In this document: positions 1 to 64,000 of the stretch, in pieces | Numbering within the stretch: position 1 is the stretch's first letter | How the letters are laid out: the number at the start of each line of letters is the position of its first letter | Program-made: the position numbers and the translations under genes | IMG/VR virus record: IMGVR_UViG_3300047095_000752 | Coordinates: 1-64,000 of that record | Length of the DNA stretch: 64,000 nt | Strand: one strand, 5' to 3' | The notes under the pieces: generated by a model | Told to the model about the DNA's origin: nothing | What the model saw: only the letters and a program-made list of their open reading frames with translations | Databases searched by the model: none

Positions 1-348
1 CATTGAGAATATTGGAATTCTATATCCGGCGGTCCTGATATAATATCGAGACCCATTGTTTATTCTATTAAACATATCGGATGAATCAAATATACCATAA
101 TGATACGCATCTTTTATTTCGAATGTCTTTACTTCACCATCGTATAGATCATATGCTGCTACCCGATAATCTTCCATTTTAATATTATGATCTTTTACTT
201 CAATGATATATTGGTCGAAATGGACATTTAATCCAAATGATATTAATATAACTAAATAACATGTCAACTTCCAATATTTAAAATCACCATCTTTATCAAT
301 CCAATTTCCAAATATAAACTGTATAATCCCACTTAGTACTTTTTTCAT
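1..348 (-). CDS. Membrane-anchored phage protein, runs off the window edge (DUF1523-like)
   Basis: Manual translation from ATG at 348: MKKVLSGIIQFIFGNWIDK...hydrophobic stretch...TAGYRIPIFSM, open to position 1. The GxRIPxFS motif resembles DUF1523-like phage proteins. Confidence 0.5.
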   Translation of the reverse strand, partial: MKKVLSGIIQFIFGNWIDKDGDFKYWKLTCYLVILISFGLNVHFDQYIIEVKDHNIKMEDYRVAAYDLYDGEVKTFEIKDAYHYGIFDSSDMFNRINNGSRYYIRTAGYRIPIFSM

Positions 349-544
349 TTAACATTTCCTTTTTCAGTCGTATTATTCGCCGCGATATAGTTTTATGTTA
401 GATACAAGCGCAATTCTTATAAATATCAATGTTATGCTTTTTGAATATATTGTTGTATTGTAGGTAATATAACCGAACTGGTTGAAGGTTATAACTAAAC
501 TCATTGTCGCGCCTTTCTTTACACTCTTGTTAAAATATATATAG

Positions 545-1084
545 TCAGTATCGTTTCAAGTATTCTGTGAATAAATCTGGCTCGGACATTAGAGTTTGTT
601 TATAATGAATTTCTTGAAATATTTTATCTAATCCTTTAATTGTATTTGGATGTAGTCTCCCCTTCATTTTCTTTATACCATGGGTTTTCAACCAACACCA
701 ATTATAAACTTGTGCCCAGTCTTTCTCTTTACCGTAGGTTCGACTAGCCGCCATCCAATCTGCAACCATTTCTCGTATATATTTTTCGGGCATTTCGATT
801 GGGGTTTCTCGTATGGATACACCTTCGTTACCGTGCCCGGTTCTTGATAGCCAATATTCCCAGTGATGGTGATTATGATTTTGATGATTTAACCACGCGG
901 TTTCCATATCAAGTATATCAAATGATAACATCTGATGTTTTTTACGGTAACAATTAAATTCAACAGGTGTGAATTTACTCCAGTCATGAATTATTAATTG
1001 GTACAATGGTGTTTTTGTATATATAAAACCTGCAAGAAACACATACCATTTATGTTTCAGTAAAAATAGGAAAAACTTTAACAC
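545..1084 (-). CDS. HD-like phosphohydrolase (DUF5662-like)
   Basis: Motifs HKW, HDWSKF, HQNHNHHHWEYW, EMP and EMVADW. Confidence 0.7.
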   Translation of the reverse strand: MLKFFLFLLKHKWYVFLAGFIYTKTPLYQLIIHDWSKFTPVEFNCYRKKHQMLSFDILDMETAWLNHQNHNHHHWEYWLSRTGHGNEGVSIRETPIEMPEKYIREMVADWMAASRTYGKEKDWAQVYNWCWLKTHGIKKMKGRLHPNTIKGLDKIFQEIHYKQTLMSEPDLFTEYLKRY

Positions 1085-1096
1085 TATGAACTCCTT

Positions 1097-1414
1097 TTAG
1101 AATATATATTTACGGAAAAGTCTAATATCATTACGTGCGTGAAACGATTCGCTGTATAAACTTAATGAATTCATCCAATCCACAAAGAATATATGAGTAT
1201 GAGACTTTTTGAAAAATCTACATGTACCTAAACTTGGTGAATCAAATAAAATAGTAGCAAATATTTTTATATTGAATGAAGTGGGGTATTTATATATTAT
1301 GATATCAAGCCCATATCTATTATTTACTACAACGCGGGACTTCATTAATATTTTTGTTATTAATTTTTTAAAACAATATGTTGTATGTACAAATTTTTCT
1401 GGTTGGTATTTCAT
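1097..1414 (-). CDS. Small hypothetical protein
   Basis: 105 aa ORF with an ATGA overlap to the upstream ORF. Confidence 0.5.
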   Translation of the reverse strand: MKYQPEKFVHTTYCFKKLITKILMKSRVVVNNRYGLDIIIYKYPTSFNIKIFATILFDSPSLGTCRFFKKSHTHIFFVDWMNSLSLYSESFHARNDIRLFRKYIF

Positions 1415-1659
1415 GCGGATTTCCGTTTAAGTCTATATAATTCAGTGTATTCACCGATATACCACTTACTCGCACTACACACACCTACCCGCCGTAGTTT
1501 ATCTATTAGATCTTCGGGTCGATCTGATGGGTTGCTGCCACGCCAATGTGACCAGTAAAATACATATAGAATATTAGGTGCCAACCTTTGTATAAAATAT
1601 TCAATTGAATTTAAAATATTGTATATAGTATCGTATATTAATTTTTTGAAACTAACCAT
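1411..1659 (-). CDS. Small hypothetical protein
   Basis: 82 aa ORF in an overlapping chain. Confidence 0.5.
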   Translation of the reverse strand: MVSFKKLIYDTIYNILNSIEYFIQRLAPNILYVFYWSHWRGSNPSDRPEDLIDKLRRVGVCSASKWYIGEYTELYRLKRKSA

Positions 1660-1936
1660 CGTTCACCTTTGTAAACCATATACATTTTACCGTATACTTT
1701 GATGACCGAAGTCGGTCGACTATAAATTCAATTTTACGCCCAACATTATTTCCAAGTTCATCAGAAATGTCCGTTGTATAAAATAAATAAAATAAAGTCT
1801 TCGCAAATTTTAGAATTAATTGTTCAAGACTACAACATAGTTCGTATATAATAACACTGAGTTTATAATTACACTGCGTCATAACTTGTTTTAAACCATA
1901 TACCATCAAAATTTTCGTTATAAGTAGGTATTTCAA
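1652..1936 (-). CDS. Small hypothetical protein (true start probably near 1882)
   Basis: ORF in an overlapping chain; the internal Met in MTQCNYK lies near the stop of the upstream gene. Confidence 0.45.
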   Translation of the reverse strand: MKYLLITKILMVYGLKQVMTQCNYKLSVIIYELCCSLEQLILKFAKTLFYLFYTTDISDELGNNVGRKIEFIVDRLRSSKYTVKCIWFTKVNDG

Positions 1937-3101
1937 TTCTTTTCATAATCTTGAATGTTTCTTCACCTACCGTGTGATCGGTTCGATTACGGTCGTTGAG
2001 TTTACACGTATCTTCATTTAAAATTATAAATGTACATCCTATAGTTACATCTCGATATCTATTCTTCAAATAATTTAAAATGACTCTTCTATTATCTTTT
2101 TTAAGGTTAGTATTACAAACTGCTATTTTATTCCTAAACCCATTTATACTTATTTCGTTATTTATATCTTCAATTAGTAATTGCTCTAATGGTGTATTTT
2201 TCGACAGGCAGTACTCAAATGCTTGTTTGGCGACCTCTTTAGGGTCGTTGAGTATAACTCTTGAGTTTAAATCTGATGATAAATTGTCTTTGAATACTCG
2301 CTCCCGAATTATATCGAATGAAAATATTTTACGGTCAGCCTGAGTTGCTCGGAAATCCTTACCAGATCCGGGTAGACCACAGTAGAACATGATATCTACA
2401 TCGTCCGACGTCAGATTACTTTTAGTATATTTACGTCCGGTGAAATTTATATTAACAACATGTTTAGATTTATGGGAATCGGAGTCTTTGGAAGCTACAC
2501 TTCCCAACTCATCAATTTCTTTGAATAATTTGAATTTATTGTATAGGGAACTCTCATACCTAACCATCTTAGCCAACTTATCGGGTATATTAATTAGATC
2601 GTAGAACACCATATGATTTGACACTAAATCACAAACGTCAACTATAATAGAAGATTGTTTATCGGTATCAACACAGAATTCAGCCAACACATCATACACA
2701 ACATTTGAGGCGTGTTTTGTACTCATAAATGCATGGTTATAGAATGTAACTTTATTATCATCTTTTATTTTTCTGGTAAATACTTTTCCGTAATCGTGAG
2801 TTAAAATTGCAACAGTCATTGTCATCAAATCTTCAACGGATTCAATCTTGATTGTGTTATAACTAAGGTATGCTTTATACGCCCCTAGCATGGCGGTGAC
2901 ATGTGCCCATACATCACCCTCACCGTGCCATGGGTTGTGGTTCACTATAGTTTGACCATCGTATAAATGATGTGAAGTGACTCTCATTTCTTGAACTTCG
3001 GATTCATATTTTTTGCAATAAAAAGAAATTATTTTATTCATATATTTTATGTTTTGTGCGTTTGATGTTGCCACGAAAAACTCCTTAAAGGTTGGATACA
3101 C
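1869..3101 (-). CDS. HD-Pnk-like RNA end-healing enzyme (HD phosphoesterase plus P-loop kinase)
   Basis: HGEGDVWAH...HDYGK...H...HM HD motifs, followed by Walker A GLPGSGKD, a SFDIIR motif and an NTN..K..R kinase-type motif. Confidence 0.8.
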   Translation of the reverse strand: MYPTFKEFFVATSNAQNIKYMNKIISFYCKKYESEVQEMRVTSHHLYDGQTIVNHNPWHGEGDVWAHVTAMLGAYKAYLSYNTIKIESVEDLMTMTVAILTHDYGKVFTRKIKDDNKVTFYNHAFMSTKHASNVVYDVLAEFCVDTDKQSSIIVDVCDLVSNHMVFYDLINIPDKLAKMVRYESSLYNKFKLFKEIDELGSVASKDSDSHKSKHVVNINFTGRKYTKSNLTSDDVDIMFYCGLPGSGKDFRATQADRKIFSFDIIRERVFKDNLSSDLNSRVILNDPKEVAKQAFEYCLSKNTPLEQLLIEDINNEISINGFRNKIAVCNTNLKKDNRRVILNYLKNRYRDVTIGCTFIILNEDTCKLNDRNRTDHTVGEETFKIMKRIEIPTYNENFDGIWFKTSYDAV

Positions 3102-3119
3102 TATTCAATATATATAATG

Positions 3120-4433
3120 CTAATGAGATTCCGTTTGTTCACCAGATCGAATTATGTAAAATACTGATATCAATTTAAATATTTTTCGCATCAAATGTGT
3201 CTTATTGGTTACTGGATCTATATGTTCATATAAGTCATTTTCCAAAGAGCGAACCACAATTCCTTCCCGACCTTTGAATTGATTCTTGTTCAACATACTA
3301 TGGTGCACTAAGGTGGTCGGACCATCTACATATTCTTCAAGGACACCTTCGTAGTACGGACCTTTATATAGACACTTCACACATGGTAAATTAAATGCTT
3401 TTGTATACGATTCTAATATATCGATGTGTTGATATTTACCATTAATTGTAATATCGAAGAATTTATATTCTTTAGCTGTACAACCATAATTCATATCTTG
3501 AACGCCGTTACCATATATTTCACCATATAGAACAATGTCATCACCCCCAGATCCGCCATGTCCCTGTGATATAGATTCTGCGAATCCCCTATTATTATTC
3601 CTAAGATTATACAATAGATCTTTAACTCGTGAATCTAATATCGGTAGTAAATATAGATCGACGTATGGTGTTTCGGCTATGTTAAAAATAGTATTGAAAT
3701 AGGGCACATTATTATATAGAGAATTTATAATTTTACTTTTCCAGCAGTTATTAAATATATTGGTATGGTATTTGAATAAGGTTTTCTTTTTAAATTTTAC
3801 ACTGAATTCTCTAACAATCTTTAACTGAGTGGTATGACTTCCTGCAACAAATTCAAATTTACCTTTAGGGTTCTTAACATACCCCGCCCGGAAGTTTGTA
3901 CCGTGTATTTTCTCAGTTATATAAATCGTTTCACCTCCACTAAAAGCTCCGGGATAATTTCTATAATTTTCAATACCAGTGTAATTCGTGAACGTACCAT
4001 ATTGATTTACGATATACACATTAGAGTCGTACCCAGCAGTTTCATAATTATATGCGTTATAATATTTAGTTTTATCATCACCTACCTTGTCACCGGCTTC
4101 AATGTGTATGGCAAATCCAAAACTGGGTTCCGCCCTTATATTCGCCGCCATTATTCTAACGTGTGTATCAGCCATAACATGCCCCGAAGGGAGTGTCCCA
4201 CAATATTTGGTTATCTCCCATTTATCCGTCCATTCTCTTGGGACTAGACTGTTCGGTGGGAAATATATAATTGGATCATTTACTTTATACTTACCTTTTG
4301 GTACAATTACCCACCACCCATTGATTCGGATCTTCTCTAATAAATCCGCATTTGGGTGTTTTTGTACATCTGATATAGTTTCTACTTTTACAGCAAAAGT
4401 TGACATGAAGTTCCTTTCTTTACCGATATCCAT
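3120..4433 (-). CDS. RNA ligase, DRB0094/Rnl5 family (start probably near 4406)
   Basis: N-terminal HPNADLLE OB-type module, motif I TEKIHGTN, YGEIYG, FFDI, EGIVVR and the C-terminal KIFK. Confidence 0.88.
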   Translation of the reverse strand: MDIGKERNFMSTFAVKVETISDVQKHPNADLLEKIRINGWWVIVPKGKYKVNDPIIYFPPNSLVPREWTDKWEITKYCGTLPSGHVMADTHVRIMAANIRAEPSFGFAIHIEAGDKVGDDKTKYYNAYNYETAGYDSNVYIVNQYGTFTNYTGIENYRNYPGAFSGGETIYITEKIHGTNFRAGYVKNPKGKFEFVAGSHTTQLKIVREFSVKFKKKTLFKYHTNIFNNCWKSKIINSLYNNVPYFNTIFNIAETPYVDLYLLPILDSRVKDLLYNLRNNNRGFAESISQGHGGSGGDDIVLYGEIYGNGVQDMNYGCTAKEYKFFDITINGKYQHIDILESYTKAFNLPCVKCLYKGPYYEGVLEEYVDGPTTLVHHSMLNKNQFKGREGIVVRSLENDLYEHIDPVTNKTHLMRKIFKLISVFYIIRSGEQTESH

Positions 4434-4731
4434 GATTTTGAGTATAAATTTGAGCTACACTTTTCCGGCGAGTATATAACACTTGTGCAATCGGACCTGC
4501 TATATTAGCACTATATGTAACCCCGAGTATTATACTACGAGTGAAATAATTTAATTTTAAAAAACTTAATGTAAATATACGATTTTTATATTTTCGGCGA
4601 CTATTACATCTTGATGTTATACACATATCATTTTTAGATTTTGTTATAACTTTAGACATGAGAAATATTAATTTACGAATTGAACTCAAACATAAGTTTT
4701 TGTCAACCTGCGATAAAATGGATTTATTCAT
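4420..4731 (-). CDS. Small hypothetical protein
   Basis: 103 aa ORF with a GGAG-type RBS upstream. Confidence 0.45.
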   Translation of the reverse strand: MNKSILSQVDKNLCLSSIRKLIFLMSKVITKSKNDMCITSRCNSRRKYKNRIFTLSFLKLNYFTRSIILGVTYSANIAGPIAQVLYTRRKSVAQIYTQNHGYR

Positions 4732-4742
4732 GAGTTCTCCTA

Positions 4743-4774
4743 TGGGCGCGGATCTAATATTGATCCGCGCCCAT
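4743..4774. terminator. GC-rich hairpin after the Hen1-ligase gene
   Basis: Inverted repeat atgggcgcggatc-taatatt-gatccgcgcccat. Confidence 0.5.
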
Positions 4775-4783
4775 CTATTTATA

Positions 4784-6988
4784 TTACAACGTTTTATCGA
4801 CTACACCAACAGAACTCATTCCGAGAAATGCAGCCACATACTTGAGTCTAGTCTCATGCCGATTATTCAAGAATGCATCTAATATTATTTTAGAGCATTC
4901 AAATTCTTGAATAGCAAGTCCACGCTTTTTAGCGACTTGGCGATGTGTTATATTTTTGAAATATTCTTCATTTTCATATAGAGGGAGTCCGTAAGTCAAA
5001 TTTAAATACTTATGTCCCCGGACTTTAAGAGCGGGTTGGATATAATATCCGGATGGTAATACACTTGAAAAATTATTCAATGGTTTATATACAAACCCTT
5101 CGAGTAAAGGTAGATCTGGATATGTATTGAAGGTAAGAGTTTCAGAAGGAGAACTACCGCAACGAGAGAGCCAGTCCAGTGTATTGTTTGCCATATCGTG
5201 TTCATCCGTTATAACGGTATATTTGCATGGCTTTAGTATTTTACAATCATCTGATATGATATCTATGTATTTCATCATATCCAAATTAGACATTGTATAA
5301 CCGTGTATAAGAGATCTTTTATGCTTGGTACCGATAGCAAGTACATGAAATGGTCGAATTTCAATATCAGTTTCTTTAGTAAATTCGTTGAGTGTATTCA
5401 ACACGGTCTCAACATACGCCGTATCCTTACCAGAATGTATATTGGATAGATATTGGGATTCGATTGCTGCGTAGAATTGCTCGTTAAGCATTGTTTTTGC
5501 AGCGTACGACCAAGGTAGAAGCTCAGCATCCAGAATAATAAAGGACACTTCCATCCCGATTTTTTCTTCAAGGGCGCTTATATTTTTTGATATTTCTGAA
5601 TGTAGGACGAGCTTTATATTTTGTTCATCTTCATTCTTGAAAAATTCAAATCCACCACGAGAATTTATTATAAGGGTTTTATCGTACCCTTTTTCTTGAG
5701 CAGCTTCAAAATTCTTAAACCACAATATTTGAGTTCGAGAACCCATATACTTAGTCTGTTGAATTAATTTAGTTACGCCACGCTCTCTGTAGTATTTAAA
5801 CGCACCCAGAGGATGTTCAATATAAGAGTCGAATTGTCCGTATAAAGTTCTATAATAGTCGAGTTTATTTTCTGGAAGTAGATGCTCCTTAAGAGTCTCA
5901 ACCGGAGACACTGTAGGTGCCATGTAAAATATATTCTTCGAGTTACTTATGAATGCACGTGACGTATACCCACGCCCAATTTCCTTCTGAGATACAGAGT
6001 AATCAGACACAGGGAGGTATATGTTACCTTGCATTTTATTCAAATTTTTAAGAGATTTAAAGTCGATCTGTCGTTCAATTTTATTTTTTCGAGGTTTTCT
6101 ATAATCGGTTGTGTCAAGAGTCCATTCGAGAATTCGCTCAGGACTCCATTCGGTTGGATCAACTTGTATTGAAAATATCCTATCTTCAACTTCACCTTCT
6201 TTTGGCGGATATGGTTTTGATATTGTTATCTTGTTATCTATAAGAGATTTATGTGTAGCGAATATACAGAAGGAGGGCTGCATATTCTCAAATTCTTCAG
6301 TCGGTTCTATTATATCAATATATTCAATATTGTATAAGTCGGATAGATAACTAACCACTTCGCGGCTAAATTGGTCTTTTGTGTATTCGACGCAATGGTC
6401 TCGCCGACGGAGGCTACCCGGCTCTATCGAATAGAATTTATTGAATTCAATATTAGGGGTAGTTAGATATAAATACTTCGGTACAAATATGTTTTTAATT
6501 AAATCTAAAATTTTAATACGATCACCATATTCAAAGTGCTCAATAGCTTCCACACAAGTCAATAGATCGGGGAGACAATCGCTTATAGTTATATTTGGGT
6601 ATAGTATATTACTTTCAATTACACGAACTTTATCAGTTGTTTTTATCTTTTTTATTTTATAAAAATCCTTTTCAATTCCAAGGATTCTAAGTTTCGGATG
6701 TTCTTTTACCAACATCTCCAACAGTTTACCTTCGGAAGTACACAGGTCCACCATGTACTCAATTTCAGGCATATCATTGAGTTTATTACATATCAATTCA
6801 TGTCTTTTCTGATGTAACGATATCTTCTTATCAACCAGTTCAGCTACAGATACTGGTGGGGTATATCCAAATTCTTGCTTAAATTTTTGCTTTAATGTTT
6901 TGTTATCTTGACAGAATTTGTTCATAATCATAGAGAAGTTTTTAGAATATCTTCTAACCGTAGTTGAATCGTTATCCGACATCTTCAT
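4784..6988 (-). CDS. Fusion of Hen1 RNA 2'-O-methyltransferase domain and Pnkp adenylyltransferase (RNA ligase) domain
   Basis: Hen1 MTase motifs DLCTSEG, VEAIEH, TTPNIEFN and RRDHCVEYT. Pnkp-ligase motifs YMAPTVSP, IEHP..AF.YY, KYMGSR, LDAELLPW, EGFVYKP, QPALKVRG..YL..TYG, KR.LA..EF and terminal DKTL. Confidence 0.85.
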   Translation of the reverse strand: MKMSDNDSTTVRRYSKNFSMIMNKFCQDNKTLKQKFKQEFGYTPPVSVAELVDKKISLHQKRHELICNKLNDMPEIEYMVDLCTSEGKLLEMLVKEHPKLRILGIEKDFYKIKKIKTTDKVRVIESNILYPNITISDCLPDLLTCVEAIEHFEYGDRIKILDLIKNIFVPKYLYLTTPNIEFNKFYSIEPGSLRRRDHCVEYTKDQFSREVVSYLSDLYNIEYIDIIEPTEEFENMQPSFCIFATHKSLIDNKITISKPYPPKEGEVEDRIFSIQVDPTEWSPERILEWTLDTTDYRKPRKNKIERQIDFKSLKNLNKMQGNIYLPVSDYSVSQKEIGRGYTSRAFISNSKNIFYMAPTVSPVETLKEHLLPENKLDYYRTLYGQFDSYIEHPLGAFKYYRERGVTKLIQQTKYMGSRTQILWFKNFEAAQEKGYDKTLIINSRGGFEFFKNEDEQNIKLVLHSEISKNISALEEKIGMEVSFIILDAELLPWSYAAKTMLNEQFYAAIESQYLSNIHSGKDTAYVETVLNTLNEFTKETDIEIRPFHVLAIGTKHKRSLIHGYTMSNLDMMKYIDIISDDCKILKPCKYTVITDEHDMANNTLDWLSRCGSSPSETLTFNTYPDLPLLEGFVYKPLNNFSSVLPSGYYIQPALKVRGHKYLNLTYGLPLYENEEYFKNITHRQVAKKRGLAIQEFECSKIILDAFLNNRHETRLKYVAAFLGMSSVGVVDKTL

Positions 6989-7610
6989 TTCCTTCGTCGA
7001 GCCAAGTTTTAGAGATTGTAATTAATTTATCAACAAATGCTTCATGTGCTGTATATATTCCACCGCGCCGGATAGTCAAAAATAACGATAATACATATGC
7101 CTTCTGTATGAATTCCGATGTCGTCATAGCTTCTTTTGGATTTAATTTCAACATAAAGCACGAACGCATTTCAATCGTCGATTCAACACTTGATGCATTA
7201 ATGTTGTAATCATCAAATAGCTTTACCGAGAATTCTAAGTCGTTCACAATCGGACCAATTATTATTTCTTGATTTTGCGTTTTTTGAAAAAATTGTTCGT
7301 CGGTTATATCACCTTTCGGTGGTCGTCCCGCGATGCAAGACCGTAGGGTTTCCCATAGTGCTTTTAGATGATACGGACATGCTGCAGCAACTTCTGAATT
7401 CAAATAGAAATCTAAATTCAATTGTCGTGCAACTTTTAAGAATTGCATATCATCTAATTCGGTTTTAATTTCATATTGCGTATCTACCCCGTTGACGAAT
7501 TGACCCGTGAATTTAAGTCCACGCAGGTCCTGTTCAAATGGGGGAGAATTTGGATTCTTAACTAATATATAAGATAAATGTGGTATATCACTTTTTATTG
7601 AAAAATACAT
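6972..7610 (-). CDS. Hen1 N-terminal (ligase-activating, Hen1_L-like) domain
   Basis: LSYILVKNP resembles DLGYLLHKHP; AYVL...VDKL....WL matches the end of the Hen1 N-domain; it lies directly upstream of the Hen1 MTase. Confidence 0.72.
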   Translation of the reverse strand: MYFSIKSDIPHLSYILVKNPNSPPFEQDLRGLKFTGQFVNGVDTQYEIKTELDDMQFLKVARQLNLDFYLNSEVAAACPYHLKALWETLRSCIAGRPPKGDITDEQFFQKTQNQEIIIGPIVNDLEFSVKLFDDYNINASSVESTIEMRSCFMLKLNPKEAMTTSEFIQKAYVLSLFLTIRRGGIYTAHEAFVDKLITISKTWLDEGNEDVG

Positions 7611-7611
7611 A

Positions 7612-9603
7612 TCAACCCTTTCCTATTCGTTCCAAAAATTCATCTTCAGATATAATTGTAATACCCTTAGATGCGGCTTTGGCTAACTTTGCCCCGGCAT
7701 TCTCACCGACTACAAGAAGAGTAGTCTTTGACGTTACCGATTTATCAACTTTACCACCGTTCTCCAAAATGAGTTCGTGGATACGGGGGCGGGGAGTGAA
7801 CAAGACCCCTGTCACACAAACCAGTTCACCAGCGAAGGCGTCCGATTTTGCTACAGTATTCATAGTCTCATTTTCATCAACTTTCATGTTAAATCCATAA
7901 GATACAAGATCTAATATAAGCTTTTCATTTTTATATTCTCTAAACCAATTATAAATACTATTTGCAACAACATCACCAATTCCATCTATAGACTTTAAAT
8001 CTTCTACTTTCTGAGATCTTAATGTTTGAATATCCTTGAATGTATTTGCAAGAAGAGAAGATGTTGTTTTACCAGTATTGGGAATTTGTAACCCAGCTAA
8101 TACTTTTTCAAATGGCATATTTTTTGATTTTTGAATGCTATTATATATATTTTTAGAAGACTTTTCAGCCATACCGTCGAGTTGGCAAATATCATCCGGT
8201 GTCATATCATATAGATCTATTATGTTATGAATCATATTTGCATCATACATTTTATCAACTATAGCGTCACCAAGACCATCAATGTCCATCACATCTTTGG
8301 ATGCCCAGTATAACACTTTACCTACGATTTTTCCAAGACAATCTGGATTCTGACATATAAGAGCTACATTATCATTATCATTAGCAACATCAAAACAACA
8401 TACCGGACATAATTCTGGTCGTTCAAATTTTTCCAAATTTTTCCCAATACGATTTTCCATGTTAACATATAATATCTGAGGGATAATTTCACCGGCTTTT
8501 TTAATACCGACAATATCTCCGATTCTTATATCCAGTTTCTCTACTTGATCAAAATTGTGGAGAGAAGCCTTAGCTACAACGGATCCACATATCTCAACAG
8601 GTTCAAGTATAGCTACCGGAGTCAGTGCGCCGGACTTACCAACCTGAACATCTATGTTCAATACTTTAGTTTCTTCAATTTCTTCTGCATATTTATAAGC
8701 GACTAACCATTTCGGGTGACTTGATGTATCTTTGAATTTAGAGCGACTTGCTATATCATTTATCTTAACGACAACACCATCAACCGGGTACGGAAGTGTA
8801 GTTTTATTTGCACCAAATTTATCAATAACAGATTTTAAGTTATCACCACCATTTACAATTTCATACTCGGGAGTCTTAAACCCAAGATCTTTTATTGTGC
8901 TTAATACTTGAAATTGATTTGTTAAGCCATGTTGTAACGGATCAACGATATCATATGCTATCATTGATAATTTACTTTGTTTCGATATTTTTGAATCTTT
9001 TCTTTTCAATGCTCCGGCGGCTGCATTTCTTGGATTTGCTAATAATTGTTCACCATTCAATTTTTTGTTACGATTTAATCCTTCAAATACTTTAAATGAC
9101 ATATATACTTCACCACGAATTTCAACGATATTATTCATACTATTAGGAATACTTAATGGAACTCCATTAATAACTTTTACATTTTCAATAACATTTTCAC
9201 CGATAGTTCCATTACCCCGAGTGAGAGCTTTAGTCAAAATTGAATTTTCATATATCAATGATATAGCCAACCCATCGATTTTATACTCAACCGAATATTC
9301 ATCTGATACTAATTTTGATTTTTTAGTAAATGAGTCCAATTCTTTAACCGAATATACCTTTTCTATACTCATCATCTTTTTAGAATGTTTTATTTTTTCG
9401 AATTCACTTACAGGGTCAGAGCCAATTCGTTGGGATGGAGAATCTGATATATAAGCACTGGGGTTATTTCTCTCATATTCAAGTAATTGATTGAACTTTT
9501 TATCATATTCTTCATCTGATATAATTGGATTAGAATCGTTATAGTATAAACAACTGTGTTTGTTCAACTCACTCTTAAGACTGCAGTACTCTTGGTTTGT
9601 CAT
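7612..9603 (-). CDS. ligA: NAD-dependent DNA ligase
   Basis: YY..SNP.ISDEEYD, KIDG adenylation motif, TRGNG, EIRGE, NPRNAAAG, C4 zinc finger, HhH repeats and BRCT domain. Start moved to MTNQEY at 9603. Confidence 0.96.
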   Translation of the reverse strand: MTNQEYCSLKSELNKHSCLYYNDSNPIISDEEYDKKFNQLLEYERNNPSAYISDSPSQRIGSDPVSEFEKIKHSKKMMSIEKVYSVKELDSFTKKSKLVSDEYSVEYKIDGLAISLIYENSILTKALTRGNGTIGENVIENVKVINGVPLSIPNSMNNIVEIRGEVYMSFKVFEGLNRNKKLNGEQLLANPRNAAAGALKRKDSKISKQSKLSMIAYDIVDPLQHGLTNQFQVLSTIKDLGFKTPEYEIVNGGDNLKSVIDKFGANKTTLPYPVDGVVVKINDIASRSKFKDTSSHPKWLVAYKYAEEIEETKVLNIDVQVGKSGALTPVAILEPVEICGSVVAKASLHNFDQVEKLDIRIGDIVGIKKAGEIIPQILYVNMENRIGKNLEKFERPELCPVCCFDVANDNDNVALICQNPDCLGKIVGKVLYWASKDVMDIDGLGDAIVDKMYDANMIHNIIDLYDMTPDDICQLDGMAEKSSKNIYNSIQKSKNMPFEKVLAGLQIPNTGKTTSSLLANTFKDIQTLRSQKVEDLKSIDGIGDVVANSIYNWFREYKNEKLILDLVSYGFNMKVDENETMNTVAKSDAFAGELVCVTGVLFTPRPRIHELILENGGKVDKSVTSKTTLLVVGENAGAKLAKAASKGITIISEDEFLERIGKG

Positions 9604-9626
9604 ACATTTTTTCCTTAAAAAAATAA

Positions 9627-9660
9627 GGAGGGAGTAATAGCAAAATGCTATCACTCCCTC
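9627..9660 (-). terminator. Hairpin terminator downstream of the GC-rich gene
   Basis: gagggagtaatagca-aaa-tgctatcactccctc with an A-run on its left (U-tract on the minus strand). Confidence 0.55.
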
Positions 9661-9738
9661 TATATCACAGGGGATGCTGCTGATGTTTATATTTTGTTTT
9701 TATTTTTGGGATATATGTATCAAAGACTGTATGGGATG

Positions 9739-10773
9739 TCAGTCTTCGGCATTCAACTTTTTATGTTGCCCGATCTTGGGGACGTTGAAACCCAAGTCGG
9801 TCAGGAGGGCACCCATCGCGGAGTGTCCCTCGTAGCGAGATGCACCCTTCGCGACCGCGCCCTCATCCATGCGGGTCGCAATCATGCGACGCCACACGGC
9901 GAACATCGCAGCCAGTTGCTGCGACTGGGCGGTGACAAATACCCCGGTGTCCACCACAATGCTGGTGGTGTGGTGGTAATTGCCCTCCAGCCATGGACGC
10001 GAACGCCATGCGTTGGGATCGAGATCCCAGCCGCAGTTACTGTACATGGCGGGCACGTACCCTGCCGCCTTCATGAACGCATCCGAGCCGTGCTGCTCGT
10101 ATGCCTTCAAGACCCAACCCGCGTGACCGGAGATGACAGACATCTCCTCAACATGGTGAGCCATGTTGCGGTGGTCATTGAACGACTTCATGATGTTGAG
10201 GCGTTCCTTCCAGTTCGCCTTGATGGCGACTTGGTACGTGCAGTGCGCTGCACAGCGCACTCGGAAGGACATGACCTGCCCATCCGCGCTGAACTCTCCC
10301 CGCATGATGGGGGAAGACAACGTCCGCTGGGCGTTGTCCGGTTTCGTGTAGACCACACGCATCTGCTGCTGCAGATGCCCCGCACCGGCGGGGATGGACT
10401 CGGGAAAGCGAGACCGGTGCGGATCAAGCTGCCACCCGTTCGCTTCCACGAACTCGTGGAGCTTCCTGTCGTATTGACACGACAGCAACTCCGCCGGGAT
10501 GATGGGGTAGTTCTTCAGAACCACCTCTTCCGCCACAGCGTTGAACTCTTTCTTGGTCAGCTTGTACTGACCATCACTGTTGTGCGCCACCTTTCGAATG
10601 GCATGGCTGGACACCGGGTCCAACGCCACGTTGTCGAAGGCGAGCACCGTATCCGACAACGGGCTGAACGTCAGTCCGTGGTGGGCGATGTCTGCTTCGG
10701 GCGTGTTGTTGATTGCGTCCATCAGATTGTTGAATTGCATGCTTAACATCTCCTGTAAAGATTTTACCGACAC
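9739..10773 (-). CDS. GC-rich hypothetical protein, probable early gene
   Basis: 344 aa ORF; a sampled 60-nt line is 62% GC against about 25% in flanking genes; motif A promoter directly upstream. Confidence 0.75.
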   Translation of the reverse strand: MSVKSLQEMLSMQFNNLMDAINNTPEADIAHHGLTFSPLSDTVLAFDNVALDPVSSHAIRKVAHNSDGQYKLTKKEFNAVAEEVVLKNYPIIPAELLSCQYDRKLHEFVEANGWQLDPHRSRFPESIPAGAGHLQQQMRVVYTKPDNAQRTLSSPIMRGEFSADGQVMSFRVRCAAHCTYQVAIKANWKERLNIMKSFNDHRNMAHHVEEMSVISGHAGWVLKAYEQHGSDAFMKAAGYVPAMYSNCGWDLDPNAWRSRPWLEGNYHHTTSIVVDTGVFVTAQSQQLAAMFAVWRRMIATRMDEGAVAKGASRYEGHSAMGALLTDLGFNVPKIGQHKKLNAED

Positions 10774-10801
10774 ATAGAATCTATCCCATAAGATTCTTTT
10801 A

Positions 10802-10821
10802 CAATAATTTATATATATAAT
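10802..10821 (-). promoter_or_regulatory. Phage promoter motif A (minus strand A(T/C)TATATATAT(A/T)AA(T/A)TATTG)
   Basis: caataatttatatatataat; about ten near-identical copies, almost all intergenic. Confidence 0.7.
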
Positions 10822-10845
10822 AGAATCAAAAATACTATATATATT

Positions 10846-11229
10846 TTAAAAAGATAATTTCAAAATCTCATCCAAACTTAACTTCGAGAAGTCATCCAGT
10901 GTTGGAATTTTAATCTTAGTTTCACTTTTCGAATTATATTCATTTGCAATTTGACTCAATTCATTATGTTTTAATCCAATCTGTGCTATATATTGTTGCT
11001 GTATTTTTATATTAGTTTCGGACTTATACGATTCCATAAGACTTTTTAATTCGGAGCATGATTGTGTATACGTATTTATAATACCATTTAATTCTAAAGA
11101 CACATGACCTTTATCAGTTGGAGTTGGAGTGTCTGAATGATATACGTAATAAAATACACCCAATCCAATTATAAGTATAACCAATACAATATTTACACGG
11201 ACAGATCTACTTTGCAAGAACTTACGCAT
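10846..11229 (-). CDS. Membrane-anchored hypothetical protein
   Basis: N-terminal TM helix VNIVLVILIIGLGVFYYVY followed by coiled coil. Confidence 0.65.
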   Translation of the reverse strand: MRKFLQSRSVRVNIVLVILIIGLGVFYYVYHSDTPTPTDKGHVSLELNGIINTYTQSCSELKSLMESYKSETNIKIQQQYIAQIGLKHNELSQIANEYNSKSETKIKIPTLDDFSKLSLDEILKLSF

Positions 11230-11579
11230 GGGGGTTCTCCTACTGTGGTTTTTGGATTTTGTTTTACGTCAAATGTGAGAATGCCATCAACATATGTATG
11301 TGTTATGATGGGTTTATAATGGAATATTGGAGATAATGGTAAATAGACTTTTTCGATTGTATGTTGGTACGAATATATAGTAGTAATGTCTTCATTATCA
11401 ACAACTTTATACAATACAATGCTACCATCAAAGTACTCATATAAAATCTTGCTCACACCGGGGTATATGTATTTCACTGTACAACTGTATGTACCGTCGC
11501 CACCACATTTACTATATACCCTTGCCCCATATGGTATCGGGTATTGTCCGAATAAAAACTTAAAAATTTTATTTAACAT
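11193..11579 (-). CDS. Hypothetical protein
   Basis: 128 aa ORF with an AAGGAA RBS. Confidence 0.55.
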   Translation of the reverse strand: MLNKIFKFLFGQYPIPYGARVYSKCGGDGTYSCTVKYIYPGVSKILYEYFDGSIVLYKVVDNEDITTIYSYQHTIEKVYLPLSPIFHYKPIITHTYVDGILTFDVKQNPKTTVGEPPCVSSCKVDLSV

Positions 11580-11619
11580 AGAATTCCTTTCATGTTGAAG
11601 TTGTTGATAATTTTTTACT

Positions 11620-11650
11620 AAAAAATGGGGGACCGAAATCCCCCATAAAA
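11620..11650 (-). terminator. Rho-independent terminator
   Basis: aaaaaa-tggggga-ccgaaa-tcccca type hairpin just after the stop of the 11652 ORF. Confidence 0.65.
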
Positions 11651-11651
11651 C

Positions 11652-11837
11652 TTACTTCTTGGCGCTGTGTTTGGGGCAGTAGTACAACTTACCCTCATTC
11701 GTCCACCCAGCCGGTGCCGCCTTCAGGAACGCCGCCTGTTCCGACGCCGCCCTCCCCGACTTTTGTCCGCATTTCTTATTGGACTTTGGATCTCGGTGGG
11801 AACAGTTGATTGCTACTTTCTTTGCGGTTACTGCCAT
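11652..11837 (-). CDS. Small basic zinc-finger protein
   Basis: C..(10)..C ... GW ... CPKH; AGGAG RBS; followed by a terminator. Confidence 0.7.
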   Translation of the reverse strand: MAVTAKKVAINCSHRDPKSNKKCGQKSGRAASEQAAFLKAAPAGWTNEGKLYYCPKHSAKK

Positions 11838-11883
11838 TTTTATTCTCCTTGTTAATGTAAATCCACATAATGTGGGTGCAGGG

Positions 11884-12408
11884 TCAATGTTCCTTGTACA
11901 GTATTTTCAACTTATTTATATTCTTCAGCGGGACATCCACCCCACGCGAAGTCTTCGTAGACCCAATCTGCTCGTCCTCTACACTCATGATCAAGTCCTT
12001 CAAGGTCTTCGAAGAAATTTGACCATGATACAGGGATATTTTCTTGGGTTTGGATTTGCTGATGAATTTCTTCATTTTGGTTGCTGTGTTCAATATATAT
12101 TTGTAGAGATACAAGCAGGGTAGCCTTTCCGATTGTATCATCCGGTAGTGGTTCGAGAAGATGCTAGACTTCGATACCGAATCGACTATATTCCCAAGGG
12201 AATCGCCTCTTGGTATAATGTTGTTTATAATCTTTAGTTGATTGTCAACATATTCGACGAGACTTTTATTCGAAGTCTTATCCCGGTTATTCACAATGAG
12301 ATTAACCGTTAGCTTCGGGTCGTTATGAAGGAGTTGATTTAGTATGAAGAATTTCGGATTCCCAGCAAACTTGATAAATAACACATCCAACTTAGCAACT
12401 GTGTTCAA
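11884..12408 (-). CDS. Hypothetical protein
   Basis: 174 aa ORF with a GAGGAG RBS. Confidence 0.6.
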   Translation of the reverse strand: MNTVAKLDVLFIKFAGNPKFFILNQLLHNDPKLTVNLIVNNRDKTSNKSLVEYVDNQLKIINNIIPRGDSLGNIVDSVSKSSIFSNHYRMIQSERLPCLYLYKYILNTATKMKKFISKSKPKKISLYHGQISSKTLKDLIMSVEDEQIGSTKTSRGVDVPLKNINKLKILYKEH

Positions 12409-12424
12409 TCTATGATTCTCCTCG

Positions 12425-12454
12425 AAAAAAAGCGCCCTCGGAATTGAGGGCGCT
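12425..12454 (-). terminator. Rho-independent terminator
   Basis: aaaaaa-agcgccctc-ggaatt-gagggcgct. Confidence 0.75.
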
Positions 12455-12465
12455 ACGGCTGGTGG

Positions 12466-12579
12466 TTAGATTAAGGCATTCTCGCCGTCATCGCGAGCAC
12501 GAGACCGGAACTTGTTATAGTTACGATCCATTTTCCGCCCATATATTAGATTATACAACCAATAACTTACGTACCGCAT
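12466..12579 (-). CDS. 37-aa peptide MRYVSYWLYNLIYGRKMDRNYNKFRSRARDDGENALI (absent from the ORF track)
   Basis: AGGAG RBS 8 nt before the ATG; terminator directly after the stop. Confidence 0.55.
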   Translation of the reverse strand: MRYVSYWLYNLIYGRKMDRNYNKFRSRARDDGENALI

Positions 12580-12603
12580 TTTCAATCTCCTACGAGTTTG
12601 AAT

Positions 12604-12746
12604 TGGTCCCCGGTGAGAAACTCAGGTACTTGCGAAACCTGTTTCTTCTTTTCCCATGAATTCGTGTACTTGTACACACCGAAGCCCAAGCTTACCACCC
12701 GCCCTAGAAGGACTCACGAAGTGGAATGTGTCATACAAGCGGGACC
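12604..12746 (-). ncRNA. Candidate structured RNA or 5' leader, about 140 nt
   Basis: The ends pair (GGUCCC/GGGACC); internal hairpin GAAA-CAGGU...ACCUG-AG-UUUC; lies below a motif A promoter with no long minus-strand ORF. Confidence 0.4.
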
Positions 12747-12805
12747 TCAAATTCATGCTCTGGTGGATTATCCAGTTGGACCGGAGTTAGTACATAGTCC
12801 AGATT

Positions 12806-12825
12806 CAATAATTAATATATATAGT
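12806..12825 (-). promoter_or_regulatory. Phage promoter motif A
   Basis: caataattaatatatatagt. Confidence 0.7.
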
Positions 12826-12855
12826 TTAAAATGTTATTTTGAAAGGGTTATTAAG

Positions 12856-13494
12856 TTAAAGTCCACGGCTCATAATATCACTTAAACGTTTGTAGCAAGT
12901 GATTGTAGTCTTAACATCATCCAACGCACTGTGTGCATTTTCATTCACTACACCACAAAATTGAGCTATTGTTCCTAATTGATTATTTTCCAGAGTTTTA
13001 TAATGCCTCTGTTCGGTTTGGAATTTTAATTCATTTATCGGTCGAATCCAGTTTGTAAAGTCCATAGCTTTCCAACGTAAATCTATAGTCTGTCGCAATA
13101 AATGTCGATTAAACAAAGACTTCTCCGGAGTTCGATCAAAGTCTAGAAATGGCTCCATAAACTTTGTATCAAACCCATAGTAGTTTTGACCGAATGGATC
13201 TATAATTTGACAGACCGGAGAAATCTTTTTAATCCAATCTACAAACAAATCTCGAACTACACTTTGGGGTGGATATTGAGTTAACATCTCAGGTGTAATT
13301 TTTGTTACGTTTTGAGCTTCTTGGGTGAATCTATCTGGATACTGGATAGAAATGTAATGTTGAAATATATCTTCAGTTGCGTTGAAATTTTCATCTACTC
13401 TTATAGCTGCAATTTGAAATATTTCGTTATATCCAGCTTTTAATCCTGTTGTTTCGAAATCAATACATACAAGAGGTATATTTAAATCTGACAT
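12856..13494 (-). CDS. DEDDh 3'-5' exonuclease (DnaQ/epsilon-like)
   Basis: DFETTG, QNYYGFD and HSALDD motifs. Confidence 0.88.
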   Translation of the reverse strand: MSDLNIPLVCIDFETTGLKAGYNEIFQIAAIRVDENFNATEDIFQHYISIQYPDRFTQEAQNVTKITPEMLTQYPPQSVVRDLFVDWIKKISPVCQIIDPFGQNYYGFDTKFMEPFLDFDRTPEKSLFNRHLLRQTIDLRWKAMDFTNWIRPINELKFQTEQRHYKTLENNQLGTIAQFCGVVNENAHSALDDVKTTITCYKRLSDIMSRGL

Positions 13495-13571
13495 TTACGG
13501 TGGTCCTTTTGGTTGTAATATTTATATATAAAAAAATAACCTAATCTTTTGGATTTGGTTATTGAATTTGT

Positions 13572-13647
13572 TGGTACGAACGGTGTGAATCGAACACACG
13601 ACTCAGAGTATATAAGACTCCGCTTCTCACCACTGAATTACGTTCGC
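13572..13647 (-). tRNA. tRNA-Ile(UAU)
   Basis: Cloverleaf GCGAACG...GGAGT-CT TAT AT-ACTCT...GTGTG TTCGATT CACAC CGTTCGT ACCA. Confidence 0.88.
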
Positions 13648-13690
13648 ATAAAAATAGGTGGGGAGGCTATCCTTTATGACAGACTCCCCA

Positions 13691-13767
13691 TGGTGATCGC
13701 GGTGGAATTCGAATCCACACTGTAAGATTTTTAAGATCTTTGCCTCGACCAGTTGGGCTACGCGACC
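13691..13767 (-). tRNA. tRNA-Leu(UAA) with a short variable loop
   Basis: GGTCGCG...AAGAT-CT TAA AA-ATCTT ACAGT GTGGA TTCGAAT TCCAC CGCGATC ACCA. Confidence 0.85.
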
Positions 13768-13786
13768 ATTATTAAACTTTCTAAAA

Positions 13787-13860
13787 TAACCCGACAGGAC
13801 TTTCACCTGCAGTTCGTAACCATTTAGTAGGAGTGTGTTTAATATTTTCACCACGGGTTA
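13787..13860 (-). ncRNA. tRNA-like element with an unpaired anticodon arm (pseudo-tRNA)
   Basis: Acceptor stem TAACCCG/CGGGTTA and T arm GCAGG-TGAAAGT-CCTGT are intact; no anticodon stem; no CCA. Confidence 0.5.
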
Positions 13861-13864
13861 TTCT

Positions 13865-13937
13865 TGAGAATGACTGGATTTGAACCAGCGACACGACGAT
13901 GACTTTCGTCTGCTCTACCAGACTGAGCTACAATCTC
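13865..13937 (-). ncRNA. tRNA-like element with an aberrant 6-nt anticodon loop
   Basis: GAGATTG TA GCTC..GAGC A GACGA-AAGTCA-TCGTC GTGTC GCTGG TTCAAAT CCAGT CATTCTC. Confidence 0.65.
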
Positions 13938-13973
13938 AATAGTTTTAATAGAGAATTAACTCTATGTTTTTGA

Positions 13974-14048
13974 TGGCTCTAGGGATTCGAGTCGAACGAA
14001 TAACGGGGAATTTAACAGATTCCTGCTCTCCCATTGAGCTACCCTAGA
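13974..14048 (-). tRNA. tRNA-Asn(GUU)
   Basis: TCTAGGG...GGAAT-CT GTT AA-ATTCC...CCCTAGA GCCA. Confidence 0.9.
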
Positions 14049-14058
14049 AAAGTTTTAT

Positions 14059-14760
14059 TCAAATATGAGACCACGTTTTTCTTTGAATTATTTTTTTAAT
14101 GTTATTATCGCTAACATTAAACATTTCACCTAATTTAACATAATTCTTTATTTCTGGGTATAACTTACGTATTTCTAATACTTGTTGTTTGGTGAGTTTG
14201 TTTGATATATAATTTGGATTGCCTTTTCTAGAGATTTTTTCTTTCGGCGGTATAGGTTCCCAGTGTAAATGTTTCCATCTTCTATTGTTAACAACTTCAC
14301 ATATAGTGCGTTGACCGACACCAAATAATTTACTTAATTTTTTCTGTGATATGTTATTGTTATTGTATATTTTTCTTATTTCTAATACTTGGTTATCGGT
14401 TAATCTAGAGCTTTTGCTATCTATACCTACGGCGTGGGTAATTAAATTATTTTTATGCGCATGTGTATTATTTTCTTTGACCGTACACCATTCTAGATTT
14501 TTGAGATCATTATTTGATTTATTACAATCCATATGATTTACAACGGCATCTTCGAACCAAGAGTCTGGATTAAAAGCGAACATTAGTAACCGATGGACCC
14601 GTAATTTTCTTCTTTTTGGTTTTAATGCTAAATGAACTGTATAATATCCACTATCTAAACTTGCTTTAACAAATTTACCACTATCATTATTCCGAACTCG
14701 ACCTAAATTACTAATAGAATATTTATCGGTTAAATGACAATCTCTCCAAATTTCTTCCAT
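14059..14760 (-). mobile_element. Free-standing NUMOD4-HNH homing endonuclease within the tRNA cluster
   Basis: EIWR...YSISNLGRVR, VHRL, VNHMDCNKSNN...NLEW...EN..HA, and two SxLTxxQVLEIRKxY HTH-like repeats. Confidence 0.88.
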
Positions 14761-14789
14761 ATATGATCCAATGCTACAATAAAAAATAA

Positions 14790-14866
14790 TGGTGCCAACA
14801 ACTGGATTTAAACCAGTAACTTACGATTTAGAAGATCGTTTCTCTATTCAATTGAGATATGCTGGC
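14790..14866 (-). tRNA. tRNA-Arg(UCU)
   Basis: GCCAGCA...ACGAT-CT TCT AA-ATCGT...TGTTGGC ACCA. Confidence 0.88.
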
Positions 14867-14881
14867 ATAGAAAACTTAAAA

Positions 14882-14958
14882 AGATATGGTGGTATGAATT
14901 ACACATACCGTCACACGGACCCGATGTCCGGTGTTTTATCCTTAAACTAACCATATCT
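14882..14958 (-). ncRNA. tRNA-like element with extended acceptor stem, 6-bp T stem and non-canonical anticodon loop
   Basis: AGATATGGT/ACCATATCT; D arm GTTT..AAAC; CGGAC-ATCGG-GTCCG; GGTATG-TGTAATT-CATACC. Confidence 0.55.
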
Positions 14959-14964
14959 AAAATT

Positions 14965-15042
14965 TGGAGCAGCGCCACTGACTTGCACAATGGATCATCC
15001 AACTGGAGTGCTGGATGGTTTTACTATTAAACTACGATCTGC
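14965..15042 (-). ncRNA. tRNA-like element ending in CCA, with long anticodon stem and 6-bp T stem
   Basis: GCAG..CG/CGCTGC TCCA; D arm GTTT..AAAC; ATCCAGC-ACTCCA-GTTGGAT; CCATTG-TGCAAGT-CAGTGG. Confidence 0.55.
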
Positions 15043-15059
15043 ATTGTAGATTCAATTGT

Positions 15060-15470
15060 TTCGGTCCCTGAAGACTTCTGGACCGACTTCACCATATGAC
15101 CGGGTAACTACGATGTCGGTATGTTAGCGACTCCGTCTACGCGACCGTCTTCGTGTGTATAAATAGTAGCATACCTCAAAAGCCCAAGTCAAGAGGTTTC
15201 TAAAATTTCACTTACACTGGTGAATCCGAACTGAGTTATAAATGGGAAAAAGCATCCGAAACCCGTTTACACACACTCAGCCATAATTTATAAGAGTACC
15301 GGTAAACGCAAGGCATTTACATCCCCGGTACTCCAAACCAAGCCACGTAGCTCAGTAAAGTCAAATAAAACATCGGGTATACCATAAAGTATACCCGATG
15401 GCTTCGCACCGATAGGGTACGAAAAATCCCACCAAGCCCACATGCGCTCCATGATGTTTATGATGGGATC
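15060..15470. ncRNA. Hairpin-dense non-coding tract, candidate ncRNA(s)
   Basis: Stems tcggtcc/ggaccga, ctgagt/actcag, gagtaccgg/ccggtactc and catcgggtatac/gtatacccgatg; no ORF in the track. Confidence 0.45.
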
Positions 15471-15475
15471 AAAAA

Positions 15476-15640
15476 GGTACCCGGATATCGGATTTGAACC
15501 GACGATCCACCTCTATCTATAGTTCGAGGTGACCCCTAGCTTCTATCAACACCTCATGTGACTAGCAAGGGTGTCTTCAAGATTCTTGTCTGACGTTCGG
15601 GAAGTCACTCCTTATATCAGACTCCTTTAGGACCGGGATA
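15476..15640 (-). ncRNA. Expanded tRNA-like RNA of about 165 nt
   Basis: Canonical T arm GTCGG-TTCAAAT-CCGAT; acceptor CCCGG/CCGGG; extra hairpins GTCTGA/TCAGAC and CACCTC/GAGGTG; directly below a motif A promoter. Confidence 0.55.
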
Positions 15641-15660
15641 GTTTAAACTTAAACTGTATA

Positions 15661-15680
15661 CAATATTTAATATATATAAT
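15661..15680 (-). promoter_or_regulatory. Phage promoter motif A driving the tRNA cluster
   Basis: caatatttaatatatataat. Confidence 0.7.
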
Positions 15681-15681
15681 A

Positions 15682-16263
15682 CTAAGCTCGTAAAGAAGCT
15701 ACACTAGCACTCATACTAGCGTATGCCGAGCGGGTTCCAACAGATGTAGGATCGTACTGTACAGTGTTATGAGTTTTGATCCCAAGACCACTACCAACGG
15801 CAAATGCGTCGATATTTGCGCCGGAGAAAATAAATTGCCAGTTGTATACTTCTTCTTGATGTGTGATTTTATTTTTAATATCATTCAATGTGAAATGACG
15901 ACTTGCATTTTCGTCACCATCTGTAATAATACAAATGATAACTTTTTCAGGTCTCTCTGGTTCCGGTAGTTTATTCAAATATACACCAATGTGATCTACA
16001 GTCTTTCCAATAGCATCGAATAAAGCTGTATACCCATTAGGTTGATAATTTTCTTTACTTAATAGTTCACAACTATTTAGATTTTCTACTTCACCGATAT
16101 CAACTTGAGTATCAAATATAGTTTTAATAATTTGAGCGGTTCCGGGTATTTTTCTTTGATCTTCAATAAGTGAATTATACCCGCCAATCGCATCATCTGT
16201 TAAAGAATGCATTGATCCGGACTTATCAACAATCATTCCAATTAGAGTATGGTCTTTCTTCAT
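15682..16263 (-). CDS. VWA-domain protein
   Basis: MIDAS motif DKSGSM, TALFDAIG, ITDGDENAS and WQFIFSGAN. Confidence 0.88.
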   Translation of the reverse strand: MKKDHTLIGMIVDKSGSMHSLTDDAIGGYNSLIEDQRKIPGTAQIIKTIFDTQVDIGEVENLNSCELLSKENYQPNGYTALFDAIGKTVDHIGVYLNKLPEPERPEKVIICIITDGDENASRHFTLNDIKNKITHQEEVYNWQFIFSGANIDAFAVGSGLGIKTHNTVQYDPTSVGTRSAYASMSASVASLRA

Positions 16264-16448
16264 TGTGTTGTTCCTTGTGTGTTTTGTTGTTAGTTGCTTA
16301 TATGGATTGTATCACATGATTTGTAGATTTGCAAGTGGATTAAAATAACTTTACTATAATTTTCATTATTATTTACTACAAAAAAGAATGGCTTTGCTAG
16401 AGCCATTCTTCCAACCATTCTTTCTAACCTAACTATACAACCGGCGAA

Positions 16449-16610
16449 CTACAACCGGCGACCCTTCTCCAGCGCCTTCTCCAGTTCTTTTTCGCGATTA
16501 GACCCCCATTTTTCCTCCCTCAAATTCCTGCAAAAGGCGTCGCGCTGCGCCTTTTCTTCGTCCCGCCGCTGTTCGTTCCGCGCCTTTTCTTCATCTGCAC
16601 GCTCTGACAT
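16449..16610 (-). CDS. 53-aa highly charged GC-rich peptide (absent from the ORF track)
   Basis: MSERADEEKARNEQRRDEEKAQRDAFCRNLREEKWGSNREKELEKALEKGRRL; sits between a motif A promoter and a terminator-like hairpin. Confidence 0.55.
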   Translation of the reverse strand: MSERADEEKARNEQRRDEEKAQRDAFCRNLREEKWGSNREKELEKALEKGRRL

Positions 16611-16685
16611 TTTTATACCCTTTCATCGTTTGTTTATAATATCTCAGTTCACATGAGCCGAGGATATCGAATAACTTCATGATAG

Positions 16686-16705
16686 CACTAATTAATATAT
16701 ATAAT
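16686..16705 (-). promoter_or_regulatory. Phage promoter motif A (variant)
   Basis: cactaattaatatatataat. Confidence 0.6.
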
Positions 16706-16744
16706 TAAATACTATATAATATAAACTAAAAATAGATCAAAAAA

Positions 16745-16779
16745 TAAACCATTATAACTTGTTAGGTTATAATGGTTTA
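16745..16779 (-). terminator. Terminator after the second tRNA-Ile
   Basis: taaaccattataac-ttgttag-gttataatggttta with an A-run to the left. Confidence 0.65.
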
Positions 16780-16786
16780 CGAGTAT

Positions 16787-16862
16787 TGGTAGACCGTGTA
16801 AGAATTGAACTTACGACTCCGTGTATATAAGACGCGGCTTCTAACCACTGAATTAACGGTCC
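16787..16862 (-). tRNA. tRNA-Ile(UAU), second diverged copy
   Basis: GGACCGT...CGCGT-CT TAT AT-ACACG...GTAAG TTCAATT CTTAC ACGGTCT ACCA. Confidence 0.85.
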
Positions 16863-16874
16863 ATCGAATGGTTG

Positions 16875-17460
16875 TAAAACCCTGAGTGCTATCCGGCGAA
16901 GGCTAGCACTCAGGGGGTCTGACTACACATTCCTATGCACTGGGAGTCGCACATAGGTCTTTCGTAGGAGCCCTCGCCAAAGAGCCTACTAGTGTAGAAA
17001 TATCATAGCCCGGTGAGTAGGCGGGGATAGACGCTACTCACCGGGTGGTGCTCTTGGACTTAGTCTGTGTGGACTTAGTCACTGAGCAAGATTTTAAAGA
17101 CTTTCGTCTTGAGTTGAAATTTACGACTTCTTGAAATCTTAGAGAAGTCGTAGTATCGTATACCATCTCGTGCACCGTCGAATCCAAAGGGCTGCATTCC
17201 CCTTTGCGGAAGGATTCGATGGTATGGTGATTTCCGGAACACTGTTCCGCGATACCGTTGTGTGGATTCGCGTGGAGTCAGTCACGCTGGTAGTGCGGCT
17301 GGGGGACAGCCGATGAGGGGAAAAGAAAGTCCAGCCAAGGAGTTATGTGCAGGGCTTTGGCAAACCCTTTGGGAGACTCCTTGGCTGGATAATTAAAAAG
17401 CTTCAACCCAGACAATGACTCTGAACCCAAGTGGAAGGAAATGGGTTATGCGACCAGAAT
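16875..17460. ncRNA. Large, highly structured non-coding element of about 600 nt
   Basis: GC-rich, no ORF in the track, many long stems: cctgagtgcta/tagcactcagg, cccggtgagtag/ctactcaccggg, tacgacttct/agaagtcgta, tcgaatcc/ggattcga, tccagccaaggagt/actccttggctgga. Confidence 0.6.
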
Positions 17461-17481
17461 CTTTAATCTAAGTTTTGCTTT

Positions 17482-17501
17482 CAATAATTTATATATATAG
17501 T
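17482..17501 (-). promoter_or_regulatory. Phage promoter motif A
   Basis: caataatttatatatatagt. Confidence 0.7.
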
Positions 17502-17505
17502 GGAT

Positions 17506-17772
17506 TTAATTATCTTTACAATTATTAGTTTCCATACACATATAAGATAACCACATGTTAAATTCATTACAAGCCCTGAGACTATTTATTAATACTTTCT
17601 TTTTTATACTAGATATCTCAACCGTAAAGTCCGGATGATCTTTTAACCTGACTTTATATGCTGGTATTAAATTTCGTGTTATAGGAAGTATGTCTATGTG
17701 ATCATAAATATTATCTAAAATGTTATTATATCGAGTTAAGTATGCTGAGTGTAAATTAGATGAGAGATTCAA
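17506..17772 (-). CDS. Hypothetical protein
   Basis: 88 aa ORF overlapping the upstream stop. Confidence 0.5.
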   Translation of the reverse strand: MNLSSNLHSAYLTRYNNILDNIYDHIDILPITRNLIPAYKVRLKDHPDFTVEISSIKKKVLINSLRACNEFNMWLSYMCMETNNCKDN

Positions 17773-18517
17773 GTTCTTGTTTAAACTCCTTTAATAGTAA
17801 TTGTTTATTTACATTTTTTTGTCTTATTTTTTTAAGAGTTGGTCGGTTTAGACAATCATCGGACGGGAACTCGTACTGAGTTCTTATACCGGGTGTATTT
17901 GAATTTATATATAATGTAATCAACCCATCGTTATAATTACTGTGTTTATTACGAACTGTAAATAAAAACTTTACTGTATATATACTTTCTATAAACTTTA
18001 ACAATTTGCTATAAGAACTACCATAAGCATACACAAATAACTTCATGTGGGTTTTTATATAATTTTTACTTATTTCAACCTTATTTGAATTTCTATACAA
18101 TATTATATTAATTAGACTGTACCCAATAGGTGTTATACTTGCTAATGTTAAATTTCGGGTGGTCCATCGAGTTCCCATATATGGATTTAGTACAGCATAC
18201 ATACCATTATGTTCATCGTTTTTTATAAAATAATTTTCGAAAAACCCATATGATATGGATATTATATTCCTAGATCTTTCTTTTAAAAAATCAATAGGTT
18301 TAGTCCAGAGCCAAGAATTATCTAAATCAACCTTTGTGAATAACGTGTGATTAATTGTATCTACATATAATAACTGTTTTATAAAAGATATAGTGAGAAC
18401 TTTTTGTTCATAATTTTTACTATATGTGGAAACCTGAGCTAGATTCGAAAGAGTTTTTATGCAGGTATGTATCAAGCTCATGTATTTCTGAGGCGAAGTT
18501 ACTATTATATGTTTCAA
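17756..18517 (-). CDS. Hypothetical protein
   Basis: 253 aa ORF. Confidence 0.6.
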   Translation of the reverse strand: MKHIIVTSPQKYMSLIHTCIKTLSNLAQVSTYSKNYEQKVLTISFIKQLLYVDTINHTLFTKVDLDNSWLWTKPIDFLKERSRNIISISYGFFENYFIKNDEHNGMYAVLNPYMGTRWTTRNLTLASITPIGYSLINIILYRNSNKVEISKNYIKTHMKLFVYAYGSSYSKLLKFIESIYTVKFLFTVRNKHSNYNDGLITLYINSNTPGIRTQYEFPSDDCLNRPTLKKIRQKNVNKQLLLKEFKQELESLI

Positions 18518-18525
18518 TGTAAATA

Positions 18526-18891
18526 TTATTTCATAGTTTTAATGTGGTCTTCATAATAAGCCAATGCTTCATCGAACTCAGTAAATACTTGTATTTCCAG
18601 TTGAGTGTGGGTCAACGATAATTTAACGGTACTATCAACCATAATTTCAACGTATGATGTTTTTTCTTTTTCATTGTGTCGAAAGCTCATGCTACGAATC
18701 GTATACGGACCTGAAAGGGAATAAACCTTTTTACCTTCAATCATGCTGTTTGATATTTTATAGCAATTGTACATGGGAAAAGATTCTATAGTAAGTTCTT
18801 TTACACACTTGTTAATATGCATTTGGAGGTCCTTGTCTTTTGTTGGTTTTGTGGAAGTTGTGGGTATAACGCATTGCAGTGTCATAACCAA
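18526..18891 (-). CDS. Hypothetical protein (start probably near 18822)
   Basis: ORF; internal MHINK start lies near the upstream stop. Confidence 0.55.
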   Translation of the reverse strand: MVMTLQCVIPTTSTKPTKDKDLQMHINKCVKELTIESFPMYNCYKISNSMIEGKKVYSLSGPYTIRSMSFRHNEKEKTSYVEIMVDSTVKLSLTHTQLEIQVFTEFDEALAYYEDHIKTMK

Positions 18892-19102
18892 CGACTAAAG
18901 GAAATAAACTTATGCGAAGTACCATTTCTAGTACGGGTGTTTGAATTATTAATCTTCTATAGTAATTATAAGGTGAGCCGGTTCCGGGGCGTAGAGATAC
19001 ATACACAACAGCCCCTGATAACCCAATTACGGATATTAGATACGTGATAAATAAAAATAGGCTTACATAATAGAAGCCCATAAATAAAATGTTAAATATC
19101 AT
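18812..19102 (-). CDS. Small membrane protein
   Basis: Long hydrophobic N-terminus. Confidence 0.55.
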   Translation of the reverse strand: MIFNILFMGFYYVSLFLFITYLISVIGLSGAVVYVSLRPGTGSPYNYYRRLIIQTPVLEMVLRISLFPLVVGYDTAMRYTHNFHKTNKRQGPPNAY

Positions 19103-19103
19103 A

Positions 19104-19496
19104 CTAATCTTCGTCTAAACCGAACTCCTCACCCAATGTAATACTTTCTTCTAGATTATCGCTTTCATCGTATGGTTCGGAGTCTGCAATATCAGCTTCA
19201 ATGTCTTGGTCTAGATTCTGAATAAATTTGGTCATATATTCAATATATTTTTCTTTGATGATACATACCGAACATAGCTTATCAGATAGTTCAAAAATAT
19301 TAGTTTGTTCGTTTATACTCTTAACAACATCATTATCTTTAAATTCATCCATAGTTTTTGCAATGTCGATAACATATTGTAGTGGCATTAGAGTGTCAAG
19401 AATAATTCGGATTTCATCTACCTTTTCAATCAGTAGGTCGGAATTATTTTCATATAGTGCTAAGATTTGTTCAATGTTTTGATTTGTTGCGGGCAT
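19104..19496 (-). CDS. Acidic hypothetical protein
   Basis: 130 aa, D/E-rich C-terminus, AAGGAA RBS. Confidence 0.7.
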   Translation of the reverse strand: MPATNQNIEQILALYENNSDLLIEKVDEIRIILDTLMPLQYVIDIAKTMDEFKDNDVVKSINEQTNIFELSDKLCSVCIIKEKYIEYMTKFIQNLDQDIEADIADSEPYDESDNLEESITLGEEFGLDED

Positions 19497-19578
19497 TCGT
19501 ATATTCCTTTCAAATAGATGGTGTTATTTGTAATTTGGAAATAGACACTACTATTCCAATTCAAATAATTTTATCAAC

Positions 19579-19594
19579 GGACAAATAATAGTAC
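19579..19594 (+). promoter_or_regulatory. Phage promoter motif B (variant) upstream of the putative tail tube gene
   Basis: ggacaaataatagtac shares the GGACAAAT core. Confidence 0.4.
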
Positions 19595-19725
19595 ATTTCA
19601 TATTTATCCTTGTGTGCTAATGAAAATTTAAATCACGCTTTGATGTGTGATCTTCTTTACTCTCACTAACAATCCAATTTTACCATATACGTTTTATAAA
19701 TGCAAATATAGGAGATAGAATTACT

Positions 19726-20484
19726 ATGGCAAAAAACTCTTTCGCCGCCATGGCAAATGGTAGCAATAAATTCACTAGAAAGTTCGGCACTGAAGCCGGT
19801 GAGGTCATGCCTTATATTTCAGGTAGAGGCTTCGTACACTTTTCAACAATTCCCGCAAATTTATATCAAGTTGTAAACTATCACAAGGGTGATGTTCTTA
19901 TTTCAAACAATGATGAAATTAAGAATATTCTTGAATCCGCTGTTATTTCAACCAACGTTCCCGGTAAGCAGGTAAACACCGCCGAGTTCACTGGTTTAGG
20001 TGGTATTACATGGTCCGTACCTACAAGTGTAACCAGCGACAACACCCTCAACATGAGATTCATTGAAACCAGTGGACTTCCCATTCTTTCAATTTTCCAT
20101 GCATGGGTTCGTATGATTCAAGATAACCGTGCTGGTGTGTCTCTCTTAGTTGGTGATAACTATTCTAAGAGCAACTACGCATCAAACGTTTACTACTGGA
20201 CCACAAAGCCCGATGGTGTAACCGTCGAATATGCCGCGTGTTATACCGGCGTTTTCCCAACCAAAGACCCCGCAGATCTATACGGCTACGACTTAGCTTC
20301 ACTTGATAAGGTCGAAGTTGATATGGACTTCCGTTGTGACTGGGTATGGGAAGAAGATTGGGTTTATACCCGTTGTCGCGATCTTGCCCAAGTACGTAAA
20401 GCCAATGCATTCCCTGTGGCTATGGGTCAGCTTAGTTCTACTGCTGGTGAAATCAATACCGCCTACAGACCTAGTGACGCATAA
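19726..20484 (+). CDS. Putative tail tube or major structural protein
   Basis: Strong RBS, codon usage typical of high expression, tube-like W...I.D...G and Y.GVFP....L.Y pattern; terminator follows. Confidence 0.55.
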   Translation: MAKNSFAAMANGSNKFTRKFGTEAGEVMPYISGRGFVHFSTIPANLYQVVNYHKGDVLISNNDEIKNILESAVISTNVPGKQVNTAEFTGLGGITWSVPTSVTSDNTLNMRFIETSGLPILSIFHAWVRMIQDNRAGVSLLVGDNYSKSNYASNVYYWTTKPDGVTVEYAACYTGVFPTKDPADLYGYDLASLDKVEVDMDFRCDWVWEEDWVYTRCRDLAQVRKANAFPVAMGQLSSTAGEINTAYRPSDA

Positions 20485-20507
20485 TTAATAAATACAATAT
20501 ATAATGG

Positions 20508-20542
20508 AAATCTCCCACCAACTAAATGGTGGGAGATTTTTT
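20508..20542. terminator. Terminator between convergent genes
   Basis: aaatctcccacca-actaaa-tggtgggagattttt. Confidence 0.8.
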
Positions 20543-20991
20543 TATTTGTTATAAATTTCGTCGGGATTCTTGACTTCGTGAGCCTTGAATAGATCGTATA
20601 ACAACTTTATACCATGCTTTAATTGTCGAATCCGGAATTCTTTACATCGCTCACCGAATGTATCAATAATTTGATCCCTTAAATTTTCATCATAGTAATA
20701 CTCTCGCAACTCCGCTTGTAGTACAACGAGTTCTTCTTTGAGTTCCTCATTTGTTTCCTTGTCGGATTCATCCATAGTGCTGAAGTCATCGTTAGTCTCT
20801 TTGTCAAAGACATCCTGAATGGTGTTGGGGGCTACGAATACCTGCTTTACATGTTCCTCCAGTGGGATCAAGTCCATCTTAGCAAGCTGTTCGGATTGAA
20901 TGCTTTCTAAAGTTTTATTCGGCATATCGAAAAAAATAGACAATCGTTCTAATACAATATCTTTAACATTTGGGTTTTTTTCTACATCCAT
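20542..20991 (-). CDS. Acidic hypothetical protein
   Basis: 149 aa ORF with an AAGGAA RBS. Confidence 0.7.
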   Translation of the reverse strand: MDVEKNPNVKDIVLERLSIFFDMPNKTLESIQSEQLAKMDLIPLEEHVKQVFVAPNTIQDVFDKETNDDFSTMDESDKETNEELKEELVVLQAELREYYYDENLRDQIIDTFGERCKEFRIRQLKHGIKLLYDLFKAHEVKNPDEIYNK

Positions 20992-20992
20992 T

Positions 20993-23753
20993 TTAAATTC
21001 CTTGTAGGTAGTAATATTTGTAGTTAAGGTCGTCTATCATAAAATACTTAGGTCCGTGTAAAATACATAATATAAATGCCACGGCGCGATTAAATATGAT
21101 AGAGAATATTCTTTTATTATCAGAGATATATGATTTTGTAGTATATTTAGACCAATAATTAGCTTCAATGAAATCATACAATATTGTACTGTATATAAAT
21201 CTATTTCGAAATAAATATGGGTATGATATCTGTTCACTCGACCATAATGATATATTCATAACTTTATTTAAATACTTGACTCGACCGTCTGATTTATTTC
21301 GAAGTGTAAACATAATACTCCTTAGACATAGGCGCTCGGATCTCGGTTTAAATACCGTATAATATCATAAAATAAATAAGAGGTCTTTGTCCACACATCC
21401 AGAAATATCTTCACATGAGATCTAAGTTCAAAATAATTTCTAAGTACAATTCCACTCAAAACAGTTCGTAACATTAAATCGTTTTTAATATTCAATTTGT
21501 ATTGGATATATTTTATAACGAAAAAATCATTATTTGATAAGCATTTGTTTTTTACTAAAATTAAATAGCAATCTCTCATAGGTAATCCTCATTTAAACAT
21601 CACCATTATATATGAAATCGTATTGTATCTGCAATATTAAGATTCTTAAATCTGACAGAGCACATAAGTATAATCGAAAGAATTTTCCTATATTTGATAA
21701 ATTTTGGTTTTCAACAAAATAACGCCAAGTTAAATACTTTGTTCGTATATGAAAATCTTTTGTACTTAACTTTATTTTAAATCTTGGGGCATCGATTATA
21801 ATATAATGTGATTGTAACGAATAAATATCAAATACACCGGGAACCCAGCAACTTATATGATGTGATATTATTTCTTCTAGACGTTGTACGGATTGGAAAT
21901 AATTATTATACATATAATAATTTCTCATTTTATTTATTGGTGCCATGGGTAACCTCCGTTAGGTTTAAACATGTAGTTTTCATATGCGTCTGTCATTATA
22001 CATCTAACAAACAATCGGAATATATAATGTAGAGTATACATATAACCAGTCATGCTAATACCCATGGAGTATGGGCTTGATGGTATTCGTGGTAATATAA
22101 TTTTAGAACCAAATCTATATATGGTTACCATAGTATATTCCATTAAATCATGCCTGTAATTATATGGTAGAAATGTATATTTTCTAAAGTCACATCGAGT
22201 TTTTACTTCTACATACATTTTACGATCCTACGATTTTCAAGCATAAGTTTCCTCTTTTTTGTTATCTGAATATTTGTTTTATATTGAAAACCATTAATAA
22301 TATTAAAAAACTATATTTTATACAAATATTAATATAGTGATAAATCCATGGTACATGGCTTGGTATAATAGATACTAATGCAGCCCTGATAGTCCAAAGA
22401 CTTCCTTTGGTGAGTCGAGGTAATGCAAATAGGCTATATGTTAGATTTAAATAATTGTAACCATATATATTTCTGTACAAAATTTCTCTGGAGTATATAG
22501 TCACGTTATATCTTATCTCGCTTAATTGCTCTATTCTCACCTGAAAACTCCAATTATGTTACCAATGAAACTAGATTTAGGATATTTCCTAACATAGAAA
22601 AGTACACTTTGTATCAACCGTACTAGGAAATGTCCAATCCGCCGCAAGATGTGATTATAATTTAAAAGAGCATTAAATACTCTATAACACACAACCCTCG
22701 ATGCTTGTACGTGTAGTGTGTTTATGTTATATATTATTTCTTTGTTAAATACAATGGGTGCAATCAATTGAAACTTAATTCCTTGGGCGATCATCTGTTG
22801 TATATCAAGAGCATGGCGATGTTTCTAATGAATGATATTAGAATTAATGATGCTACATCGGCGGTTGTGTCTGTAAATTTACCCCCCGAATATATTATTA
22901 ATTTTATACCCATCACACCGTAATATAAAACATTAAAATCTCGTACATATAGTTTTTCACAAATTTCAACGGGTAATAGGTATAAATTTTGAGTTAAAAA
23001 TCCAGATTCGTATATCCCGTGCCCACTCACATTACGTCTTATAATTTTTATCATGGAATCTTTGTCTCCACAAGTCTCGTATAAGGGACCGCAGTTTGTT
23101 CACGGACAGTCTAATATAAGTATCAGAAATAGATAGAATAAATGATGTAAATCTAGCTGACATTATATAATCGATAAAAGTAATATACAAATTAAAGGTA
23201 TAACTTTTAGTATAAACGGTGTATGAATCGAATCTCAATTGTAGTTTATGAATCCACATTTAAATTACCCCATATAAGTATATCGTCGGCGCACCCGGTT
23301 ATATAACATATCAGCATAATTATAGGAGCCAATATATATGATTGTCGAACCGGACCCAAGCGGATCATTTTGAAGTATGTTTTCAAATAATGTTCTCTGC
23401 TATTGAATGTTGATGTCGGTTCATATCTACCCATTACTTTTCGGATTTTATTACGTTTATACATTTTAGATAGAATTCTAATCGGATAAGTATATATAAC
23501 AAAATTTTCAACGAACATAAGTAAGTTCCTTTTTAGGATTTTGTTTATAATGCCTCCAAACCCAGAATATACATGATATGATGTGGCGAATACAGCTTGT
23601 GGATGTCCTAAATAGTTTTGTTGTAGACCCATATAAGTTTATATGAGTTATGCTCGCCCACATGTAATATTTAGGAGATGTTCGACCGAATATAAAAGAT
23701 ATCTCTTTTTTATATAATAATTGACTTACGTAGTCTGATGAGAATTCTTCCAC
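20993..23753 (-). other. Array of about ten short overlapping hypothetical ORFs (20993-21313, 21322-21579, 21593-21946, 21934-22218, 22262-22540, 22537-22794, 22791-23054, 23032-23259, 23246-~23517, 23508-23753)
   Basis: 75-128 aa, Y/I/F/L/R-rich ORFs with stop/start overlaps and RBS sequences at the end of the preceding gene; headed by a motif A promoter. Confidence 0.55.
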
Positions 23754-23810
23754 GCTACAACCTCCAATTTCAATATTCTAAACTAAAAAATCATGTTCAT
23801 GATTTATATA

Positions 23811-23830
23811 CAATATTTAATATATATAAT
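23811..23830 (-). promoter_or_regulatory. Phage promoter motif A
   Basis: caatatttaatatatataat. Confidence 0.7.
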
Positions 23831-23864
23831 ACTTGCGTTCCATGGTATAAGCCGTGTAAAATAA

Positions 23865-23880
23865 GGACAAATTTATATAA
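23865..23880 (+). promoter_or_regulatory. Phage promoter motif B (GGACAAATTTATATAA), probably late
   Basis: An identical copy lies upstream of the 44654 gene and a 1-mismatch copy upstream of the 37736 gene. Confidence 0.65.
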
Positions 23881-23921
23881 ATTAATTTCATTAGCTAAAC
23901 ACACAATTAGGAGGATATCCA

Positions 23922-25073
23922 ATGGCTAACAAGCGTTTTTCCGGTTTTAAGACTTATAAGGCACCTGTTTTTACAGTGACTTGCCCCCAATCTGGGAATC
24001 AATATGAAGTACGGAGCCTTAACGTAGGTGAAGTAACTCGTATTAAAGAAAGTCTAATCACCCAGAATAGAATTTCAGAAACTATCAATGACATTTTATG
24101 GGATGCCGTCCAGAAGGAAACCCTACCCAATTACATTCGGGATAAGGAAGATTTCGAGAACTATACAACCCTAAATGACCGTACGGCACTGGTTTACGGA
24201 CTTTACACAATCACATTCGGATCATCTAAAGAGTATGAGTTGATGTGTGGTCATTGTTCACAGAAGTCACTCAATAAAATTGATTATTCGAATTTCATCT
24301 CCATCCTACAATATCCAAAGTCTTCAAATGTAGTTGATTCATATATCGCATCTACTGTAAATAATGAAGCTAATGTTAACCCCGAGATGGAAGAAATTGT
24401 TGATACCATAAGTATCGATTCTATTCTGAGTGAGTACTCCGGACCAATCCCATCATCGGGTCAACCCGAAGGTATAGCTAGATCTGAGCAGGAATTTAAT
24501 AATTTCTTCGAATTTATTGATTCTAAGAAGGATGAAATTAAGCTTCCATATGTAGATGTAGTTCAACTTATTTCAAATCTTGAGAAAAATAAGAAAAATC
24601 TTAAGAAAAGTAAGAAAGCCGCAATTCCAAAGGATGTTACGGTACTATCAAATCCCAATGACATCCTTAATAAGAGAGTTGAAGTTACCTTACCTGAAAC
24701 TAAGATTCTTGTCATCATGAAGGCTCCTGTTATGATTGAGGAAATTAAGCTCAATAACAGACTTATCATGAACGACGCTGAGCAGCTTTCTATTGCCACT
24801 GACATCATTTTCATTGATCGTATTGAAGAGTATGAAGCTGGTAGTAAAAGCCCCGTACAGGTCATCTCAGACCCCGTAGACATCCTTAGCGCCTACTATT
24901 CCCTTCCAATCGAAGACCGTAAGTACCTTGTTGCTCAATATGAAGAAGAGTTCGGTAAGTATGGTATTACTATTAATATTAACTGGAAATGTCCTGACGC
25001 TCACTGTGGACAAAACAATGAGTTGGAGGTGGACATTCTCCATCAGTTTTTTCGCACCGTTACATCAACATAA
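23922..25073 (+). CDS. Baseplate hub / tail assembly chaperone-like protein (T4 gp26-like)
   Basis: P.F.VT.PQSG....VR.L.V.E N-terminus, CGHC and CPDAHC zinc motifs, FF near the C-terminus; first gene of the baseplate operon. Confidence 0.6.
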   Translation: MANKRFSGFKTYKAPVFTVTCPQSGNQYEVRSLNVGEVTRIKESLITQNRISETINDILWDAVQKETLPNYIRDKEDFENYTTLNDRTALVYGLYTITFGSSKEYELMCGHCSQKSLNKIDYSNFISILQYPKSSNVVDSYIASTVNNEANVNPEMEEIVDTISIDSILSEYSGPIPSSGQPEGIARSEQEFNNFFEFIDSKKDEIKLPYVDVVQLISNLEKNKKNLKKSKKAAIPKDVTVLSNPNDILNKRVEVTLPETKILVIMKAPVMIEEIKLNNRLIMNDAEQLSIATDIIFIDRIEEYEAGSKSPVQVISDPVDILSAYYSLPIEDRKYLVAQYEEEFGKYGITININWKCPDAHCGQNNELEVDILHQFFRTVTST

Positions 25074-25122
25074 CTTAGTTGACTCTTTTTACGAAGACCG
25101 TAAGGCTAGAATATTCACTCTT

Positions 25123-25356
25123 ATGGAATTGACAGGGCAGTCGTACGACACTTTCATGGAAATGCCTTGGCTATTTTTTGAAGACTTTTATAAATGGAAA
25201 GTCGACATGGAAAAAGAAAAAAATAAGAGAAATAAAGCCGAACTTGAAAATCAACAAAGTTTACAGCGAAAAATTAAAGCAGAACAATCACAAAGAAATA
25301 CAAGGCAGCGATTACACGCGGAGGCTGCATCCAAAAATAGTCCACGCAGGAGATAA
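25123..25356 (+). CDS. Small baseplate/tail assembly protein (gp51-like or frameshift extension of the upstream gene)
   Basis: MELTGQSYDTFMEMPW resembles the SLTEIENMxPW pattern that follows gp26-like genes. Confidence 0.5.
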   Translation: MELTGQSYDTFMEMPWLFFEDFYKWKVDMEKEKNKRNKAELENQQSLQRKIKAEQSQRNTRQRLHAEAASKNSPRRR

Positions 25357-25358
25357 TT

Positions 25359-25781
25359 ATGTCATACAACAAAACATCCGAGTTTTATGCTAGCGTCCCC
25401 GGATCGAACTATCAATTAAAAGATATTGATAGTTCTATTAACGGATACGGCGATCTAACTGAACTATTCGATGTCGATGTTATTGTTAATAGTATTAATA
25501 AAATCCTACGTATTAATCGCGGTACCTATTTAGACGATCCACAATTTGGGTTAGGTCTTGAAAAGTATTTATTCGAACCATCAGATCGAATAACACAAGA
25601 AGCCATAACTCAAGATGTCCGACATGCAATAGCCAGCTACGAAAAAAGAGCTAGAATTGCTGTTGAGGTTGCTTTTTATAGCGATATGAAAGGATTTGAA
25701 ATAAAAATATTTATTGAAAAAGATGGTGTAAAAAAAGAAACTCGGGTTAAAGTTACCGAAAATTTAATAAAAAATTTATAA
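25359..25781 (+). CDS. Baseplate wedge protein, gp25-like
   Basis: NSI..IL....GT...DPQFG..L..YLFEP....YEKR. Confidence 0.82.
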   Translation: MSYNKTSEFYASVPGSNYQLKDIDSSINGYGDLTELFDVDVIVNSINKILRINRGTYLDDPQFGLGLEKYLFEPSDRITQEAITQDVRHAIASYEKRARIAVEVAFYSDMKGFEIKIFIEKDGVKKETRVKVTENLIKNL

Positions 25782-25791
25782 GGTATTTAAC

Positions 25792-26475
25792 ATGTCAGAT
25801 TCGTATTTTCAAAGTTATGTAAGAAAATATAACTATATACAGGATTATTTTCATACCGTTTACGAACGGTACATAACAACATATCCTGCCTACCCAGTCA
25901 ACTATTATGCGGTTGATAGAGATAATACGATATGGCACGACACTGAGTTTCGAGGGGGTACATATGATAAAAATGGAGTGGGTGAATTATCGGGTAAGAA
26001 GTTTAAAAAAATATTAGAACTTCCGGTATTTCAATTAACATCAATTCAACCTACTACAGATTCTGCTGAGTTTGGTATAACAACTAAAGCGTCTTTACAA
26101 GGATCATTATGTATCCCGCAAGCGTATAACCTAAAGCCAACCATGGAGGATGTGATCGATATAAACTCCGGTCTCAAAAATACAGGAAATCCGAGTAAGG
26201 TATTATATATAATATCAAATATCGATTATGCTCACTATGGGGATGAATTTAATATTTATAAGTGTACAATACAAGTTGCATCATTTGATAAAGTAGATAT
26301 TGAAACTCAGTTGTCTAGTATATGGAGATTCTACGGACCATCCAAAACTATAATACCAGCGAGTAACGCAGCAACTCTATATAAAATGATAGGGCGGGCT
26401 GAGAAAATATCAACTGATGTTAAAGCTATGTATCACTGCAACTCAAGTTTATATTTAGATAAATTATACATATAA
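25792..26475 (+). CDS. Putative virion structural protein
   Basis: 227 aa ORF within the baseplate operon. Confidence 0.55.
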   Translation: MSDSYFQSYVRKYNYIQDYFHTVYERYITTYPAYPVNYYAVDRDNTIWHDTEFRGGTYDKNGVGELSGKKFKKILELPVFQLTSIQPTTDSAEFGITTKASLQGSLCIPQAYNLKPTMEDVIDINSGLKNTGNPSKVLYIISNIDYAHYGDEFNIYKCTIQVASFDKVDIETQLSSIWRFYGPSKTIIPASNAATLYKMIGRAEKISTDVKAMYHCNSSLYLDKLYI

Positions 26476-26487
26476 GGAAAATACATT

Positions 26488-26946
26488 GTGTTAGATGAAA
26501 AATCAATTGAAATTTACTCATCCAGAGATAAGATAAGAGAACAATTAATTTCTCTAAGTAAAGACTATTTACAATTAGACAACTTTGATTTTAGTAAATC
26601 TTCATATTTATCATACATCGTAAATATGCTGGCTTCCTTAGATTCTAATTTATTGTATTATATAAGTTCGGTGTATAGAGAACAGTTTTTAACCAAAGCT
26701 GTGCAGCGCGAGTCTGTTCTAAACTTGGCTAATATCATCGGGTATAAACCATTACTTGCCATCCCCGCCCGTTGTAAGATTTTGATCGAATTCCCTCTAG
26801 CATCCACAGCTACCCGTACAGATCGCCTATTGGAGCTAATAGGTCGAAATAATGATAACTCAAATGATGAAGAAGGTGTTGAAAAAACTGTTTTAAAGTT
26901 TATTCATCTGATAACGTATTATTTTCCCTTGAGAATTCTGTTGTAA
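26488..26946 (+). CDS. Baseplate wedge protein gp6-like, N-terminal part
   Basis: REQFLTKAVQRESVLNLANIIGYKP gp6/J-like motif; the reading frame shifts near 26895. Confidence 0.7.
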   Translation: MLDEKSIEIYSSRDKIREQLISLSKDYLQLDNFDFSKSSYLSYIVNMLASLDSNLLYYISSVYREQFLTKAVQRESVLNLANIIGYKPLLAIPARCKILIEFPLASTATRTDRLLELIGRNNDNSNDEEGVEKTVLKFIHLITYYFPLRILL

Positions 26947-26951
26947 TCACA

Positions 26952-29240
26952 GTGAGTCCCCAAGATATAGTACAAGTTAAACAACAAGTTTACGTGTCAA
27001 ATGGAGGATCTACAAGTGTCGGTTGGAAAACTATCGAACACAGAGTTAGTAATGGAAACGTACAATTCTTTGCAGATTTTATTCAATTAGTCGATATTTC
27101 AGAAACCTTTACAGTCCCGGAACTCCTACCGAATGAATTCCATTCGATCAATTATAATTTTAATAAAACTGGTAGTATCGCCGATGTTGATTTATTTACA
27201 ATCACAACTACTACCAATGGAGTTCTTGATAAGTGGCTTCGTAAGGAGTCTATTTTCGGAATCGGTCCGGATGAAAAAGCCTTTACATATCGCGAGACCG
27301 AAAAAGGAATTACAATATCTTTTGGTAACGGAGTAATAGGTAAACAACCACGTAAGGGGACGAATGTCATCGTTACCGTTGGGTTAACCAGAGGTGACAA
27401 AGGAAATGTGATATCAGGTAACATCAAACGGTCGGATGCTGCTAGAATGTTAGTTACTTTCGCCAACGGTCAGACCGGTGTTAAGTTTGTTAATTTAAAA
27501 GTAATTAATAAAGAGCCATCACAGTTTGGTGTAAATCCACCCACAATCGACGAAGTTAGATCCAATGCTATAAACAGTGTGTCTGCAAACTCACGGCTAG
27601 TAAGTCAACGAGATTTTCAAAATGCTGATATTATTGTACAAGGACTTCCGATTAAAAATGTATTTCAAGTATTAAAAAGAAGTGATCTTAAAAGAAATGA
27701 AATAACATTATTCACTGAACTGGTTTATAATAATGTTGTCGTTCCAACCCGCAATGCCACCTTGACGATAGAAGCCAGTGATATTGAAAATTCATCATCA
27801 TATCAAATTAAATCTGAAGAGACGGTAGTTACAATCGATAACGAACAATACATAACTATATTCGACTTGTTCTTGAATCAATATACAAATGAAGTTGGGT
27901 ATTATTATTTTATATCCGAAACCGAATTACCAGTGACTCTACTCACCCAAGAACCTTCGCTCGACCCTACGAAGATTTTTCCTGTATTCTCATATTACTC
28001 AAGTGATAGGACTTCAGATCCGGAACAACTTAAAGTTGAACTTCACTGTAATATATTAGATACCACATCCAATTTTTCATGCAAGGTATCCGTTGACTGG
28101 CCGAGTATAAACGGTGTATCAGAATATATGTTATTCGATACAACTTCACAATTAAGTTCGGAATTCTCATCAGTCAAGATATTTTCCACCCATCCAGATC
28201 CCGGTGAAACACAGATTGATACCATGGATTTGACTTATGTCCCCGATGGTAAGCCAGTTGAATTCACATATACTATCTATAAGAACCCCGCAAATTCCGC
28301 CCCAATTGAAATATGTACTTGTAGGAATTCAATTATACTCAAGCGGGATCTTTCCGATTTCATGTACAGTCAAGTTACACCAAACTCCAGCGGGGATGAT
28401 ATAACAACATATACGCTATATGATGTACCTGTTATTAAAAAGGATTATTTTGATAATTTATTAAATAAGAGTTTATTCACATCAAGTGTACTTCAAAAAA
28501 TAATTGAATTTGATGTATATGATTATAAAATGGTTACGGATTATGTAAATCTAAAATTTGCAAATACTACTGGATTTTCAACTAATATGAAATATAGAGA
28601 TATTAGTCGGACCCCGGTGATTGATTTAAACCCGTCCATATCCAATATAAATGCGGTTACGGTCGCCGTACATGGCACTCGCTATGTAATAACAGATGCC
28701 AACAACCCGTGGAACGAAGAGACCGGATATCCGGGCACTGGGTGTATAGCCTATTTCTCAGATGGTAATAATAAATGGAACTTTGAAAAATTAAAAGTTA
28801 ACGATATTATTGAAGTCACAAACCTTAATAATATAAACTCTGGGGTTGCTCTCCAAAATCGTGTAACTACGAAAATGATTTACACTGGTATTGAACTTAT
28901 AGAGCCAAGATTTTCAATTCCACTTCAAATTCGTATGACTATTATACCGAGCGATTCAATAACAATTACAAACCAAGTATTAATAAGAAATATCAAAGAT
29001 ACGCTTATAAATAAGTTAGCGCCATCATTTGGATATAATAAGAGTTTGTTAAGATCCGTTATTGTTAAAGTCGTTCAAGATATACCCGGTGTTGAACATT
29101 GTGAATTGCTGGAGCCGTCGTTCAATATTAAATTTGAATTCGATCCTTATAAAAATATGACTCAAGATCAACTACTTAGATATACCCCGGAACTTATATT
29201 CTTTTCCTCCGAAAACATTATTATTGATGTGAAAGATTAA
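26952..29240 (+). CDS. Baseplate wedge protein gp6-like, C-terminal part
   Basis: ISFGNGVIGKQP, TRG.KGN and RLVSQRDF motifs; the -1 frame is open from about 26883. Confidence 0.75.
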   Translation: MSPQDIVQVKQQVYVSNGGSTSVGWKTIEHRVSNGNVQFFADFIQLVDISETFTVPELLPNEFHSINYNFNKTGSIADVDLFTITTTTNGVLDKWLRKESIFGIGPDEKAFTYRETEKGITISFGNGVIGKQPRKGTNVIVTVGLTRGDKGNVISGNIKRSDAARMLVTFANGQTGVKFVNLKVINKEPSQFGVNPPTIDEVRSNAINSVSANSRLVSQRDFQNADIIVQGLPIKNVFQVLKRSDLKRNEITLFTELVYNNVVVPTRNATLTIEASDIENSSSYQIKSEETVVTIDNEQYITIFDLFLNQYTNEVGYYYFISETELPVTLLTQEPSLDPTKIFPVFSYYSSDRTSDPEQLKVELHCNILDTTSNFSCKVSVDWPSINGVSEYMLFDTTSQLSSEFSSVKIFSTHPDPGETQIDTMDLTYVPDGKPVEFTYTIYKNPANSAPIEICTCRNSIILKRDLSDFMYSQVTPNSSGDDITTYTLYDVPVIKKDYFDNLLNKSLFTSSVLQKIIEFDVYDYKMVTDYVNLKFANTTGFSTNMKYRDISRTPVIDLNPSISNINAVTVAVHGTRYVITDANNPWNEETGYPGTGCIAYFSDGNNKWNFEKLKVNDIIEVTNLNNINSGVALQNRVTTKMIYTGIELIEPRFSIPLQIRMTIIPSDSITITNQVLIRNIKDTLINKLAPSFGYNKSLLRSVIVKVVQDIPGVEHCELLEPSFNIKFEFDPYKNMTQDQLLRYTPELIFFSSENIIIDVKD

Positions 29241-29242
29241 CT

Positions 29243-30316
29243 ATGATTGTAATTCCCAATAAACTCAAAGATAGCCCTCCTGAACTGAAGGAACTTAATA
29301 ACTTCTTGGTTCGCACCAATGGTAAAGAGTTAACTTCAATTCATACCCCGTGTTATCAACCGACCATGATCAAATACCATGTCGATTTAAAGCGGCTTAC
29401 TGGGGTTGAAAAATATGAGATGGATTCGTTTTTTAAGAATTTAACAGCACAGTATATGTCTAGCTTTAAAATCCTTCAAAATGACATCACATCAATTCTT
29501 GTTATTGGTATTATATATTATTCTCGTCATAAAAGATATGATATTGCCGAGTCACTTTATATATTATTGGCTATTCGATTTTACACTAACCGAGCGAGCT
29601 TACACTGGAAAAAGTATTGTAAAAATGACGTATGGGATTTAGCATTAAGAAATTTATCGCAAAAACATTTATTCAAAGTCAAGAATGGTATATCTAATTC
29701 AATTTATTATTTAGCTATAACGGAATACAATAAACATAAACTTAAGTTAGGGTCAAATCGAATTACCGATAAGGAAGTGTTAGATCTGGTATATGCGTTA
29801 CGACACAGAATTGCACAATCTGTACGTTCATTTGCGAATAGATATTTTGACATCGAGCAAGGTGGTAATACATCAGTTGAAGATTCTAAAGAACAAACCG
29901 GTGAAGTTGAGAATGTCAATCAATTAGCGAATGTAATATCAGAACGTATATGCACATATTCACAGGTCGATAAAGAATCTCTGGATGAATCAATACTTAA
30001 ATCTAGAATTAAGCGAGATATAGCAACATCCATTATAGCGGAACTTTCAACAATACAATATAAAGATAATATAAGATTTATGATTGTATTATTATTTAAA
30101 GTTAATAATTTAAAAGACATATGTACTAAACAAAGTTACATGTTAAGAAAAATAATAACCAACACAATGAAGGTTGGTGGTTACTCAATTAAAGGTGAAT
30201 TATTAAAAATTGCAGATGAGATGAAAAATCCATTAATTAAAAATATGAATAAAGATCAAATTGTTCTTTTACTTGCCGCCTACATCACAACCTACATACG
30301 TCGTAAAGTTTGTTAA
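29243..30316 (+). CDS. Hypothetical protein, probably virion-associated
   Basis: 357 aa ORF at the end of the baseplate operon. Confidence 0.6.
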   Translation: MIVIPNKLKDSPPELKELNNFLVRTNGKELTSIHTPCYQPTMIKYHVDLKRLTGVEKYEMDSFFKNLTAQYMSSFKILQNDITSILVIGIIYYSRHKRYDIAESLYILLAIRFYTNRASLHWKKYCKNDVWDLALRNLSQKHLFKVKNGISNSIYYLAITEYNKHKLKLGSNRITDKEVLDLVYALRHRIAQSVRSFANRYFDIEQGGNTSVEDSKEQTGEVENVNQLANVISERICTYSQVDKESLDESILKSRIKRDIATSIIAELSTIQYKDNIRFMIVLLFKVNNLKDICTKQSYMLRKIITNTMKVGGYSIKGELLKIADEMKNPLIKNMNKDQIVLLLAAYITTYIRRKVC

Positions 30317-30333
30317 ATCAATAGCTTACACTT

Positions 30334-30377
30334 AAAAATTGTCCCGAAAGTATATAGCTTTTCGGGACAATTTTTTT
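30334..30377. terminator. Bidirectional terminator between convergent operons
   Basis: aaaaattgtcccgaaag-tatatag-cttttcgggacaattttttt. Confidence 0.8.
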
Positions 30378-30386
30378 CGTTTATTT

Positions 30387-32198
30387 TTAGAATGTAGATG
30401 TTTGTATTGCGGGTACTTTACTCGATAATGTGTAATTACTTTGAAATAACCCCATATCAAAATTATTACCTGCTGTTTTGGGTTCAATTCCGGGTTCTTC
30501 TAATTCTTTAACCAGACCTTTAGTTAATGTATCAAAGGTATCGATATTATTCCAGAACCAGTTTGACAATTCTCTTGGGACTGGAAGTCCGGTTTTAAGT
30601 TTTAGTGCTACACGGTCTTGTATAGACACACCTATTTCAGACAGTTCTCTTTCCAGCTTTAAAGATTCGTACTCATTTTTATATTTACCCATAATATCAA
30701 TATTAAAGTCGGTTAGTAATTCATTTGCGCCCATTATTGATGTTATAAGTGGATCTGAAAATGCATCTAATGTGTCGAGACCCGTTCGCACAGTATTAAG
30801 CCCCGTATCAATTAGATCTAGTGAACTTGTAAATATAGAGTCTCTAGAGAATCCGGGGGATTTGATATTATTTCTAATAAGGCTAATATCCCCTAGATTT
30901 ACGATTGGATTATTCCCCGATGAGTTGCCGCCGCTAGGACCTTCACTTATTGTAGATGGTATTTCTGTAGTTCCTCTTAAATCACGGATGTAGGTATCCA
31001 GTGCTGGGCGCTCTTCCGTCACATCTTCGTTACCACGAGCTACCATCGAATTGTATAGAGATGTTATTGTGAATCGAACATCGATCGTTCCGGGTCTCTG
31101 CGTATACGATATATCGGAACTTTCACCGGAACCACCTTTAATAACATCAATTTGTTGAACGTAGGCAGCGTCCAGCCCAGCAATACCCGGACATTTCATA
31201 CGACATAACAATGGGAATCCGAATGTAAAGTTAGAGTCAGAAGCAGGGCAAACAAACAGTAGCAAGTGAGCAAGTGGCGTTAAAACGTAAGTCTCATATG
31301 CTTTATTATCATTGGGATATGGGTTGTATAATCTAAGTGTGAATTGATACGATGGTGAAAACTCACAGCCTTGCCATATTTGTGGAAAGTCAATCTTACT
31401 ACCGGCGGCAGCTTTAATTAAACCTTTACCTAAAGGTGAACTTCCTTCTATTCCATTTTCAAGCCTCTTACCTGTCTCTGCCATTTGTGTGGCACCAGAG
31501 TTCATGACATTGGCTGCAGTCTCCCCAAATAACATCCCACCAACTTCACCTAAGTCTTTCATTATTTCACCGAGACCTTCGGAAATTGAATTTTTACCGC
31601 TTATAAATCTAATTTCTTGACCCAAAGAAGATCCAACGTTTGCTACAGATTCTGACTTAGATTCGCCGAACTGGTTTGACCAAGATTCCGTGAAGTTCGA
31701 TTCGTTTTGTACTGCTAACTTTAGAGGCATAGTCAGTGGTTTAATACCTGTACCTTCAAGTAAATTTGATAAGCTACCTTGCCCTGACGTTGGAATATCT
31801 TGAAGCTTATATAGGTCAAGTCCAACGTCACCATCAATACCCTGATATGCTGGAATACAAGGTTCTAGGGTTACAACTAACATTGTTTGTAGTATTTTAT
31901 TAACGGTATACTTTAACGATTCATCATCTTGACCTTCCAAATATACGAAAGGAGGTAACCCCCATATATTTGTAATTTCAGTTTTACTTCCTTGGGGTGC
32001 TTGTTTTACTTTTGTCTTTGTTCCGGGTGCCGTAATATTACCACCCCCGTTACCCTTAGTGAATATACTAAAAGACGACTTAGCTTCATCTATGAAATCT
32101 GAGACCATAGATTTACCATCTTGAGCCATCTTATTGATGTCCCCTAAACTACTTTTAGCAGTTTCAACATAATTTTTTATATCTCCAGGAATTGGCAT
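30387..32198 (-). CDS. Putative tail/baseplate structural protein
   Basis: 603 aa, directly downstream of the tape-measure-like gene; PQIW....FSPSYQFTLRLYNP segment. Confidence 0.55.
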   Translation of the reverse strand: MPIPGDIKNYVETAKSSLGDINKMAQDGKSMVSDFIDEAKSSFSIFTKGNGGGNITAPGTKTKVKQAPQGSKTEITNIWGLPPFVYLEGQDDESLKYTVNKILQTMLVVTLEPCIPAYQGIDGDVGLDLYKLQDIPTSGQGSLSNLLEGTGIKPLTMPLKLAVQNESNFTESWSNQFGESKSESVANVGSSLGQEIRFISGKNSISEGLGEIMKDLGEVGGMLFGETAANVMNSGATQMAETGKRLENGIEGSSPLGKGLIKAAAGSKIDFPQIWQGCEFSPSYQFTLRLYNPYPNDNKAYETYVLTPLAHLLLFVCPASDSNFTFGFPLLCRMKCPGIAGLDAAYVQQIDVIKGGSGESSDISYTQRPGTIDVRFTITSLYNSMVARGNEDVTEERPALDTYIRDLRGTTEIPSTISEGPSGGNSSGNNPIVNLGDISLIRNNIKSPGFSRDSIFTSSLDLIDTGLNTVRTGLDTLDAFSDPLITSIMGANELLTDFNIDIMGKYKNEYESLKLERELSEIGVSIQDRVALKLKTGLPVPRELSNWFWNNIDTFDTLTKGLVKELEEPGIEPKTAGNNFDMGLFQSNYTLSSKVPAIQTSTF

Positions 32199-32210
32199 AT
32201 TTTAAATCCT

Positions 32211-35200
32211 TTAGTCAAACTGACCAAAAAGTAAGTCTTGTAGTGATGCTGGTAAATCTCCAAGTCCAGCGTCCTTGGCGTCCGCAGCATTAGCTGTATT
32301 AGCAGCAATTGAAGAAGCAGACTTGGATACACTGGTGCTCATTTGTGCTACGTTAGATACAATTGAACCGATTTGATTTCCTAAGTTATCCATACCATCG
32401 CCCATTTTACCAGCCATACCAGCAACGGAATTAGATACTCCATTTGAAGTCATTAATGAACCTAATTTGGATGTTACTTCTTGAGAACTTATTAAATCAT
32501 CTATACTCATCCCGGATGCTTTTTCCATTTTCTCTTGGAGTCCGGGAACTGCTAATATCTTTTCTTTTAATTCACTTTTCAATGTATCCATTGATGTTAT
32601 ACCACTAGTGGCACTTTTAATTGAAGTTCCTATGGTTTCCATCCCACCCATGGCGGTCTCAGTGGCTGCTGCAACGTCAATTCCCTTTACAGCGTCCGAT
32701 ACCATACCTGCAGCATTTGATGCCTTTACAGCCGTCTCAGCACCTATTTGTTTTGCTGTTGTTACTGCGTTATGTGCTGAGATACCAGCGGAACGAGCAG
32801 TTGAAGTGGAACCGCCCAACCAACCCATAATCTTTGCGACGTATTTTTCAGTTTCGCCATTTTGGGGAATTTGACCAGCTTGGATTGTTTTATTGTATGG
32901 TCCTGCGTTATACGAAGCTAAAGCAAGCGGAAGATTTCCGTTTCTCATTGCAAGCACTTTAGCAAAATACGCGGTACCACCCATGATTGCCTTTTCAGGA
33001 TCTGTCCGCTCATGAGGTTGTACATTAACGTCCTTACCGGTACCCGGCATCAATTGCATAAGACCAACTGCCCCGGCTGGTGATTTTGCATTTGGATTGA
33101 AATTACTTTCAGCCTTAATAATAGCAGCAACTACGTTTGGATCTAATCCATTTAGTTTAGAATATTTTTCAATTAATGGTTTTAAGTTATCGGGAGCTTG
33201 ATCGAATATCGCGCCGCCACCGGCACCAGTATAACCACCAGCCGCTTGATTGTACATTTCCGCCCCGCTTGCTGCAGCACCGGTAGCCCAATCATACGCC
33301 TTTGTACCATACGAACCAACCGTACCCATAAAGCCAGTAGCAGGAGGCGGTGCTGGGGCTGATTCTATGGTTGCTTCTGTGGCTTTTTCCTTAAAACCGT
33401 CTTTGGTGTAATCCATTTCACGCATTTCGCCAAGGGCGGTTCTTTGGTCTTCATAATATTTTACATTATCTTCTTTCTTTTTGGACCATGCTCCGCGAGC
33501 CTTAGAATCTTCTGCAACTCTACTGTATGCACGATCTGAGGCGGCCGCCGTAAAACTTTGGGCGGGGGCACCGGCTCCACCGGCTAGAGCCTCGACGATA
33601 GACCTGAAGTCTGTTAGTCCCGGTATATAATCCCTTACCAACTCCGGCGTTTTATCTATCATCATAAGAATACCCGATGCAATCATAGGGATAACACCAA
33701 TAATACAATCGAACAACCCAGCGAACATGAAATCCATTTTATTTACACCGGCTGTTATACCTTCCCATACAGACAACCAAATACCTTCAATTCCCGTCAT
33801 CATCCCGGTGAAATTTTCTCGAATTGCAAGTCCCATTTCATCTACATAAAATGCAATAGTACTTGTTAGTTGTTTACCATAAAATGAATCTAATAATACA
33901 CTACCAAGAGCACCGACCACACTACCAATTATACCACCTATAGCAGTACCAACAATTGGAAATACAGAACCGAGGGCAGCACCAATTGCACCACCTGATG
34001 CACCACCGGCTAAAGCGAGTCCGGCGGTAGTCGCGGATTCACCCATGTCTTTACCACTATAAATGTCATACGCAAGACCACCGGCAGACATAAGGGCACC
34101 GGTTGCCCCACCGACAACTTTGGTCGCGCCACTCATTGCGGCACCACCCATTTTACCGACTACACCGGGAGTAGCCTTAGCCATACCACTAGCAAGTCCG
34201 CCCGCCTTAGACATAAATCCTTTACCAAGCCCTTTTGCAAATTGACCCCAAGATTGATCTGGTATAGCACCGGTAACATCGTCACCAATAGATGATAGAA
34301 TTCCATGGGCGCTAGTACCCGGATGGGCAGCAGCCCGTTGTGCTATAGATTTACCCTCTGCCGCCATCACTTCATCACCCATCAGCCCGAATGCATTGGC
34401 TGCTTTTGGGTAGAATGTTGTGCGCCCCATAGTTTGTCTATTACCGACGTTACCCGCCATATCTCTCAATCCACCAAACATACCTTTAGCAGAACTACCA
34501 ATACGACTCCCAAATCCCTTCATAGCATCTAAGCCGCCTTTAAAGGATCTTTGCTTTCTCATAAATCCCATGAAGCCGCCACTTTGTACTATATTCTTAG
34601 CGGCACCTTTGGTTAACATTTTAAGACCTAATAAGGCACCCAGCCCACCTAAAGTTTTACCCATTAGTCCGGTTATTGCCGTAACTCCAGTCTGGACCGT
34701 GTCACTTATAACTTGAATACCAGTTTGTAAAGCAGGAATAGCAACACCAGCGAGTCCGCCCATGGCATCAGTGAAATAATCCCACTTTCTCCACCATGAA
34801 GCTTCTTTAGCTTCTTTCTTCTGAATCATTAACGCTTCTTTATCCATATCGTAAGTTAATCGTTCAGTCTTGCGAGATTTTACTGTAATATCAATAATTT
34901 CATTTTGATGCTTTTTATCTCTGGTATTAGATATAATTAATTCTTGTACCATTTTTTCCATTAATGATACTTTACGATCTTGATATTTATCATCTCGACC
35001 GGTATTCATTTTAAGCTGATTTAATATTTCAGTTAATTTTTCTACAGTGGGTTCACAACAATCCCCCATCGTAGTTTTTCTAGAGCCACCACCCCCACCA
35101 GTAGATCCATCATCGTCATCAGTCATCATATATTTTTTTCTAAATCCACTTAAACTATTATGGATGGATCCTAATTTCGATTGTTGATACCATTTACCAG

Positions 35201-36752
35201 CTTTGGTGTCTTTTAATTTACCTTCTCTTAAACTACGGGCAAGCATTGAACCACCCTTGAGAGCACCCGCACCCATTACCAAACCACCAAGTGGTCCGGG
35301 TCCCATAGTCATAGCTTTCAGACCAAGTTTACCAGCGCCCATCATCATACTAAGTGGGCTAACGCCCATCATTGCACCCAATGGACCACCAGACAGTAAA
35401 CTACCGGCAGCGCCCGCCGCCATCTTACCCGCACCTAAAATAGTCATCGGGTCAACACCAAGAGCTAATGCGGCAAGGAGTCCGATTCCACCCATCTTAG
35501 CACCTTTACCAACGGCGGATTTAATTGGTGAAAAAAGTTCACCAGTTGTCTTCATTCTACGACCGGGTGGCTGTTTAGATTTACCACCTCCCCCGCCACG
35601 GCCATTTCTTTTTAGTAAATCTAAAATACCAGCATTTCTAACATCATCCTCAGACGAAAATCCAATAATATTTGAAAGTAAAGCCTTCGCCCCCGTATAT
35701 GGGGATTTGGCTATCGTTTTAAGCTTACCCGCAATAAATTCGGAAGCGGCCGTAACGTCAGTCGGTGGTTTTATTTTAAGTTTAGTCCCCAGTCCGGTTT
35801 GCGTTACTCTGATAAGATCGTACATCAATCTATTTGTTTCACTAGACGTAGCACGACCTGCTGTATAAATCATACCAAGGGTAGTATTCATAGCGGCAAA
35901 TACACCAACCTTTTTAGGATTAGGTAGCTGAGATGAATAACGACCTGCGTTAAATACACGCATTGCTGGGATGATAAGGTTTACTGCAGTTTCCCCAAAG
36001 AATCTTAGCGTACTATTTGTAAATCGCGTTGAAAATTTCTTTTCTTCATTATGTTCTAACTTAGCGGCAATACTTTTAGATAAGTGAGTTATAAATGAAA
36101 GATCTTTTTTACTCAATTGATCCTTAGACCCACCATAACGAGCACTATCATTTAAACTGTTCTTATTAACCGAACTTGCAAATTCAGTATTTCCAGAATA
36201 ACCACCACTACGGATAAGTGAATTACTGGAGGACGATCTACGACCATTACCTTTATGGCTTATAGTCTTCTCTGTATATTCAATAGTTTGCTTTTTACCA
36301 GAACGTCTTACTCTTGCTCTACGCTTTACAGTACCCGCATCATCGGATTTAAATATTTCTTCAATCTCTTCAATCCCATCACCAATTCCGCGCATCCCCT
36401 TACCGTCAGATTGAGCATTTGATACATCATAACCACCACCCATTGAATAAGGACTCATACCACCCTTAATACCACTGAGTTTATTACCAACAGCCCCTGC
36501 CGCCTTACCCAACAGAGGTTTTAAGAACATTGAACCTAAAGGACCGCCTAAAAGTAACGAGGCGGCATCTCTGTGGGACTTTACTAATTCCGGGGAATCC
36601 TCACCAAGCGCAAAGTTATAAGCACCTCGCCCAGCACCCATAGCAGCACGACCCGCCATAGCAGGTGCCGCTTGCATTCTATTAATAATCGAATTTCGTC
36701 TGGATGAAGTTGAAGAAATCTCTCCACTACCGTACATTGCCTTGGGATCCAT
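32211..36752 (-). CDS. Tape-measure-like tail protein with a lytic transglycosylase (SLT) domain
   Basis: 1513 aa, G/A-rich with hydrophobic segments; AIIKAESNFNPNAKSPAGAVGLMQLMP...ALASYNAG...ETEKYV. Confidence 0.85.
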   Translation of the reverse strand: MDPKAMYGSGEISSTSSRRNSIINRMQAAPAMAGRAAMGAGRGAYNFALGEDSPELVKSHRDAASLLLGGPLGSMFLKPLLGKAAGAVGNKLSGIKGGMSPYSMGGGYDVSNAQSDGKGMRGIGDGIEEIEEIFKSDDAGTVKRRARVRRSGKKQTIEYTEKTISHKGNGRRSSSSNSLIRSGGYSGNTEFASSVNKNSLNDSARYGGSKDQLSKKDLSFITHLSKSIAAKLEHNEEKKFSTRFTNSTLRFFGETAVNLIIPAMRVFNAGRYSSQLPNPKKVGVFAAMNTTLGMIYTAGRATSSETNRLMYDLIRVTQTGLGTKLKIKPPTDVTAASEFIAGKLKTIAKSPYTGAKALLSNIIGFSSEDDVRNAGILDLLKRNGRGGGGGKSKQPPGRRMKTTGELFSPIKSAVGKGAKMGGIGLLAALALGVDPMTILGAGKMAAGAAGSLLSGGPLGAMMGVSPLSMMMGAGKLGLKAMTMGPGPLGGLVMGAGALKGGSMLARSLREGKLKDTKAGKWYQQSKLGSIHNSLSGFRKKYMMTDDDDGSTGGGGGSRKTTMGDCCEPTVEKLTEILNQLKMNTGRDDKYQDRKVSLMEKMVQELIISNTRDKKHQNEIIDITVKSRKTERLTYDMDKEALMIQKKEAKEASWWRKWDYFTDAMGGLAGVAIPALQTGIQVISDTVQTGVTAITGLMGKTLGGLGALLGLKMLTKGAAKNIVQSGGFMGFMRKQRSFKGGLDAMKGFGSRIGSSAKGMFGGLRDMAGNVGNRQTMGRTTFYPKAANAFGLMGDEVMAAEGKSIAQRAAAHPGTSAHGILSSIGDDVTGAIPDQSWGQFAKGLGKGFMSKAGGLASGMAKATPGVVGKMGGAAMSGATKVVGGATGALMSAGGLAYDIYSGKDMGESATTAGLALAGGASGGAIGAALGSVFPIVGTAIGGIIGSVVGALGSVLLDSFYGKQLTSTIAFYVDEMGLAIRENFTGMMTGIEGIWLSVWEGITAGVNKMDFMFAGLFDCIIGVIPMIASGILMMIDKTPELVRDYIPGLTDFRSIVEALAGGAGAPAQSFTAAASDRAYSRVAEDSKARGAWSKKKEDNVKYYEDQRTALGEMREMDYTKDGFKEKATEATIESAPAPPPATGFMGTVGSYGTKAYDWATGAAASGAEMYNQAAGGYTGAGGGAIFDQAPDNLKPLIEKYSKLNGLDPNVVAAIIKAESNFNPNAKSPAGAVGLMQLMPGTGKDVNVQPHERTDPEKAIMGGTAYFAKVLAMRNGNLPLALASYNAGPYNKTIQAGQIPQNGETEKYVAKIMGWLGGSTSTARSAGISAHNAVTTAKQIGAETAVKASNAAGMVSDAVKGIDVAAATETAMGGMETIGTSIKSATSGITSMDTLKSELKEKILAVPGLQEKMEKASGMSIDDLISSQEVTSKLGSLMTSNGVSNSVAGMAGKMGDGMDNLGNQIGSIVSNVAQMSTSVSKSASSIAANTANAADAKDAGLGDLPASLQDLLFGQFD

Positions 36753-36758
36753 ACTTTA

Positions 36759-37736
36759 TTACCTCGTCATCTTTAATTTATTAATACTAGATACAATATT
36801 CGAATGCAATCCGTTTTGATTAGTTATACATACAATTTCACTTGGATATATAACTTCTTGTCCGGGCAATGTAGTTACATTTTTAAATCCAATTTTTTCA
36901 TACGCTTTTATTATTGAATTTCCAATCATATTAACATTTAATCTAACTGGATTTCCAAGAAAGTTTTTATCATATACCCCAGTTACATGCTCCGTTAAAT
37001 TCATAACCGATTCTAAAGGTAGATCTTCAAATAATTTTCTAAAAAATGCACCCCATACCACTTTGGCTGTTTTTACCTTCATATGGTTATAATGTAACTC
37101 TTTATTAATATCAAATTTTACAGTCATATCTTGAAATAATTCAGTTAGGGTATTTACATTATTTTTTAATATATTATTAACTTTTTCTTTGGGGTATAAC
37201 TTTAAACCATCTTCAGATACAATATGTGATATAAAGTTACTATAAAATGGTAAATAATATTCTGATATAGCAGGTCTTATAAATCCTGTTGTTTTAGTAT
37301 GTCTTGCTGCCATATGGCAAATTTCATGTGCAACAACACTGGATATATCATATCTGGAGTTACCAAGAATACCTATATTATCGTCTAAGATTATGTAGAC
37401 AGTATCGTCTAAATGGTCGTAAAACCCAAGTGCCCATTCTTTCTTTATTCCGAATGAATGTTTAATCTTAGTATATAAAAATTGAAATTTAGATGGATTT
37501 ACATAACCTATGATTATTTTCTTATTATCTATACCTTTGTAAACAGTGGATTTGATTGGCTTTAGTACAGACGATTCATCGATTTGTTTTTTAAACTTAT
37601 TTTCAATATTTTCGCTTGAGTATATTTCAAATGGAGCGATGTCAAAACTGTCCATTTTCGTATATGGTATAAGACCAACTGGAGAAAATCGAAATTCATT
37701 TATATTATATTTATCAGCGGCTATCTCAAAATCCAT
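36759..37736 (-). CDS. Putative zincin metalloprotease-like virion protein
   Basis: VVAHEICH (HExxH) preceded by a GFY...VYI strand. Confidence 0.55.
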   Translation of the reverse strand: MDFEIAADKYNINEFRFSPVGLIPYTKMDSFDIAPFEIYSSENIENKFKKQIDESSVLKPIKSTVYKGIDNKKIIIGYVNPSKFQFLYTKIKHSFGIKKEWALGFYDHLDDTVYIILDDNIGILGNSRYDISSVVAHEICHMAARHTKTTGFIRPAISEYYLPFYSNFISHIVSEDGLKLYPKEKVNNILKNNVNTLTELFQDMTVKFDINKELHYNHMKVKTAKVVWGAFFRKLFEDLPLESVMNLTEHVTGVYDKNFLGNPVRLNVNMIGNSIIKAYEKIGFKNVTTLPGQEVIYPSEIVCITNQNGLHSNIVSSINKLKMTR

Positions 37737-37751
37737 CTATAAATCCTTATT

Positions 37752-37767
37752 TTATATACATTTGTCC
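37752..37767 (-). promoter_or_regulatory. Phage promoter motif B
   Basis: Minus strand GGACAAATGTATATAA, heading the 37736-30387 operon. Confidence 0.6.
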
Positions 37768-37772
37768 TCAGT

Positions 37773-39593
37773 TTAAAGGTCTGCCATCATGTCTATGAAG
37801 TCCATTATATCTTCTTCTTTATCATTATCATAGTCATTTCCAATAATTATATCAAATGCGTCATCTGTAAAATCTTTTTCTGCATTTTTTGGTTTTAATG
37901 CGTATTGCATTTGATTATATTCTTGAGTCGTTATTCCGTATTTATAATGATCTGGATATGTATTTGTAACGTCCATACTCATGGCTGCAGCAAATTCATC
38001 AGCGTCTTCGTTGCCGGGGCTTCGTAGATAATCTACCATACTTTGCCCCTTCTTTAAGTTACCTAAAATATCTTGATATGATTCCGGTGAATATTTTCGA
38101 ACATAAAAACAAAATGCGAAGGCCATGACTAAGTCGTCTGTGTTACCAACGGACGCCTGAACTTTACCATTCTTGTTAGTTAGGGCTAACAATTCAGATG
38201 CCAGTCTAGGCGATTTAATTAGATCTAAGTTACTTTTAACATGATCATACATAGATTCAATTATAAGTGGGCGTGTCTTTGAAGAAGTTGTTATCCCGGC
38301 TACAAACTTCATTCTCTTTTTAGTGCCTACCCCAGTCATGCGAGTTTCACCATAAATATTAAAATTGGAGTCATCATTATTTAATATATTCAGAATCGCC
38401 AATCCAAACCCACCTGTATTTTCAATTATAAGAAGGTTATTGGGAAACATTATGGCGATGTCTTTTACAATTTGTGTGAATTTTAATATTTCTAATTTAC
38501 CTACATATTCTGCGATTTGTTCACAAGTTTCAAAATCAATTACCTGAATAACGCTATTATCGGATCCGTTTTCACTTGCGATATCAACTCCGATTAAATA
38601 AAACTTAGTAACATCGAAATTGAATTTAAATAGGGTTAGTCGCCCACCATCCATATAATCGATTACTTTTGTGGCTGGGTCCGGCTCTGAGTTCATAAGA
38701 TTATTTAAAGCGATCTGAACTTCATCCGACCAGAAAGATCCATCACTAGAAATAAATGCCATCTCCATTTCTTGCTGAATTCGTTTTGGATCATTATCCA
38801 TAGCATCACATTGGATCTTGTACCACGCATCGTCAAGCCCCGGTATATCGCGCCAGTGGATCTTGCATGCTTTATATGCAGATTTCTCGGTTTTAGCTTT
38901 TGACCATTGTTTATAGTACCATTCGCCGCGACCGCGCATTCCGTTGGGTGTTGAAATTATGAAATTACCATATGGGATATTATTATCGGCTGCATATTTC
39001 TGTGCTATCGATGTGGCGGGCGTTAAGGCTGTAAAGGCAGTATCGATATGGTCAATGAAAGCCGTTTCATCGATGATTAAACAGACTATACTGTTACCCC
39101 GCAAGATCCCTTCCGGCTTTTGTTGGGAGACGGCTTGACTGATCAATTTAGATCCGGTAGTTTTTAATGTAAATGATTGTTGATTTCTTTCAGCATAATC
39201 CCAACCTGCAGGTCTTAAGAAATCCTGTGGGATCACGTCAAGAATGTCTAAAACTTTTTTGTTATAGGAGCTTGATTCCGGTCCGGATCTACTAACTACA
39301 CCGATTACATAGTTATCTTGAAATAATACAAGCCAGGCGCATAGTGCTTGTGTTGTGAACGATGCACCTGTTTGTCTTGACTTATTCAGTATCAAAAAAT
39401 GATGATCCATGAAAGTTTGGACAATATGTTTTTGTGGCTCATATAAAGTTACATGCGCATAGCCCCCAACAGTCGGTGCTAAAACGCAGTTCTCTATGAA
39501 GAAATTTGGATCTTCTTTGCACCGGATGTAGAAGTATGCTTTTTCTTCATTGCTCATCGCGTTATATTCTTCGTTTGAATTTTTATATCTCAT
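37773..39593 (-). CDS. Terminase large subunit
   Basis: LYEPQ, KSRQTGAS, IIDETAF, ISTPNG, GVDIA..G.D.S and DDLVMA (T4 gp17-like). Confidence 0.93.
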   Translation of the reverse strand: MRYKNSNEEYNAMSNEEKAYFYIRCKEDPNFFIENCVLAPTVGGYAHVTLYEPQKHIVQTFMDHHFLILNKSRQTGASFTTQALCAWLVLFQDNYVIGVVSRSGPESSSYNKKVLDILDVIPQDFLRPAGWDYAERNQQSFTLKTTGSKLISQAVSQQKPEGILRGNSIVCLIIDETAFIDHIDTAFTALTPATSIAQKYAADNNIPYGNFIISTPNGMRGRGEWYYKQWSKAKTEKSAYKACKIHWRDIPGLDDAWYKIQCDAMDNDPKRIQQEMEMAFISSDGSFWSDEVQIALNNLMNSEPDPATKVIDYMDGGRLTLFKFNFDVTKFYLIGVDIASENGSDNSVIQVIDFETCEQIAEYVGKLEILKFTQIVKDIAIMFPNNLLIIENTGGFGLAILNILNNDDSNFNIYGETRMTGVGTKKRMKFVAGITTSSKTRPLIIESMYDHVKSNLDLIKSPRLASELLALTNKNGKVQASVGNTDDLVMAFAFCFYVRKYSPESYQDILGNLKKGQSMVDYLRSPGNEDADEFAAAMSMDVTNTYPDHYKYGITTQEYNQMQYALKPKNAEKDFTDDAFDIIIGNDYDNDKEEDIMDFIDMMADL

Positions 39594-40584
39594 TTTTAAG
39601 TCTCTCTATTTCATCTAAGTATCCATTTTCTTTCATGTATAGATTGAATTTATTTTTGTTATATTTATGCCACTTATTTCGATTACGAGATCGATCCATT
39701 AGTTGTAGATTTGATATTTGGTTTACAACATTTTCTCGCAGATACATGTGTACATTTTCATTTTCTATTAGATTATTTTCTTCTAAAAATGTAACAAAGG
39801 CGGCCACTGGGTATATATGATCGACCCCGTATCGACTCGGATCTGAAATCCAGTTATTATAATTCTTATCTATATTTAAATGTTTATTGATAAAATTATG
39901 TGTACCTGTAGATTTCCGTAACATTAAAAATAAATGTTTATTTGAATTCCAACGTGGGTGTTCAGGTCCCCTGTTCCTAGATAACCAACATTCTCTGCAT
40001 CGTTTATTTTTGTTTACAAAATTATCATAATTGGACCACAATATGTGATCATCTTTACATTTAATTTTCAAAGGGGATCTAACATTTAGATTGGCGTTTT
40101 TATATTCGACCTCAGATGTCAATAATGTGAACCCATCGACTTCGATTTTTAATTTTATATCCGAGTACATTTTCTTAAAATTCAAACTACATTCATAACA
40201 GCCTCGTCGCCTGAGTTGGTTATATGATTTTACCACTTTATGACCTATTGGGCAGAACATGGATATCTTTTTCATAGTATTTAGATTTTTTTCATCCCAT
40301 TCGATTTCAGATGTGTTTAGTTTATATCCCATATTTTCTATATCATTGCGTATGGTTTCATACGATTTAGTTTTATTTTTAGCACACTCACCACATCGCC
40401 TACCATGATTTTTAAAATTATGAAAATTCATTTTTATATTATGATCTTTAGGACAGATCATAGGAAATTTATCTATGACTTTAATGTTTTGTTTTACAAA
40501 TTCTTCCTCGGTTATATCTAAAATATACCCAGAACCTTCAACATAATTTTTAATGTCTTCATAACTAGTTCTTTTCATATCCAA
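39583..40584 (-). mobile_element. Zn-repeat HNH endonuclease (putative homing endonuclease)
   Basis: Three C.x2.H...RC.xC repeats; C-terminal YGVDHIYP...NLQ...N..K. Confidence 0.7.
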
Positions 40585-40615
40585 AATCTCTTTTTAAAAT
40601 ATATATAGTCAACTT

Positions 40616-40777
40616 TCAATAATCATCCGAATCGCCATAAGATTGTACTTCAAGTCTATCTGTAGTGCTTTTCAATTCCTTCAACTCCGACTCCAATGTA
40701 TTTATTTTTGTAGTTAATTTGGCTACTTCATTTTGAAGTTCTGTGAATGCGATTGACGCCGAAAGGGTGTATTGCAT
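40616..40777 (-). CDS. 53-aa coiled-coil peptide (absent from the ORF track)
   Basis: MQYTLSASIAFTELQNEVAKLTTKINTLESELKELKSTTDRLEVQSYGDSDDY. Confidence 0.5.
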   Translation of the reverse strand: MQYTLSASIAFTELQNEVAKLTTKINTLESELKELKSTTDRLEVQSYGDSDDY

Positions 40778-40848
40778 GATCTAAATCCAGTTTAAAGTTA
40801 AAGTTGAACAAAAAAAGAAAGGGAGTGTATAAACTCCCAGTTAAAATA

Positions 40849-42738
40849 TCACGTTATATAACTTACACACGATTTATATTTAAAGTTTACTCCGAATGTG
40901 TATATATCAGTTCCGTTATTTATATTATACGATCCCACATCCATATATTCTATTACAAATAATTTTCGAGAATAGTAATCAAACGGTTGTGAAAAGTTTC
41001 TTCTAATGTGATTGGGTGGATTGTATAATATACGAATAAATACTTTAGTTAATGTAAGTGAAATTCGTCTAAACGTATTTGAAAGTTTTTTATAAACTGG
41101 ATCTGAATTACTATAAATAATTGTAAATGCTAATGATGTAGGTGAGTATTCCATCAGCAGCATCGCTCCAAGTATTCTATTCTTTTTAGATTTACACCGA
41201 CGACCAATCGCTTTTGCTGGGGTCTAAATGTAGTATATAGAGTATATATTTCAGAGTCGTGCCGTTGGTACTCACCAGTATATGCTGGAATTCCGAATCT
41301 ATATAAAATAGAATTTAGTATTGCACTTAAATTTTGAATTTCTTTTAATATAAGACTGTAAAGTTTATTACTCGAATAAAAGTTTATTAATATATAGTGT
41401 AATTGTATCATGGTCGATAATACCTAAATGTATATGTGCTGGATGGATTTAGGTGACCACTATAATATGATATATAATTATTCAATACAAATTGTTGGAA
41501 GTGCTTTATTACATTATCAGTATAAAGTATAAATGTTAAGTTCATTGGTTGGTTATTTCTTCCCCAATGGTGAACTATTTGCGGAGTTTTAGTTATACAA
41601 TTAATCAAATATACAATAGAATTTGCTACGTTATATAAAGATGAGTCTACGTCATATGCGCCCCTGACTGCTTGTAATTTAAAACTCAATTTAAAACACC
41701 TTTGAAGTTGAAGTTTTATGTATTGAATTATTTCTTTGAGCGATTATTGCGGCGTGCTTTCTTTTGCATCTTTGCATTTTGTTTATACTTCTTGGAACGC
41801 TTGATGATGTCAGACCGTGTATGGCAGTTATACTTAAACGAATTATCAGGTTTATCTTCGGTTGGCGCTGGAGATGATGTAATACGTTCTTCTGTTGCTA
41901 ATTGTTTCGCGTATGGGACGAGAGAATTCGTTGCGTTTTTTGTTGTTTCTACCATTGTGTTTTAAACTCCGTTGTAGTAAAGTAATGCAATTTTCTTATT
42001 ATTGGTGTATTGTCCATCGTAATTTAAGATAATAGTATATCTAAAGTATGTGGTCATTAGTCTAAAATAAGTTGTGTAACCACCAACCATTCGTTTTCTA
42101 GCTTTTATTTGATATAACCTAACATGTATACCATAATGTACTCTGGACAGTATTCTTTCTATTATATTATACACGGTTATGACTAGATTCTGCAAATGTT
42201 CTTTGGAGTCCATTATACCATATCGACTATAATTGGTATAGCTAAATGCATTGGGCTATTAAAGCTTGAATCATTATACCACCCTTCAGTTATATACCAA
42301 CGTTGCTTTTTAAATTGTATGATATTGTAGTGGGTAGGGTGTTCGAACATAAATTTTTTTAATTCCGATGATATATTTTCAAATCTGGCGCGAATAAATA
42401 ATATTGTAATTGGATTGGAGTATAGTTTGAATATATTTTCTAATATGTATTTTATATTTCGTATTGCTTCCTTAAACTTAAAATCAATTTTTTGTTGAAA
42501 CTCTGACCACTTAGACATACGATCTTTTCGTCCTTCTTATTTCGAATAATGGTACGAATTTCCAATTGTCATAATATGATAAAGTATAACTATTATTACT
42601 CGGGTAGTTTGTATATGTTAGTGAACCAAATTCGAAATGATATCCCCATTTGTTATTTAAGTTGTATAACAAATTTAATATATCCTTCATTATGCTATAT
42701 ACTATCCTAATTTCAACTAAGGTTTGAGTAGCACTCAT
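40849..42738 (-). other. Second array of short hypothetical ORFs (40849-41163, 41154-41411, 41408-41689, 41728-41955, 41962-42213, 42213-42518, 42511-42738)
   Basis: 75-104 aa ORFs, mostly overlapping and Y/I/F-rich; 41728-41955 has a very basic C-terminus. Confidence 0.55.
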
Positions 42739-44654
42739 TAAGACTCCAAGCTTTCCCTAAAGCAAGTTACTTCGACGGAACATGAATAGTGACCAGTTTC
42801 TTCTCTGGATAATTTAAGGGCGGATGATCCTACTATATACTTCCCGCTATATTTTAGGTATTCAGTGATATGAGGGATCAATTCAACACATGCTCCAACT
42901 TTACATAATTTCTTTATAGGTAATTTATTACCATTTAATTTGAATGTGAAAGTAGAACATGAAGCAATATATGATGCTAACTTTGAAGTCATGTATGCAT
43001 CATCCGAATCGTCTTCACTTGAGTAGCCGGTTGTATTTGAAATAATCTTATTCTTTTTAGCTACCTCATTACATATAAGTGCGGGATTTTGTATGATCTT
43101 AAACCCTTTCGCTACATCATCGAGAGTTTTCTTAACCGTCTCTGTAAATTTATTTCTTGGTTTTTTAATTAATATATGTTCAAACCCAGCTTTCATCATA
43201 CTGGCATTTGTATTATTCTTAACCTTCAATGGGTTGTATGTGTAAAACTTATTATCACCTTCGATAGTCTTTTTCATGATTTCAGATGCATCTGCACCTA
43301 TCGCCAAGAAATCTACCGTATATAAAACTTCTTGTTCACTCGCTTTTGTTATATCCCAAATGTTAACACTATTTTCAAGATCACAAAATACCATCATGGG
43401 ACCTTTGAATAGACCGTACTTGTCATTAATGTGCCGAACACAACCAATGAATGAGCGTGGAGGTATAACAGCTTGTTTAATTTCAATTGGGTTACAATTA
43501 TTAAAATCTATGTTCTTTTTAATTTCGCCTGATGTTACATATTTATCGAACAGTGTGGATACCATATTAATCGGGGTATTTTTTCCACCAGATCCACCAT
43601 CGGCACCCTGTCCTGCGGGTTTGTTGTTTTTATTATTTAACTTTTTGGTTTGACCTGATATTTCATTAAAAGATCCATTACCGATTGTCCCTAATCCAAA
43701 CCCACTACCGGTGTCTATAGTCGTTTCCATTCCACCTATATCAGTCGGAGAACTCACTTGACTTCCATCGGCGTTATATGACGTTTTATACGGAGAATCT
43801 GTAACGGGGCCGCCGCCCGGATAACCAAATGTTGGATTGTCTTTTATAAATTGTTCCTGTCCCGGACTATAGCCGGTAGGTGCTGCGACTACGGGATCGG
43901 CTGTCGGCACACTGAATGTTGGGTTGTCTATTAAAAATTGTTCTTGCCCCGGACTATAGCCAGTAGACTTCGCCCCTGCTGTTGCTTTTTTAGGAGCGGT
44001 ACCGGGATATCCAAATGATGGATTATCTCTTATAAATTGTTCTTGACCCGGACTAAAACCGACCGGCGCGGGAGCGGGGGGAGGATCTGGGGTCGCCACT
44101 CTAAATGTCGGATTATCTATCAGAAATTGATCGTAGCCCGGTGGGTTCGGTGGTGCTATTGTAGTACCGACCGGTTTAAATCCACCGTTGACAGTTTCTG
44201 TTATTTTTTTCTGCTCTCCGGAATTGGATTTACTTTCTGTGAATAAAAAATTAACAGTTTTGGAAAATGCCAGATAAGGTTCTTTCATGAGTGCGATTAC
44301 ATTCACTGTATCTTCAAGTTGGTTCGTTTCATTGTTGGTGTCTGAATTCTTTTGAGATGACACTTTATTATCCATATGGACAACAATTAAATCGACTTCC
44401 GTAGTTTCTGTCGCTTGAGAATCTTCATTGGTTACAACGATTTGTATGCGAGCATCTTCTTGCCCATATAACTGTTCCAAAAAATAATCCTTAGATGATA
44501 ATAAAATCTTAATTAAAAATACAGGATATATCGTTTTAATCGAATTTATTATAATAATATTCTGGACACGCATGGTTAAGTCAATCTTTCCTATGAAAAA
44601 TTGAATAGTGTACTGTGGTCTAATTACACGAGTCGATGGTTTTGCCATATTCAT
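42738..44654 (-). CDS. Putative baseplate hub-like virion protein with an internal Pro/Gly repeat insertion
   Basis: Motif B promoter upstream; C-terminal YSGKYIV..S.L.L.R pattern resembles hub (gp27/gpD-like) proteins. Confidence 0.5.
   Translation of the reverse strand: MNMAKPSTRVIRPQYTIQFFIGKIDLTMRVQNIIIINSIKTIYPVFLIKILLSSKDYFLEQLYGQEDARIQIVVTNEDSQATETTEVDLIVVHMDNKVSSQKNSDTNNETNQLEDTVNVIALMKEPYLAFSKTVNFLFTESKSNSGEQKKITETVNGGFKPVGTTIAPPNPPGYDQFLIDNPTFRVATPDPPPAPAPVGFSPGQEQFIRDNPSFGYPGTAPKKATAGAKSTGYSPGQEQFLIDNPTFSVPTADPVVAAPTGYSPGQEQFIKDNPTFGYPGGGPVTDSPYKTSYNADGSQVSSPTDIGGMETTIDTGSGFGLGTIGNGSFNEISGQTKKLNNKNNKPAGQGADGGSGGKNTPINMVSTLFDKYVTSGEIKKNIDFNNCNPIEIKQAVIPPRSFIGCVRHINDKYGLFKGPMMVFCDLENSVNIWDITKASEQEVLYTVDFLAIGADASEIMKKTIEGDNKFYTYNPLKVKNNTNASMMKAGFEHILIKKPRNKFTETVKKTLDDVAKGFKIIQNPALICNEVAKKNKIISNTTGYSSEDDSDDAYMTSKLASYIASCSTFTFKLNGNKLPIKKLCKVGACVELIPHITEYLKYSGKYIVGSSALKLSREETGHYSCSVEVTCFRESLES
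43818..44145 (-). repeat. Four coding repeats PG(Q/Y)(E/D)QFxxDNP(T/S)F in an ABAB arrangement
   Basis: Visible in both protein and DNA (for example cccggactatagcc twice). Confidence 0.85.
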
Positions 44655-44662
44655 ATCCTTTT

Positions 44663-44678
44663 TTATATAAATTTGTCC
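44663..44678 (-). promoter_or_regulatory. Phage promoter motif B
   Basis: Minus strand GGACAAATTTATATAA. Confidence 0.65.
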
Positions 44679-44741
44679 TAAAAAATAGGGTTGGTGTATA
44701 ATCCAAACCCTTGCAAATGCTTATTTTATCTTAAATTTGTG

Positions 44742-45173
44742 TTATTTTAGGACTGATAAAACAATGGATCCTAAAGTACACGCAAGTGCTAGGATTGCAA
44801 AGAATGTTAATATAATCACGAACAATACACCCCATGTGATGGCATACACTATATCCCCTGTTAATCCGATAAAGTTAGCTGCTATTTTATCGGACAACTC
44901 GGATATAAACTCAATGGCTGACTCAAACGAATTTAATAATTTTGAGATCCAGCTAAATGTAAACCCTTCTGTGTGCGCCTTCTCTTCTTTGGTTGGTTCT
45001 TCCATTGGTTCATCTTCAATGAAAGTATACAGTGCTTCGTTTAGTTTTACAATATTTTCGTTTTCATCTATACACTTGGATATACCTTCCTTAATGGCTT
45101 CCCTCTCATCGGACGTGTATAAAGTACTTCCATCTTCACTATGGTATTCGAGGGGTTCTTCGGTTCCAAACAT
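44742..45173 (-). CDS. Membrane protein with a C-terminal hydrophobic region
   Basis: AGGAG RBS and a motif A copy upstream of MFGTEE; C-terminal TM segment. Confidence 0.6.
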   Translation of the reverse strand: MFGTEEPLEYHSEDGSTLYTSDEREAIKEGISKCIDENENIVKLNEALYTFIEDEPMEEPTKEEKAHTEGFTFSWISKLLNSFESAIEFISELSDKIAANFIGLTGDIVYAITWGVLFVIILTFFAILALACTLGSIVLSVLK

Positions 45174-45191
45174 GTATACATAGTCTCCTTT

Positions 45192-45211
45192 CAATATTAA
45201 ATATATATAGT
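45192..45211 (-). promoter_or_regulatory. Phage promoter motif A (variant)
   Basis: caatattaaatatatatagt. Confidence 0.6.
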
Positions 45212-45265
45212 ATTTACAAAAAAATAACTCACCGATAATCACGGTGAGTTACAAATATATTTTAA

Positions 45266-47140
45266 TTATGCTTTCGTTTTACTTATGTTTACCGTAAAGG
45301 TCGGGTACGGAATATCAACTTGGAACTTATCGCTCCGCCCATTGATGCACCATATTGTTTCCATATGTTTAAAGAACTCGTAGTTACCGCAGAGTTCTTC
45401 AACATCGGATTCATAGTCGGTAAAGAACATCACAGTGCTGAGAATATTGTTTTCAAACAAATCTTGAATTTGCTCAAACACTTCTCGGTGTGATGTGCCG
45501 CCGCGCCCTTTTATATTTTTTATCTTTTGAAAGATTTCGTCTTTTGACGTTGCTTCTTCAATTATGATAGTGTCCACAACTACATAGTCATGAACAAATA
45601 CATATATTTTATCGTACTTACCATGAGAATCACATATGATAGAAACTGCAGTATTCAAATCTTCGTCGGGCATTGAACCCGATGAGTCAATGGCTACACA
45701 TAACAATTCGGGGACCAATCGAGTTGGTGTACCCGGAATTGCTATATTCATTTCTTGCATTAAGTGACCCATGTATTTATTGTATGTCGCGAATGATTTT
45801 TCTTCTGATTTTTGAGTCTTGGTGGCAATGGCATTCTTCAGAAGATAATCCCAAGGATACTTCACTTCGAAGAACTTATCGAATAACGTTCCACCCTCAC
45901 CACCGCCAGTGCCTTTACTCAATACCGAAGATAAAGCTTGAGAGTAATTCTGATAGACGAAGGGTGCTTGCTCGCCTATCCCTTTACCACCGGATGAATT
46001 ATTACCCAAGTCATAAATCGATTCATAACTTTTATGTGATACTTTATCGTATACTTGAATGATGATTACCGTCAAAGTCGGCAGCGCATCCTCTGGGATT
46101 TCCTGAAGGTTTTGTTTGGTATCATCATATTCTTCTTCATCTTCGTCGGATTCGGTGTGAGCATCCGGATCTTCGGGTATATGTATCTTAGCATTTATGT
46201 CGGCTACTTTTGAATTTGTGATAAGTGAATCGATCATCGGATTTACATCATCGACATAATCCGGATCATTCTTATCGAAATCCGCAGCTTTATTAGATTT
46301 TGTGAATTTAGGATTTGAGGATTTTATATAATCATCATCAGTGATAGTAGCATCGTTTACGGCGGACTCAATGGCGTCAGACCCATCGAGTAGGAACTCC
46401 ATGTCGCCAGTTTCGATTGCCTTTTTCACTGCGTTCATTTCAATCGCTAATTTTTGACTAAAATCTTTTTGGGTCAGTATATCTTCAACCGTTATTGGTG
46501 GGGGTTGAAGTCCATTTTGTATGAACATTTGTGGTGGTAATAGTGGTATTTTAATTTTCTTTGCTGATATATCAAACTCATTATTAGTTTCAATTCTATA
46601 TGCTAGCGACTCTACAGATTCGAGAGTGTCTTTATCGTGATATCGGTCGATAAAGATTGACTCTTTTGGAAAATGCATTATGTTTGTCGATTTACTATTT
46701 TTATGAAGATCGTGTAATATACTGTTGACTGTATGATCCGCCGCTACGTTAAACACGAGTGCGGATTTCAAGTCTTCCGGTATTCTATCATTATGTCTGA
46801 ATATGTGGTGGATGATTTCATGTATGATTTTGAATAACAGTTTAAAGGCAAAGAACTCGTCGTTCAAGGCTTTTGGGTCTGCTATTATATTTAGGGTGTT
46901 ATCTTCTATGTATACCATACCCGAGACAAGTTCTTGGAGTTTGGTGGATATTTGTTTCATGTACGAGTTATCTACGAATACCAATTTTCGTTCGAGACCC
47001 ATATAGAAGTGTCCGAAGAACTTCAATTTGGATGCAGGATTTATCAATACAGCTTGGATTATCTCTAAATCTTCTTCATACTTTTTTACTAAATTCGAAG
47101 TAAGATCTAGACGTTCGAATTTCTCTAAATCGAATTTCAT
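45266..47140 (-). CDS. Metallopeptidase-like plus VWA domain protein (DUF2201-like)
   Basis: HEIIH..F.H..R, N.AAD..VN, DSSGSM, GRGGT and FFTD motifs. Confidence 0.85.
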   Translation of the reverse strand: MKFDLEKFERLDLTSNLVKKYEEDLEIIQAVLINPASKLKFFGHFYMGLERKLVFVDNSYMKQISTKLQELVSGMVYIEDNTLNIIADPKALNDEFFAFKLLFKIIHEIIHHIFRHNDRIPEDLKSALVFNVAADHTVNSILHDLHKNSKSTNIMHFPKESIFIDRYHDKDTLESVESLAYRIETNNEFDISAKKIKIPLLPPQMFIQNGLQPPPITVEDILTQKDFSQKLAIEMNAVKKAIETGDMEFLLDGSDAIESAVNDATITDDDYIKSSNPKFTKSNKAADFDKNDPDYVDDVNPMIDSLITNSKVADINAKIHIPEDPDAHTESDEDEEEYDDTKQNLQEIPEDALPTLTVIIIQVYDKVSHKSYESIYDLGNNSSGGKGIGEQAPFVYQNYSQALSSVLSKGTGGGEGGTLFDKFFEVKYPWDYLLKNAIATKTQKSEEKSFATYNKYMGHLMQEMNIAIPGTPTRLVPELLCVAIDSSGSMPDEDLNTAVSIICDSHGKYDKIYVFVHDYVVVDTIIIEEATSKDEIFQKIKNIKGRGGTSHREVFEQIQDLFENNILSTVMFFTDYESDVEELCGNYEFFKHMETIWCINGRSDKFQVDIPYPTFTVNISKTKA

Positions 47141-47147
47141 GTTATAT

Positions 47148-48497
47148 CTATTTGTTGTTGACTTTGTTGTATCGTTCGGAGAGATTGGAGACGGTGCGAG
47201 TCTTACCCGTCATATCTTGCGTGATGTAGTGAAGAATGCTGTTCGGGATGAGATTGTTGTTTGCCCACTGGCTGATGACATCGAACATGGTAACAGAATC
47301 CGCGCCAATTTGGACCCGGTTGTGTTTGGATGCCAGAGTCATGATTGCGAGTGACGCCAATTCCGTGAGACCGGATTCTTTATAATCCATAACAATCTTG
47401 GTGTAAATGTCGATGATGCGCTTGATTTCTTTGAGTTGCTTAATGTTATCTTGTTCCGAAGGCTTGGATACCTGTCGGGGATCATTATTCTTCTCGATGA
47501 AATCCATGATCTTGGACTTCACATATTCCGTGCAAGCGATGATAACGGGATAACGGTCAGCATTCGAACTGGAGCGAGGCATTTTCCCGCTCTTCTCGAA
47601 AATCTCAACGACCGGAACTTTGGAATATACAAGATAGAAATTGGTCAACTGGGCTGCTGCTTGGTGGGATACTGCACCTTCGGCGAGCGCGGTGAATATG
47701 TCGGTATTCTTGGACAGATCAATATAGTCCGAAATTGCAGTGAATGTGTTTGCAAGTCCTGCCCATGACCGGGGAGTACCATGGGGTGTGCTCGCTTCAG
47801 CTTCGAGAAAGAAGCCATCATTCGCGGAATTGCGGAGAAATGAAAGAACGATGGGATTCAGCCGGTTTGGCTCAGCATATTGGTTGATCCACTCATGGCG
47901 ATTCGGGCGGACATTGATAATCTGCATGCGATTCATGATTGCCGACATGGACTGCTTCGCGCCCGCAAGAGTGGATGCGTTACCAGCAGCACAGAAGCGA
48001 ACATTATTCGGCATCTTATATCCGTGAATCTTGTGATCTGTGAACAATTCGAAACCATAGGACTGAACACTGGCGGGTGCGAGGTGCCAATCGTCAAACA
48101 ATACGATGCTGAATTCATGGTCCTTGGAAAGCTGCTGAATCTGATAGAAAAGTTCAGGAGCAAGCCAATGTGTGTATTTATTCTTCACCTCCTCCCACGT
48201 ACCGTCTTCACGTTCGACCGATGTGAGTGAATCGCTGATGGTCGGGAGACCGGAAAGCTGCTCAATGGGAAGCAGACCAATCGTAACCGAAAATCCGCCG
48301 AATCCGTATTTCTTGAGTACATCCTTGAAGATAGAAGATTTACCGGTACCGGGCTGAGACACGATATACGGAATCAAATAGTCGTTGGTATTTTCCGTAA
48401 AGCGGCGGTGGGCAAGCTTAACCGCCATTTCAAATCCCATGTCGATGTAGATGGGGCTTTTCGGACGGGACAGTTCTTCAGTGGTTTTGGAAGCCAT
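47148..48497 (-). CDS. MoxR-like AAA+ ATPase
   Basis: QPGTGKS, LSGLP, LFDD, AAGN, MNR and TPRSW motifs; paired with the DUF2201-like gene. Confidence 0.85.
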   Translation of the reverse strand: MASKTTEELSRPKSPIYIDMGFEMAVKLAHRRFTENTNDYLIPYIVSQPGTGKSSIFKDVLKKYGFGGFSVTIGLLPIEQLSGLPTISDSLTSVEREDGTWEEVKNKYTHWLAPELFYQIQQLSKDHEFSIVLFDDWHLAPASVQSYGFELFTDHKIHGYKMPNNVRFCAAGNASTLAGAKQSMSAIMNRMQIINVRPNRHEWINQYAEPNRLNPIVLSFLRNSANDGFFLEAEASTPHGTPRSWAGLANTFTAISDYIDLSKNTDIFTALAEGAVSHQAAAQLTNFYLVYSKVPVVEIFEKSGKMPRSSSNADRYPVIIACTEYVKSKIMDFIEKNNDPRQVSKPSEQDNIKQLKEIKRIIDIYTKIVMDYKESGLTELASLAIMTLASKHNRVQIGADSVTMFDVISQWANNNLIPNSILHYITQDMTGKTRTVSNLSERYNKVNNK

Positions 48498-49228
48498 TAA
48501 TAGCGTCTTTCTCTTTCGTTGTACTGAATAAGTAAAGTTTGTACAAAAGGGTAAATATAATTACTATATATCACAAACTTGTCAACATCAGATGAATCTA
48601 TATTAGATAGCATTGATTTACTTATCTTTAATAATGTATCTCCTTTCATTGGGATTGTTATGACCCCATCTTTAGACTCTCTTGCAAACCAGTTCATATT
48701 GTTAGATGCTAAAAAGGTTTTACGTAAATACTCACACCCTTCTAGAATCTTTTTTCGATTAGAAAAATCAATATTGAACATTAGTTTGTAAAAGGATGTA
48801 TCAAGAGGTTTATGGATCATACCTTTAATTGCTACGGTATTATCCATGTATAGTATCAACAACTTTTTATTATCCATTGATTTTATAAGTTTAGTTATAT
48901 TTTTTCTAAATAACAATTTAAATGATATATCCGTTGACTCTAATACCTTATCAACTATGAATCCATCTTTTTGTCTCCATACGAGGTTTTCCTCTTTTAA
49001 ATTATTTTCTTTTACATATAGTCGAATTAATCTTTTCATCCCATCGGACAAAACGTGTTTTAATACTGGATTTTCTTTTTGCATTTGCCCGATTTGTATA
49101 TTTCTTAATTCCTTATTATCATAGTCGATATGAGATAAATCACACTGAATATTATTGAGGAGGTTATATACGCAAGCCTCAAAGTCATACTCGTATAAAT
49201 TATCAAATACTTTTCTATTATCTTTCAC
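48497..49228 (-). CDS. Putative divergent DNA-polymerase palm-like protein
   Basis: YEYDF (motif A-like), RNIQIG, QKDGFI (motif C-like) and IKG. Confidence 0.45.
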   Translation of the reverse strand: MKDNRKVFDNLYEYDFEACVYNLLNNIQCDLSHIDYDNKELRNIQIGQMQKENPVLKHVLSDGMKRLIRLYVKENNLKEENLVWRQKDGFIVDKVLESTDISFKLLFRKNITKLIKSMDNKKLLILYMDNTVAIKGMIHKPLDTSFYKLMFNIDFSNRKKILEGCEYLRKTFLASNNMNWFARESKDGVITIPMKGDTLLKISKSMLSNIDSSDVDKFVIYSNYIYPFVQTLLIQYNERERRY

Positions 49229-49251
49229 TGTATCCTCCAGTTGACTCCACG

Positions 49252-49656
49252 TTATTTTTTATATTTCATAATTTTCTTTCGTCCAAAAGAATAATTGGGT
49301 AAAAAGTCTATTATCCGAGCATTATATGATTTATTGTGTAAAACGCCAAATATCAATTGAGCGCAGTATTGAATTAATTCGTAAAATGTTTTAACTCTTT
49401 CTTCATGCATGGGGTAATTCATACGTTCATAGAATTCCCATTTAAATTTCGAACACCATCCTTTTGTAAATTCCATCCTTGAATTATATTTTTTATAATT
49501 ATATCTTACGACTTCCCCGTTTAATCGCATAACAGAGTCTGTCCACGCACAGTCTGGCCATCGCCGCGATGACCCACCAACTCTTCTATAAAGATACCCC
49601 CTGAACGGGTAAAATAAAATCTTATATTTTCTATCTATTTTAGGTAGTTTTTTCAT
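49252..49656 (-). CDS. Basic hypothetical protein
   Basis: 134 aa ORF. Confidence 0.5.
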   Translation of the reverse strand: MKKLPKIDRKYKILFYPFRGYLYRRVGGSSRRWPDCAWTDSVMRLNGEVVRYNYKKYNSRMEFTKGWCSKFKWEFYERMNYPMHEERVKTFYELIQYCAQLIFGVLHNKSYNARIIDFLPNYSFGRKKIMKYKK

Positions 49657-49782
49657 CGTGATACCTTACATATATAATCAAAAAGTTTAGTTTTCATATA
49701 GGTCAATTCCTTTACCGGAAATTCATTCCATTACTTCACACTCCCATTTTAGACGAATAAAAAATAAGTGAAACTATAATTT

Positions 49783-49802
49783 CAATAATTTATATATATA
49801 AT
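49783..49802 (-). promoter_or_regulatory. Phage promoter motif A
   Basis: caataatttatatatataat. Confidence 0.7.
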
Positions 49803-49821
49803 AAACCTTTATACTGACAAT

Positions 49822-50268
49822 TTAATACGAACTGTAGACGTACGGATCTAATGGTTTAATTAATAGATCTTTTTTCCCAAATATTGATCCTAAAAGTTTA
49901 ACTATTTTAAATACAAAATCAAATCTTAGCTTAGGTAACACTAAAGCCCGTTCATAACTGCTATCGTCTAAATGTGATAAAAATATTTCATGGTGTATAG
50001 ACTTTGGTATAAATTTTATAAAATTCTCAAATATATCTTTATGTATATGGGATGTTCTTATAGCTCGCCCAAACCCTCTTGATGCACTTATACTTAGATC
50101 AATACAATCTATTATAAAGTCAAAATATGATATGCTATGAAGATATACATCATAAGTGATTGTGCGGGGATTATATGTATTTGGTTTATGTGTTTTGGAT
50201 GTATTATAGAATTTATTGAAATTATACTCAAATGATTTTATGGCTGACTTTTTGTTTATTATGAACAC
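49822..50268 (-). CDS. Hypothetical protein
   Basis: 148 aa ORF with a GGGAG RBS. Confidence 0.55.
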   Translation of the reverse strand: MFIINKKSAIKSFEYNFNKFYNTSKTHKPNTYNPRTITYDVYLHSISYFDFIIDCIDLSISASRGFGRAIRTSHIHKDIFENFIKFIPKSIHHEIFLSHLDDSSYERALVLPKLRFDFVFKIVKLLGSIFGKKDLLIKPLDPYVYSSY

Positions 50269-50286
50269 ATAAACTCCCTTAAAGTA

Positions 50287-50319
50287 AAAATCCCGATCCT
50301 ATAATTAAGATCGGGATTT
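50287..50319 (-). terminator. Terminator of the RNAP operon
   Basis: aaatcccgatc-ctataattaa-gatcgggattt. Confidence 0.7.
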
Positions 50320-50335
50320 GAAATGGGTTTGGTGG

Positions 50336-51244
50336 TTAGTCCTCTAATTGTATGCCGTGTTCTAATAAGAATTGTTTGGCTTCTTTCAGGGAACCTTTTG
50401 AACCTTTGGCTGAGTTATCTTTCCAAGTTAATAATTGTATATTTTTTCTTTTGTTGATGGCTGATTTAACTTCAACTTCATTTAGATTGTATTTTACAGT
50501 TAACTTTGAAAATAATTTAACCGGAATTATATGATCTACTACATAAGAATCGGGATCTTTTATAAAGTTATTGTAGTTTGGATCTGATTTCATATGGTTT
50601 TGGATCCATTTTTTAGAATGTGGATTTCTCAATCTTAAATTTAAAGGAATTTCTTCTCGATTTGGGTTCCACCTTGAGTGGGTTTCACCAAAATTTTTTT
50701 CTAACCAGCATTGTTTACATCGATATCCTTGTTGAAAATTATTAAATGAACTAATAGATTCACAACCACATTTACATCTATATTTCATTTTAGTGTAATT
50801 ATTAATATACTCGGTTTCTAATAGTTCATACCCTTCACCTTTGAAGTGATTACAAACTTGTTCATATGTTAATTTTTCGTTACCACCACATTTTGCGCAT
50901 CTTCTATCTCTTTGAAAATTACTAAATGATGTTAAACTTTTGTTACCGCAATTGCATTTATATCGCATTGGAGTTATATTGTTAATATATTCAGTTTCTA
51001 ACAATTCACAGCCTTGTTCTTTGAAAGAATTGTAGACATACTCGAAATTATGTTTCTCATTACCACCACATTTTGCGCATCGGTGACCTCTTTTAAAAGT
51101 ATCGAGTCGTATTTCACTTTTATTACCACAACTACAACGATATTTCATCGAGGTTTTATTATTAATATATTTGGACTCTAACAGTTCACACCCTTCATCA
51201 AAAAAGATCTTTTCAACTTCTTGTTGTGTTAATTTTGTAGACAT
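50336..51244 (-). mobile_element. Zn-repeat HNH endonuclease
   Basis: Three GCELLETEYINN..MKYRCxCG...RCAKC repeats plus YVVDHIIP...NIQ...N..K. Confidence 0.75.
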
Positions 51245-51247
51245 ATA

Positions 51248-54200
51248 TCAGTCCTCTAATTCAAGTCCAATTGTTTTAAACATCGCATTCAGGAGGCTCA
51301 ATGTGCGGGGTTTATCCGGCGCATCGTTCTCAAGAAGGATCTCTTCGTTTTGAAGGATATCTGATAATACTCGGAGCTTCTTTCCGGGCGAATCCGAATG
51401 CGTCGTCAGAAATTCCTCAATTGTGATCTCAGCGCCCTGTGCGCACAATGCCCAGATTTCCATTTCGCCAAGTTTGTGCCCACCAGATAATTTCTTACCA
51501 CCAACCGGTTGGAGTGTTGTATTGACGTATGGTCCAACGGATCGACTGATAATTTTATCTTCACTGCGGTGGATCAGCTTCTGAAAATATATTGATCCAA
51601 CAGCAATTGGATTCTTAAAGCATTTTTTATCGTCTATATACAAGGACTGTTTATATTCAGATCCGGTTAACTTCATGATCTGATCCAATTGTTGTGGAGT
51701 TATGCTGTTAAATGGAGGCTGCACAATCTGTATATCATCCAGAGCTTCGCAGATATCCTTCTCATAGAGAATGTTTTGAAAACGTTTGTAGGTTGTAGCT
51801 GCATAAATCTTATCGTCTGAGTTATCAAACAATTCTAAAAACTTTTGTAACTTCTTGTTCGCTTTATCGGAAAGTTTTCCATTCTTGTGATGATCAGACA
51901 TAAGATAAGTTTTCATATTATACAAGGCTTCGGTGGAATGTAGCTCGTATAACTGCCCACAGTTCATGCGGCTGATAATACCAAGGGGATTCACAATGAT
52001 CTCAACGTGACGACCGTCCGCCAGTTGAGGCATCTGATCCTTTGGGATGATCTTGGATATAATTCCTTTTGCCCCATGCCTGTTCGATACTTTATCCCCA
52101 ACAGAGATCTTAGATTTATGGATCCCTTTTAGGATGATCTTGATCCCTTCGATGTTCTTGCCCTTCTCGCTGTATTTAGCCGATTTCTTTGGGGGCGGTG
52201 CGTCGCTTACATGTAACTTGGACAATTCATAAAAATCAAGAATATTATCAATCTTTTCATTACTCATATATTCGGACAGTTGCTTACGAATTTCATTTAA
52301 CCGACCATTCTGATTTTTGATCAAAGTTTTAATGAAATTATGGAACTGAGGAATTTGTTTGTTCCAAGTATTAGGGTAAAGTTCAATACTAGTTATTTCA
52401 CAATCAATCGGAATTACCATATTATTTGGTTCGGTATTTATACTTTCAATACCGTCATGTCCGATATGCTTTAATTTAGCGTAAATCTCACCCTTTTTTA
52501 GCTTATCTCCAACCGAAGGTAAAGGCTTATAAGAATCATCGAGTAAACTTAGAAGGATCTGACCACCTTCAATTTCAAATGATAATTCTACAGTGTGTAA
52601 CGATGTGTAACGATCCACCACATCTTCTGAAATGACGATACCATCCTCGTAATTATAACCTTCCCAGATCGCGACCGCTGTCGTCAGATTATGCCCCAAT
52701 GTCAAATCGCCATCTTTGAAAAATTTGGAAATAGCAATAACATCATCTTTCTCGAATTTATCACCAACTTGCAAATCAGAATACATATAATCAGCACTAT
52801 TCAAATACATTGGACGATATGACAGCTTAAAAATATCAATATTACCAGACTCGTATTTAATAACAATGAATTCGTGAGATTTATAGGCGACCTCACCATC
52901 TTCCTTGGCAATTTGCTTGAAAGATGTATATTCAAAATATTTATCTTCCCAACCAGTTTTGATGAATGGCTTCGTTGCATTTTCAAGTAAAATTGACTGT
53001 TTCATCTGACCTGATGCCATTTGAAGTCTGGTTTGATCGTTGTTACTTAAAAATGGAACTAAGGTTATAGGATGACTACAGACCATATCCAAATCAGACT
53101 CCGTCATGCGCCCAGTCTCATCAATTTTAGCGCCGGGACAGAAATTTAAAATAACACCACAACCATCTCGATCTGGGGTGTCAGCAGGGCAGAAGATCCC
53201 ATAATGTGATGGATCCAAGTTCTTTAGGTGGCTTGGAGTTTTGCTCTTAGTGAAACTTCCGGGTCCAATAATTGTACTCTGTGTTAATGCTGAGATTTCG
53301 CCAAGTGGATTATAAGGGAAATTATGGTGAATGATTGAACTTACATTACAAGAGTCGAGAAGTATAGTAGTCGGAATTTTGAACTTAACACGCTTATTAT
53401 CATTGAGGATACAGATCATATCAAATACAGATCGGATTAAATTATATAAGACATACTCGGAAAACCGAATTCTTTTATTTTCTAAGGATGTATCAGACTT
53501 TGTACCCTCACTCAGAGAATATAGTAACTCCAGAACTGGAGAATTGGTTTTCATGTATGATTTGGAGAATGTATCAATCTCAACTGAATTTGAGATCGCA
53601 AAAAGAATTGATCTTCCCTTCTTGAGATTATCTGTGATCGCCACATTACTAGTACGGTAAGCTCCGAGTAATTCGATCAGTTTGGATTCTTTATTACCCT
53701 TCCAGAGTGTATTACACCGAGCTACTAACTGCTCGATAGCGGGGTTCTCGTTTGGAAGAGAATCTACGAAGGTTTGAAATTCTTCTCGCTTATACATCGC
53801 ACAAATGATATTTTCAATAGGAATATCTTTATAAAATTTCATATGGTTGAGAAAGATCTTGACAAGAAACGAATCGTCTTTATCAATTCCAGCACGCATG
53901 GAGATTACATTATTCTTGAAATTAAGAATCGTTTTATTCCGAACCACACGGTGAATGACAGGTTCGTCGATTAGCTGGAATACAGGGACTTTTAGTAGAC
54001 CGCCAATATAAAAGAATTGATCTTGGAGGAGTTCTGGTACTTGGATCGTATATACATGTTCTTTTTTAATAGTTTTCTTTTGAGTCAATTCATTTACATG
54101 GATCTTTAAAGTACGATAAATGCTCTTTTTAATTTCTTCCTTGCGCTTGCGCTTATTCTTCGCCCATGTGATTTTTACGAATTTCCAATTTTCTAAGAGA

Positions 54201-54286
54201 TCAATGTTTTGGAATAATCCTCCGATTGCGCCCTTGACTCGATCATAGTCCCATTCGTAACTTCTCTGCTCAAATGTAGTTTTCAT
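51248..54286 (-). CDS. rpoB: Phage DNA-directed RNA polymerase beta subunit
   Basis: CPADTPD, GQMKQS, GYNYEDGI, GDKVSNRHGAKG, SRMNCGQ, KLIH and GGHKLGEME. Confidence 0.93.
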   Translation of the reverse strand: MKTTFEQRSYEWDYDRVKGAIGGLFQNIDLLENWKFVKITWAKNKRKRKEEIKKSIYRTLKIHVNELTQKKTIKKEHVYTIQVPELLQDQFFYIGGLLKVPVFQLIDEPVIHRVVRNKTILNFKNNVISMRAGIDKDDSFLVKIFLNHMKFYKDIPIENIICAMYKREEFQTFVDSLPNENPAIEQLVARCNTLWKGNKESKLIELLGAYRTSNVAITDNLKKGRSILFAISNSVEIDTFSKSYMKTNSPVLELLYSLSEGTKSDTSLENKRIRFSEYVLYNLIRSVFDMICILNDNKRVKFKIPTTILLDSCNVSSIIHHNFPYNPLGEISALTQSTIIGPGSFTKSKTPSHLKNLDPSHYGIFCPADTPDRDGCGVILNFCPGAKIDETGRMTESDLDMVCSHPITLVPFLSNNDQTRLQMASGQMKQSILLENATKPFIKTGWEDKYFEYTSFKQIAKEDGEVAYKSHEFIVIKYESGNIDIFKLSYRPMYLNSADYMYSDLQVGDKFEKDDVIAISKFFKDGDLTLGHNLTTAVAIWEGYNYEDGIVISEDVVDRYTSLHTVELSFEIEGGQILLSLLDDSYKPLPSVGDKLKKGEIYAKLKHIGHDGIESINTEPNNMVIPIDCEITSIELYPNTWNKQIPQFHNFIKTLIKNQNGRLNEIRKQLSEYMSNEKIDNILDFYELSKLHVSDAPPPKKSAKYSEKGKNIEGIKIILKGIHKSKISVGDKVSNRHGAKGIISKIIPKDQMPQLADGRHVEIIVNPLGIISRMNCGQLYELHSTEALYNMKTYLMSDHHKNGKLSDKANKKLQKFLELFDNSDDKIYAATTYKRFQNILYEKDICEALDDIQIVQPPFNSITPQQLDQIMKLTGSEYKQSLYIDDKKCFKNPIAVGSIYFQKLIHRSEDKIISRSVGPYVNTTLQPVGGKKLSGGHKLGEMEIWALCAQGAEITIEEFLTTHSDSPGKKLRVLSDILQNEEILLENDAPDKPRTLSLLNAMFKTIGLELED

Positions 54287-54325
54287 ATTGATATATTTCC
54301 TCGTGTGCTAAGATGAGTGATTATA

Positions 54326-55270
54326 TCAAATAGTATGGTAAACTGTCAATTTTTCGTTGAACCAAGCCATGAATTCTTCTTGGATGTATTTTCCGCCTTT
54401 AGATCCATTTTCTTTTTGAGGTATTATTCTTAAGTTTTCCCGGAGGTTACATATTTCTTTAACAATTGTTTGCCCGTAGATATTATCAAGATCATTATCG
54501 ATAAAAGCTATTCTCGGATAAATATGATCTACCGTATAATCAGATTTATTCCATCGATTTCCCGTTGCCTTGGCTGTTTTTTGTGATTGGGTATAATCCG
54601 TGTATTTTGGATCATCCGATAAAATGTAAAGTTTTTTAAGATCAAACCTTAAATATCCAGCCCTAGCCAGACGTGTTCTATCTTGTTGGAATCTAAAATG
54701 GTTTTTACCGGTATTTTTTTTATATCCACATTCTCTACATCGTTGATCATTTTGAAAATTATTATATGTTATTAAACTTTCCTCCCCACACTCACATCTA
54801 TATTTCATTTTAGTATGATTATTAATGTACTTAGTTTCTAAAAGTTCACAACCTTCATTTTTAAAGATCTTATATACAGTTTCATATGTTAACTTTTCTT
54901 TACCCGAACATTTTCTACACCGTTGTTCCAAATGTTTAAAATTACTATATTCTATCACGCTTATGTTATCACATGAACATCTATACCTCATTTTAGTATG
55001 GGCATTTATATACTCTGTTTCTAGTAGTTCGCAGCCTTTGTCTTTAAAAGAATTGTAAACATCTTCAAATTTAAGTTTTTCAGATCCGCCACATTTAGCG
55101 CATCTTCGATTGTGACTTTTAAAATTATTAAATATTATTTCACTTTTATTACCACATGAACACTGATACCTCATTTTAGTTGCATTATTAATATATTCAG
55201 TTTCTAATAATTCGCAGCCTTGTTCTTTGAAATAATTATAAACAACATCATATGTTAATTTAACCGGCAT
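54326..55270 (-). mobile_element. Zn-repeat HNH endonuclease
   Basis: Paralogue of 50336-51244; three repeats plus YTVDHIYP...NLR...N..K. Confidence 0.75.
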
Positions 55271-55284
55271 ATCTACAGTCCTAA

Positions 55285-57993
55285 TTAAAGTCTAAACAAT
55301 TTTGAAATAGCGCTCGGGGTGTCTGCACTGGAGCTTGTAACACCATCGAGTAATCGATTCTTTAGTCGGGCGAATGAAATACCCAATAACCATGATGAGA
55401 TCGATGGGATCTTCAAGATACTCTCAAATTTGTATGGAAAGTTATTTCGATTCGGGATCGTGCGCCACATCTTCTTGTCGGACCACATCATCGCGCTTGC
55501 AATCGTCTCGTAATGTACAAGCATTATATTTCCGTACTGACTAAAAATACTATTTAGAGCCAATACGAGATCAATTGGTTCATTCACTTCCTTCAAATCG
55601 GTCGGCTTGTGAAATAACTTATTTACAAGACTCATTCCAGAAATAATATCTTGGTTCTGGTTATTTTCACCAGATCCTTGCGCAACTCCAGAGGTGTGAA
55701 ATGAGCGCAATACTAACTGCGTGATACGTTCACCGATACACTGGGTAGCAACAATGCCAATCTGAGTGCTGTGTAGGATGTTCGACACATTCCCATAACA
55801 CTTCTTGCAAATGTGTTTACTCTTACAATAAATGGGGCTGCGAAGTTGAATTTTACGTCCAATCAGAGCTTTATAATTATCACGAGTTATTAAGAATAAA
55901 GACCCATCCTTACCGACGATATAGCGCCAAATTAAAGTTCTGGCCAAAGCTTCGCTTTTACTATCGTCAATTCGACCAGTCTTATCACGAACAATGACCT
56001 CCAAATTCATGTATTCCGTAGTTTTGCAGTCGTCCACATCTCCCAGTTCCATATTTACGGTACTGTAGATCAATTGGCGGGTGATATAGCCACTGCTTGA
56101 AGTTGAGAGTGCCGTGTCGAGCAGACCCTTACGAGTACCCCAAGCACTGTTGAAATAATCTTTCTGCTTCATACCACGTACAAGACTTGCACGAATGAGA
56201 TCTGGACGAAGCTTGTTAGTCACGTCCGCTACGTACCCACGAGCCACTGTAAGCTGTAGAAGCTGGTCCATCGACCCACGAGCACCAGACTCAGTGAAAA
56301 TGTAATATGGCTTCTTCTTGATCTTAGCGTGAATCTTTTTATTGGTGGATATTTTTAACATATCTTTTTGGATATCACCAGTAAGTGAGTCTGAAAATGC
56401 ATCGAACTCTGGATCATGAAGATCATCAATCGAAAGAGTGTAACCGTATTTTGTCGAAAGTCGAAACCCGAGTTCTTTAACTGCATCTAAAACTTTCATG
56501 CTGACCAATGGACTATACTTAAGAACAATATCATTCAAAATAGTTTTTAGAAGTTTATTGTCAACTGTCTCATTAATAACATGATAATCTTCGGGTAAAC
56601 ATTGATTGAAAAGGAGTCTTTCCTTTGACATGACGACGTTCTTATATTCATATCTTTTATTGGTGTTATTTTTTGTAGCAGTGTAGATCACTAAAATAAG
56701 GTCCTGATTTGGCTTTGGAACGATCTCGCCATCGGCAGGAGATAAAAGATTATTCCAAATTCCGATCTTTTCATTAATATCTTTGGCGCATCGGTCGGTT
56801 ACAGCTATATAAATAGCCATCTGATCGCCGTCAAAATCTGCGTTATAAGCTCCGCAAATAAGGGGGTGAATCATGATAGTATTGCCGGGGTTAATCTTAA
56901 TATGAAATGCCAGTACAGACATTCGGTGGAGTGTCGGTTGGCGATTTAATATGCATACTCGATTCTTAACGAAGTCTTCTAAATAAGTCATTAATTGTGT
57001 GTCATTTTCAACAATACATTTATCAATTAATTCTGAAGCCTTATTATGTCTATTCACAACCTTCCGGTTTACAAGATAAGTAATAAGTTTTGGTTTAAAC
57101 ATTTCAAGCAAGATTAAATATGGGATCCGACATTCATCCAAATGTAATGTCGGATCCGGGCTAATTACCGCGCGACCGGAGAAGTCCACGCGCTTACCAA
57201 GGATATTTCCTCGAATGAGTCCATTCTTCTTGCTTAGCTTATCCATAATATATTCATAAATTTCAATAGCATGGGTTTGAATAGCTCTAAAATATATAAT
57301 ATGAATATCACTATTTTCTTTTATTTCAAAGTTCATATCCCGAATTCGAGATGTTCTCATTAATAACTCTCTATAATTTCGGTTTAAAGCATCGGTTGTA
57401 TAACTACCATTATTATTTTTATTTATATTTCTAAATGCTGGAGGCATAACAATAACATTATTGCAAATCATTATGTCTTCATTATCAGTTATGAATTTAA
57501 GTTCTGGCTTTTCAGAATCTTTACATAGATAAAGTATGTATGATTTTGTACCTTCGACCCCGACCAACTTTTTGGCTGGATCGTCAACATTAGGATCGAA
57601 TTCCACCAGTTCCGCTTCATCATTAAAAATATATTCAACTTTATAAAACAACATATTATAAAGGACTTTTTTAATTCCGGGCTTAGCCTTGAGGATAATC
57701 ATATAAATCAAAGGATTTAGGATAGGAAAAGGTAGTGCAATCTTAGCGTAACGCTTCGCTCGCTCTTCTGAGGACGTTATCTCGACGTTACATACTTTAC
57801 ATACATCCTCGTCACCATGAGGTCCACGGTATATGGATCTTGAACATCCACACTTATAGGATCGAAGTGGACCAAAAATCTGTTGGGAGAACAGACCTGC
57901 GGGTGTAAGCTTACAATTTTCATCGATCTTATCCGCTGTAATTTCTGGTAAATCTTGTGTAAATTCATCGATATTGAAGTGTTTTAGTTTCAC
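55285..57993 (-). CDS. rpoC: Phage DNA-directed RNA polymerase beta-prime subunit
   Basis: GLFSQQIFG, zinc finger, GKRVDFSGRAVI, NRQPTLH, catalytic NADFDGD, SGARG and TQLVLRSFH. Confidence 0.95.
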   Translation of the reverse strand: MKLKHFNIDEFTQDLPEITADKIDENCKLTPAGLFSQQIFGPLRSYKCGCSRSIYRGPHGDEDVCKVCNVEITSSEERAKRYAKIALPFPILNPLIYMIILKAKPGIKKVLYNMLFYKVEYIFNDEAELVEFDPNVDDPAKKLVGVEGTKSYILYLCKDSEKPELKFITDNEDIMICNNVIVMPPAFRNINKNNNGSYTTDALNRNYRELLMRTSRIRDMNFEIKENSDIHIIYFRAIQTHAIEIYEYIMDKLSKKNGLIRGNILGKRVDFSGRAVISPDPTLHLDECRIPYLILLEMFKPKLITYLVNRKVVNRHNKASELIDKCIVENDTQLMTYLEDFVKNRVCILNRQPTLHRMSVLAFHIKINPGNTIMIHPLICGAYNADFDGDQMAIYIAVTDRCAKDINEKIGIWNNLLSPADGEIVPKPNQDLILVIYTATKNNTNKRYEYKNVVMSKERLLFNQCLPEDYHVINETVDNKLLKTILNDIVLKYSPLVSMKVLDAVKELGFRLSTKYGYTLSIDDLHDPEFDAFSDSLTGDIQKDMLKISTNKKIHAKIKKKPYYIFTESGARGSMDQLLQLTVARGYVADVTNKLRPDLIRASLVRGMKQKDYFNSAWGTRKGLLDTALSTSSSGYITRQLIYSTVNMELGDVDDCKTTEYMNLEVIVRDKTGRIDDSKSEALARTLIWRYIVGKDGSLFLITRDNYKALIGRKIQLRSPIYCKSKHICKKCYGNVSNILHSTQIGIVATQCIGERITQLVLRSFHTSGVAQGSGENNQNQDIISGMSLVNKLFHKPTDLKEVNEPIDLVLALNSIFSQYGNIMLVHYETIASAMMWSDKKMWRTIPNRNNFPYKFESILKIPSISSWLLGISFARLKNRLLDGVTSSSADTPSAISKLFRL

Positions 57994-58053
57994 TAGAGAA
58001 TTCTCCTAAGAATATATATAAATTATACCACCTTCTACCGTTAGATTTCAATA

Positions 58054-58776
58054 CTATATCAAAACATACTTGTCATCGACTTTAAATGGTATCTTAGATG
58101 TACAATCTATAACTTCATGTTTATTAGCTTTTATTACGATATTATTGGTGTAACTAGAGATGCTATCCCATTTACCTAATGTTGGTGCTGGAATTTCATT
58201 TGAAATTATTGCTGTATACGAATCTGTTAATACAGGCTTTGCTTTAACATATACAAATTCTTTAAACAAATCATACATTTTACACATTTCATTCGAATCA
58301 TCATAAACTAAAATATATTCTCTAACATTGAAATGTGATTTATAAACTAATCTTACAGAGTAATCACTAAATATTAGATTATATCTTTCTTTCATATATA
58401 ATCTACTATTTATAAAATCGTGTATAATATTACTTGTGCCCCCTAATATGACATATGAACTAATTTTTTTAGGAGAATATTGTGTGGCACTTATATGAGC
58501 ATTGTGTTCTCTGTCCAAATCTATAAAACAATTGAAGAAATATTTTTTAGGGTATGACATATTGTGTCTTAGTTTATTAGAGGGATTGGTCTTTCTCCCC
58601 ACTGAAGTAAACATATAATGATTTTCAAAAAATATATAACTGGATATGTAAAGTTTAGGGTACACGTCTTTTATATGTTGGTTATTGTTATTTATAAATA
58701 TTGAGTACGATAACATTTGTATATTGTACATAGCCTTTGATATTAAACGACCATTCATAAAATCTGAGACTTGCAT
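58054..58776 (-). CDS. Hypothetical protein
   Basis: 240 aa ORF with a GAGGAGG RBS. Confidence 0.6.
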   Translation of the reverse strand: MQVSDFMNGRLISKAMYNIQMLSYSIFINNNNQHIKDVYPKLYISSYIFFENHYMFTSVGRKTNPSNKLRHNMSYPKKYFFNCFIDLDREHNAHISATQYSPKKISSYVILGGTSNIIHDFINSRLYMKERYNLIFSDYSVRLVYKSHFNVREYILVYDDSNEMCKMYDLFKEFVYVKAKPVLTDSYTAIISNEIPAPTLGKWDSISSYTNNIVIKANKHEVIDCTSKIPFKVDDKYVLI

Positions 58777-58781
58777 TATAG

Positions 58782-59417
58782 CTACGAGACCTCCTCACCG
58801 TTTATAAACATATTTGAATAACTAGACGAATCCCACCATTTCATATCAAATAACTTTATTTCTTTATATTTTTTAATATATTTTGTTGTACTTTTCATAT
58901 TTTTTGATGTAAATATATGTTCATGTATTCTATTTTTCGAAAAATGAATTCCATAATACAACGAACCTCCATTTGATTTTACTAATTTATTTTTTTGAGG
59001 CGGAGTATTATCATTCGAATGTGTTGTATATTCACAATTAAATTCAGCATATGTTTTAATTTTAACATTTTTAATATTAGACTTTCTAATATCTATTTTA
59101 CAAAAATGAGGACCTTTATAATTATTATCGTACATCATGGTCGAAAATAGGTAGTCACTCATATCGTAACTATGTAAACCACAGTATAAAGAATAAAATC
59201 TTAACTTTATATTCAAATCTCTAACAAATGAATGCGAAAGAATTCGGTTTAACACAATCGATTTACTTTTATGTTCACCCTTAACGTATATATGTTCAAT
59301 ATAATATTTAATTGAAGGTTTTACTATCCGATTGGATATCCTATCAAAAAATCTATATAAAGCAAGTATTGTATTATCTAATTCCCATATCGTATCTTCG
59401 TTAGTTGGAAGTTGCAT
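58782..59417 (-). CDS. Hypothetical protein
   Basis: 211 aa ORF overlapping the upstream stop. Confidence 0.55.
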   Translation of the reverse strand: MQLPTNEDTIWELDNTILALYRFFDRISNRIVKPSIKYYIEHIYVKGEHKSKSIVLNRILSHSFVRDLNIKLRFYSLYCGLHSYDMSDYLFSTMMYDNNYKGPHFCKIDIRKSNIKNVKIKTYAEFNCEYTTHSNDNTPPQKNKLVKSNGGSLYYGIHFSKNRIHEHIFTSKNMKSTTKYIKKYKEIKLFDMKWWDSSSYSNMFINGEEVS

Positions 59418-60189
59418 TTAAAAGCGCCTTCAGTGATGGGTCCAGTTTATAATAATTCGTTAAATTGTATATCTTCATAGTTTCTATGACATCTTCAATT
59501 ATTTGCGAATCTATTTTTTTATGTATAAAATTCCCTATACAGTATTTATTGTTTTCATAATTTATATTTGGGTGTATGTTTTTATTTGTAAATGCTTTTA
59601 CCTCAACTAATAGATTCGAGCTATTTGTAGTAAATCTTATCTCACCCACCATAGTCCTTAATTTGACGGGTAGCCGTTTTATCATTCCAGATTCTGACTT
59701 GTACAAGTCGCATTCTATCTTATTATGTATTGTTATATTATTCCTATCAAATATAACTAAATCGTACTTGTATGAAAGTTCTTCGTTAAATGTATTATTT
59801 ACCGTTATGTTTAAAACATAATATAGATGTGTTAATATATTTCTTTTTTCGGGAATACTTATATTAATCTTACTAAACATATCTTTATAATTGTAACAAA
59901 ACTCGTCCAGTGTAGTTATCTCATTTAAAAGACTTGGGGTTATTATGATATGTTTGTTTTCTGATTTGTAAAAGATATAAAAAAAATACAAGTTATTTAA
60001 AACAATAGGGGTGATACTATATTCTTTAATTTCGGATAATATTTGATTTAAGTGTATTGTTTTATATTCGTATATTTCAATATTATGTTCTTTTTTTACA
60101 CAAATTTTATTACAGTTAAATTTATTTAAAAACGCCTTTACATTCAAGTTATTTTGTTTTGGTCTAAATAAGTTCAATAAGTTAATCAT
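59401..60189 (-). CDS. Protein with a C-terminal prokaryotic E2/UBC-like motif
   Basis: IHPNINYENNKYCIG...YN resembles the UBC HPN(x7-8)C signature. Confidence 0.45.
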   Translation of the reverse strand: MINLLNLFRPKQNNLNVKAFLNKFNCNKICVKKEHNIEIYEYKTIHLNQILSEIKEYSITPIVLNNLYFFYIFYKSENKHIIITPSLLNEITTLDEFCYNYKDMFSKINISIPEKRNILTHLYYVLNITVNNTFNEELSYKYDLVIFDRNNITIHNKIECDLYKSESGMIKRLPVKLRTMVGEIRFTTNSSNLLVEVKAFTNKNIHPNINYENNKYCIGNFIHKKIDSQIIEDVIETMKIYNLTNYYKLDPSLKALLNATSN

Positions 60190-60293
60190 AAAATACCTCG
60201 CTGTTGATTAACTTGATTAGAGTCAGTTAACTTTTCCTTATAGATCAAATACTAATCAGATCCATCCTAAATTATATCAATTATCTCAATTAC

Positions 60294-60323
60294 TCCCCTA
60301 CCCCCATATAAGGGGGTAGGGGA
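60294..60323. other. Perfect 12-bp GC-rich hairpin without a U-tract
   Basis: tcccctaccccc-atataa-gggggtagggga. Confidence 0.6.
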
Positions 60324-60331
60324 TATAATAT

Positions 60332-60625
60332 TTAAGCTGAAATTACAATAGGAGTTATATAAATTTTAATTATAGATTCATCTTTACATACCTCATATAA
60401 TAAGGTATAGTCTAAATTATTAGTACAATATCTTTTCAATTTATTATAGAAATTTGACGGTTTAATTTTGATATAATCTTCACCACCAACTACGAATAAA
60501 TAAATTTCAAATGTTGGGTAAGTTGAAAAATACAATTCTGCTTCATTGGTGTTATGAATTTTAATGTTTGTAGTAGGATTCAATATAATATGCTCTTCCG
60601 TATTCAATACAGATTGCTTACTCAT
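60332..60625 (-). CDS. Small hypothetical protein coupled to the ThiF-like gene
   Basis: 97 aa, ATGA overlap. Confidence 0.55.
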   Translation of the reverse strand: MSKQSVLNTEEHIILNPTTNIKIHNTNEAELYFSTYPTFEIYLFVVGGEDYIKIKPSNFYNKLKRYCTNNLDYTLLYEVCKDESIIKIYITPIVISA

Positions 60626-61179
60626 AGGCTGGACATCAGATGATTTAACACAATCTGAGTTTCTTTTCCTTTAACTATAGGAAATTTTATACTAATAATA
60701 TCCTCTATTACATAGGATACGGTTAGTAATGAATAGTAATCTGAATTCTTAATGGAATAACTATGAGGTTCATTCAAGTCATTATTTTTAGGAAATTTTA
60801 TTATATGACCATATGGACCGTCTGACGATATCTTCATATAAAATATATCCGACTGATTTTTATTATCCCTACAATCTATATATACCGTGTTGTTAATTTC
60901 ATTATTGGAGTAATCTTTTAAAAATTCTGGGAATTTATTATTAACCGGTCGTAATCCAAGGAGAGGATTTATCTGATATAACTCATCCTCTAAATGATAT
61001 GATTTAGGATATCCAATTTTATTGTGACCGTCTTCCGTAATTACGTCAGGATCTATAAACTCTAATAATTCAAATTTACATTTGGTTTCTAAACTTCTAG
61101 ATGCAAATAGACGTAATAGAGCAGATCCCACAGTCCCACATCCAACTACACTAAGTTTTTTCATTTGCGCATCCAACAA
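60622..61179 (-). CDS. Minimal ThiF/E1-like adenylation-domain protein
   Basis: VVGCGTVGS, FIDPD.I, IGYPK...L...INP and IDCRDN. Confidence 0.7.
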   Translation of the reverse strand: MLDAQMKKLSVVGCGTVGSALLRLFASRSLETKCKFELLEFIDPDVITEDGHNKIGYPKSYHLEDELYQINPLLGLRPVNNKFPEFLKDYSNNEINNTVYIDCRDNKNQSDIFYMKISSDGPYGHIIKFPKNNDLNEPHSYSIKNSDYYSLLTVSYVIEDIISIKFPIVKGKETQIVLNHLMSSL

Positions 61180-61199
61180 CTTAGCTGGGGGATGTTATA

Positions 61200-62507
61200 T
61201 TAGACTGTTTGAAGTTTTTTGGAATTATAGGCGATAAGGGATTTCGCGATGATCTTACCCGTTACTTGGGTTAGACCACTATGTTCAGCCGCAGTATAAT
61301 TGTCGTTAAGAATTCCGGAGAGGCAGAGAAGATTGTAGTACAGGTTGTTGTATGATTCCGGGAAGTTTTCAAGGATATCATCAAACTTGTTACGATTTTC
61401 TTTGCACATTTTGGACTTGATCTTTTTGATATCACTTTCGGTCAGCTTATATTCTTTCATTGCATGTACAGACTTGATAACTTTTTCTTCTTCGATGCGA
61501 TGGATAGAGTCCTTGATGTCGGCGATTTGAAGACCCTTGTGGATATACTTTGTGGCGAATTGATTGATGGTAAAGAAGTCGCGAATAGACTTATCACCCT
61601 GTTTGAAATGGAAGTTAAAGCTGATATGGAAGGAATTCTTGCCGTCATATGAATTTGAGATACACATTTCAATTACGGTCTTATTTGCGCTGAATACTTC
61701 TTCGGATTTGAATCCGGATACAATGTAGAATAGATCTTTCTGGACTTGAGATTCAATTGTGCGGAGGGTCTTTTCAGTCTCAGCAATCCATTCGATAACG
61801 AAGGGTGATATTTTCAGGTCGATCTGGTCGATTGACATTTCAGACTGGATTTTCTTGATAAGATCGTCCATGTGAATGACAACATAATTGTGGGATAGGA
61901 GGGTATTTGAGGTATGGTAGGTGTCAGATCCCGGTACACGGCTATGGGTGGAATAATAATTACTGGGGTTACCGCTTGGGTCCAGAATCTGCTTATATGT
62001 GACTTCAAGCTTATCGAATTCGTTGAATGAATATTCGTTATTTGAATGTTCCACGTTGCGGAGCTTGCTGGCGAAGTCCGGGAGCGTGGCGAGATTACGC
62101 TGCACTTTCTCCCGTGGTGGAGCCTTGGGCTTGGCGGTTGTGTTTGCGTTTGTAGAACCCTTGGGACGACCGCGACCACGCTTCACCGTAACAACAGGGG
62201 CTTCATGTTGCACTGTTGGTGAAGTGATGGGTTGTGTGGGTTCGGGATCTGATGTGTCGGAATTAATATTGAAGATACCGAGAGCTTTGCTATATTCGAC
62301 ATCGTCGTCGTCTTCTTCTTCGATGTCTTCATCTTCATCTTCGTCAATATCTTCGTCGGGTTCGTATGATATAATCGTGCGGGGTTCAAGAAATGGGTTC
62401 GTATTGTCTTCGACACTATCAAAATTGAATGCGTCGTTGATGTTTGAAATAAGTGAATCGGTATCATTAACTTGGTCTACGTGTTCTGACATGAAAGTCA
62501 ACTCCAA
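61200..62507 (-). CDS. Acidic N-terminus, AT-hook and DUF932-like domain protein
   Basis: Poly-D/E tract, KRGRGRPKGS AT-hook and SNSYDG motif. Confidence 0.55.
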   Translation of the reverse strand: MELTFMSEHVDQVNDTDSLISNINDAFNFDSVEDNTNPFLEPRTIISYEPDEDIDEDEDEDIEEEDDDDVEYSKALGIFNINSDTSDPEPTQPITSPTVQHEAPVVTVKRGRGRPKGSTNANTTAKPKAPPREKVQRNLATLPDFASKLRNVEHSNNEYSFNEFDKLEVTYKQILDPSGNPSNYYSTHSRVPGSDTYHTSNTLLSHNYVVIHMDDLIKKIQSEMSIDQIDLKISPFVIEWIAETEKTLRTIESQVQKDLFYIVSGFKSEEVFSANKTVIEMCISNSYDGKNSFHISFNFHFKQGDKSIRDFFTINQFATKYIHKGLQIADIKDSIHRIEEEKVIKSVHAMKEYKLTESDIKKIKSKMCKENRNKFDDILENFPESYNNLYYNLLCLSGILNDNYTAAEHSGLTQVTGKIIAKSLIAYNSKKLQTV

Positions 62508-62513
62508 TAACCA

Positions 62514-62906
62514 TTACGAGAATGGCTTAATGTTTGGTGAGAAGTGTTTCTTGGCGTGTAGTTCAAACGATTCAAACTTCGCCTTTGCGATATTACTTAG
62601 ATCTCTTATGCTGTCTATGTCATTTAATTCATCACTTACAAATATAATAATTTCATCTGGAATTAATTTTTGTACTTTTAATACAGCTTTACGGTATGAG
62701 TATGGATTTGGTTTAAATACCTTCCCGCCCGTATATATTTTCACTGGATATATCCCGTGTTTAAAGCACCACCACATTATTTTAAACCGTGAGAATATAG
62801 TCCTATTGGTCACCAAATAATAGTCTATATCGTACTCGTACAATATATTATTTTTTGGATCGAAATTCTTTTGCAATGTTTCGAACGATAGTATTATATT
62901 CTTCAT
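62514..62906 (-). CDS. Hypothetical protein (possibly a degenerate HAD-like fold)
   Basis: 130 aa; KPNP...IIFVSD..NDI resembles the C-terminal half of HAD proteins. Confidence 0.45.
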   Translation of the reverse strand: MKNIILSFETLQKNFDPKNNILYEYDIDYYLVTNRTIFSRFKIMWWCFKHGIYPVKIYTGGKVFKPNPYSYRKAVLKVQKLIPDEIIIFVSDELNDIDSIRDLSNIAKAKFESFELHAKKHFSPNIKPFS

Positions 62907-63009
62907 AATAATTCCAACAATAAAAATATAGGTTTCATATTATAACAACTATAGACCTTTAAGTAAAGTTGACCCCATCTTTGTAAAAAAGATGAATGAG
63001 ACTTAAGGT

Positions 63010-63029
63010 CAATAATTAATATATATAAT
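63010..63029 (-). promoter_or_regulatory. Phage promoter motif A
   Basis: caataattaatatatataat. Confidence 0.7.
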
Positions 63030-63043
63030 AGCATTGGATTCGT

Positions 63044-64000
63044 TTACATCCGGAGTTCTTCGTCAGCTTGAATCCATTCCTTTTGAGTATGTGTTATTAA
63101 TAATACGAGGTAGTCTTTGGATAGCATTTCAAATATACTCACCACTATAGACGAATTCTCTTCATCGAGGGAATCTAATAATTCGTCAAGTAAAAGTATA
63201 TTAGTTTTATACCCAGACATATATTCTAACAGATATCGTATACACAGTAGAATAATAATATTAGCAAGTTTAGTCTCACCGGCAGATAGGTCGGCGTATT
63301 CGGATAGTTTTGTATTATGTACAACATTTATACTGAATTTATTGTTACTCTTACCAGACTTTAGTGTCTTCTGGCTTGAGAACGTGACACGTAAAACGCC
63401 TATGAACTCCGATAGTTCTCTGGCTTTTTTATTGAGAATTGGAATGGACTCATCCATGAGAACAGACTTTATGCCTACATCCCCGAAAGCCTTCTTCCAA
63501 AATTTAACGATTTCAAGCTCTTCGTTTACGGCTTCGACTGCGGTGTAAAGATTTGCTTTTTCCGCACCCAATATTTTTATATTATCTTTTGTAGTTTTAA
63601 TAAATTCTTTTGTATTTTTCTTTACCGCTAATGTTGTTGATGTGATCACTTCCATCTTTTTAGTTATATCCGACAATTCTTCATTTTTAGAATTTATTGT
63701 ATCTTGTCGCTCATTGAGGGATCTGAGGTCGATATTGATATTCGATTTATCGATTTCGCATTGGTGTATTTGTTGTTCATACGCCTGTATAGATGATATG
63801 TGTCCGCCCTTAAACTCCGCTACTTTAGCTTGAAAGTCTGTATTGAATTTAGTCTTAAGTTTGGTAATTTCATTCTTTATATGATCACCTTTAGTATCCA
63901 ATTGAATTTTTAACTGGTCTAGTTTATTCTTAAGTGTTTCAGTTGATAGTGTGAGTGTAGATTTGAATCCAGTTATATCACCATTAAGTTTAGCTATTTC
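63044..64000 (-). CDS. SbcC/Rad50/gp46-like recombination ATPase, C-terminal part (start lies beyond the window)
   Basis: Coiled coil, signature LSAGE, Walker B LLLDE, D-loop SLD and ITH. Confidence 0.88.
   Translation of the reverse strand, partial: EIAKLNGDITGFKSTLTLSTETLKNKLDQLKIQLDTKGDHIKNEITKLKTKFNTDFQAKVAEFKGGHISSIQAYEQQIHQCEIDKSNINIDLRSLNERQDTINSKNEELSDITKKMEVITSTTLAVKKNTKEFIKTTKDNIKILGAEKANLYTAVEAVNEELEIVKFWKKAFGDVGIKSVLMDESIPILNKKARELSEFIGVLRVTFSSQKTLKSGKSNNKFSINVVHNTKLSEYADLSAGETKLANIIILLCIRYLLEYMSGYKTNILLLDELLDSLDEENSSIVVSIFEMLSKDYLVLLITHTQKEWIQADEELRM

What the first reader, a model, noticed from the sequence alone, without database searches (positions are those of the whole stretch)
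13787..15042. Four aberrant tRNA-like genes interleaved with real tRNAs, all altered in the anticodon arm
Seen: 13787-13860, 13865-13937, 14882-14958 and 14965-15042 keep recognisable acceptor, D and T arms but have non-decoding anticodon arms (unpaired; 6-nt AAGUCA loop; 5-nt AUCGG loop; 6-nt ACUCCA loop on a 7-bp stem). The last two also share GUUU/AAAC D stems and 6-bp T stems. Damage concentrated in the anticodon arm while other stems stay paired is not what random decay predicts. Inference: these are tRNA mimics acting as decoys for anticodon nucleases, synthetases or uncharged-tRNA sensors, fitting the RNA-repair genes nearby.
Basis: partly seen in the sequence, partly recalled or inferred. 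Interest (0 to 1): 0.75.

Follow-up and report, generated by a model that had tools for sequence, protein, structure and literature searches.

The report
Conserved non-decoding tRNA mimics in phage
A freshwater jumbo phage carries, between its real tRNA genes, four tRNA-shaped RNA genes whose anticodon loops cannot read codons in the normal way but whose stems are preserved by selection, so they look like working tRNA mimics of unknown use rather than dead genes.

Summary
The four elements exist at the stated coordinates, on the minus strand, in one tRNA operon of a 245-kb lake phage. I call them A (13785-13862), B (13865-13937), C (14882-14958) and D (14965-15042). B is a perfect tRNA body (Rfam 48.7 bits) with a 6-nt loop AAGUCA. 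A scores 25.8 bits once its arm is skipped, C 18.8 bits, D nothing. A, C and D also lack canonical T and D loops. Three independent assemblies are identical, so these are not assembly errors. A and B recur in two diverged relatives, and D in two. Every substitution in their stems keeps pairing (B five compensatory pairs, A three, D one). The loop of B varies (AAGUCA, AAGCCA, AAUGCCA, AAUGUCA) and never has U33. A descends from tRNA-Leu; B from a phage tRNA-Ile(GAU)-type gene. Real neighbours encode CCA; A, B and C do not. So random decay is excluded for A and B and unlikely for D; C is open. Function is untested. A role as decoys for tRNA-directed nucleases is plausible: the phage has a Hen1-methylase/Pnkp-ligase repair cassette, and a bacterial rtcB operon carries a similar tetraloop tRNA mimic. 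A role in transcript processing is a serious rival.

The parts
14965..15042 (-). D: tRNA-shaped RNA, 78 nt. 4-bp acceptor plus mismatches, GUUU/AAAC D stem, 7-8-bp 'anticodon' stem with the 6-nt loop ACUCCA, 6-bp T stem with loop UGCAAGU, encoded UCCA 3' end.
   Evidence: Sequence and fold. No Rfam tRNA hit. Present in L003 and in a wastewater relative, absent from L005. All 22 pairs are kept in 3 lineages, with A52-U66 to G-C compensatory and U53.G65 to U-A.
14882..14958 (-). C: tRNA-shaped RNA, 77 nt. 8-9-bp acceptor, GUUU/AAAC D stem with GG in the D loop, GC-rich arm CGGAC-AUCGG-GUCCG, 6-bp T stem with loop UGUAAUU, no CCA.
   Evidence: (z -3.8). Rfam tRNA 18.8 bits, E 0.11. The L003 copy differs only at two T-loop bases. 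Absent from L005.
13865..13937 (-). B: complete tRNA body (canonical D arm with GG, T loop UUCAAAU, A73) with a 5-bp anticodon stem closing the 6-nt loop AAGUCA. No U33, no CCA.
   Evidence: Rfam 48.7 bits; ARAGORN 'tRNA-??? (gt)'. Orthologues in L003 (loop AAUGCCA), L005 (AAGCCA) and a wastewater relative (AAUGUCA). 5 compensatory pairs, 96.8% of cells paired. Nearest cultured-phage sequences are tRNA-Ile(GAU) with the same anticodon stem.
13785..13862 (-). A: tRNA-shaped RNA. 9-bp closing stem, 3-bp D-like stem with an A/U loop, mostly unpaired 'anticodon' region, 5-bp T stem with loop UGAAAGU, no CCA. It starts 2-4 nt after B.
   Evidence: Rfam tRNA 25.8 bits with the arm skipped. Identical in L003. 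In L005, 21 of 78 bases differ, yet all 17 acceptor/D/T pairs are kept, 3 by double changes. A covariance model of A hits the neighbouring type-II tRNA-Leu.
14790..14866 (-). Real tRNA-Arg(UCU), CCA encoded.
13974..14048 (-). Real tRNA-Asn(GUU), CCA encoded.
13691..13767 (-). tRNA with anticodon UAA ('Leu') but a short variable arm, CCA encoded. It replaces the 87-nt type-II tRNA-Leu of the relatives.
13572..13647 (-). Real tRNA-Ile(UAU), CCA encoded. Followed by a hairpin plus U run (about 13530-13565) that ends the operon.
   Evidence: The hairpin is conserved in L003 and L005.
14059..14760 (-). HNH/NUMOD4 homing endonuclease inserted between tRNA-Arg and tRNA-Asn.
   Evidence: Pfam PF07463, PF13392. 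Absent at this place in L003 and L005.
15163..15192 (-). Sigma-70-like promoter (TTGACT, 18 nt, TACTAT, with TG) upstream of a conserved leader of about 110 nt (15043-15155) and of D.
   Evidence: Conserved in L003 and L005.
15475..15643 (-). ncRNA-1: conserved structured RNA of about 165 nt. A terminal stem and a canonical T arm (loop UUCAAAU) sit at its 3' end. This is a fifth tRNA-like feature.
   Evidence: 11 compensatory pairs between the window and L005. ARAGORN relaxed call at 15479-15570. Same layout as T4 rnaC.
15371..15400 (-). Strong intrinsic terminator (13-bp stem plus U run) ending the ncRNA-1 unit.
4784..6988 (-). 734-aa protein: Hen1-type 2'-O-methyltransferase domain (about residues 46-236) fused to a Pnkp-type RNA ligase domain (about 346-510).
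6972..7610 (-). 212-aa Hen1 N-terminal domain protein. In bacterial systems this domain activates the Pnkp ligase.
   Evidence: Pfam PF22032. Conserved in the relatives.
3120..4433 (-). RNA ligase, 437 aa.
   Evidence: PHROG 968, Pfam PF09414, TIGR02306.

Best explanation
A, B, C and D are tRNA-derived small RNAs that have given up normal decoding but are kept for their tRNA-like shape.

Origin. A is a diverged copy of tRNA-Leu. B derives from a phage tRNA-Ile(GAU)-type gene. The ancestry of C and D is unclear.

Expression (inferred). They lie on the same strand and in the same unit as the phage's real tRNAs, downstream of a conserved sigma-70-like promoter, so they should be co-transcribed. 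Host tRNA-processing enzymes would presumably cut them out. Their acceptor/T-arm 'top half' is what RNase P, RNase Z and the CCA-adding enzyme recognise; that statement is established tRNA biology, not tested here.

Selection (shown). Selection keeps the acceptor, D and T helices. The anticodon loop is non-canonical: it has no U33 and is 5-6 nt long, or the arm is open. In B the loop changes quickly between relatives.

Mechanism (inferred). The most likely mode of action is tRNA mimicry in trans. The RNAs would occupy a protein that binds the tRNA body, with a host tRNA-directed defence nuclease as the best candidate. They would be neither decodable nor, probably, cleavable, and so would spare real tRNAs. 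This would complement the phage's own tRNA-repair enzymes (Hen1-methylase/Pnkp-ligase fusion, Hen1_N, Rnl).

Shown: existence, non-canonical loops, conservation, compensatory evolution, lack of encoded CCA in A, B and C, ancestry of A and B, and the repair-gene context.
Inferred: transcription, processing, stability, the partner protein and the decoy effect.
For: 1. Real and reproducible. Identical in three independent assemblies. B scores 48.7 bits as tRNA.
2. Selection on structure.
- B has 5 pairs with changes on both sides among 3 lineages and 96.8% of cells paired; only 2 of 500 shuffles reach this.
- A differs at 21 of 78 bases between the window and L005, yet all 17 acceptor/D/T pairs survive. 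The chance of that under random substitution is 4.7e-4.
- D keeps all 22 pairs in 3 lineages, with one compensatory pair.
- Between the window and L003, A, C and D are 100%, 97% and 97% identical. The flanking genes are 82-88% identical.
3. Non-decoding. B loops are AAGUCA, AAGCCA, AAUGCCA and AAUGUCA. All have A at positions 32 and 33 and CA at the 3' end. The acceptor identity is inconsistent: G3.U70 occurs only in L005. A in L005 has loop UGACAAA with G33.
4. Real neighbours encode CCA; A, B and C do not, in any lineage.
5. Ancestry. The covariance model of A hits tRNA-Leu. B aligns with phage tRNA-Ile(GAU) and shares its anticodon stem.
6. Conflict context. The repair cassette is conserved in the relatives.
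7. Independent parallel. A bacterial tRNA mimic has a perfect body, CCA and a 4-nt 'anticodon' loop. It lies directly downstream of rtcB, with rtcR divergent.
8. [quoted passage not shown]
Against: - There is no direct evidence of stable RNAs. The two metatranscriptome contigs cover most of D and the upstream non-coding region, but they run across a predicted promoter and a terminator, and DNA carry-over is not excluded.
- No partner protein or host is known.
- Many anticodon nucleases read the anticodon loop itself, which these RNAs lack, so they would not bait such enzymes.
- C and D are absent from the most distant relative, and the evidence for C is thin.
- Only three or four lineages exist, so the covariation statistics are weak. 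For A the shuffle test gives 64 of 500.
- The repair genes are 6-10 kb away, not adjacent.
- A, C and D have lost the T-loop and D-loop bases that make the tRNA elbow, so their three-dimensional mimicry is uncertain.
Confidence: 0.38

Rival explanations
1. Cis-acting processing or punctuation elements. The tRNA-shaped folds would serve only as entry and cleavage sites for RNase P, RNase Z and exonucleases. They would shape and protect the polycistronic precursor, as partners do in T4 dimeric tRNA precursors and as in mitochondrial tRNA punctuation. They would have no role after cleavage.
For: - They sit in tandem pairs 2-7 nt from a neighbour: D-C-Arg and Asn-B-A-Leu.
- What is conserved in A is exactly the acceptor/T 'top half', while its anticodon arm drifts.
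- They lie in one promoter-to-terminator unit.
- A conserved leader and a conserved hairpin spacer suggest an elaborately processed transcript.
Against: - B keeps a complete, invariant D arm, T arm and a covarying anticodon stem. That is far more than a cleavage signal needs.
- Real tRNAs already supply RNase P sites every 80-100 nt.
- D keeps a fully conserved 7-8-bp arm and an encoded CCA.
Confidence: 0.2
2. Pseudogenes. These would be dead duplicates of tRNA genes that look conserved only because the relatives are close, or because the tRNA cassette was exchanged recently.
For: - C and D are known only from close relatives and are missing in L005.
- L003 carries a further degenerate element X (19.2 bits), and tRNA genes in this cluster are swapped between lineages. 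The region therefore turns over fast.
- A, C and D score below the tRNA threshold.
- Spacers in the cluster are also well conserved.
Against: - For A and B, every stem substitution preserves pairing across lineages whose flanking genes are 68-78% identical.
- D shows a compensatory pair.
- The derived T loop of A (UGARAGU) is shared by the diverged lineages, so the stems were maintained after decoding features were lost.
Confidence: 0.14
3. Unusual but working decoders. These would be nuclease-resistant tRNAs with altered anticodon loops. Alternatively they would be frameshift or suppressor tRNAs: B with a 6-nt loop as a doublet decoder, D read with an 8-nt loop (as ARAGORN draws it) as a quadruplet decoder.
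For: - Phage tRNAs are known to carry anticodon-loop changes that evade host nucleases (PMC10264068).
- The tRNA-Ile(GAU) genes of cultured T4-like phages that are closest to B already have C33.
- The L003 and wastewater versions of B have 7-nt loops that ARAGORN reads as UGC or UGU.
- ARAGORN offers 2- and 4-base anticodons for B and D.
Against: - The 'anticodon' of B changes between relatives (GU, GC, UGC, UGU) without matching identity changes.
- U33 and a purine at position 37 are missing in every version.
- A, B and C lack the CCA that all real neighbours encode.
- A has no paired anticodon arm in the window.
Confidence: 0.1
4. RNA subunit or regulator of a phage protein. Candidates are the repair enzymes (Hen1/Pnkp-ligase, Rnl) or the adjacent VWA-like protein. 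The model is Y RNAs, whose tRNA-like module works within a Ro60 particle in RNA-repair operons.
For: - tRNA-like RNAs accompany RNA-repair genes in bacteria: YrlA (PMC4201824, PMC7790460), and the rtcB-linked mimic found here.
- The 193-aa VWA-like gene borders the tRNA/ncRNA cluster in all relatives, including the distant L002.
Against: - No TROVE/Ro60 gene in the 245-kb record.
- The YrlA model scores only 20-30 bits against a threshold of 69, and those hits span two adjacent tRNA genes.
- The repair genes are not adjacent.
Confidence: 0.1

Closest known systems
Phage T4 stable RNAs rnaC (species 1) and rnaD (species 2) in the tRNA gene cluster
   Same: Both are non-tRNA small RNA genes packed head-to-tail with tRNA genes in a phage tRNA operon. 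Both sit beside tRNA-Arg and a homing endonuclease: segB in T4, an HNH enzyme here. T4 rnaC ends in a canonical T arm plus a terminal stem, like ncRNA-1 here. Their function is still unknown (PMC3014915).
   Different: No sequence similarity; only chance matches of 14 nt or less. The T4 RNAs are 119-139 nt and are not cloverleaves. A-D are 73-78 nt with four-arm tRNA geometry.
Bacterial Y RNAs with a tRNA-like domain (YrlA, Rfam RF02553; D. radiodurans Yrn1)
   Same: Both are tRNA mimicry by a non-decoding RNA linked to RNA-repair genes. Yrn1 is described as having a 5-bp 'anticodon' stem with a 6-nt loop (PMC4201824). Competitive inhibition of an anticodon nuclease has been proposed for YrlA (PMC7790460).
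   Different: There is no Ro60/TROVE gene and no Ro-binding stem. The YrlA model scores far below its threshold. In YrlA the tRNA-like module is permuted within a larger RNA, whereas here the RNAs are stand-alone cloverleaves in a tRNA operon.
Phage tRNAs with anticodon-loop substitutions that evade host tRNA nucleases (PMC10264068; PARIS and retron cases PMC11464382, PMC11555353)
   Same: Both are phage-encoded, tRNA-derived genes in which change is concentrated in the anticodon loop, in a setting of conflict over tRNA.
   Different: Those tRNAs keep a 7-nt loop and a fixed anticodon, and they replace the cleaved host tRNA in translation. B has 6- or 7-nt loops without U33 or R37 and no stable anticodon. 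A has no arm.
rtcB-linked tetraloop tRNA mimic found here (L023 181-254; homologue L022 339-412)
   Same: It has the same D arm and T loop as B, a perfect tRNA body and a deliberately short anticodon arm. It is physically linked to an RNA-repair ligase operon, rtcB with divergent rtcR.
   Different: It is bacterial, encodes CCA and has a 4-nt loop on a 4-5-bp stem. It is not an orthologue of B. It was not found in 400 other genomes of its class. I know of no description of it.

Membership tests
Canonical tRNA (Rfam RF00005) | Covariance-model score at or above the gathering score (29 bits) | tested here: inconclusive
   Result is mixed: met by B, not met by A, C or D. B 48.7 bits, met. A 25.8, C 18.8, D no hit, not met.
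Canonical tRNA (Rfam RF00005) | 7-nt anticodon loop with U33 and a purine at 37, on a 5-bp stem | tested here: not met
   A has an open arm (3 of 5 pairs). B has the 6-nt loop AAGUCA. C has a 5-nt loop, or a 7-nt loop with A33. D has a 6-nt loop on 7-8 bp. The 7-nt orthologues of B still have A33 and C37.
Canonical tRNA (Rfam RF00005) | Elbow nucleotides: D-loop G18 G19 and T loop UUCRANY | tested here: inconclusive
   Result is mixed: met by B only. C has the GG but T loop UGUAAUU. A (UGAAAGU, no GG) and D (UGCAAGU, no GG) do not meet it.
Canonical tRNA (Rfam RF00005) | Aminoacylation and use on the ribosome | not testable with these tools
   Indirect only. A, B and C lack the CCA that every real tRNA of this cluster encodes. 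The acceptor identity of B is not conserved.
YrlA / bacterial Y RNA (RF02553) | Covariance-model score at or above the gathering score (69 bits) | tested here: not met
   20 bits in the window, 30.4 in L003 and 21.9 in L005. In the window and L003 the hit spans the 3' part of tRNA-Asn plus the 5' part of B; in L005 it is a partial model match over the same junction.
YrlA / bacterial Y RNA (RF02553) | Encoded next to, and bound by, a Ro60 (TROVE) protein | tested here: not met
   No PF05731 match in the 245-kb record. The record is estimated 78% complete, so absence is not proven.
T4 rnaC / rnaD stable RNAs | Sequence homology to T4 rnaC or rnaD | tested here: not met
   blastn-short gives only matches of 14 nt or less, at chance level.
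T4 rnaC / rnaD stable RNAs | Non-tRNA stable RNA gene inside a phage tRNA operon | tested here: inconclusive
   The position is met. Stability as RNA is not shown: only two metatranscriptome contigs, one of which covers most of D.
Nuclease-evading phage tRNAs (anticodon-loop variants) | A decoding-competent tRNA with a conserved anticodon and substitutions only at loop positions contacted by the nuclease | tested here: not met
   The anticodon of B is not conserved (GU, GC, UGC, UGU), the loop length varies and U33 is absent.
tmRNA and other curated tRNA mimics in Rfam 15 (all 4227 families were scanned) | A match to the family model | tested here: not met
   ARAGORN finds no tmRNA. No Rfam family other than tRNA reaches its threshold in 13400-17200, even when listing hits up to E=10.

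The most novel reading that the evidence does not exclude
The phage maintains a small, fast-evolving repertoire of 'anticodon-disarmed' tRNA mimics as RNA-based anti-defence factors. They would be processed like tRNAs and would bind host tRNA-directed nucleases or sensors through the tRNA body, but offer no cleavable or decodable loop. The loop of B would toggle between 6 and 7 nt in an arms race with those enzymes. Together with the rtcB-linked tetraloop mimic seen in bacteria, this would define a general class: stand-alone tRNA decoys that partner RNA-repair systems.
Probability: 0.25. Interest if true: 0.85.

Novelty: new variant of a known kind. Interest (0 to 1): 0.62.

Why it matters
tRNA cleavage is now recognised as a major bacterial anti-phage strategy. 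Examples include PrrC, RloC, PARIS, retron effectors, OLD, Schlafen-type nucleases and Cas12a3.

The known phage answers are RNA repair and replacement tRNAs. An RNA that mimics tRNA purely to soak up or blind such enzymes would be a third answer. It would parallel phage-encoded RNA mimics of antitoxins and of CRISPR repeats (that parallel is from my own knowledge).

It would also give a testable function to the 'pseudo' or 'undetermined' tRNA calls that are routinely discarded in phage annotation. It might shed light on the half-century-old puzzle of the non-tRNA stable RNAs in the T4 tRNA cluster.

Even if the decoy idea fails, the covariation shows that tRNA gene duplicates can be retained for shape alone.

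Tried and rejected
1. Closer relatives in the phage collection. megablast and blastn of the region found only HNH-gene hits, and generic tRNA similarity for B. The records that carried no annotation under the hit turned out to be ordinary tRNA-Ile(GAU) genes that were simply not annotated; the D69 hit is an annotated tRNA that ARAGORN reads as Phe.

2. Pattern scans. Three scans of IMG/VR and two of the JGI metagenomes, using patterns for A and B, found nothing beyond the hidden own record. The clade is rare. Relatives came only through exact-protein look-ups.

3. Genome scans with B's D arm and T loop. I set the spacer to 17-24 nt, whereas a normal tRNA needs 25. The scans therefore selected short anticodon arms. 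They say nothing about how often such arms occur, and they could not find a normal bacterial counterpart of B.

4. Y RNA reading. Rejected: no TROVE gene and sub-threshold model hits that bridge two genes.

5. Homology to T4 rnaC or rnaD. Rejected.

6. Relaxed ARAGORN calls as evidence. Rejected after the shuffle control.

7. 'B mimics a wobble-excised, religated tRNA' (the RloC product, PMC2610378). Against the AAUGUCA and AAUGCCA versions, the missing base is position 34. Against a more distant AAGAUCA variant, and against the tRNA-Ile(GAU) ancestor, it is position 35. The reading depends on the alignment, so I keep it only as speculation.

8. Anti-Shine-Dalgarno motif ACUCC in A and D. It is not conserved in the L005 copy of A, so I dropped it.

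9. Wider distribution of the rtcB-linked mimic. Not found in 400 sampled genomes of its class.
Full report
SETTING

The window is the first 64 kb of a 245-kb IMG/VR virus record, 35% G+C and estimated 78% complete. Sequencing runs that hold it are lake-water metagenomes.

The tRNA genes all lie on the minus strand. Read 5' to 3' on that strand, the region contains:
- a 193-aa VWA-like gene (16263-15682);
- about 640 nt without any conserved reading frame (15681-15043);
- D (15042-14965) and C (14958-14882);
- tRNA-Arg(UCU);
- an HNH/NUMOD4 homing endonuclease gene (14760-14059);
- tRNA-Asn(GUU);
- B (13937-13865) and A (13862-13785);
- a tRNA with anticodon UAA, then tRNA-Ile(UAU);
- a hairpin with a U run;
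- an RNase T-like exonuclease gene.

A sigma-70-like promoter (TTGACT, 18 nt, TACTAT) lies at 15192-15163. A strong terminator lies at 15400-15371. D to tRNA-Ile therefore most simply form one transcription unit.

CHECKING THE OBSERVATION

- B has a textbook acceptor stem (one U.U mismatch), D arm (with GG) and T arm (UUCAAAU), and A73. Its 5-bp anticodon stem closes a 6-nt loop AAGUCA. Rfam scores it 48.7 bits as tRNA. ARAGORN reports 'tRNA-???' with a two-base anticodon.
- A has a 9-bp closing stem, a 3-bp D-like stem, a 5-bp T stem with loop UGAAAGU, and an 'anticodon' region in which only 3 of 5 pairs can form. Searched alone, it scores 25.8 bits against the tRNA model, with the arm skipped.
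- C scores 18.8 bits (E 0.11) and D nothing. Both fold as cloverleaves with the shared GUUU/AAAC D stem and 6-bp T stems. C folds far better than shuffled sequence (z -3.8).

1. Only in B is the defect confined to the anticodon arm. A, C and D have also lost the canonical T loop. A and D have lost the D-loop GG. D's acceptor has four clean pairs.
2. Detection of A, C and D by relaxed tRNA finders means nothing by itself. The same settings give 127 and 54 calls in this genome, against 102 and 40 in shuffled sequence.

The stretch 13495-15681 is base-for-base identical in three assemblies from other samples. The odd loops are therefore not assembly errors.

RELATIVES

The pattern and BLAST searches found no kin. 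Exact-protein look-ups of the flanking VWA-like and RNase T-like proteins did.

Flanking-gene DNA identity to the window:

| Relative | VWA-like gene | RNase T-like gene |
|---|---|---|
| L003 | 82% | 88% |
| L005 | 68% | 78% |

Laying contigs of other runs on the region revealed a further close relative in a wastewater library. It covers A, B, D and part of C.

Distribution of the elements:
- The B-A pair is present at the same place in L003 and L005.
- D and C are present in L003, with an extra degenerate tRNA-like element X between them (19.2 bits). They are absent from L005.

EVIDENCE FOR SELECTION

B:
- The D arm, T arm and variable loop are invariant in three lineages.
- All variation lies in the acceptor stem, the anticodon stem and the loop.
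- Five pairs change on both sides (for example GACGA/UCGUC to GGGGA/UCCCC). 96.8% of cells are paired, and 2 of 500 shuffles reach this.
- The chance that eight random substitutions spare every pair is 0.017 for each of two lineage comparisons.

A:
- The window and L005 differ at 21 of 78 positions. Eleven of the differences lie in the 'anticodon' region.
- All 17 acceptor, D and T pairs survive, three through double changes. The probability under random substitution is 4.7e-4.
- The wastewater relative turns A's G.U pair into A-U, and turns B's U.U mismatch into U.G.

D:
- All 22 pairs are kept in three lineages. One pair changes from A-U to G-C and one from U.G to U-A. The other three differences fall in unpaired positions.

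C:
- It differs from its L003 copy only at two T-loop bases.

Between the window and L003, A, C and D are 100%, 97% and 97% identical, which is more than the flanking genes.

Conclusion: random decay is excluded for A and B and unlikely for D. C is undecided.

THE LOOPS

B's loop reads AAGUCA (window), AAUGUCA (wastewater relative), AAUGCCA (L003) and AAGCCA (L005). Its length changed at least twice among four lineages. The frame AA...CA is constant, and U33 and a purine at 37 are never present.

The acceptor stem carries the alanine determinant G3.U70 only in L005. There is therefore no consistent amino-acid identity.

In L005 the arm of A is a clean CCCC/GGGG stem with loop UGACAAA, which has G33. 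In the window it is open.

All real tRNAs of the window encode CCA. A, B and C do not, in any lineage; D does.

These features argue against ordinary decoding.

ANCESTRY

A covariance model built from A finds, besides A itself, the neighbouring type-II tRNA-Leu(UAA) of L003 and L005 (25.8 bits, E 8e-5). A has the same T stem as that tRNA, and a T loop changed from UUCAAGU to UGAAAGU. A is thus a diverged copy of tRNA-Leu.

B is most similar to the tRNA-Ile(GAU) genes of cultured T4-like phages (81-82% identity). It shares their anticodon stem GACGA/UCGUC. Their loop is CCGAUAA.

CONTEXT

Upstream on the same strand, and conserved in the relatives, lie:
- an RNA ligase (3120-4433);
- a 734-aa protein that joins a Hen1-type 2'-O-methyltransferase domain to a Pnkp-type ligase domain (4784-6988);
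- a separate Hen1 N-terminal domain protein (6972-7610);
- a protein with a weak match to CCA-adding enzymes (1869-3101).

In bacteria the Pnkp/Hen1 system reseals ribotoxin-cut tRNA and methylates the junction so that it cannot be cut again (established knowledge of that system). The phage therefore evidently meets tRNA cleavage.

By accident I also found an independent parallel. A scan that was biased towards short anticodon arms hit two homologous bacterial loci. Each carries a perfect tRNA body with CCA but a 4-nt 'anticodon' loop, followed by a second tRNA-like gene with an aberrant loop. In one locus the pair lies directly downstream of rtcB, with rtcR divergent.

The literature offers several relevant points:
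- YrlA and Yrn1 are tRNA-mimicking RNAs of repair operons. Yrn1 has a 6-nt 'anticodon' loop (PMC4201824).
- Competitive inhibition of an anticodon nuclease by such a mimic has been proposed explicitly (PMC7790460).
- Phage tRNAs with altered anticodon loops evade nucleases (PMC10264068).
- The T4 tRNA cluster holds two stable RNAs of unknown role (PMC3014915). Its layout resembles this one: tRNAs, a homing endonuclease, tRNA-Arg, rnaD, rnaC.

WHAT IT MOST LIKELY IS

These are tRNA-derived RNAs kept for shape, not decoding. I favour trans-acting tRNA mimicry directed at a tRNA-binding protein of the host's defence (confidence about 0.4).

The reasons:
- B retains every element of the L-shape.
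- The loop is the fastest-changing part.
- The phage is otherwise equipped for a fight over tRNA.

The main rival is a purely cis role in maturing the polycistronic precursor (0.2). That fits A, whose conserved part is the acceptor/T 'top half'. It does not explain B's intact D arm and covarying anticodon stem.

The other readings:
- Pseudogenes: 0.14, chiefly C and the element X in L003.
- Unusual decoders: 0.1.
- An RNA partner for a phage protein: 0.1.

Expression is essentially untested. Two rRNA-depleted metatranscriptome contigs match 14975-15268 (most of D) and 15312-15581 exactly, and nothing covers the rest of the 2.2 kb. However, they cross a predicted promoter and a terminator, and DNA carry-over cannot be excluded.

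MEMBERSHIP AND NOVELTY

- B passes the tRNA model but fails the loop criteria. A, C and D fail the model.
- None is a Y RNA: there is no TROVE gene, and the model scores 20-30 bits against 69.
- None is homologous to T4 rnaC or rnaD.
- No other Rfam family matches.

I class this as a new variant of a known kind, namely non-decoding tRNA mimics. The function is unproven and the covariation support is good but rests on few lineages.

Noticed in passing
window 15475-15643 (-): ncRNA-1 is a structured RNA of about 165 nt behind a conserved A/T-rich promoter-like block. It has 11 compensatory pairs between the window and L005. It ends in a canonical T arm (loop UUCAAAU) plus a terminal stem, the same layout as T4 rnaC. 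No Rfam family matches.
   Followed up: partly
window 15043-15470 (-): Further non-coding modules are conserved in L003 and L005. One lies before the terminator at 15400-15371. Another is a leader of about 110 nt between the promoter at 15192-15163 and D; in L005 this leader is followed directly by tRNA-Asn. L003 and L005 share an extra module of about 130 nt that the window lacks. Two metatranscriptome contigs fall exactly in this non-coding stretch.
   Followed up: partly
window 4784-7610 (-): The bacterial Pnkp/Hen1 repair system is rearranged here. The Hen1 methyltransferase domain is fused to the Pnkp ligase domain in one 734-aa protein. The Hen1 N-terminal domain is a separate 212-aa protein. 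No kinase or phosphatase domain was detected in either. The arrangement is conserved in the relatives.
   Followed up: partly
window 13691-13767, 13974-14048, 14790-14866 (-) versus L003 11611-12069 and L005 10805-11830: tRNA genes are swapped like cassettes between conserved flanks. The window's Arg and Asn genes, which flank the HNH endonuclease gene, are not orthologous to those of L003 and L005. That pattern suggests co-conversion during homing. The 87-nt type-II tRNA-Leu(UAA) of the relatives is replaced in the window by a 77-nt short-variable-arm tRNA with the same anticodon. Which synthetase charges it is unclear.
   Followed up: no
L023 105-254 (-) with rtcB at 392-1630 (-) and rtcR at 1859-3088 (+); homologue L022 339-485 (+): These are bacterial tRNA mimics in an RNA-repair operon. 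The first has a perfect tRNA body with CCA but a 4-nt 'anticodon' loop (AUAA or AGAU). The second is a tRNA-like gene whose loop differs between the two genomes (called UUA versus UAG; the L022 copy has A33). Rfam calls both tRNA. The mimic was not found in 400 other genomes of the class.
   Followed up: partly
L003 11440-11511 (+): An extra tRNA-like element X lies between D and C in the relative L003. It has a canonical T arm, a CCA end and a degenerate 5' half, and scores 19.2 bits as tRNA. It is absent from the window.
   Followed up: no
L029 1494-1569 and L030 1494-1569 (Aeromonas phage Aswh_1, Enterobacter phage vB_EluP_RZH): The tRNA-Ile(GAU) genes of these cultured T4-like phages have the loop CCGAUAA, that is C33 in place of the near-universal U33. 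They are not annotated in the deposited records.
   Followed up: no
window 13944-13966 (-): A hairpin (AUAGAG-UUAAUU-CUCUAU) in the spacer between tRNA-Asn and B is conserved in all three lineages, even though the Asn gene itself differs. It could be a processing or protein-binding site.
   Followed up: no
window 15682-16263 (-); L002 6001-6582: The 193-aa VWA-like (YegL-like) protein borders the tRNA/ncRNA cluster in every close relative. It also does so in a distant one (40% identity), where it follows 17 tRNA genes. Another distant relative (L001) has it without tRNAs nearby.
   Followed up: no
L019 745-813 (+); L020 5296-5368 (-); L018 6685-6759 (-): Other metagenome-assembled genomes hold tRNA genes with B-like D and T arms and aberrant anticodon arms: one arm cut to 12 nt, one 8-nt loop, and one loop with G33. 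The scan that found them was biased towards short arms, so nothing can be said about how frequent they are.
   Followed up: no

What the first reader, a model, noticed from the sequence alone, without database searches (positions are those of the whole stretch)
15476..15640. A 165-nt RNA with a perfect tRNA T-arm and acceptor but a greatly expanded interior
Seen: this is the first element after the 15661 promoter. The 3' end reads GUCGG-UUCAAAU-CCGAU-AUCCGGG-UACC and the 5' end CCCGG. The D-arm position is replaced by two larger hairpins, and a CACCUC/GAGGUG arm carries a 12-nt loop. It is too short for tmRNA and too long for tRNA. It could be a tRNA-mimic class akin to bacterial Y RNAs (YrlA), an intron-like interrupted tRNA needing the phage ligases, or a new ncRNA.
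Basis: partly seen in the sequence, partly recalled or inferred. Interest (0 to 1): 0.7.

Follow-up and report, generated by a model that had tools for sequence, protein, structure and literature searches.

The report
Phage tRNA-shaped RNA that cannot decode
A lake-water giant phage carries, among its tRNA genes, a conserved 162-base RNA gene with the acceptor stem and T arm of a tRNA but a non-tRNA body. It resembles the still unexplained "species 1" RNA of phage T4 and is probably a tRNA mimic, not a working tRNA.

Summary
On the minus strand, 15637-15476 encodes an RNA closed by a CCCGG/CCGGG stem stacked on a canonical T arm (GUCGG-UUCAAAU-CCGAU). The interior has three further hairpins. 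It has no D arm and no 7-nt anticodon loop.

ARAGORN and Rfam (E up to 10) do not recognise it. No ORF overlaps it.

It is a real gene. Two related lake-phage contigs carry it at the same place, at 99.4% and 71% identity. Against the 71% copy, 11 base pairs change on both sides and stay paired; controls with slid partners give 0-2. That copy has a perfect 7-bp acceptor stem and lies 9 nt upstream of tRNA-Arg.

It sits 20 nt downstream of a 21-nt phage promoter motif that occurs 18 times in the genome.

The intron-interrupted tRNA, tmRNA, YrlA/Y RNA and attP-remnant readings were tested and not supported.

The closest analogue is T4 rnaC (species 1 RNA), which shares the architecture and the tRNA-cluster location. 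Covariance models detect no homology in either direction.

The likely mechanism is inferred: it matures like a tRNA (RNase P, 3' trimming) and then acts as a non-decoding tRNA mimic. The same window holds a large RNA-repair cassette. The function itself is untested.

The parts
15661..15681 (-). Phage promoter motif TATTATATATATTAAATATTG, directly upstream of the RNA
   Evidence: The 21-mer (up to 2 mismatches) occurs 18 times in the 245-kb record, 16 of them on the minus strand. The 41-nt block is 88% identical in L006, where the RNA itself is 71% identical. At another copy (10822-10802) an RNA-library contig starts 12 nt downstream.
15638..15660 (-). Leader ending ...AAACUAU, with U at -1 before the first C of the acceptor stem
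   Evidence: The phage's six ARAGORN-called tRNA genes also have U at -1, and four of them share the leader ending ...UAU. The leader sequence diverges between lineages, whereas the RNA body is structurally conserved.
15632..15637 (-). Acceptor-stem 5' strand CCCGG(U)
   Evidence: It pairs with 15480-15484. G4-C becomes A-U in L006, where the stem is a perfect 7 bp.
15623..15631 (-). Invariant CCUAAAGG(A): mini-hairpin or D-loop substitute
   Evidence: CCUAAAGG is invariant in all three lineages. RNAalifold pairs CC with GG.
15588..15622 (-). H2: two-part hairpin with a 7-bp lower stem, a 4x5 internal loop (AUAA / CGAAC), a 4-bp upper stem and an invariant UGAC loop
   Evidence: Six compensatory double changes and no disruptive change between the window and L006.
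15567..15587 (-). Junction: conserved AAGAAUCYUGA followed by a variable stretch
   Evidence: Alignments. No conserved pairing was found for this stretch.
15539..15566 (-). H4: hairpin with an invariant stem (GCU-A-GUCA / UGAU-RGA-AGC) and a variable 10-nt loop
   Evidence: The stem is 100% conserved, while 5 of the 10 loop bases differ between lineages. There is no covariation, so the pairing is predicted only.
15507..15532 (-). H5: 7-bp hairpin (U.G plus CACCUC/GAGGUG) with the 12-nt loop GAACUAUAGAUA
   Evidence: Three compensatory changes in the stem. The two loop changes keep a 6-nt palindrome (CUAUAG becomes CCAUGG).
15487..15503 (-). T arm GUCGG-UUCAAAU-CCGAU
   Evidence: The loop is a canonical T loop with the G53-C61 pair. 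There is one compensatory change (C-G to G-C) in L006 and one kept one-sided change (U-A to U-G) in L004.
15476..15486 (-). Acceptor 3' strand AUCCGGG, unpaired U, then ACC. No CCA is encoded.
   Evidence: GGGUACCUUUU is invariant in the three lineages; L004 has one U fewer in the run that follows. Five of the phage's six ARAGORN-called tRNAs encode CCA; this RNA and the odd tRNA at 13864-13938 do not.
15422..15475 (-). U run, then a 9-bp hairpin (AUCCCAUCA/UGGUGGGAU) followed by UUUUU: the probable terminator of the unit in this lineage
   Evidence: Read directly from the sequence. In L006 this place is taken by tRNA-Arg, 9 nt after the RNA.
15371..15400 (-). Second, strong intrinsic terminator (13-bp stem followed by a U run)

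Best explanation
This is a real, independently transcribed gene for a non-decoding tRNA-like RNA of about 160 nt. It sits in the tRNA cluster of an uncultured freshwater jumbo phage.

Shown here:
- It has a conserved five-way fold: acceptor stem, H2, H4, H5 and T arm.
- The acceptor stem and T arm together make a tRNA-type 7+5-bp minihelix.
- It has no D arm and no 7-nt anticodon loop.
- A phage promoter motif lies directly upstream, and the 5' leader (U at -1) resembles those of the neighbouring tRNAs.
- In one lineage it lies 9 nt upstream of tRNA-Arg.

Inferred:
- Host RNase P cuts the precursor after U(-1).
- The 3' end is trimmed as for a tRNA, with or without CCA addition.
- The product is a stable tRNA-shaped RNA that cannot be read on the ribosome.
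- It works as a tRNA mimic. The minihelix offers a tRNA-like handle, and the invariant non-tRNA parts (CCUAAAGG, the UGAC loop, CCGAACGU, AAGAAUC, the GCUAGUCACAU...UGAURGAAGCUAGG hairpin) engage a partner.

My preferred concrete role is a decoy or adapter for a tRNA-binding protein in the conflict over tRNA cleavage. The phage is otherwise equipped for that conflict, with a kinase-like protein, an RNA ligase, a Hen1/Pnkp-type protein and an NAD-dependent ligase at 1869-9654. Functionally it is an analogue of T4 species 1 RNA (rnaC).
For: Structure and conservation:
- Homologues lie at the same locus in L004 (99.4%) and in L006, L007 and L008 (70.8%).
- 11 compensatory pairs against 0-2 in slid controls; 96% of cells paired.
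- Independent MFE folds of the two lineages give the same acceptor stem, H2, H5 and T arm.
- It is single-copy in the genome.

Transcription unit:
- The promoter motif recurs 18 times.
- The conserved block ends exactly at the stem's edges.

tRNA-type processing context:
- U at -1 and an ...AACUAU leader, as for the adjacent tRNAs.
- In L006 it is 9 nt upstream of tRNA-Arg.

Presence in RNA libraries:
- A metatranscriptome contig covers 15312-15581.
- The same library shows patchy, gene-specific coverage of this phage: present on 9669-10790 and 11971-12777; absent from the ligase, exonuclease, HNH and VWA genes.

Repair context: a kinase-like protein, an RNA ligase, a Hen1 methyltransferase fused to a Pnkp ligase domain, a Hen1 N domain and an NAD-dependent ligase.

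T4 parallel: rnaC has a 7-position acceptor-like stem and a T arm at its 3' end, two long arms, and lies between tRNAs.
Against: - Only two independent lineages are known, so all covariation comes from one comparison.
- Folding-energy z-scores are unremarkable (-1.6 and -0.95).
- No 5' or 3' ends were mapped.
- The only RNA-library contig is shallow (depth 2) and unstranded. It runs 164 nt past the predicted 3' end, so it shows a precursor, read-through or DNA, not the mature RNA.
- The near-identity between the window and L004 extends over 319 nt and may reflect recombination rather than selection.
- CCA is not encoded, and in this genome the closing stem is imperfect.
- Nothing tested here links the RNA to the repair genes or to any protein. 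The adjacent VWA gene has no such RNA next to it in six more distant relatives.
- The decoy role is conjecture.
Confidence: 0.5

Rival explanations
1. It is a decayed or expanded tRNA gene, or a tRNA-like 'punctuation' signal. On this reading it serves only as an RNase P processing site or a stable transcript end and has no function in trans.
For: It lies in a mosaic tRNA cluster where genes are swapped and a homing HNH endonuclease is inserted. In this genome the acceptor stem has a 1-nt deletion and a U.U. No CCA is encoded.
Against: The non-tRNA hairpins H2 and H5 carry 9 of the 11 compensatory changes, and long single-stranded blocks are invariant across 29% overall divergence. The RNA has its own promoter rather than lying inside an mRNA.
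Confidence: 0.13
2. It is a scaffold or regulatory RNA that works by base pairing. One version is homodimerisation through the palindromic H5 loop, as in kissing-loop RNAs. Another is antisense pairing through the variable H4 loop.
For: The two substitutions in the 12-nt H5 loop keep a 6-nt palindrome (CUAUAG becomes CCAUGG). The H4 loop is variable on an invariant stem.
Against: The two loop changes amount to a single event and could equally close a short extension of H5. Searches for complementary targets gave only the RNA's own gene and chance-level hits.
Confidence: 0.1
3. It is a Y RNA / YrlA-like RNA that forms an RNP with the upstream VWA-domain protein, which would act as a Ro60-like partner.
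For: A 193-aa protein whose relatives are annotated as VWA proteins is encoded 42 nt upstream in all three lineages. YrlA RNAs also mimic tRNA (PMC4201824).
Against: There is no TROVE domain in the record and no RtcB. Rfam gives no hit at E up to 10. The ends form the acceptor stem, not a Ro-binding stem. More distant VWA homologues (L002, L003, L011, L028, L029, L030) have no such RNA beside them. The complex prediction job was not folded and gives no evidence either way.
Confidence: 0.05
4. It is an interrupted tRNA. An intron-like insert would be removed and the halves joined by the phage RNA ligases to give a working tRNA.
For: RNA ligase and Pnkp/Hen1-type genes lie 6-13 kb away on the same strand. 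The RNA has a tRNA acceptor stem and T arm.
Against: No single deletion of 60-109 nt gives a consistent ARAGORN tRNA in both lineages. There is no D-arm sequence and no 7-nt anticodon loop. The 'insert' itself is under structural selection. No joints were seen in the contigs, though that evidence is weak.
Confidence: 0.03
5. It is a miniature tmRNA or other ribosome-rescue RNA.
For: It has a tRNA-like domain without an anticodon arm, and the D arm is replaced by a short segment containing GG.
Against: Position 3:70 is C-G, not G.U. ARAGORN finds no tmRNA and the Rfam tmRNA families give no hit. The local hairpin H5, not a long-range P2 helix, precedes the T arm. No SmpB is encoded in the record.
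Confidence: 0.02
6. It is an attP-type remnant of a host tRNA 3' end, used for integration.
For: Phage attachment sites often copy the T arm and acceptor 3' strand of a host tRNA.
Against: No tyrosine integrase is found in the record. The only exact match to the T-arm/acceptor pattern in 185,579 species genomes lies inside a chemotaxis-receptor gene and is a chance hit. The 5' strand, 150 nt away, covaries with the 3' strand.
Confidence: 0.02

Closest known systems
Bacteriophage T4 species 1 RNA (rnaC; 139 nt; annotated 'small, stable RNA' in NC_000866)
   Same: - It is encoded inside the phage tRNA cluster next to tRNA-Arg and a homing endonuclease. In a Karamvirus it lies between tRNA-Trp and tRNA-Gly.
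- Its 5' and 3' ends form an imperfect 7-position acceptor-like stem (CGAUUCG/CGUUUCG, with two U.U) stacked on a T arm (CCGGG-UUCGAAU-CCCGG). A hairpin sits just before the T arm, and the interior is expanded in place of D and anticodon arms.
- An unpaired U followed by A comes after the stem, and no CCA is encoded.
- Its function is unknown (my own knowledge; the T4 record annotates it only as a small, stable RNA).
   Different: - No detectable homology. The model of this RNA does not hit the T4 region. A model built from four rnaC homologues does not hit the window, L004 or L006. blastn finds nothing.
- rnaC is a four-way junction with one very long arm. This RNA is a five-way junction with different invariant motifs.
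- The host range differs: enterobacterial Tevenvirinae versus an uncultured lake jumbo phage.
Class II (long-variable-arm) tRNAs
   Same: Both have a five-way layout with a hairpin (here H5) a few nucleotides before the T arm, and a 7+5 acceptor/T minihelix. The only other weak hits of the model are the phages' tRNA-Leu genes (14-17 bits).
   Different: There is no D stem-loop and no 5-bp anticodon stem with a 7-nt loop. It is twice the length. It is not called by ARAGORN or by the Rfam tRNA and tRNA-Sec models.
tmRNA tRNA-like domain
   Same: Both have an acceptor stem and T arm without an anticodon arm. Both are expected substrates for RNase P.
   Different: There is no G3.U70, no P2 helix, no tag reading frame and no pseudoknots, and the RNA is 162 nt long. 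It is not detected by ARAGORN or Rfam.
Bacterial Y RNA YrlA (Chen et al. 2014, PMC4201824)
   Same: Both are non-coding RNAs of similar size that contain a tRNA-like T arm. YrlA is also found in some phages.
   Different: In YrlA the termini form the Ro60-binding stem and the tRNA-like module is internal. YrlA is encoded next to rsr (TROVE). Neither holds here.

Membership tests
tRNA (RF00005) | Cloverleaf with a D arm and a 5-bp anticodon stem carrying a 7-nt loop | tested here: not met
   ARAGORN and Rfam at E up to 10 give no hit. The covariation-supported fold has no such arms.
tRNA (RF00005) | 7-bp acceptor stem stacked on a 5-bp T stem with a UUCRANY T loop | tested here: met
   L006 has 7+5 bp. 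The window has 5 bp followed by U.U, plus the 5-bp T stem. The T loop is UUCAAAU or UUCAACU and the G53-C61 pair is kept.
tRNA (RF00005) | 3' CCA encoded, as in five of the phage's six ARAGORN-called tRNAs | tested here: not met
   The RNA ends GGG-U-ACC followed by a U run. Five of the six phage tRNAs encode CCA.
Intron-containing tRNA | Removing one contiguous insert restores a cloverleaf | tested here: not met
   About 2800 deletion variants per lineage gave 1 and 2 ARAGORN calls, at non-equivalent positions.
tmRNA | G3.U70 alanine identity, a tag ORF, and recognition by tmRNA models | tested here: not met
   Position 3:70 is C-G. ARAGORN finds no tmRNA. Rfam gives no hit.
YrlA / Y RNA | Encoded next to a Ro60 (TROVE) gene | tested here: not met
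   PF05731 is absent from the 245-kb record, while the controls are positive. The record is 78% complete.
YrlA / Y RNA | The 5' and 3' ends form the Ro-binding stem, the tRNA-like module is internal, and the family model matches | tested here: not met
   The ends form the acceptor stem. Rfam gives no hit at E up to 10.
T4 rnaC (species 1 RNA) | Located in a phage tRNA cluster, with an acceptor-like closing stem plus a 3' T arm and an expanded interior | tested here: met
T4 rnaC (species 1 RNA) | Sequence and structure homology to rnaC | tested here: not met
   R1 does not hit the T4 region. R2, built from 4 rnaC homologues, does not hit the window, L004 or L006.
T4 rnaC (species 1 RNA) | Released from a multi-gene precursor by host RNases P and E as a stable RNA | not testable with these tools
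   Only context is available: U at -1, a tRNA-like leader, and tRNA-Arg 9 nt downstream in L006.

The most novel reading that the evidence does not exclude
This RNA founds a new class of phage tRNA-mimic RNAs with an active role in the fight over tRNA integrity. It might be a bait that occupies or inhibits a host tRNA-directed nuclease or tRNA-surveillance factor. Or it might be an RNA cofactor for the phage's unusual Hen1/Pnkp/ligase repair set. T4 species 1 RNA would then be a convergent example of the same strategy.
Probability: 0.17. Interest if true: 0.78.

Novelty: new variant of a known kind. Interest (0 to 1): 0.5.

Why it matters
Stable tRNA-like RNAs in phage tRNA clusters have been known from T4 since the 1970s, and their function remains unknown.

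A second, unrelated-in-sequence example in a distant jumbo phage suggests the design is recurrent rather than a T4 oddity. The design is a tRNA minihelix used as a processing or recognition handle, joined to a private structured body. This example has clear covariation and its own promoter, and it sits in a genome with a large RNA-repair cassette.

It also gives a compact, well-defined RNA of 162 nt, with known invariant motifs, that can be tested in vitro. Possible tests include RNase P cleavage, CCA addition, aminoacylation, and binding to tRNA-directed nucleases.

Finally, standard tRNA finders and Rfam miss this kind of gene, so phage tRNA clusters may hide more of them.

Tried and rejected
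Searches that led nowhere:
- blastn and megablast of the element and its 6-kb surroundings against 50,697 phage records gave no match.
- Four exact or degenerate pattern scans of IMG/VR gave 0 hits.
- One scan of JGI metagenomes gave 10 hits, all chance; none has the other motifs.
- Two scans of species genomes gave 0 hits and 1 chance hit inside an MCP gene.
- Relatives of the flanking exonuclease and of the 253-aa ORF were sought in IMG/VR and none was found. The protein database gave only the same two lineages.

Hypotheses tested and rejected:
- tRNA with an intron.
- tmRNA.
- YrlA / Ro RNP (and the six VWA contexts).
- attP remnant.
- Primer or template for a reverse transcriptase: no RVT_1 domain.
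- Phage-encoded CCA-adding enzyme: no PolyA_pol head domain.
- Antisense targets of the loops.
- VIPR-type guide RNA: those come in repeat arrays, whereas this RNA is single-copy.

Jobs that gave no evidence:
- The VWA-plus-RNA job was not folded and counts neither for nor against binding.

Alignment caveat: MAFFT and the covariance model both misalign the acceptor 5' strand of L006 by one base. The acceptor-stem pairs were therefore scored on a manual alignment.

Full report
WHAT IS THERE

The window is the first 64 kb of a 245-kb IMG/VR virus record, about 35% G+C and 78% complete. Public runs that hold it come from lake water.

The T arm GUCGG-UUCAAAU-CCGAU is followed at once by AUCCGGG-U-ACC. 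A CCCGG at the 5' end pairs with CCGGG. A CACCUC/GAGGUG hairpin carries a 12-nt loop.

ARAGORN finds six tRNA genes, all on the minus strand (13572-14866 and 16787-16862). It does not find this element and finds no tmRNA. The whole genome has only those six. Rfam 15 gives only the six tRNAs at gathering score. On 15200-15900 it gives nothing at all at E up to 10. No ORF of 30 aa or more overlaps the element.

IS IT REAL?

Folding energy alone is not persuasive. The z-score is -1.6 for the window copy and -0.95 for the relative.

The decisive evidence is comparative. DNA searches of phage records, IMG/VR, JGI metagenomes and species genomes found no homologue. The upstream 193-aa protein does have close relatives, and the contigs that encode them carry the element at the same place:
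- L004:4624-4788, at 99.4% identity.
- L006:4633-4795 (identical in L007 and L008), at 70.8% identity.

I compared the window with L006 on a manual alignment that restores one indel in the acceptor strand. Eleven base pairs change on both sides and remain paired: 1 in the acceptor stem, 4 in H2a, 2 in H2b, 3 in H5 and 1 in the T stem. One more pair changes on one side and stays paired. Outside the acceptor-stem indel, the only pair lost in these helices is the first T-stem pair, which is G.U in the window and G.A in L006.

RNAalifold finds the same helices, also with 11 compensatory pairs. The pair-count tool gives 96% of cells paired. It gives 11 double changes against 0-2 when the 3' partners are slid by 1-3 columns, and 0 of 500 shuffles reach the observed value.

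In L006 the closing stem is a perfect 7 bp (CCCAGUG/CACUGGG), which with the T stem gives the tRNA-type 7+5 minihelix. The window copy has 5 pairs, a U.U and a 1-nt deletion.

One caveat applies: there are only two independent lineages. The 99.4% identity to L004 extends over 319 nt in a mosaic region, where tRNA-Ile is 100% identical but tRNA-Arg only 59.5%. It may therefore reflect exchange rather than selection.

ANATOMY

Positions are counted from C15637 = 1.
- Acceptor stem: 1-5(7) with 152(154)-158.
- Invariant CCUAAAGG: 7-14. It is either a 2-3-bp mini-hairpin or a D-loop substitute.
- H2: 16-50. A 7-bp stem, an AUAA/CGAAC internal loop, a 4-bp stem and an invariant UGAC loop.
- Junction: 21 nt, beginning with the conserved AAGAAUCYUGA.
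- H4: 72-99. The stem sequence is invariant and the 10-nt loop differs at 5 of 10 positions. Its pairing is predicted only.
- UAGGRG linker.
- H5: 106-131. A 7-bp stem and a 12-nt loop.
- Spacer: 3-4 nt.
- T arm: 135-151.
- Unpaired U159, then ACC and a U run.

The two substitutions in the H5 loop keep a 6-nt palindrome (CUAUAG becomes CCAUGG). This could mean a short extra helix or loop-loop dimerisation. It is a single event and I treat it only as a lead.

There is no D stem-loop and no 7-nt anticodon loop, so the RNA cannot decode.

TRANSCRIPTION AND PROCESSING CONTEXT

The 21-mer TATTATATATATTAAATATTG lies at 15681-15661. With up to 2 mismatches it occurs 18 times in the genome, 16 of them on the gene-rich minus strand. 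The block is conserved in L004 and L006. At the copy at 10822-10802, an RNA-library contig begins 12 nt downstream. I read the motif as the phage's promoter, which is an inference.

The leader ends ...AAACUAU before C1. The phage's six ARAGORN-called tRNA genes also have U at -1, and four of them share the leader ending ...UAU. U at -1 is the context bacterial RNase P prefers (established knowledge).

Conservation stops exactly at the edges of the closing stem plus the invariant GGGUACCUUUU.

In L006 tRNA-Arg(UCU) starts 9 nt after the element, so there the two share a precursor. In the window and in L004 a hairpin with a U run (15469-15422) and a strong terminator (15400-15371) follow instead.

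Five of the six phage tRNAs encode CCA; this RNA and the odd tRNA at 13864-13938 do not. The record has no CCA-adding enzyme head domain.

EXPRESSION

Two rRNA-depleted freshwater metatranscriptome runs from one sample hold pieces of this phage. The pieces lie at 9669-10790, 11971-12777 (depth up to 8.6), 14862-15099, 15312-15581, 16417-16631 and 16793-16900. Nothing lies on the ligase, exonuclease, HNH or VWA genes.

The patchiness argues for RNA rather than contaminating DNA. The piece at 15312-15581 covers the 3' 106 nt of the element and runs 164 nt beyond it.

These are shallow, unstranded assembler contigs. They show presence in an RNA library, perhaps as a precursor or read-through. They do not show a mature 160-nt species.

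WHAT IT IS NOT

Interrupted tRNA:
- About 2800 single deletions in each lineage gave 1 and 2 ARAGORN calls, at non-equivalent positions.
- The 'insert' is itself under structural selection.

tmRNA:
- Position 3:70 is C-G, and there is no tag frame, no P2 helix and no SmpB.
- ARAGORN and Rfam are silent.

YrlA / Y RNA:
- No TROVE or RtcB gene is present and Rfam gives no hit.
- The ends form the acceptor stem, not a Ro-binding stem.
- Relatives of the upstream protein are annotated as VWA proteins. Six more distant homologues have coding genes, not an RNA, beside them.

attP remnant:
- No integrase is present.
- The one exact match to the T-arm/acceptor pattern in the species genomes lies inside a chemotaxis-receptor gene on the other strand.

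Reverse-transcriptase partner: no RVT_1 domain.

Antisense regulator: only self and chance-level complements were found.

CLOSEST KNOWN

T4 rnaC ('species 1 RNA') is annotated in NC_000866 as a small stable RNA. It lies next to rnaD, tRNA-Arg and the segB homing endonuclease.

Its sequence shows the same design. The termini form a 7-position acceptor-like stem with two U.U pairs (CGAUUCG/CGUUUCG). A T arm (CCGGG-UUCGAAU-CCCGG) directly precedes the 3' strand. A 10-bp hairpin sits just before the T arm. One long arm replaces the D and anticodon arms. An unpaired U then A follows, and there is no CCA. The fold is strongly favoured (z = -4.6).

rnaC is present in 740 phage records. In a Karamvirus it sits between tRNA-Trp and tRNA-Gly. 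Four homologues show covariation in the T stem and the acceptor stem. rnaC is not in Rfam.

Homology to the present RNA is not detectable. Model R1 (built from this RNA) does not hit the T4 region. Model R2 (built from rnaC) does not hit the window, L004 or L006. The relation is therefore one of kind and architecture, not family membership.

HOW IT MOST LIKELY WORKS

Shown: a conserved tRNA-type minihelix closing a private structured body, its own promoter motif, a tRNA-like leader, and location in the tRNA cluster.

Inferred from established knowledge of tRNA processing: RNase P recognises the acceptor/T stack and cuts after U(-1). Exonucleases trim the U-rich trailer, or, in L006, RNase P releases it at the 5' end of tRNA-Arg. 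The result is a stable tRNA-shaped RNA that cannot enter decoding.

Conjecture: it acts as a mimic. It would present a tRNA-like handle to a tRNA-binding factor while its invariant elements bind something else or block the factor.

The context for that conjecture is an unusually complete RNA healing and sealing set on the same strand, 6-13 kb away:
- a 410-aa protein (1869-3101) with weak, below-cut-off matches to a P-loop kinase domain (AAA_33) and to part of a CCA-tRNA nucleotidyltransferase model;
- an RNA ligase (3120-4433);
- a protein joining a Hen1 methyltransferase region to a Pnkp ligase domain (4784-6988);
- a separate Hen1 N-terminal domain (6972-7610);
- an NAD-dependent ligase (7612-9654).

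I rate the claims as follows:
- A genuine structured tRNA-like ncRNA gene: about 0.9.
- tRNA-type maturation: about 0.65.
- A decoy or adapter role in the tRNA-damage conflict: about 0.2.

NOVELTY AND VERDICT

This is a new, sequence-unrelated variant of a known but unexplained kind: the tRNA-like stable RNAs of phage tRNA clusters.

Interest is moderate. The RNA is well supported and cleanly delimited, and it sits in a telling genomic context. But it is known from one small uncultured clade, and there is no functional evidence.

Noticed in passing
window 1869-9654 (minus strand): A large RNA-repair cassette. It holds a 410-aa protein with weak, below-cut-off matches to a P-loop kinase domain (AAA_33) and to part of a CCA-tRNA nucleotidyltransferase model (1869-3101), an RNA ligase (3120-4433), a 734-aa protein joining a Hen1 methyltransferase region to a Pnkp ligase domain (4784-6988), a separate Hen1 N-terminal domain (6972-7610) and an NAD-dependent DNA ligase (7612-9654). 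The domain split differs from the bacterial Pnkp/Hen1 pair.
   Followed up: partly
window 13864-13938 (minus); L004:5813-5888; L006:5577-5651: An odd tRNA gene, conserved in all three lineages, with U1-A72 and no encoded CCA. Its anticodon loop has 6 nt in the window and L006 (ARAGORN 'tRNA-???') but 7 nt (UGC) in L004, without the G3.U70 alanine identity pair.
   Followed up: partly
window 15040-15192 (minus); L004 and L006 counterparts: A second conserved non-coding unit between the element and tRNA-Arg. A sigma-70-like promoter (TTGACT-N18-TACTAT with an upstream TG) is followed by a conserved RNA of about 115 nt or more (e.g. CGGUCAUAUGGUGAAGUCGG...AAGUCUUCAGG). It has no Rfam hit, and an RNA-library contig covers 14862-15099.
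   Followed up: partly
window 12425-12826 (minus): A 447-nt gap without a convincing ORF. It starts with a copy of the phage promoter motif (about 12826-12806) and ends in an intrinsic terminator (about 12455-12425). It has the highest depth seen in the RNA library (contig 12461-12777, depth 8.6) and no significant Rfam match. It may be an abundant ncRNA of about 370 nt.
   Followed up: partly
whole record, e.g. window 10802-10822, 15661-15681, 23811-23831, 45192-45212, 49783-49803, 63010-63030: The 21-nt motif TATTATATATATTAAATATTG (up to 2 mismatches) occurs 18 times in 245 kb, 16 of them on the minus strand. It is a likely phage-specific promoter consensus.
   Followed up: partly
window 14059-14760 (minus): An HNH homing-endonuclease gene lies between tRNA-Arg and tRNA-Asn. 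In L004 the two tRNAs are 16 nt apart with no such gene, and the tRNA-Arg genes of the lineages are only 60-70% identical. The cluster is mosaic.
   Followed up: no
L004 about 5433-5520: L004 has an extra insert of about 88 nt, relative to the window, upstream of its tRNA-Arg. The insert contains a T-arm-like CUCAG-UUCAAUU-CUGAG. ARAGORN does not call it.
   Followed up: no
L006:3525-3545: A terminator hairpin shaped like a T arm (GGGG-UUCAAAU-CCCC followed by a U run) gave a weak hit of model R1. It is not a homologue of the element.
   Followed up: yes
window 15682-16263 (minus): The upstream 193-aa protein (phrog_7371; relatives annotated as VWA, YegL or ChlD-like) has homologues in 219 phage records, including Streptomyces, Microbacterium and Pseudomonas phages and jumbo phage XacN1. 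In one IMG/VR jumbo phage (L003) it also lies just downstream of a tRNA cluster.
   Followed up: partly
window 16417-16631 (minus): Both RNA libraries cover a small region holding a 53-aa ORF (16449-16610) upstream of the VWA gene. It is either an expressed small protein or another RNA.
   Followed up: no

Follow-up and report, generated by a model that had tools for sequence, protein, structure and literature searches.

Genomic context of the ORF-free element

The element lies in a 64,000-nt stretch of DNA (hereafter the window; positions 1 to 64,000) of IMGVR_UViG_3300047095_000752, a 245-kb viral contig that encodes a T4-type large terminase, baseplate and tail-tube proteins, an NAD-dependent DNA ligase, an RNA ligase, HNH endonucleases, and two large proteins matching phage multisubunit RNA polymerase (RNAP) beta-subunit families. 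The terminase and the RNAP beta subunit are at most 31% identical to cultured phages among 50,697 deposited phage genomes, and the nearest RNAP relatives are jumbo phages such as AR9/PBS1 and YerA41; the contig therefore represents an uncultured jumbo phage of unknown host, with about 30-35% GC. All neighboring genes from 545 to 19496 are on the minus strand. Within this region, a segment at 16863-17480 contains no ORF exceeding 55 aa and has a GC content of 0.48-0.49 in 300-nt windows, compared with 0.27-0.31 just to the right and 0.32-0.37 to the left. It is preceded on the minus strand by a phage promoter core and followed by a tRNA-Ile(UAU), identified by both ARAGORN and Rfam, and an intrinsic terminator (Table 1). 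The segment contains perfect or near-perfect inverted repeats with arms of 10-15 nt and short spacers, and its minimum free energy is -230 kcal/mol on the minus strand, against -164 +/- 6 for dinucleotide shuffles (z -10.9), and -244.5 kcal/mol on the plus strand, against -193 +/- 5 (z -10.7); 0 of 20 shuffles reached the observed value on either strand. A sequence-only reading had described this segment as a GC-rich, multi-hairpin region between a promoter and a tRNA-Ile and had proposed a candidate large, ornate non-coding RNA (ncRNA) next to phage tRNA genes; the description was confirmed, and the main interpretation is supported by the analyses below, with some adjustments.

Table 1. Features of the element and its surroundings, with window coordinates.
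Feature	Coordinates	Strand	Description	Supporting observations
Promoter core	17482-17500	-	19-nt core CTATATATATAAATTATTG; transcription inferred to start near 17476-17482	Invariant in the window, L012, L014, L005, and L006 while flanks vary
Whole element	16863-17480	-	Candidate gene of an ncRNA of about 610 nt, predicted to fold into about fifteen helices	
Inverted-repeat arms	16880-16894/16901-16915 (15 nt); 17330-17343/17376-17389 (14 nt); 17009-17020/17034-17045 (12 nt); 17174-17185/17212-17223 (12 nt); 17122-17131/17143-17152 (10 nt)		Hairpin arms	
5' domain	17395-17482	-	Long irregular hairpin: P0, AAAGC/GCUUU; P1, 17474-17466/17413-17405; P2, 17461-17454/17424-17417; P3, 17446-17442/17429-17425; conserved apical loop UUUCCUUCC (17441-17430)	Single-sequence folds of the window and L005; in L014, P3 ACCCA/UGGGU to CUCGC/GCGAG and P2 GAUUCUGG/UCAGAGUC to GAUUCUA/UAGGAUU, by manual reading of the alignment
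H1	17330-17389	-	14-bp stem, variable interior of 23-32 nt	Perfect inverted repeat; three pairs changed on both sides in L014 (GGAGU/ACUCC to GGGGA/UCCCC)
H2 and H3	17270-17312	-	H2, 17312-17296, conserved loop UCCCC; H3, 17287-17270	H2 changes G-C to A-U in L014; both in the RNAalifold consensus
Central three-way junction	17152-17256	-	Closing stem GUAUCG/CGAUAC (17255-17250/17158-17153) enclosing H4 (17249-17235) and the long bipartite H5 (17228-17160)	RNAalifold consensus; H4 stem differs in all four lineages and always pairs; outer H5 stem covaries (ACCAU/AUGGU to AUCAG/CUGAU)
H6, linker, and H7	17097-17152	-	H6, 17152-17122, conserved loop AAGAUUUCA; conserved linker AAAUUUCAA; H7, 17110-17097, AAGAC/GUCUU with GAAA tetraloop in the window	H6 and flanks nearly invariant in all lineages, with a U-G wobble in L014 that pairs only on the minus strand; H7 AAAGG/CCUUU in L012 and L005
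Variable region (H8)	17050-17087	-	Tandem GACUAAGUCCA repeat in the window	L005 and L014 carry an extra long hairpin and flanks of about 80-110 nt that the window and L012 lack
H9	17009-17045	-	12-bp stem, 13-nt loop CGUCUAUCCCCGC	Perfect inverted repeat; CCUCGGUAAGU/ACUUACCGAGG with enlarged loop in the fold of L014
3' three-way junction	16923-16997	-	Closing stem CUACAC/GUGUAG (16997-16992/16928-16923) enclosing H10, inside the 35-nt invariant block 16995-16961, and H11 (16957-16932, 9 bp with G-U pairs, invariant loop GACUCCCA)	H11 keeps 9 pairs in L014 through three G-U pairs that would be A-C on the plus strand
H12	16880-16915	-	15-bp stem; loop CCUUCGCCG (16902-16894) complementary over 9 nt to UGGCGAGGG (16979-16971)	Three stem pairs changed on both sides
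tRNA-Ile(UAU)	16787-16862	-	17 nt after H12; its 5' end is inferred to define the 3' end of the large RNA	ARAGORN and Rfam
Intrinsic terminator	16739-16780	-	15-bp hairpin followed by a U-run	Terminator scan
Sigma-70-like matches	16612-16640; 16692-16720	+		10 found, 11.3 expected (chance frequency)
Second ORF-free block	14867-15662	-	Headed by a promoter core at 15661-15678 and ending at tRNA-Arg	208 consensus pairs
Second tRNA-Ile	13572-13647		Paralog of the tRNA-Ile(UAU) above	
Third ORF-free stretch			390 nt, headed by a promoter core at 12806-12823 and ending in a terminator	

Distribution and conservation of the element

To assess the distribution of the element, blastn and megablast searches were run against 50,697 phage records, but no match was obtained for the element or for 14 kb around it. 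Exact and gapped DNA patterns drawn from the most conserved blocks, scanned in IMG/VR, JGI metagenomes, and GTDB genomes, returned only the source contig plus chance hits in DNA of 57-68% GC and one Staphylococcus borealis hit, all of which were rejected by nhmmer or blastn. In contrast, synteny was informative: relatives of the proteins of 253 aa and 193 aa encoded nearby led to contigs that carry the element at the same place, specifically L012 (ENA ERZ17913565) and L014/L015 (SRR13608714 and SRR13608701), which are full length, L005 (SRR30246831), which contains the 5' three quarters, L013 (SRR5535877), which contains the 3' part and is identical to L012 in this part in the alignment, and L006, which contains only the start. 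Four further contigs (L007-L010) were identical copies of the window's phage in other samples. The element is known from four lineages, of which effectively three are full length, all from one small clade of uncultured jumbo phages. A HMMER search of 1.84 billion representatives with the adjacent 253-aa protein found only the L014 ortholog and one unrelated repeat protein, the 88-aa neighbor found only two clusters, more distant relatives of the 193-aa neighbor (L002, L003, L022, and L023) lack the element, and a covariance model of the 3' domain found nothing new in 195 kb of the collected loci.

Over aligned bases, the element is 90.2% (L012) and 76.5% (L014) identical to the window at the nucleotide level, whereas the adjacent genes are 72.7%/65.7% (253 aa), 82.8%/69.8% (88 aa), and 81.6%/68.6% (193 aa); it is thus as conserved as the best-conserved protein genes nearby (RNase T-like gene, 88/78%; tail-tube-like gene, 90% against L012). 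The element does not code for protein: the longest ORF in L012 is 42 aa, no ORF position is shared, substitutions fall 31/35/32 over the three codon phases, and indels are not multiples of three. The foreign GC content, together with the gain and loss of whole hairpins between lineages, could alternatively suggest an accumulation of selfish palindromic insertions (MITE- or REP-like) or foreign DNA with no function of its own; however, none of the hairpins, including the one inserted in L005 and L014, has another copy in the 64-kb window or in the related loci, the segment is more conserved than the three adjacent genes, and loops and linkers, not only stems, are invariant, making this the least likely of the alternatives considered.

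Predicted secondary structure and covariation

RNAalifold analysis of a four-lineage L-INS-i alignment yielded 134 pairs, of which 95.7% of cells are canonical, compared with 34-43% when the 3' partners were slid by 1-3 columns; 24 pairs changed on both sides, compared with 2-10 in the slid controls (an earlier alignment gave 22 of 124). Between the window and L014, 19 double changes keep the pair and four break it. For the 3' domain, re-aligned to a covariance model, 99.2% of cells are paired and eight of 42 pairs show double changes; 0 of 500 shuffles reached either value, and slid controls gave 0-2. Because only three or four related sequences from one narrow clade are known, these are counts rather than statistical tests of covariation in the R-scape sense, and related sequences can beat shuffles without structure; nonetheless, the per-helix picture is convincing, with H1, H2, H7, H11, H12, and the closing stem of the 3' junction all showing compensatory changes. 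The 5' domain helices were not returned as such by RNAalifold. The inner arms of H5 are replaced in L014 by a different sequence that still pairs in its own fold (CCCAUA..CAUCA / UGAUG..UAUGGG), but these cells appear as mismatches in the MAFFT alignment, so this rests on the single-sequence fold. The interior of H1 differs in sequence and length between lineages.

An all-against-all helix scan identified the 9-nt complementarity between the H12 loop and the invariant block as a candidate kissing or pseudoknot contact, either intra- or intermolecular, with a duplex energy of -14.9 kcal/mol. The single C-to-U change in L014 keeps a G-U pair; however, the contact competes with the local H10 hairpin, has no compensatory change, and has only modest support against chance (39 of 2000 shuffles gave a 9-nt run for this one loop, with about a dozen loops that could have been tested), and it is therefore unproven. 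The term "ornate" in the sequence-only reading is thus only partly earned, as two three-way junctions and this one candidate pseudoknot can be shown, and the rest is a string of long, nearly perfect hairpins.

Such hairpins are equally compatible with structures formed in single-stranded or supercoiled DNA, as both strands fold equally well and compensatory changes preserve DNA hairpins as well as RNA hairpins. No support was found, however, for a replication origin, which the sequence-only reading had left open: the element contains no iterons or AT-rich unwinding element, its only direct repeat is one 11-nt tandem pair in the variable region, the segment is the most GC-rich of its neighborhood, and no cumulative-skew turning point is specific to 17 kb, although the window covers only a quarter of the genome. 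Moreover, non-Watson-Crick positions are biased to G-U on one strand, which DNA hairpins would not favor, and the element is framed exactly by a promoter and a tRNA plus terminator. A DNA-level element, such as an origin, packaging site, or recombination hotspot, is thus considered very unlikely.

Strand assignment and the promoter-RNA-tRNA-terminator unit

Folding energy alone was inconclusive with respect to strand (RNAalifold, -127.4 against -124.7), and the sequence-only reading had called the strand ambiguous, although in L014 z is -5.6 on the tRNA strand and -1.8 on the other. Its claim that G-U pairs favor the plus strand was not borne out. In helices predicted on both strands, 10 pair columns carry G-U on the minus strand and three show A-C, which would be G-U on the plus strand; in the 3' domain, the count is 17 G-U and 0 A-C cells, such that the same helices would be only 85.5% paired on the other strand, but this second count uses a structure predicted on the minus strand and leans that way. 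The genomic context also points to the minus strand. A 23-nt version of the promoter core has five matches in the window, against 0.00 expected, and a slightly degenerate form, which begins with C or T and varies at a few A/T positions, occurs eight times, always on the minus strand and always in front of a gene or an ORF-free block; it is interpreted as a promoter, perhaps for the phage's own polymerase. A functional plus-strand RNA, or transcription of both strands, would be in line with the stable plus-strand fold, its purine-rich loops, and two sigma-70-like matches, but these matches are at chance frequency and would read antisense through the tRNA, no plus-strand terminator was found, and H11, H6, and the 3' junction keep pairing through G-U only on the minus strand; this possibility is also very unlikely.

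In the window, L012, and L014, the element is followed after 7-23 nt by a tRNA, and the tRNA by an intrinsic terminator. The tRNA is not the same gene, however: in L012, L013, and L014 the slot holds a different tRNA with anticodon CAU, 65-67% identical to the window's tRNA-Ile(UAU), and the hairpin plus U-run terminators of L012 (8625-8656) and L014 (read by eye) are unrelated in sequence. The arrangement is therefore conserved, whereas the parts are not. Because the element always directly precedes a tRNA and shares its promoter and terminator, it could act in cis as a long 5' leader that protects, times, or regulates tRNA maturation and is degraded after RNase P cleavage. This is considered unlikely, because the conserved partner is the upstream RNA rather than the tRNA, about 600 nt with invariant loops and a 35-nt invariant block is far more than any known tRNA leader needs, and other tRNAs in the same island have short spacers.

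Comparison with known RNA families

A covariance-model search of the window against all 4227 Rfam 15 models at the gathering threshold returned no hit other than tRNA, and searches at E up to 10 with permissive filters (window 16600-17700, L014 2300-3300, and L012 7850-8700) returned nothing plausible; the sub-threshold hits were eukaryotic lncRNA, miRNA, or snoRNA models, or leader and sRNA models over the terminator region, at E 0.05-9. Thus, no match was obtained to GOLLD (RF01998), ROOL (RF03087), OLE, RNase P RNA, tmRNA, 6S, group I/II introns, phi29 pRNA, HEARO, raiA, or other Rfam families, and ARAGORN found no tmRNA. Our literature searches found no description of such an RNA in jumbo phages.

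In where it sits, the element most resembles GOLLD and ROOL, although this context does not show membership. GOLLD is a large ncRNA of phages and prophages, often near tRNA islands; the example studied by cryo-EM lies downstream of a Met-tRNA, tRNAs sometimes sit in its linker, and it has a variable part next to a conserved part and conserved loop-linker kissing contacts (PMC5737381; PMC12286853). It is, however, longer (more than 800 nt, against about 610 nt here) and has far more multistem junctions. ROOL is similar in size (average 581 nt), occurs in phages or prophages near tRNAs with which it is possibly co-transcribed, has a poorly conserved internal linker, and is of unknown function (PMC5737381; PMC12286853), but it spans several bacterial phyla, whereas the RNA described here is known from one small phage clade, and ROOL's six junctions and three pseudoknots make it much more complex, although with only four lineages further long-range pairs could be missed here. 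In GOLLD and ROOL, loop-linker contacts of the type proposed here, first seen as tertiary covariation, turned out to be intermolecular bridges (PMC12286853). The phi29 packaging RNA (Rfam Phage_pRNA) is likewise a phage-encoded structured RNA, and it works as a homo-oligomer through loop-loop base pairing, one possible use of the 9-nt complementarity; it is about 170 nt and is not tRNA-linked.

Proposed origin and role of the RNA

Taken together, the element is best explained, with reasonable confidence, as the minus-strand gene of a stable, highly structured ncRNA of about 610 nt (about 585 nt in L012 and about 715 nt in L014) that belongs to a family not described so far, found only in a small clade of uncultured jumbo phages that encode their own multisubunit RNAP. 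In the absence of expression data, the transcript, its ends, its stability, and its processing are all inferred. The primary transcript is inferred to be a dicistronic RNA-tRNA precursor, from which host RNase P, given its established role in cutting every tRNA precursor at the mature 5' end, probably releases the large RNA with a defined 3' end, which would explain why some tRNA, whatever its identity, always abuts it. By analogy only, the RNA is inferred to act in trans during infection as a structural or scaffold RNA, the way GOLLD and ROOL are now thought to act, with its conserved or invariant loops (UCCCC, AAGAUUUCA, GACUCCCA, UUCGCC, and UUUCCUUCC), which are strikingly pyrimidine-rich on the transcribed strand, and the 35-nt block as contact sites for itself, another RNA, or a protein.

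The second ORF-free block is 91-98% identical to L012 and about 77% to L014; 94% of its consensus pairs are canonical, and 37 pairs show double changes, compared with 1-5 in slid controls. Its first 190 nt or so look like a tRNA acceptor stem and T-arm with about 140 nt inserted between them. The element therefore appears to be one of several large RNAs in an RNA island of this phage clade. A more speculative possibility, regarded as unlikely but not excluded, is that the 13.5-17.5 kb stretch produces several large RNAs of new families, including the 610-nt RNA, the second region of about 800 nt, and a tRNA-like chimera, each driven by the same phage promoter and cut out by the flanking tRNAs, and that the 610-nt RNA self-assembles through its 9-nt loop complementarity into an RNA-only particle, which would represent a third, independent origin of the GOLLD/ROOL way of life.

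Bacterial and phage RNAs of this size with conserved structure are very rare; when ROOL was described, only rRNAs, GOLLD, and group II introns were larger and more complex (PMC5737381), and GOLLD and ROOL have since been shown to form RNA-only cages, although their function remains unknown (PMC12286853). The element offers a compact test object, with a defined promoter, a 610-nt RNA, and a tRNA handle, and the second structured RNA 1.2 kb away shows that tRNA islands of uncultured jumbo phages hide further large RNAs. An unrelated family with the same genomic habit (phage, own promoter, fused to a tRNA) would be an independent data point on what such RNAs do, and would suggest that tRNA linkage is a functional requirement, whether for processing or for delivery, and not an accident.

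Additional ORF-free blocks and an apparent tRNA-like domain

A second ORF-free, GC-richer block was located between the 193-aa gene and tRNA-Arg, headed by the same promoter core as the large RNA. This block was 91-98% identical to its counterpart in L012 and about 77% identical to L014, both contigs of related phages; L012 carries two extra inserts of about 120 and 85 nt. The fold z was -4.8, and RNAalifold gave 208 pairs, of which 94% were canonical and 37 were changed on both sides, compared with 1-5 in slid controls. No Rfam match was obtained, and the block appears to be a second new large structured RNA. The first 190 nt or so of the block look like a tRNA-like domain, in which a 5' CCCGG pairs with a 3' CCGGG-UACC; the corresponding pairing in L014 is CCCAGUG/CACUGGG, so it covaries. 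Next to it is a T-arm, GUCGG-UUCAAAU-CCGAU, followed by a U-run, whereas about 140 nt are inserted where the D and anticodon arms would be. In L014, a tRNA-Arg follows this domain directly. The domain was not called by ARAGORN or by the Rfam tmRNA and YrlA models.

A third copy of the promoter core heads an ORF-free stretch of about 390 nt with 42-47% GC, which ends in the terminator GCGCCCTC..GAGGGCGC plus a T-run just before the 174-aa gene. This stretch was 86% identical to L012, but the fold z was only -2.0, and it could be an sRNA or a long 5' UTR.

Coordinates of additional features in the phage genome window and related contigs
Feature	Window position	Strand	Position in related contigs
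Second ORF-free block	14867-15681	minus	L012:10575-11610
Promoter core heading the second block	15661-15678	minus	
tRNA-like domain	about 15455-15640	minus	
Third ORF-free stretch	12385-12830	minus	L012:15583-16038
Promoter core heading the third stretch	12806-12823	minus	
Terminator of the third stretch	near 12430		
Probable promoter motif, eight copies	10802, 12806, 15661, 17482, 23811, 45192, 49783, 63010	minus	
tRNA with two-base 'anticodon' (ARAGORN)	13864-13938	minus	L014:11577-11651; L012:11813-11888
tRNA-Ile(UAU) behind the large RNA	16787-16862	minus	
Paralogous tRNA-Ile(UAU)	13572-13647	minus	
53-aa ORF	16449-16610	minus	
Overlapping ORFs of about 350 aa	9694-10746; 9739-10773	plus; minus	
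ORFs matching RNA polymerase beta-subunit families	51248-54286; 55285-57993	minus	
Hairpin inserted in the large RNA	absent		L005:5089-5133; L014:2829-2875

Variation in tRNAs and in the large RNA

One tRNA was reported by ARAGORN with a two-base 'anticodon'; by eye, it has a 5-bp anticodon stem and a 6-nt loop (AAGUCA in the window and AAGCCA in L014), whereas the L012 orthologue has a 7-nt loop and is read as Ala(UGC), but without U33. Rfam scored it as tRNA at 48.7 bits. The two paralogous tRNA-Ile(UAU) genes, both with encoded CCA, are identical in the loops but have fully compensated differences in the acceptor, anticodon, and T stems, and the copy behind the large RNA replaces the CAU tRNA found in that slot in related phages. 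Within the variable region of the large RNA, a long hairpin (GGUACCCACC...GGUGGGUACC) is inserted in L014 and in L005, a third related contig, but is absent from the window and L012. This distribution does not follow the overall similarity, since L005 is closest to L012, and implies either two losses or exchange by recombination.

Other ORFs, probable promoter motif, and phage RNA polymerase

A 53-aa ORF rich in Glu, Lys, and Arg (MSERADEEKARNEQRRDEEKAQRD...) lies in a short stretch with 44% GC and very strong strand skew (GC skew -0.41); it is called as a gene in the same phage's other copies, but in L012 that interval holds three opposite-strand genes and a 71-aa gene instead. Two ORFs of about 350 aa overlap almost completely on opposite strands in a block of about 44% GC, and the promoter core at 10802 points to the minus-strand one.

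An 18-nt AT-rich motif, TATATATAT followed by three A/T bases, then A, one A/T base, and TATTG (usually preceded by C or T), occurs eight times, only on the minus strand, and precedes both protein genes and the ORF-free RNA blocks. It is probably the promoter of one temporal class, perhaps read by the phage-encoded RNA polymerase. Two large ORFs matched phage multisubunit RNA polymerase beta-subunit families, with relatives at 24-31% identity that include AR9/PBS1, YerA41, and other phages; the phage therefore probably transcribes part of its genome with its own polymerase.
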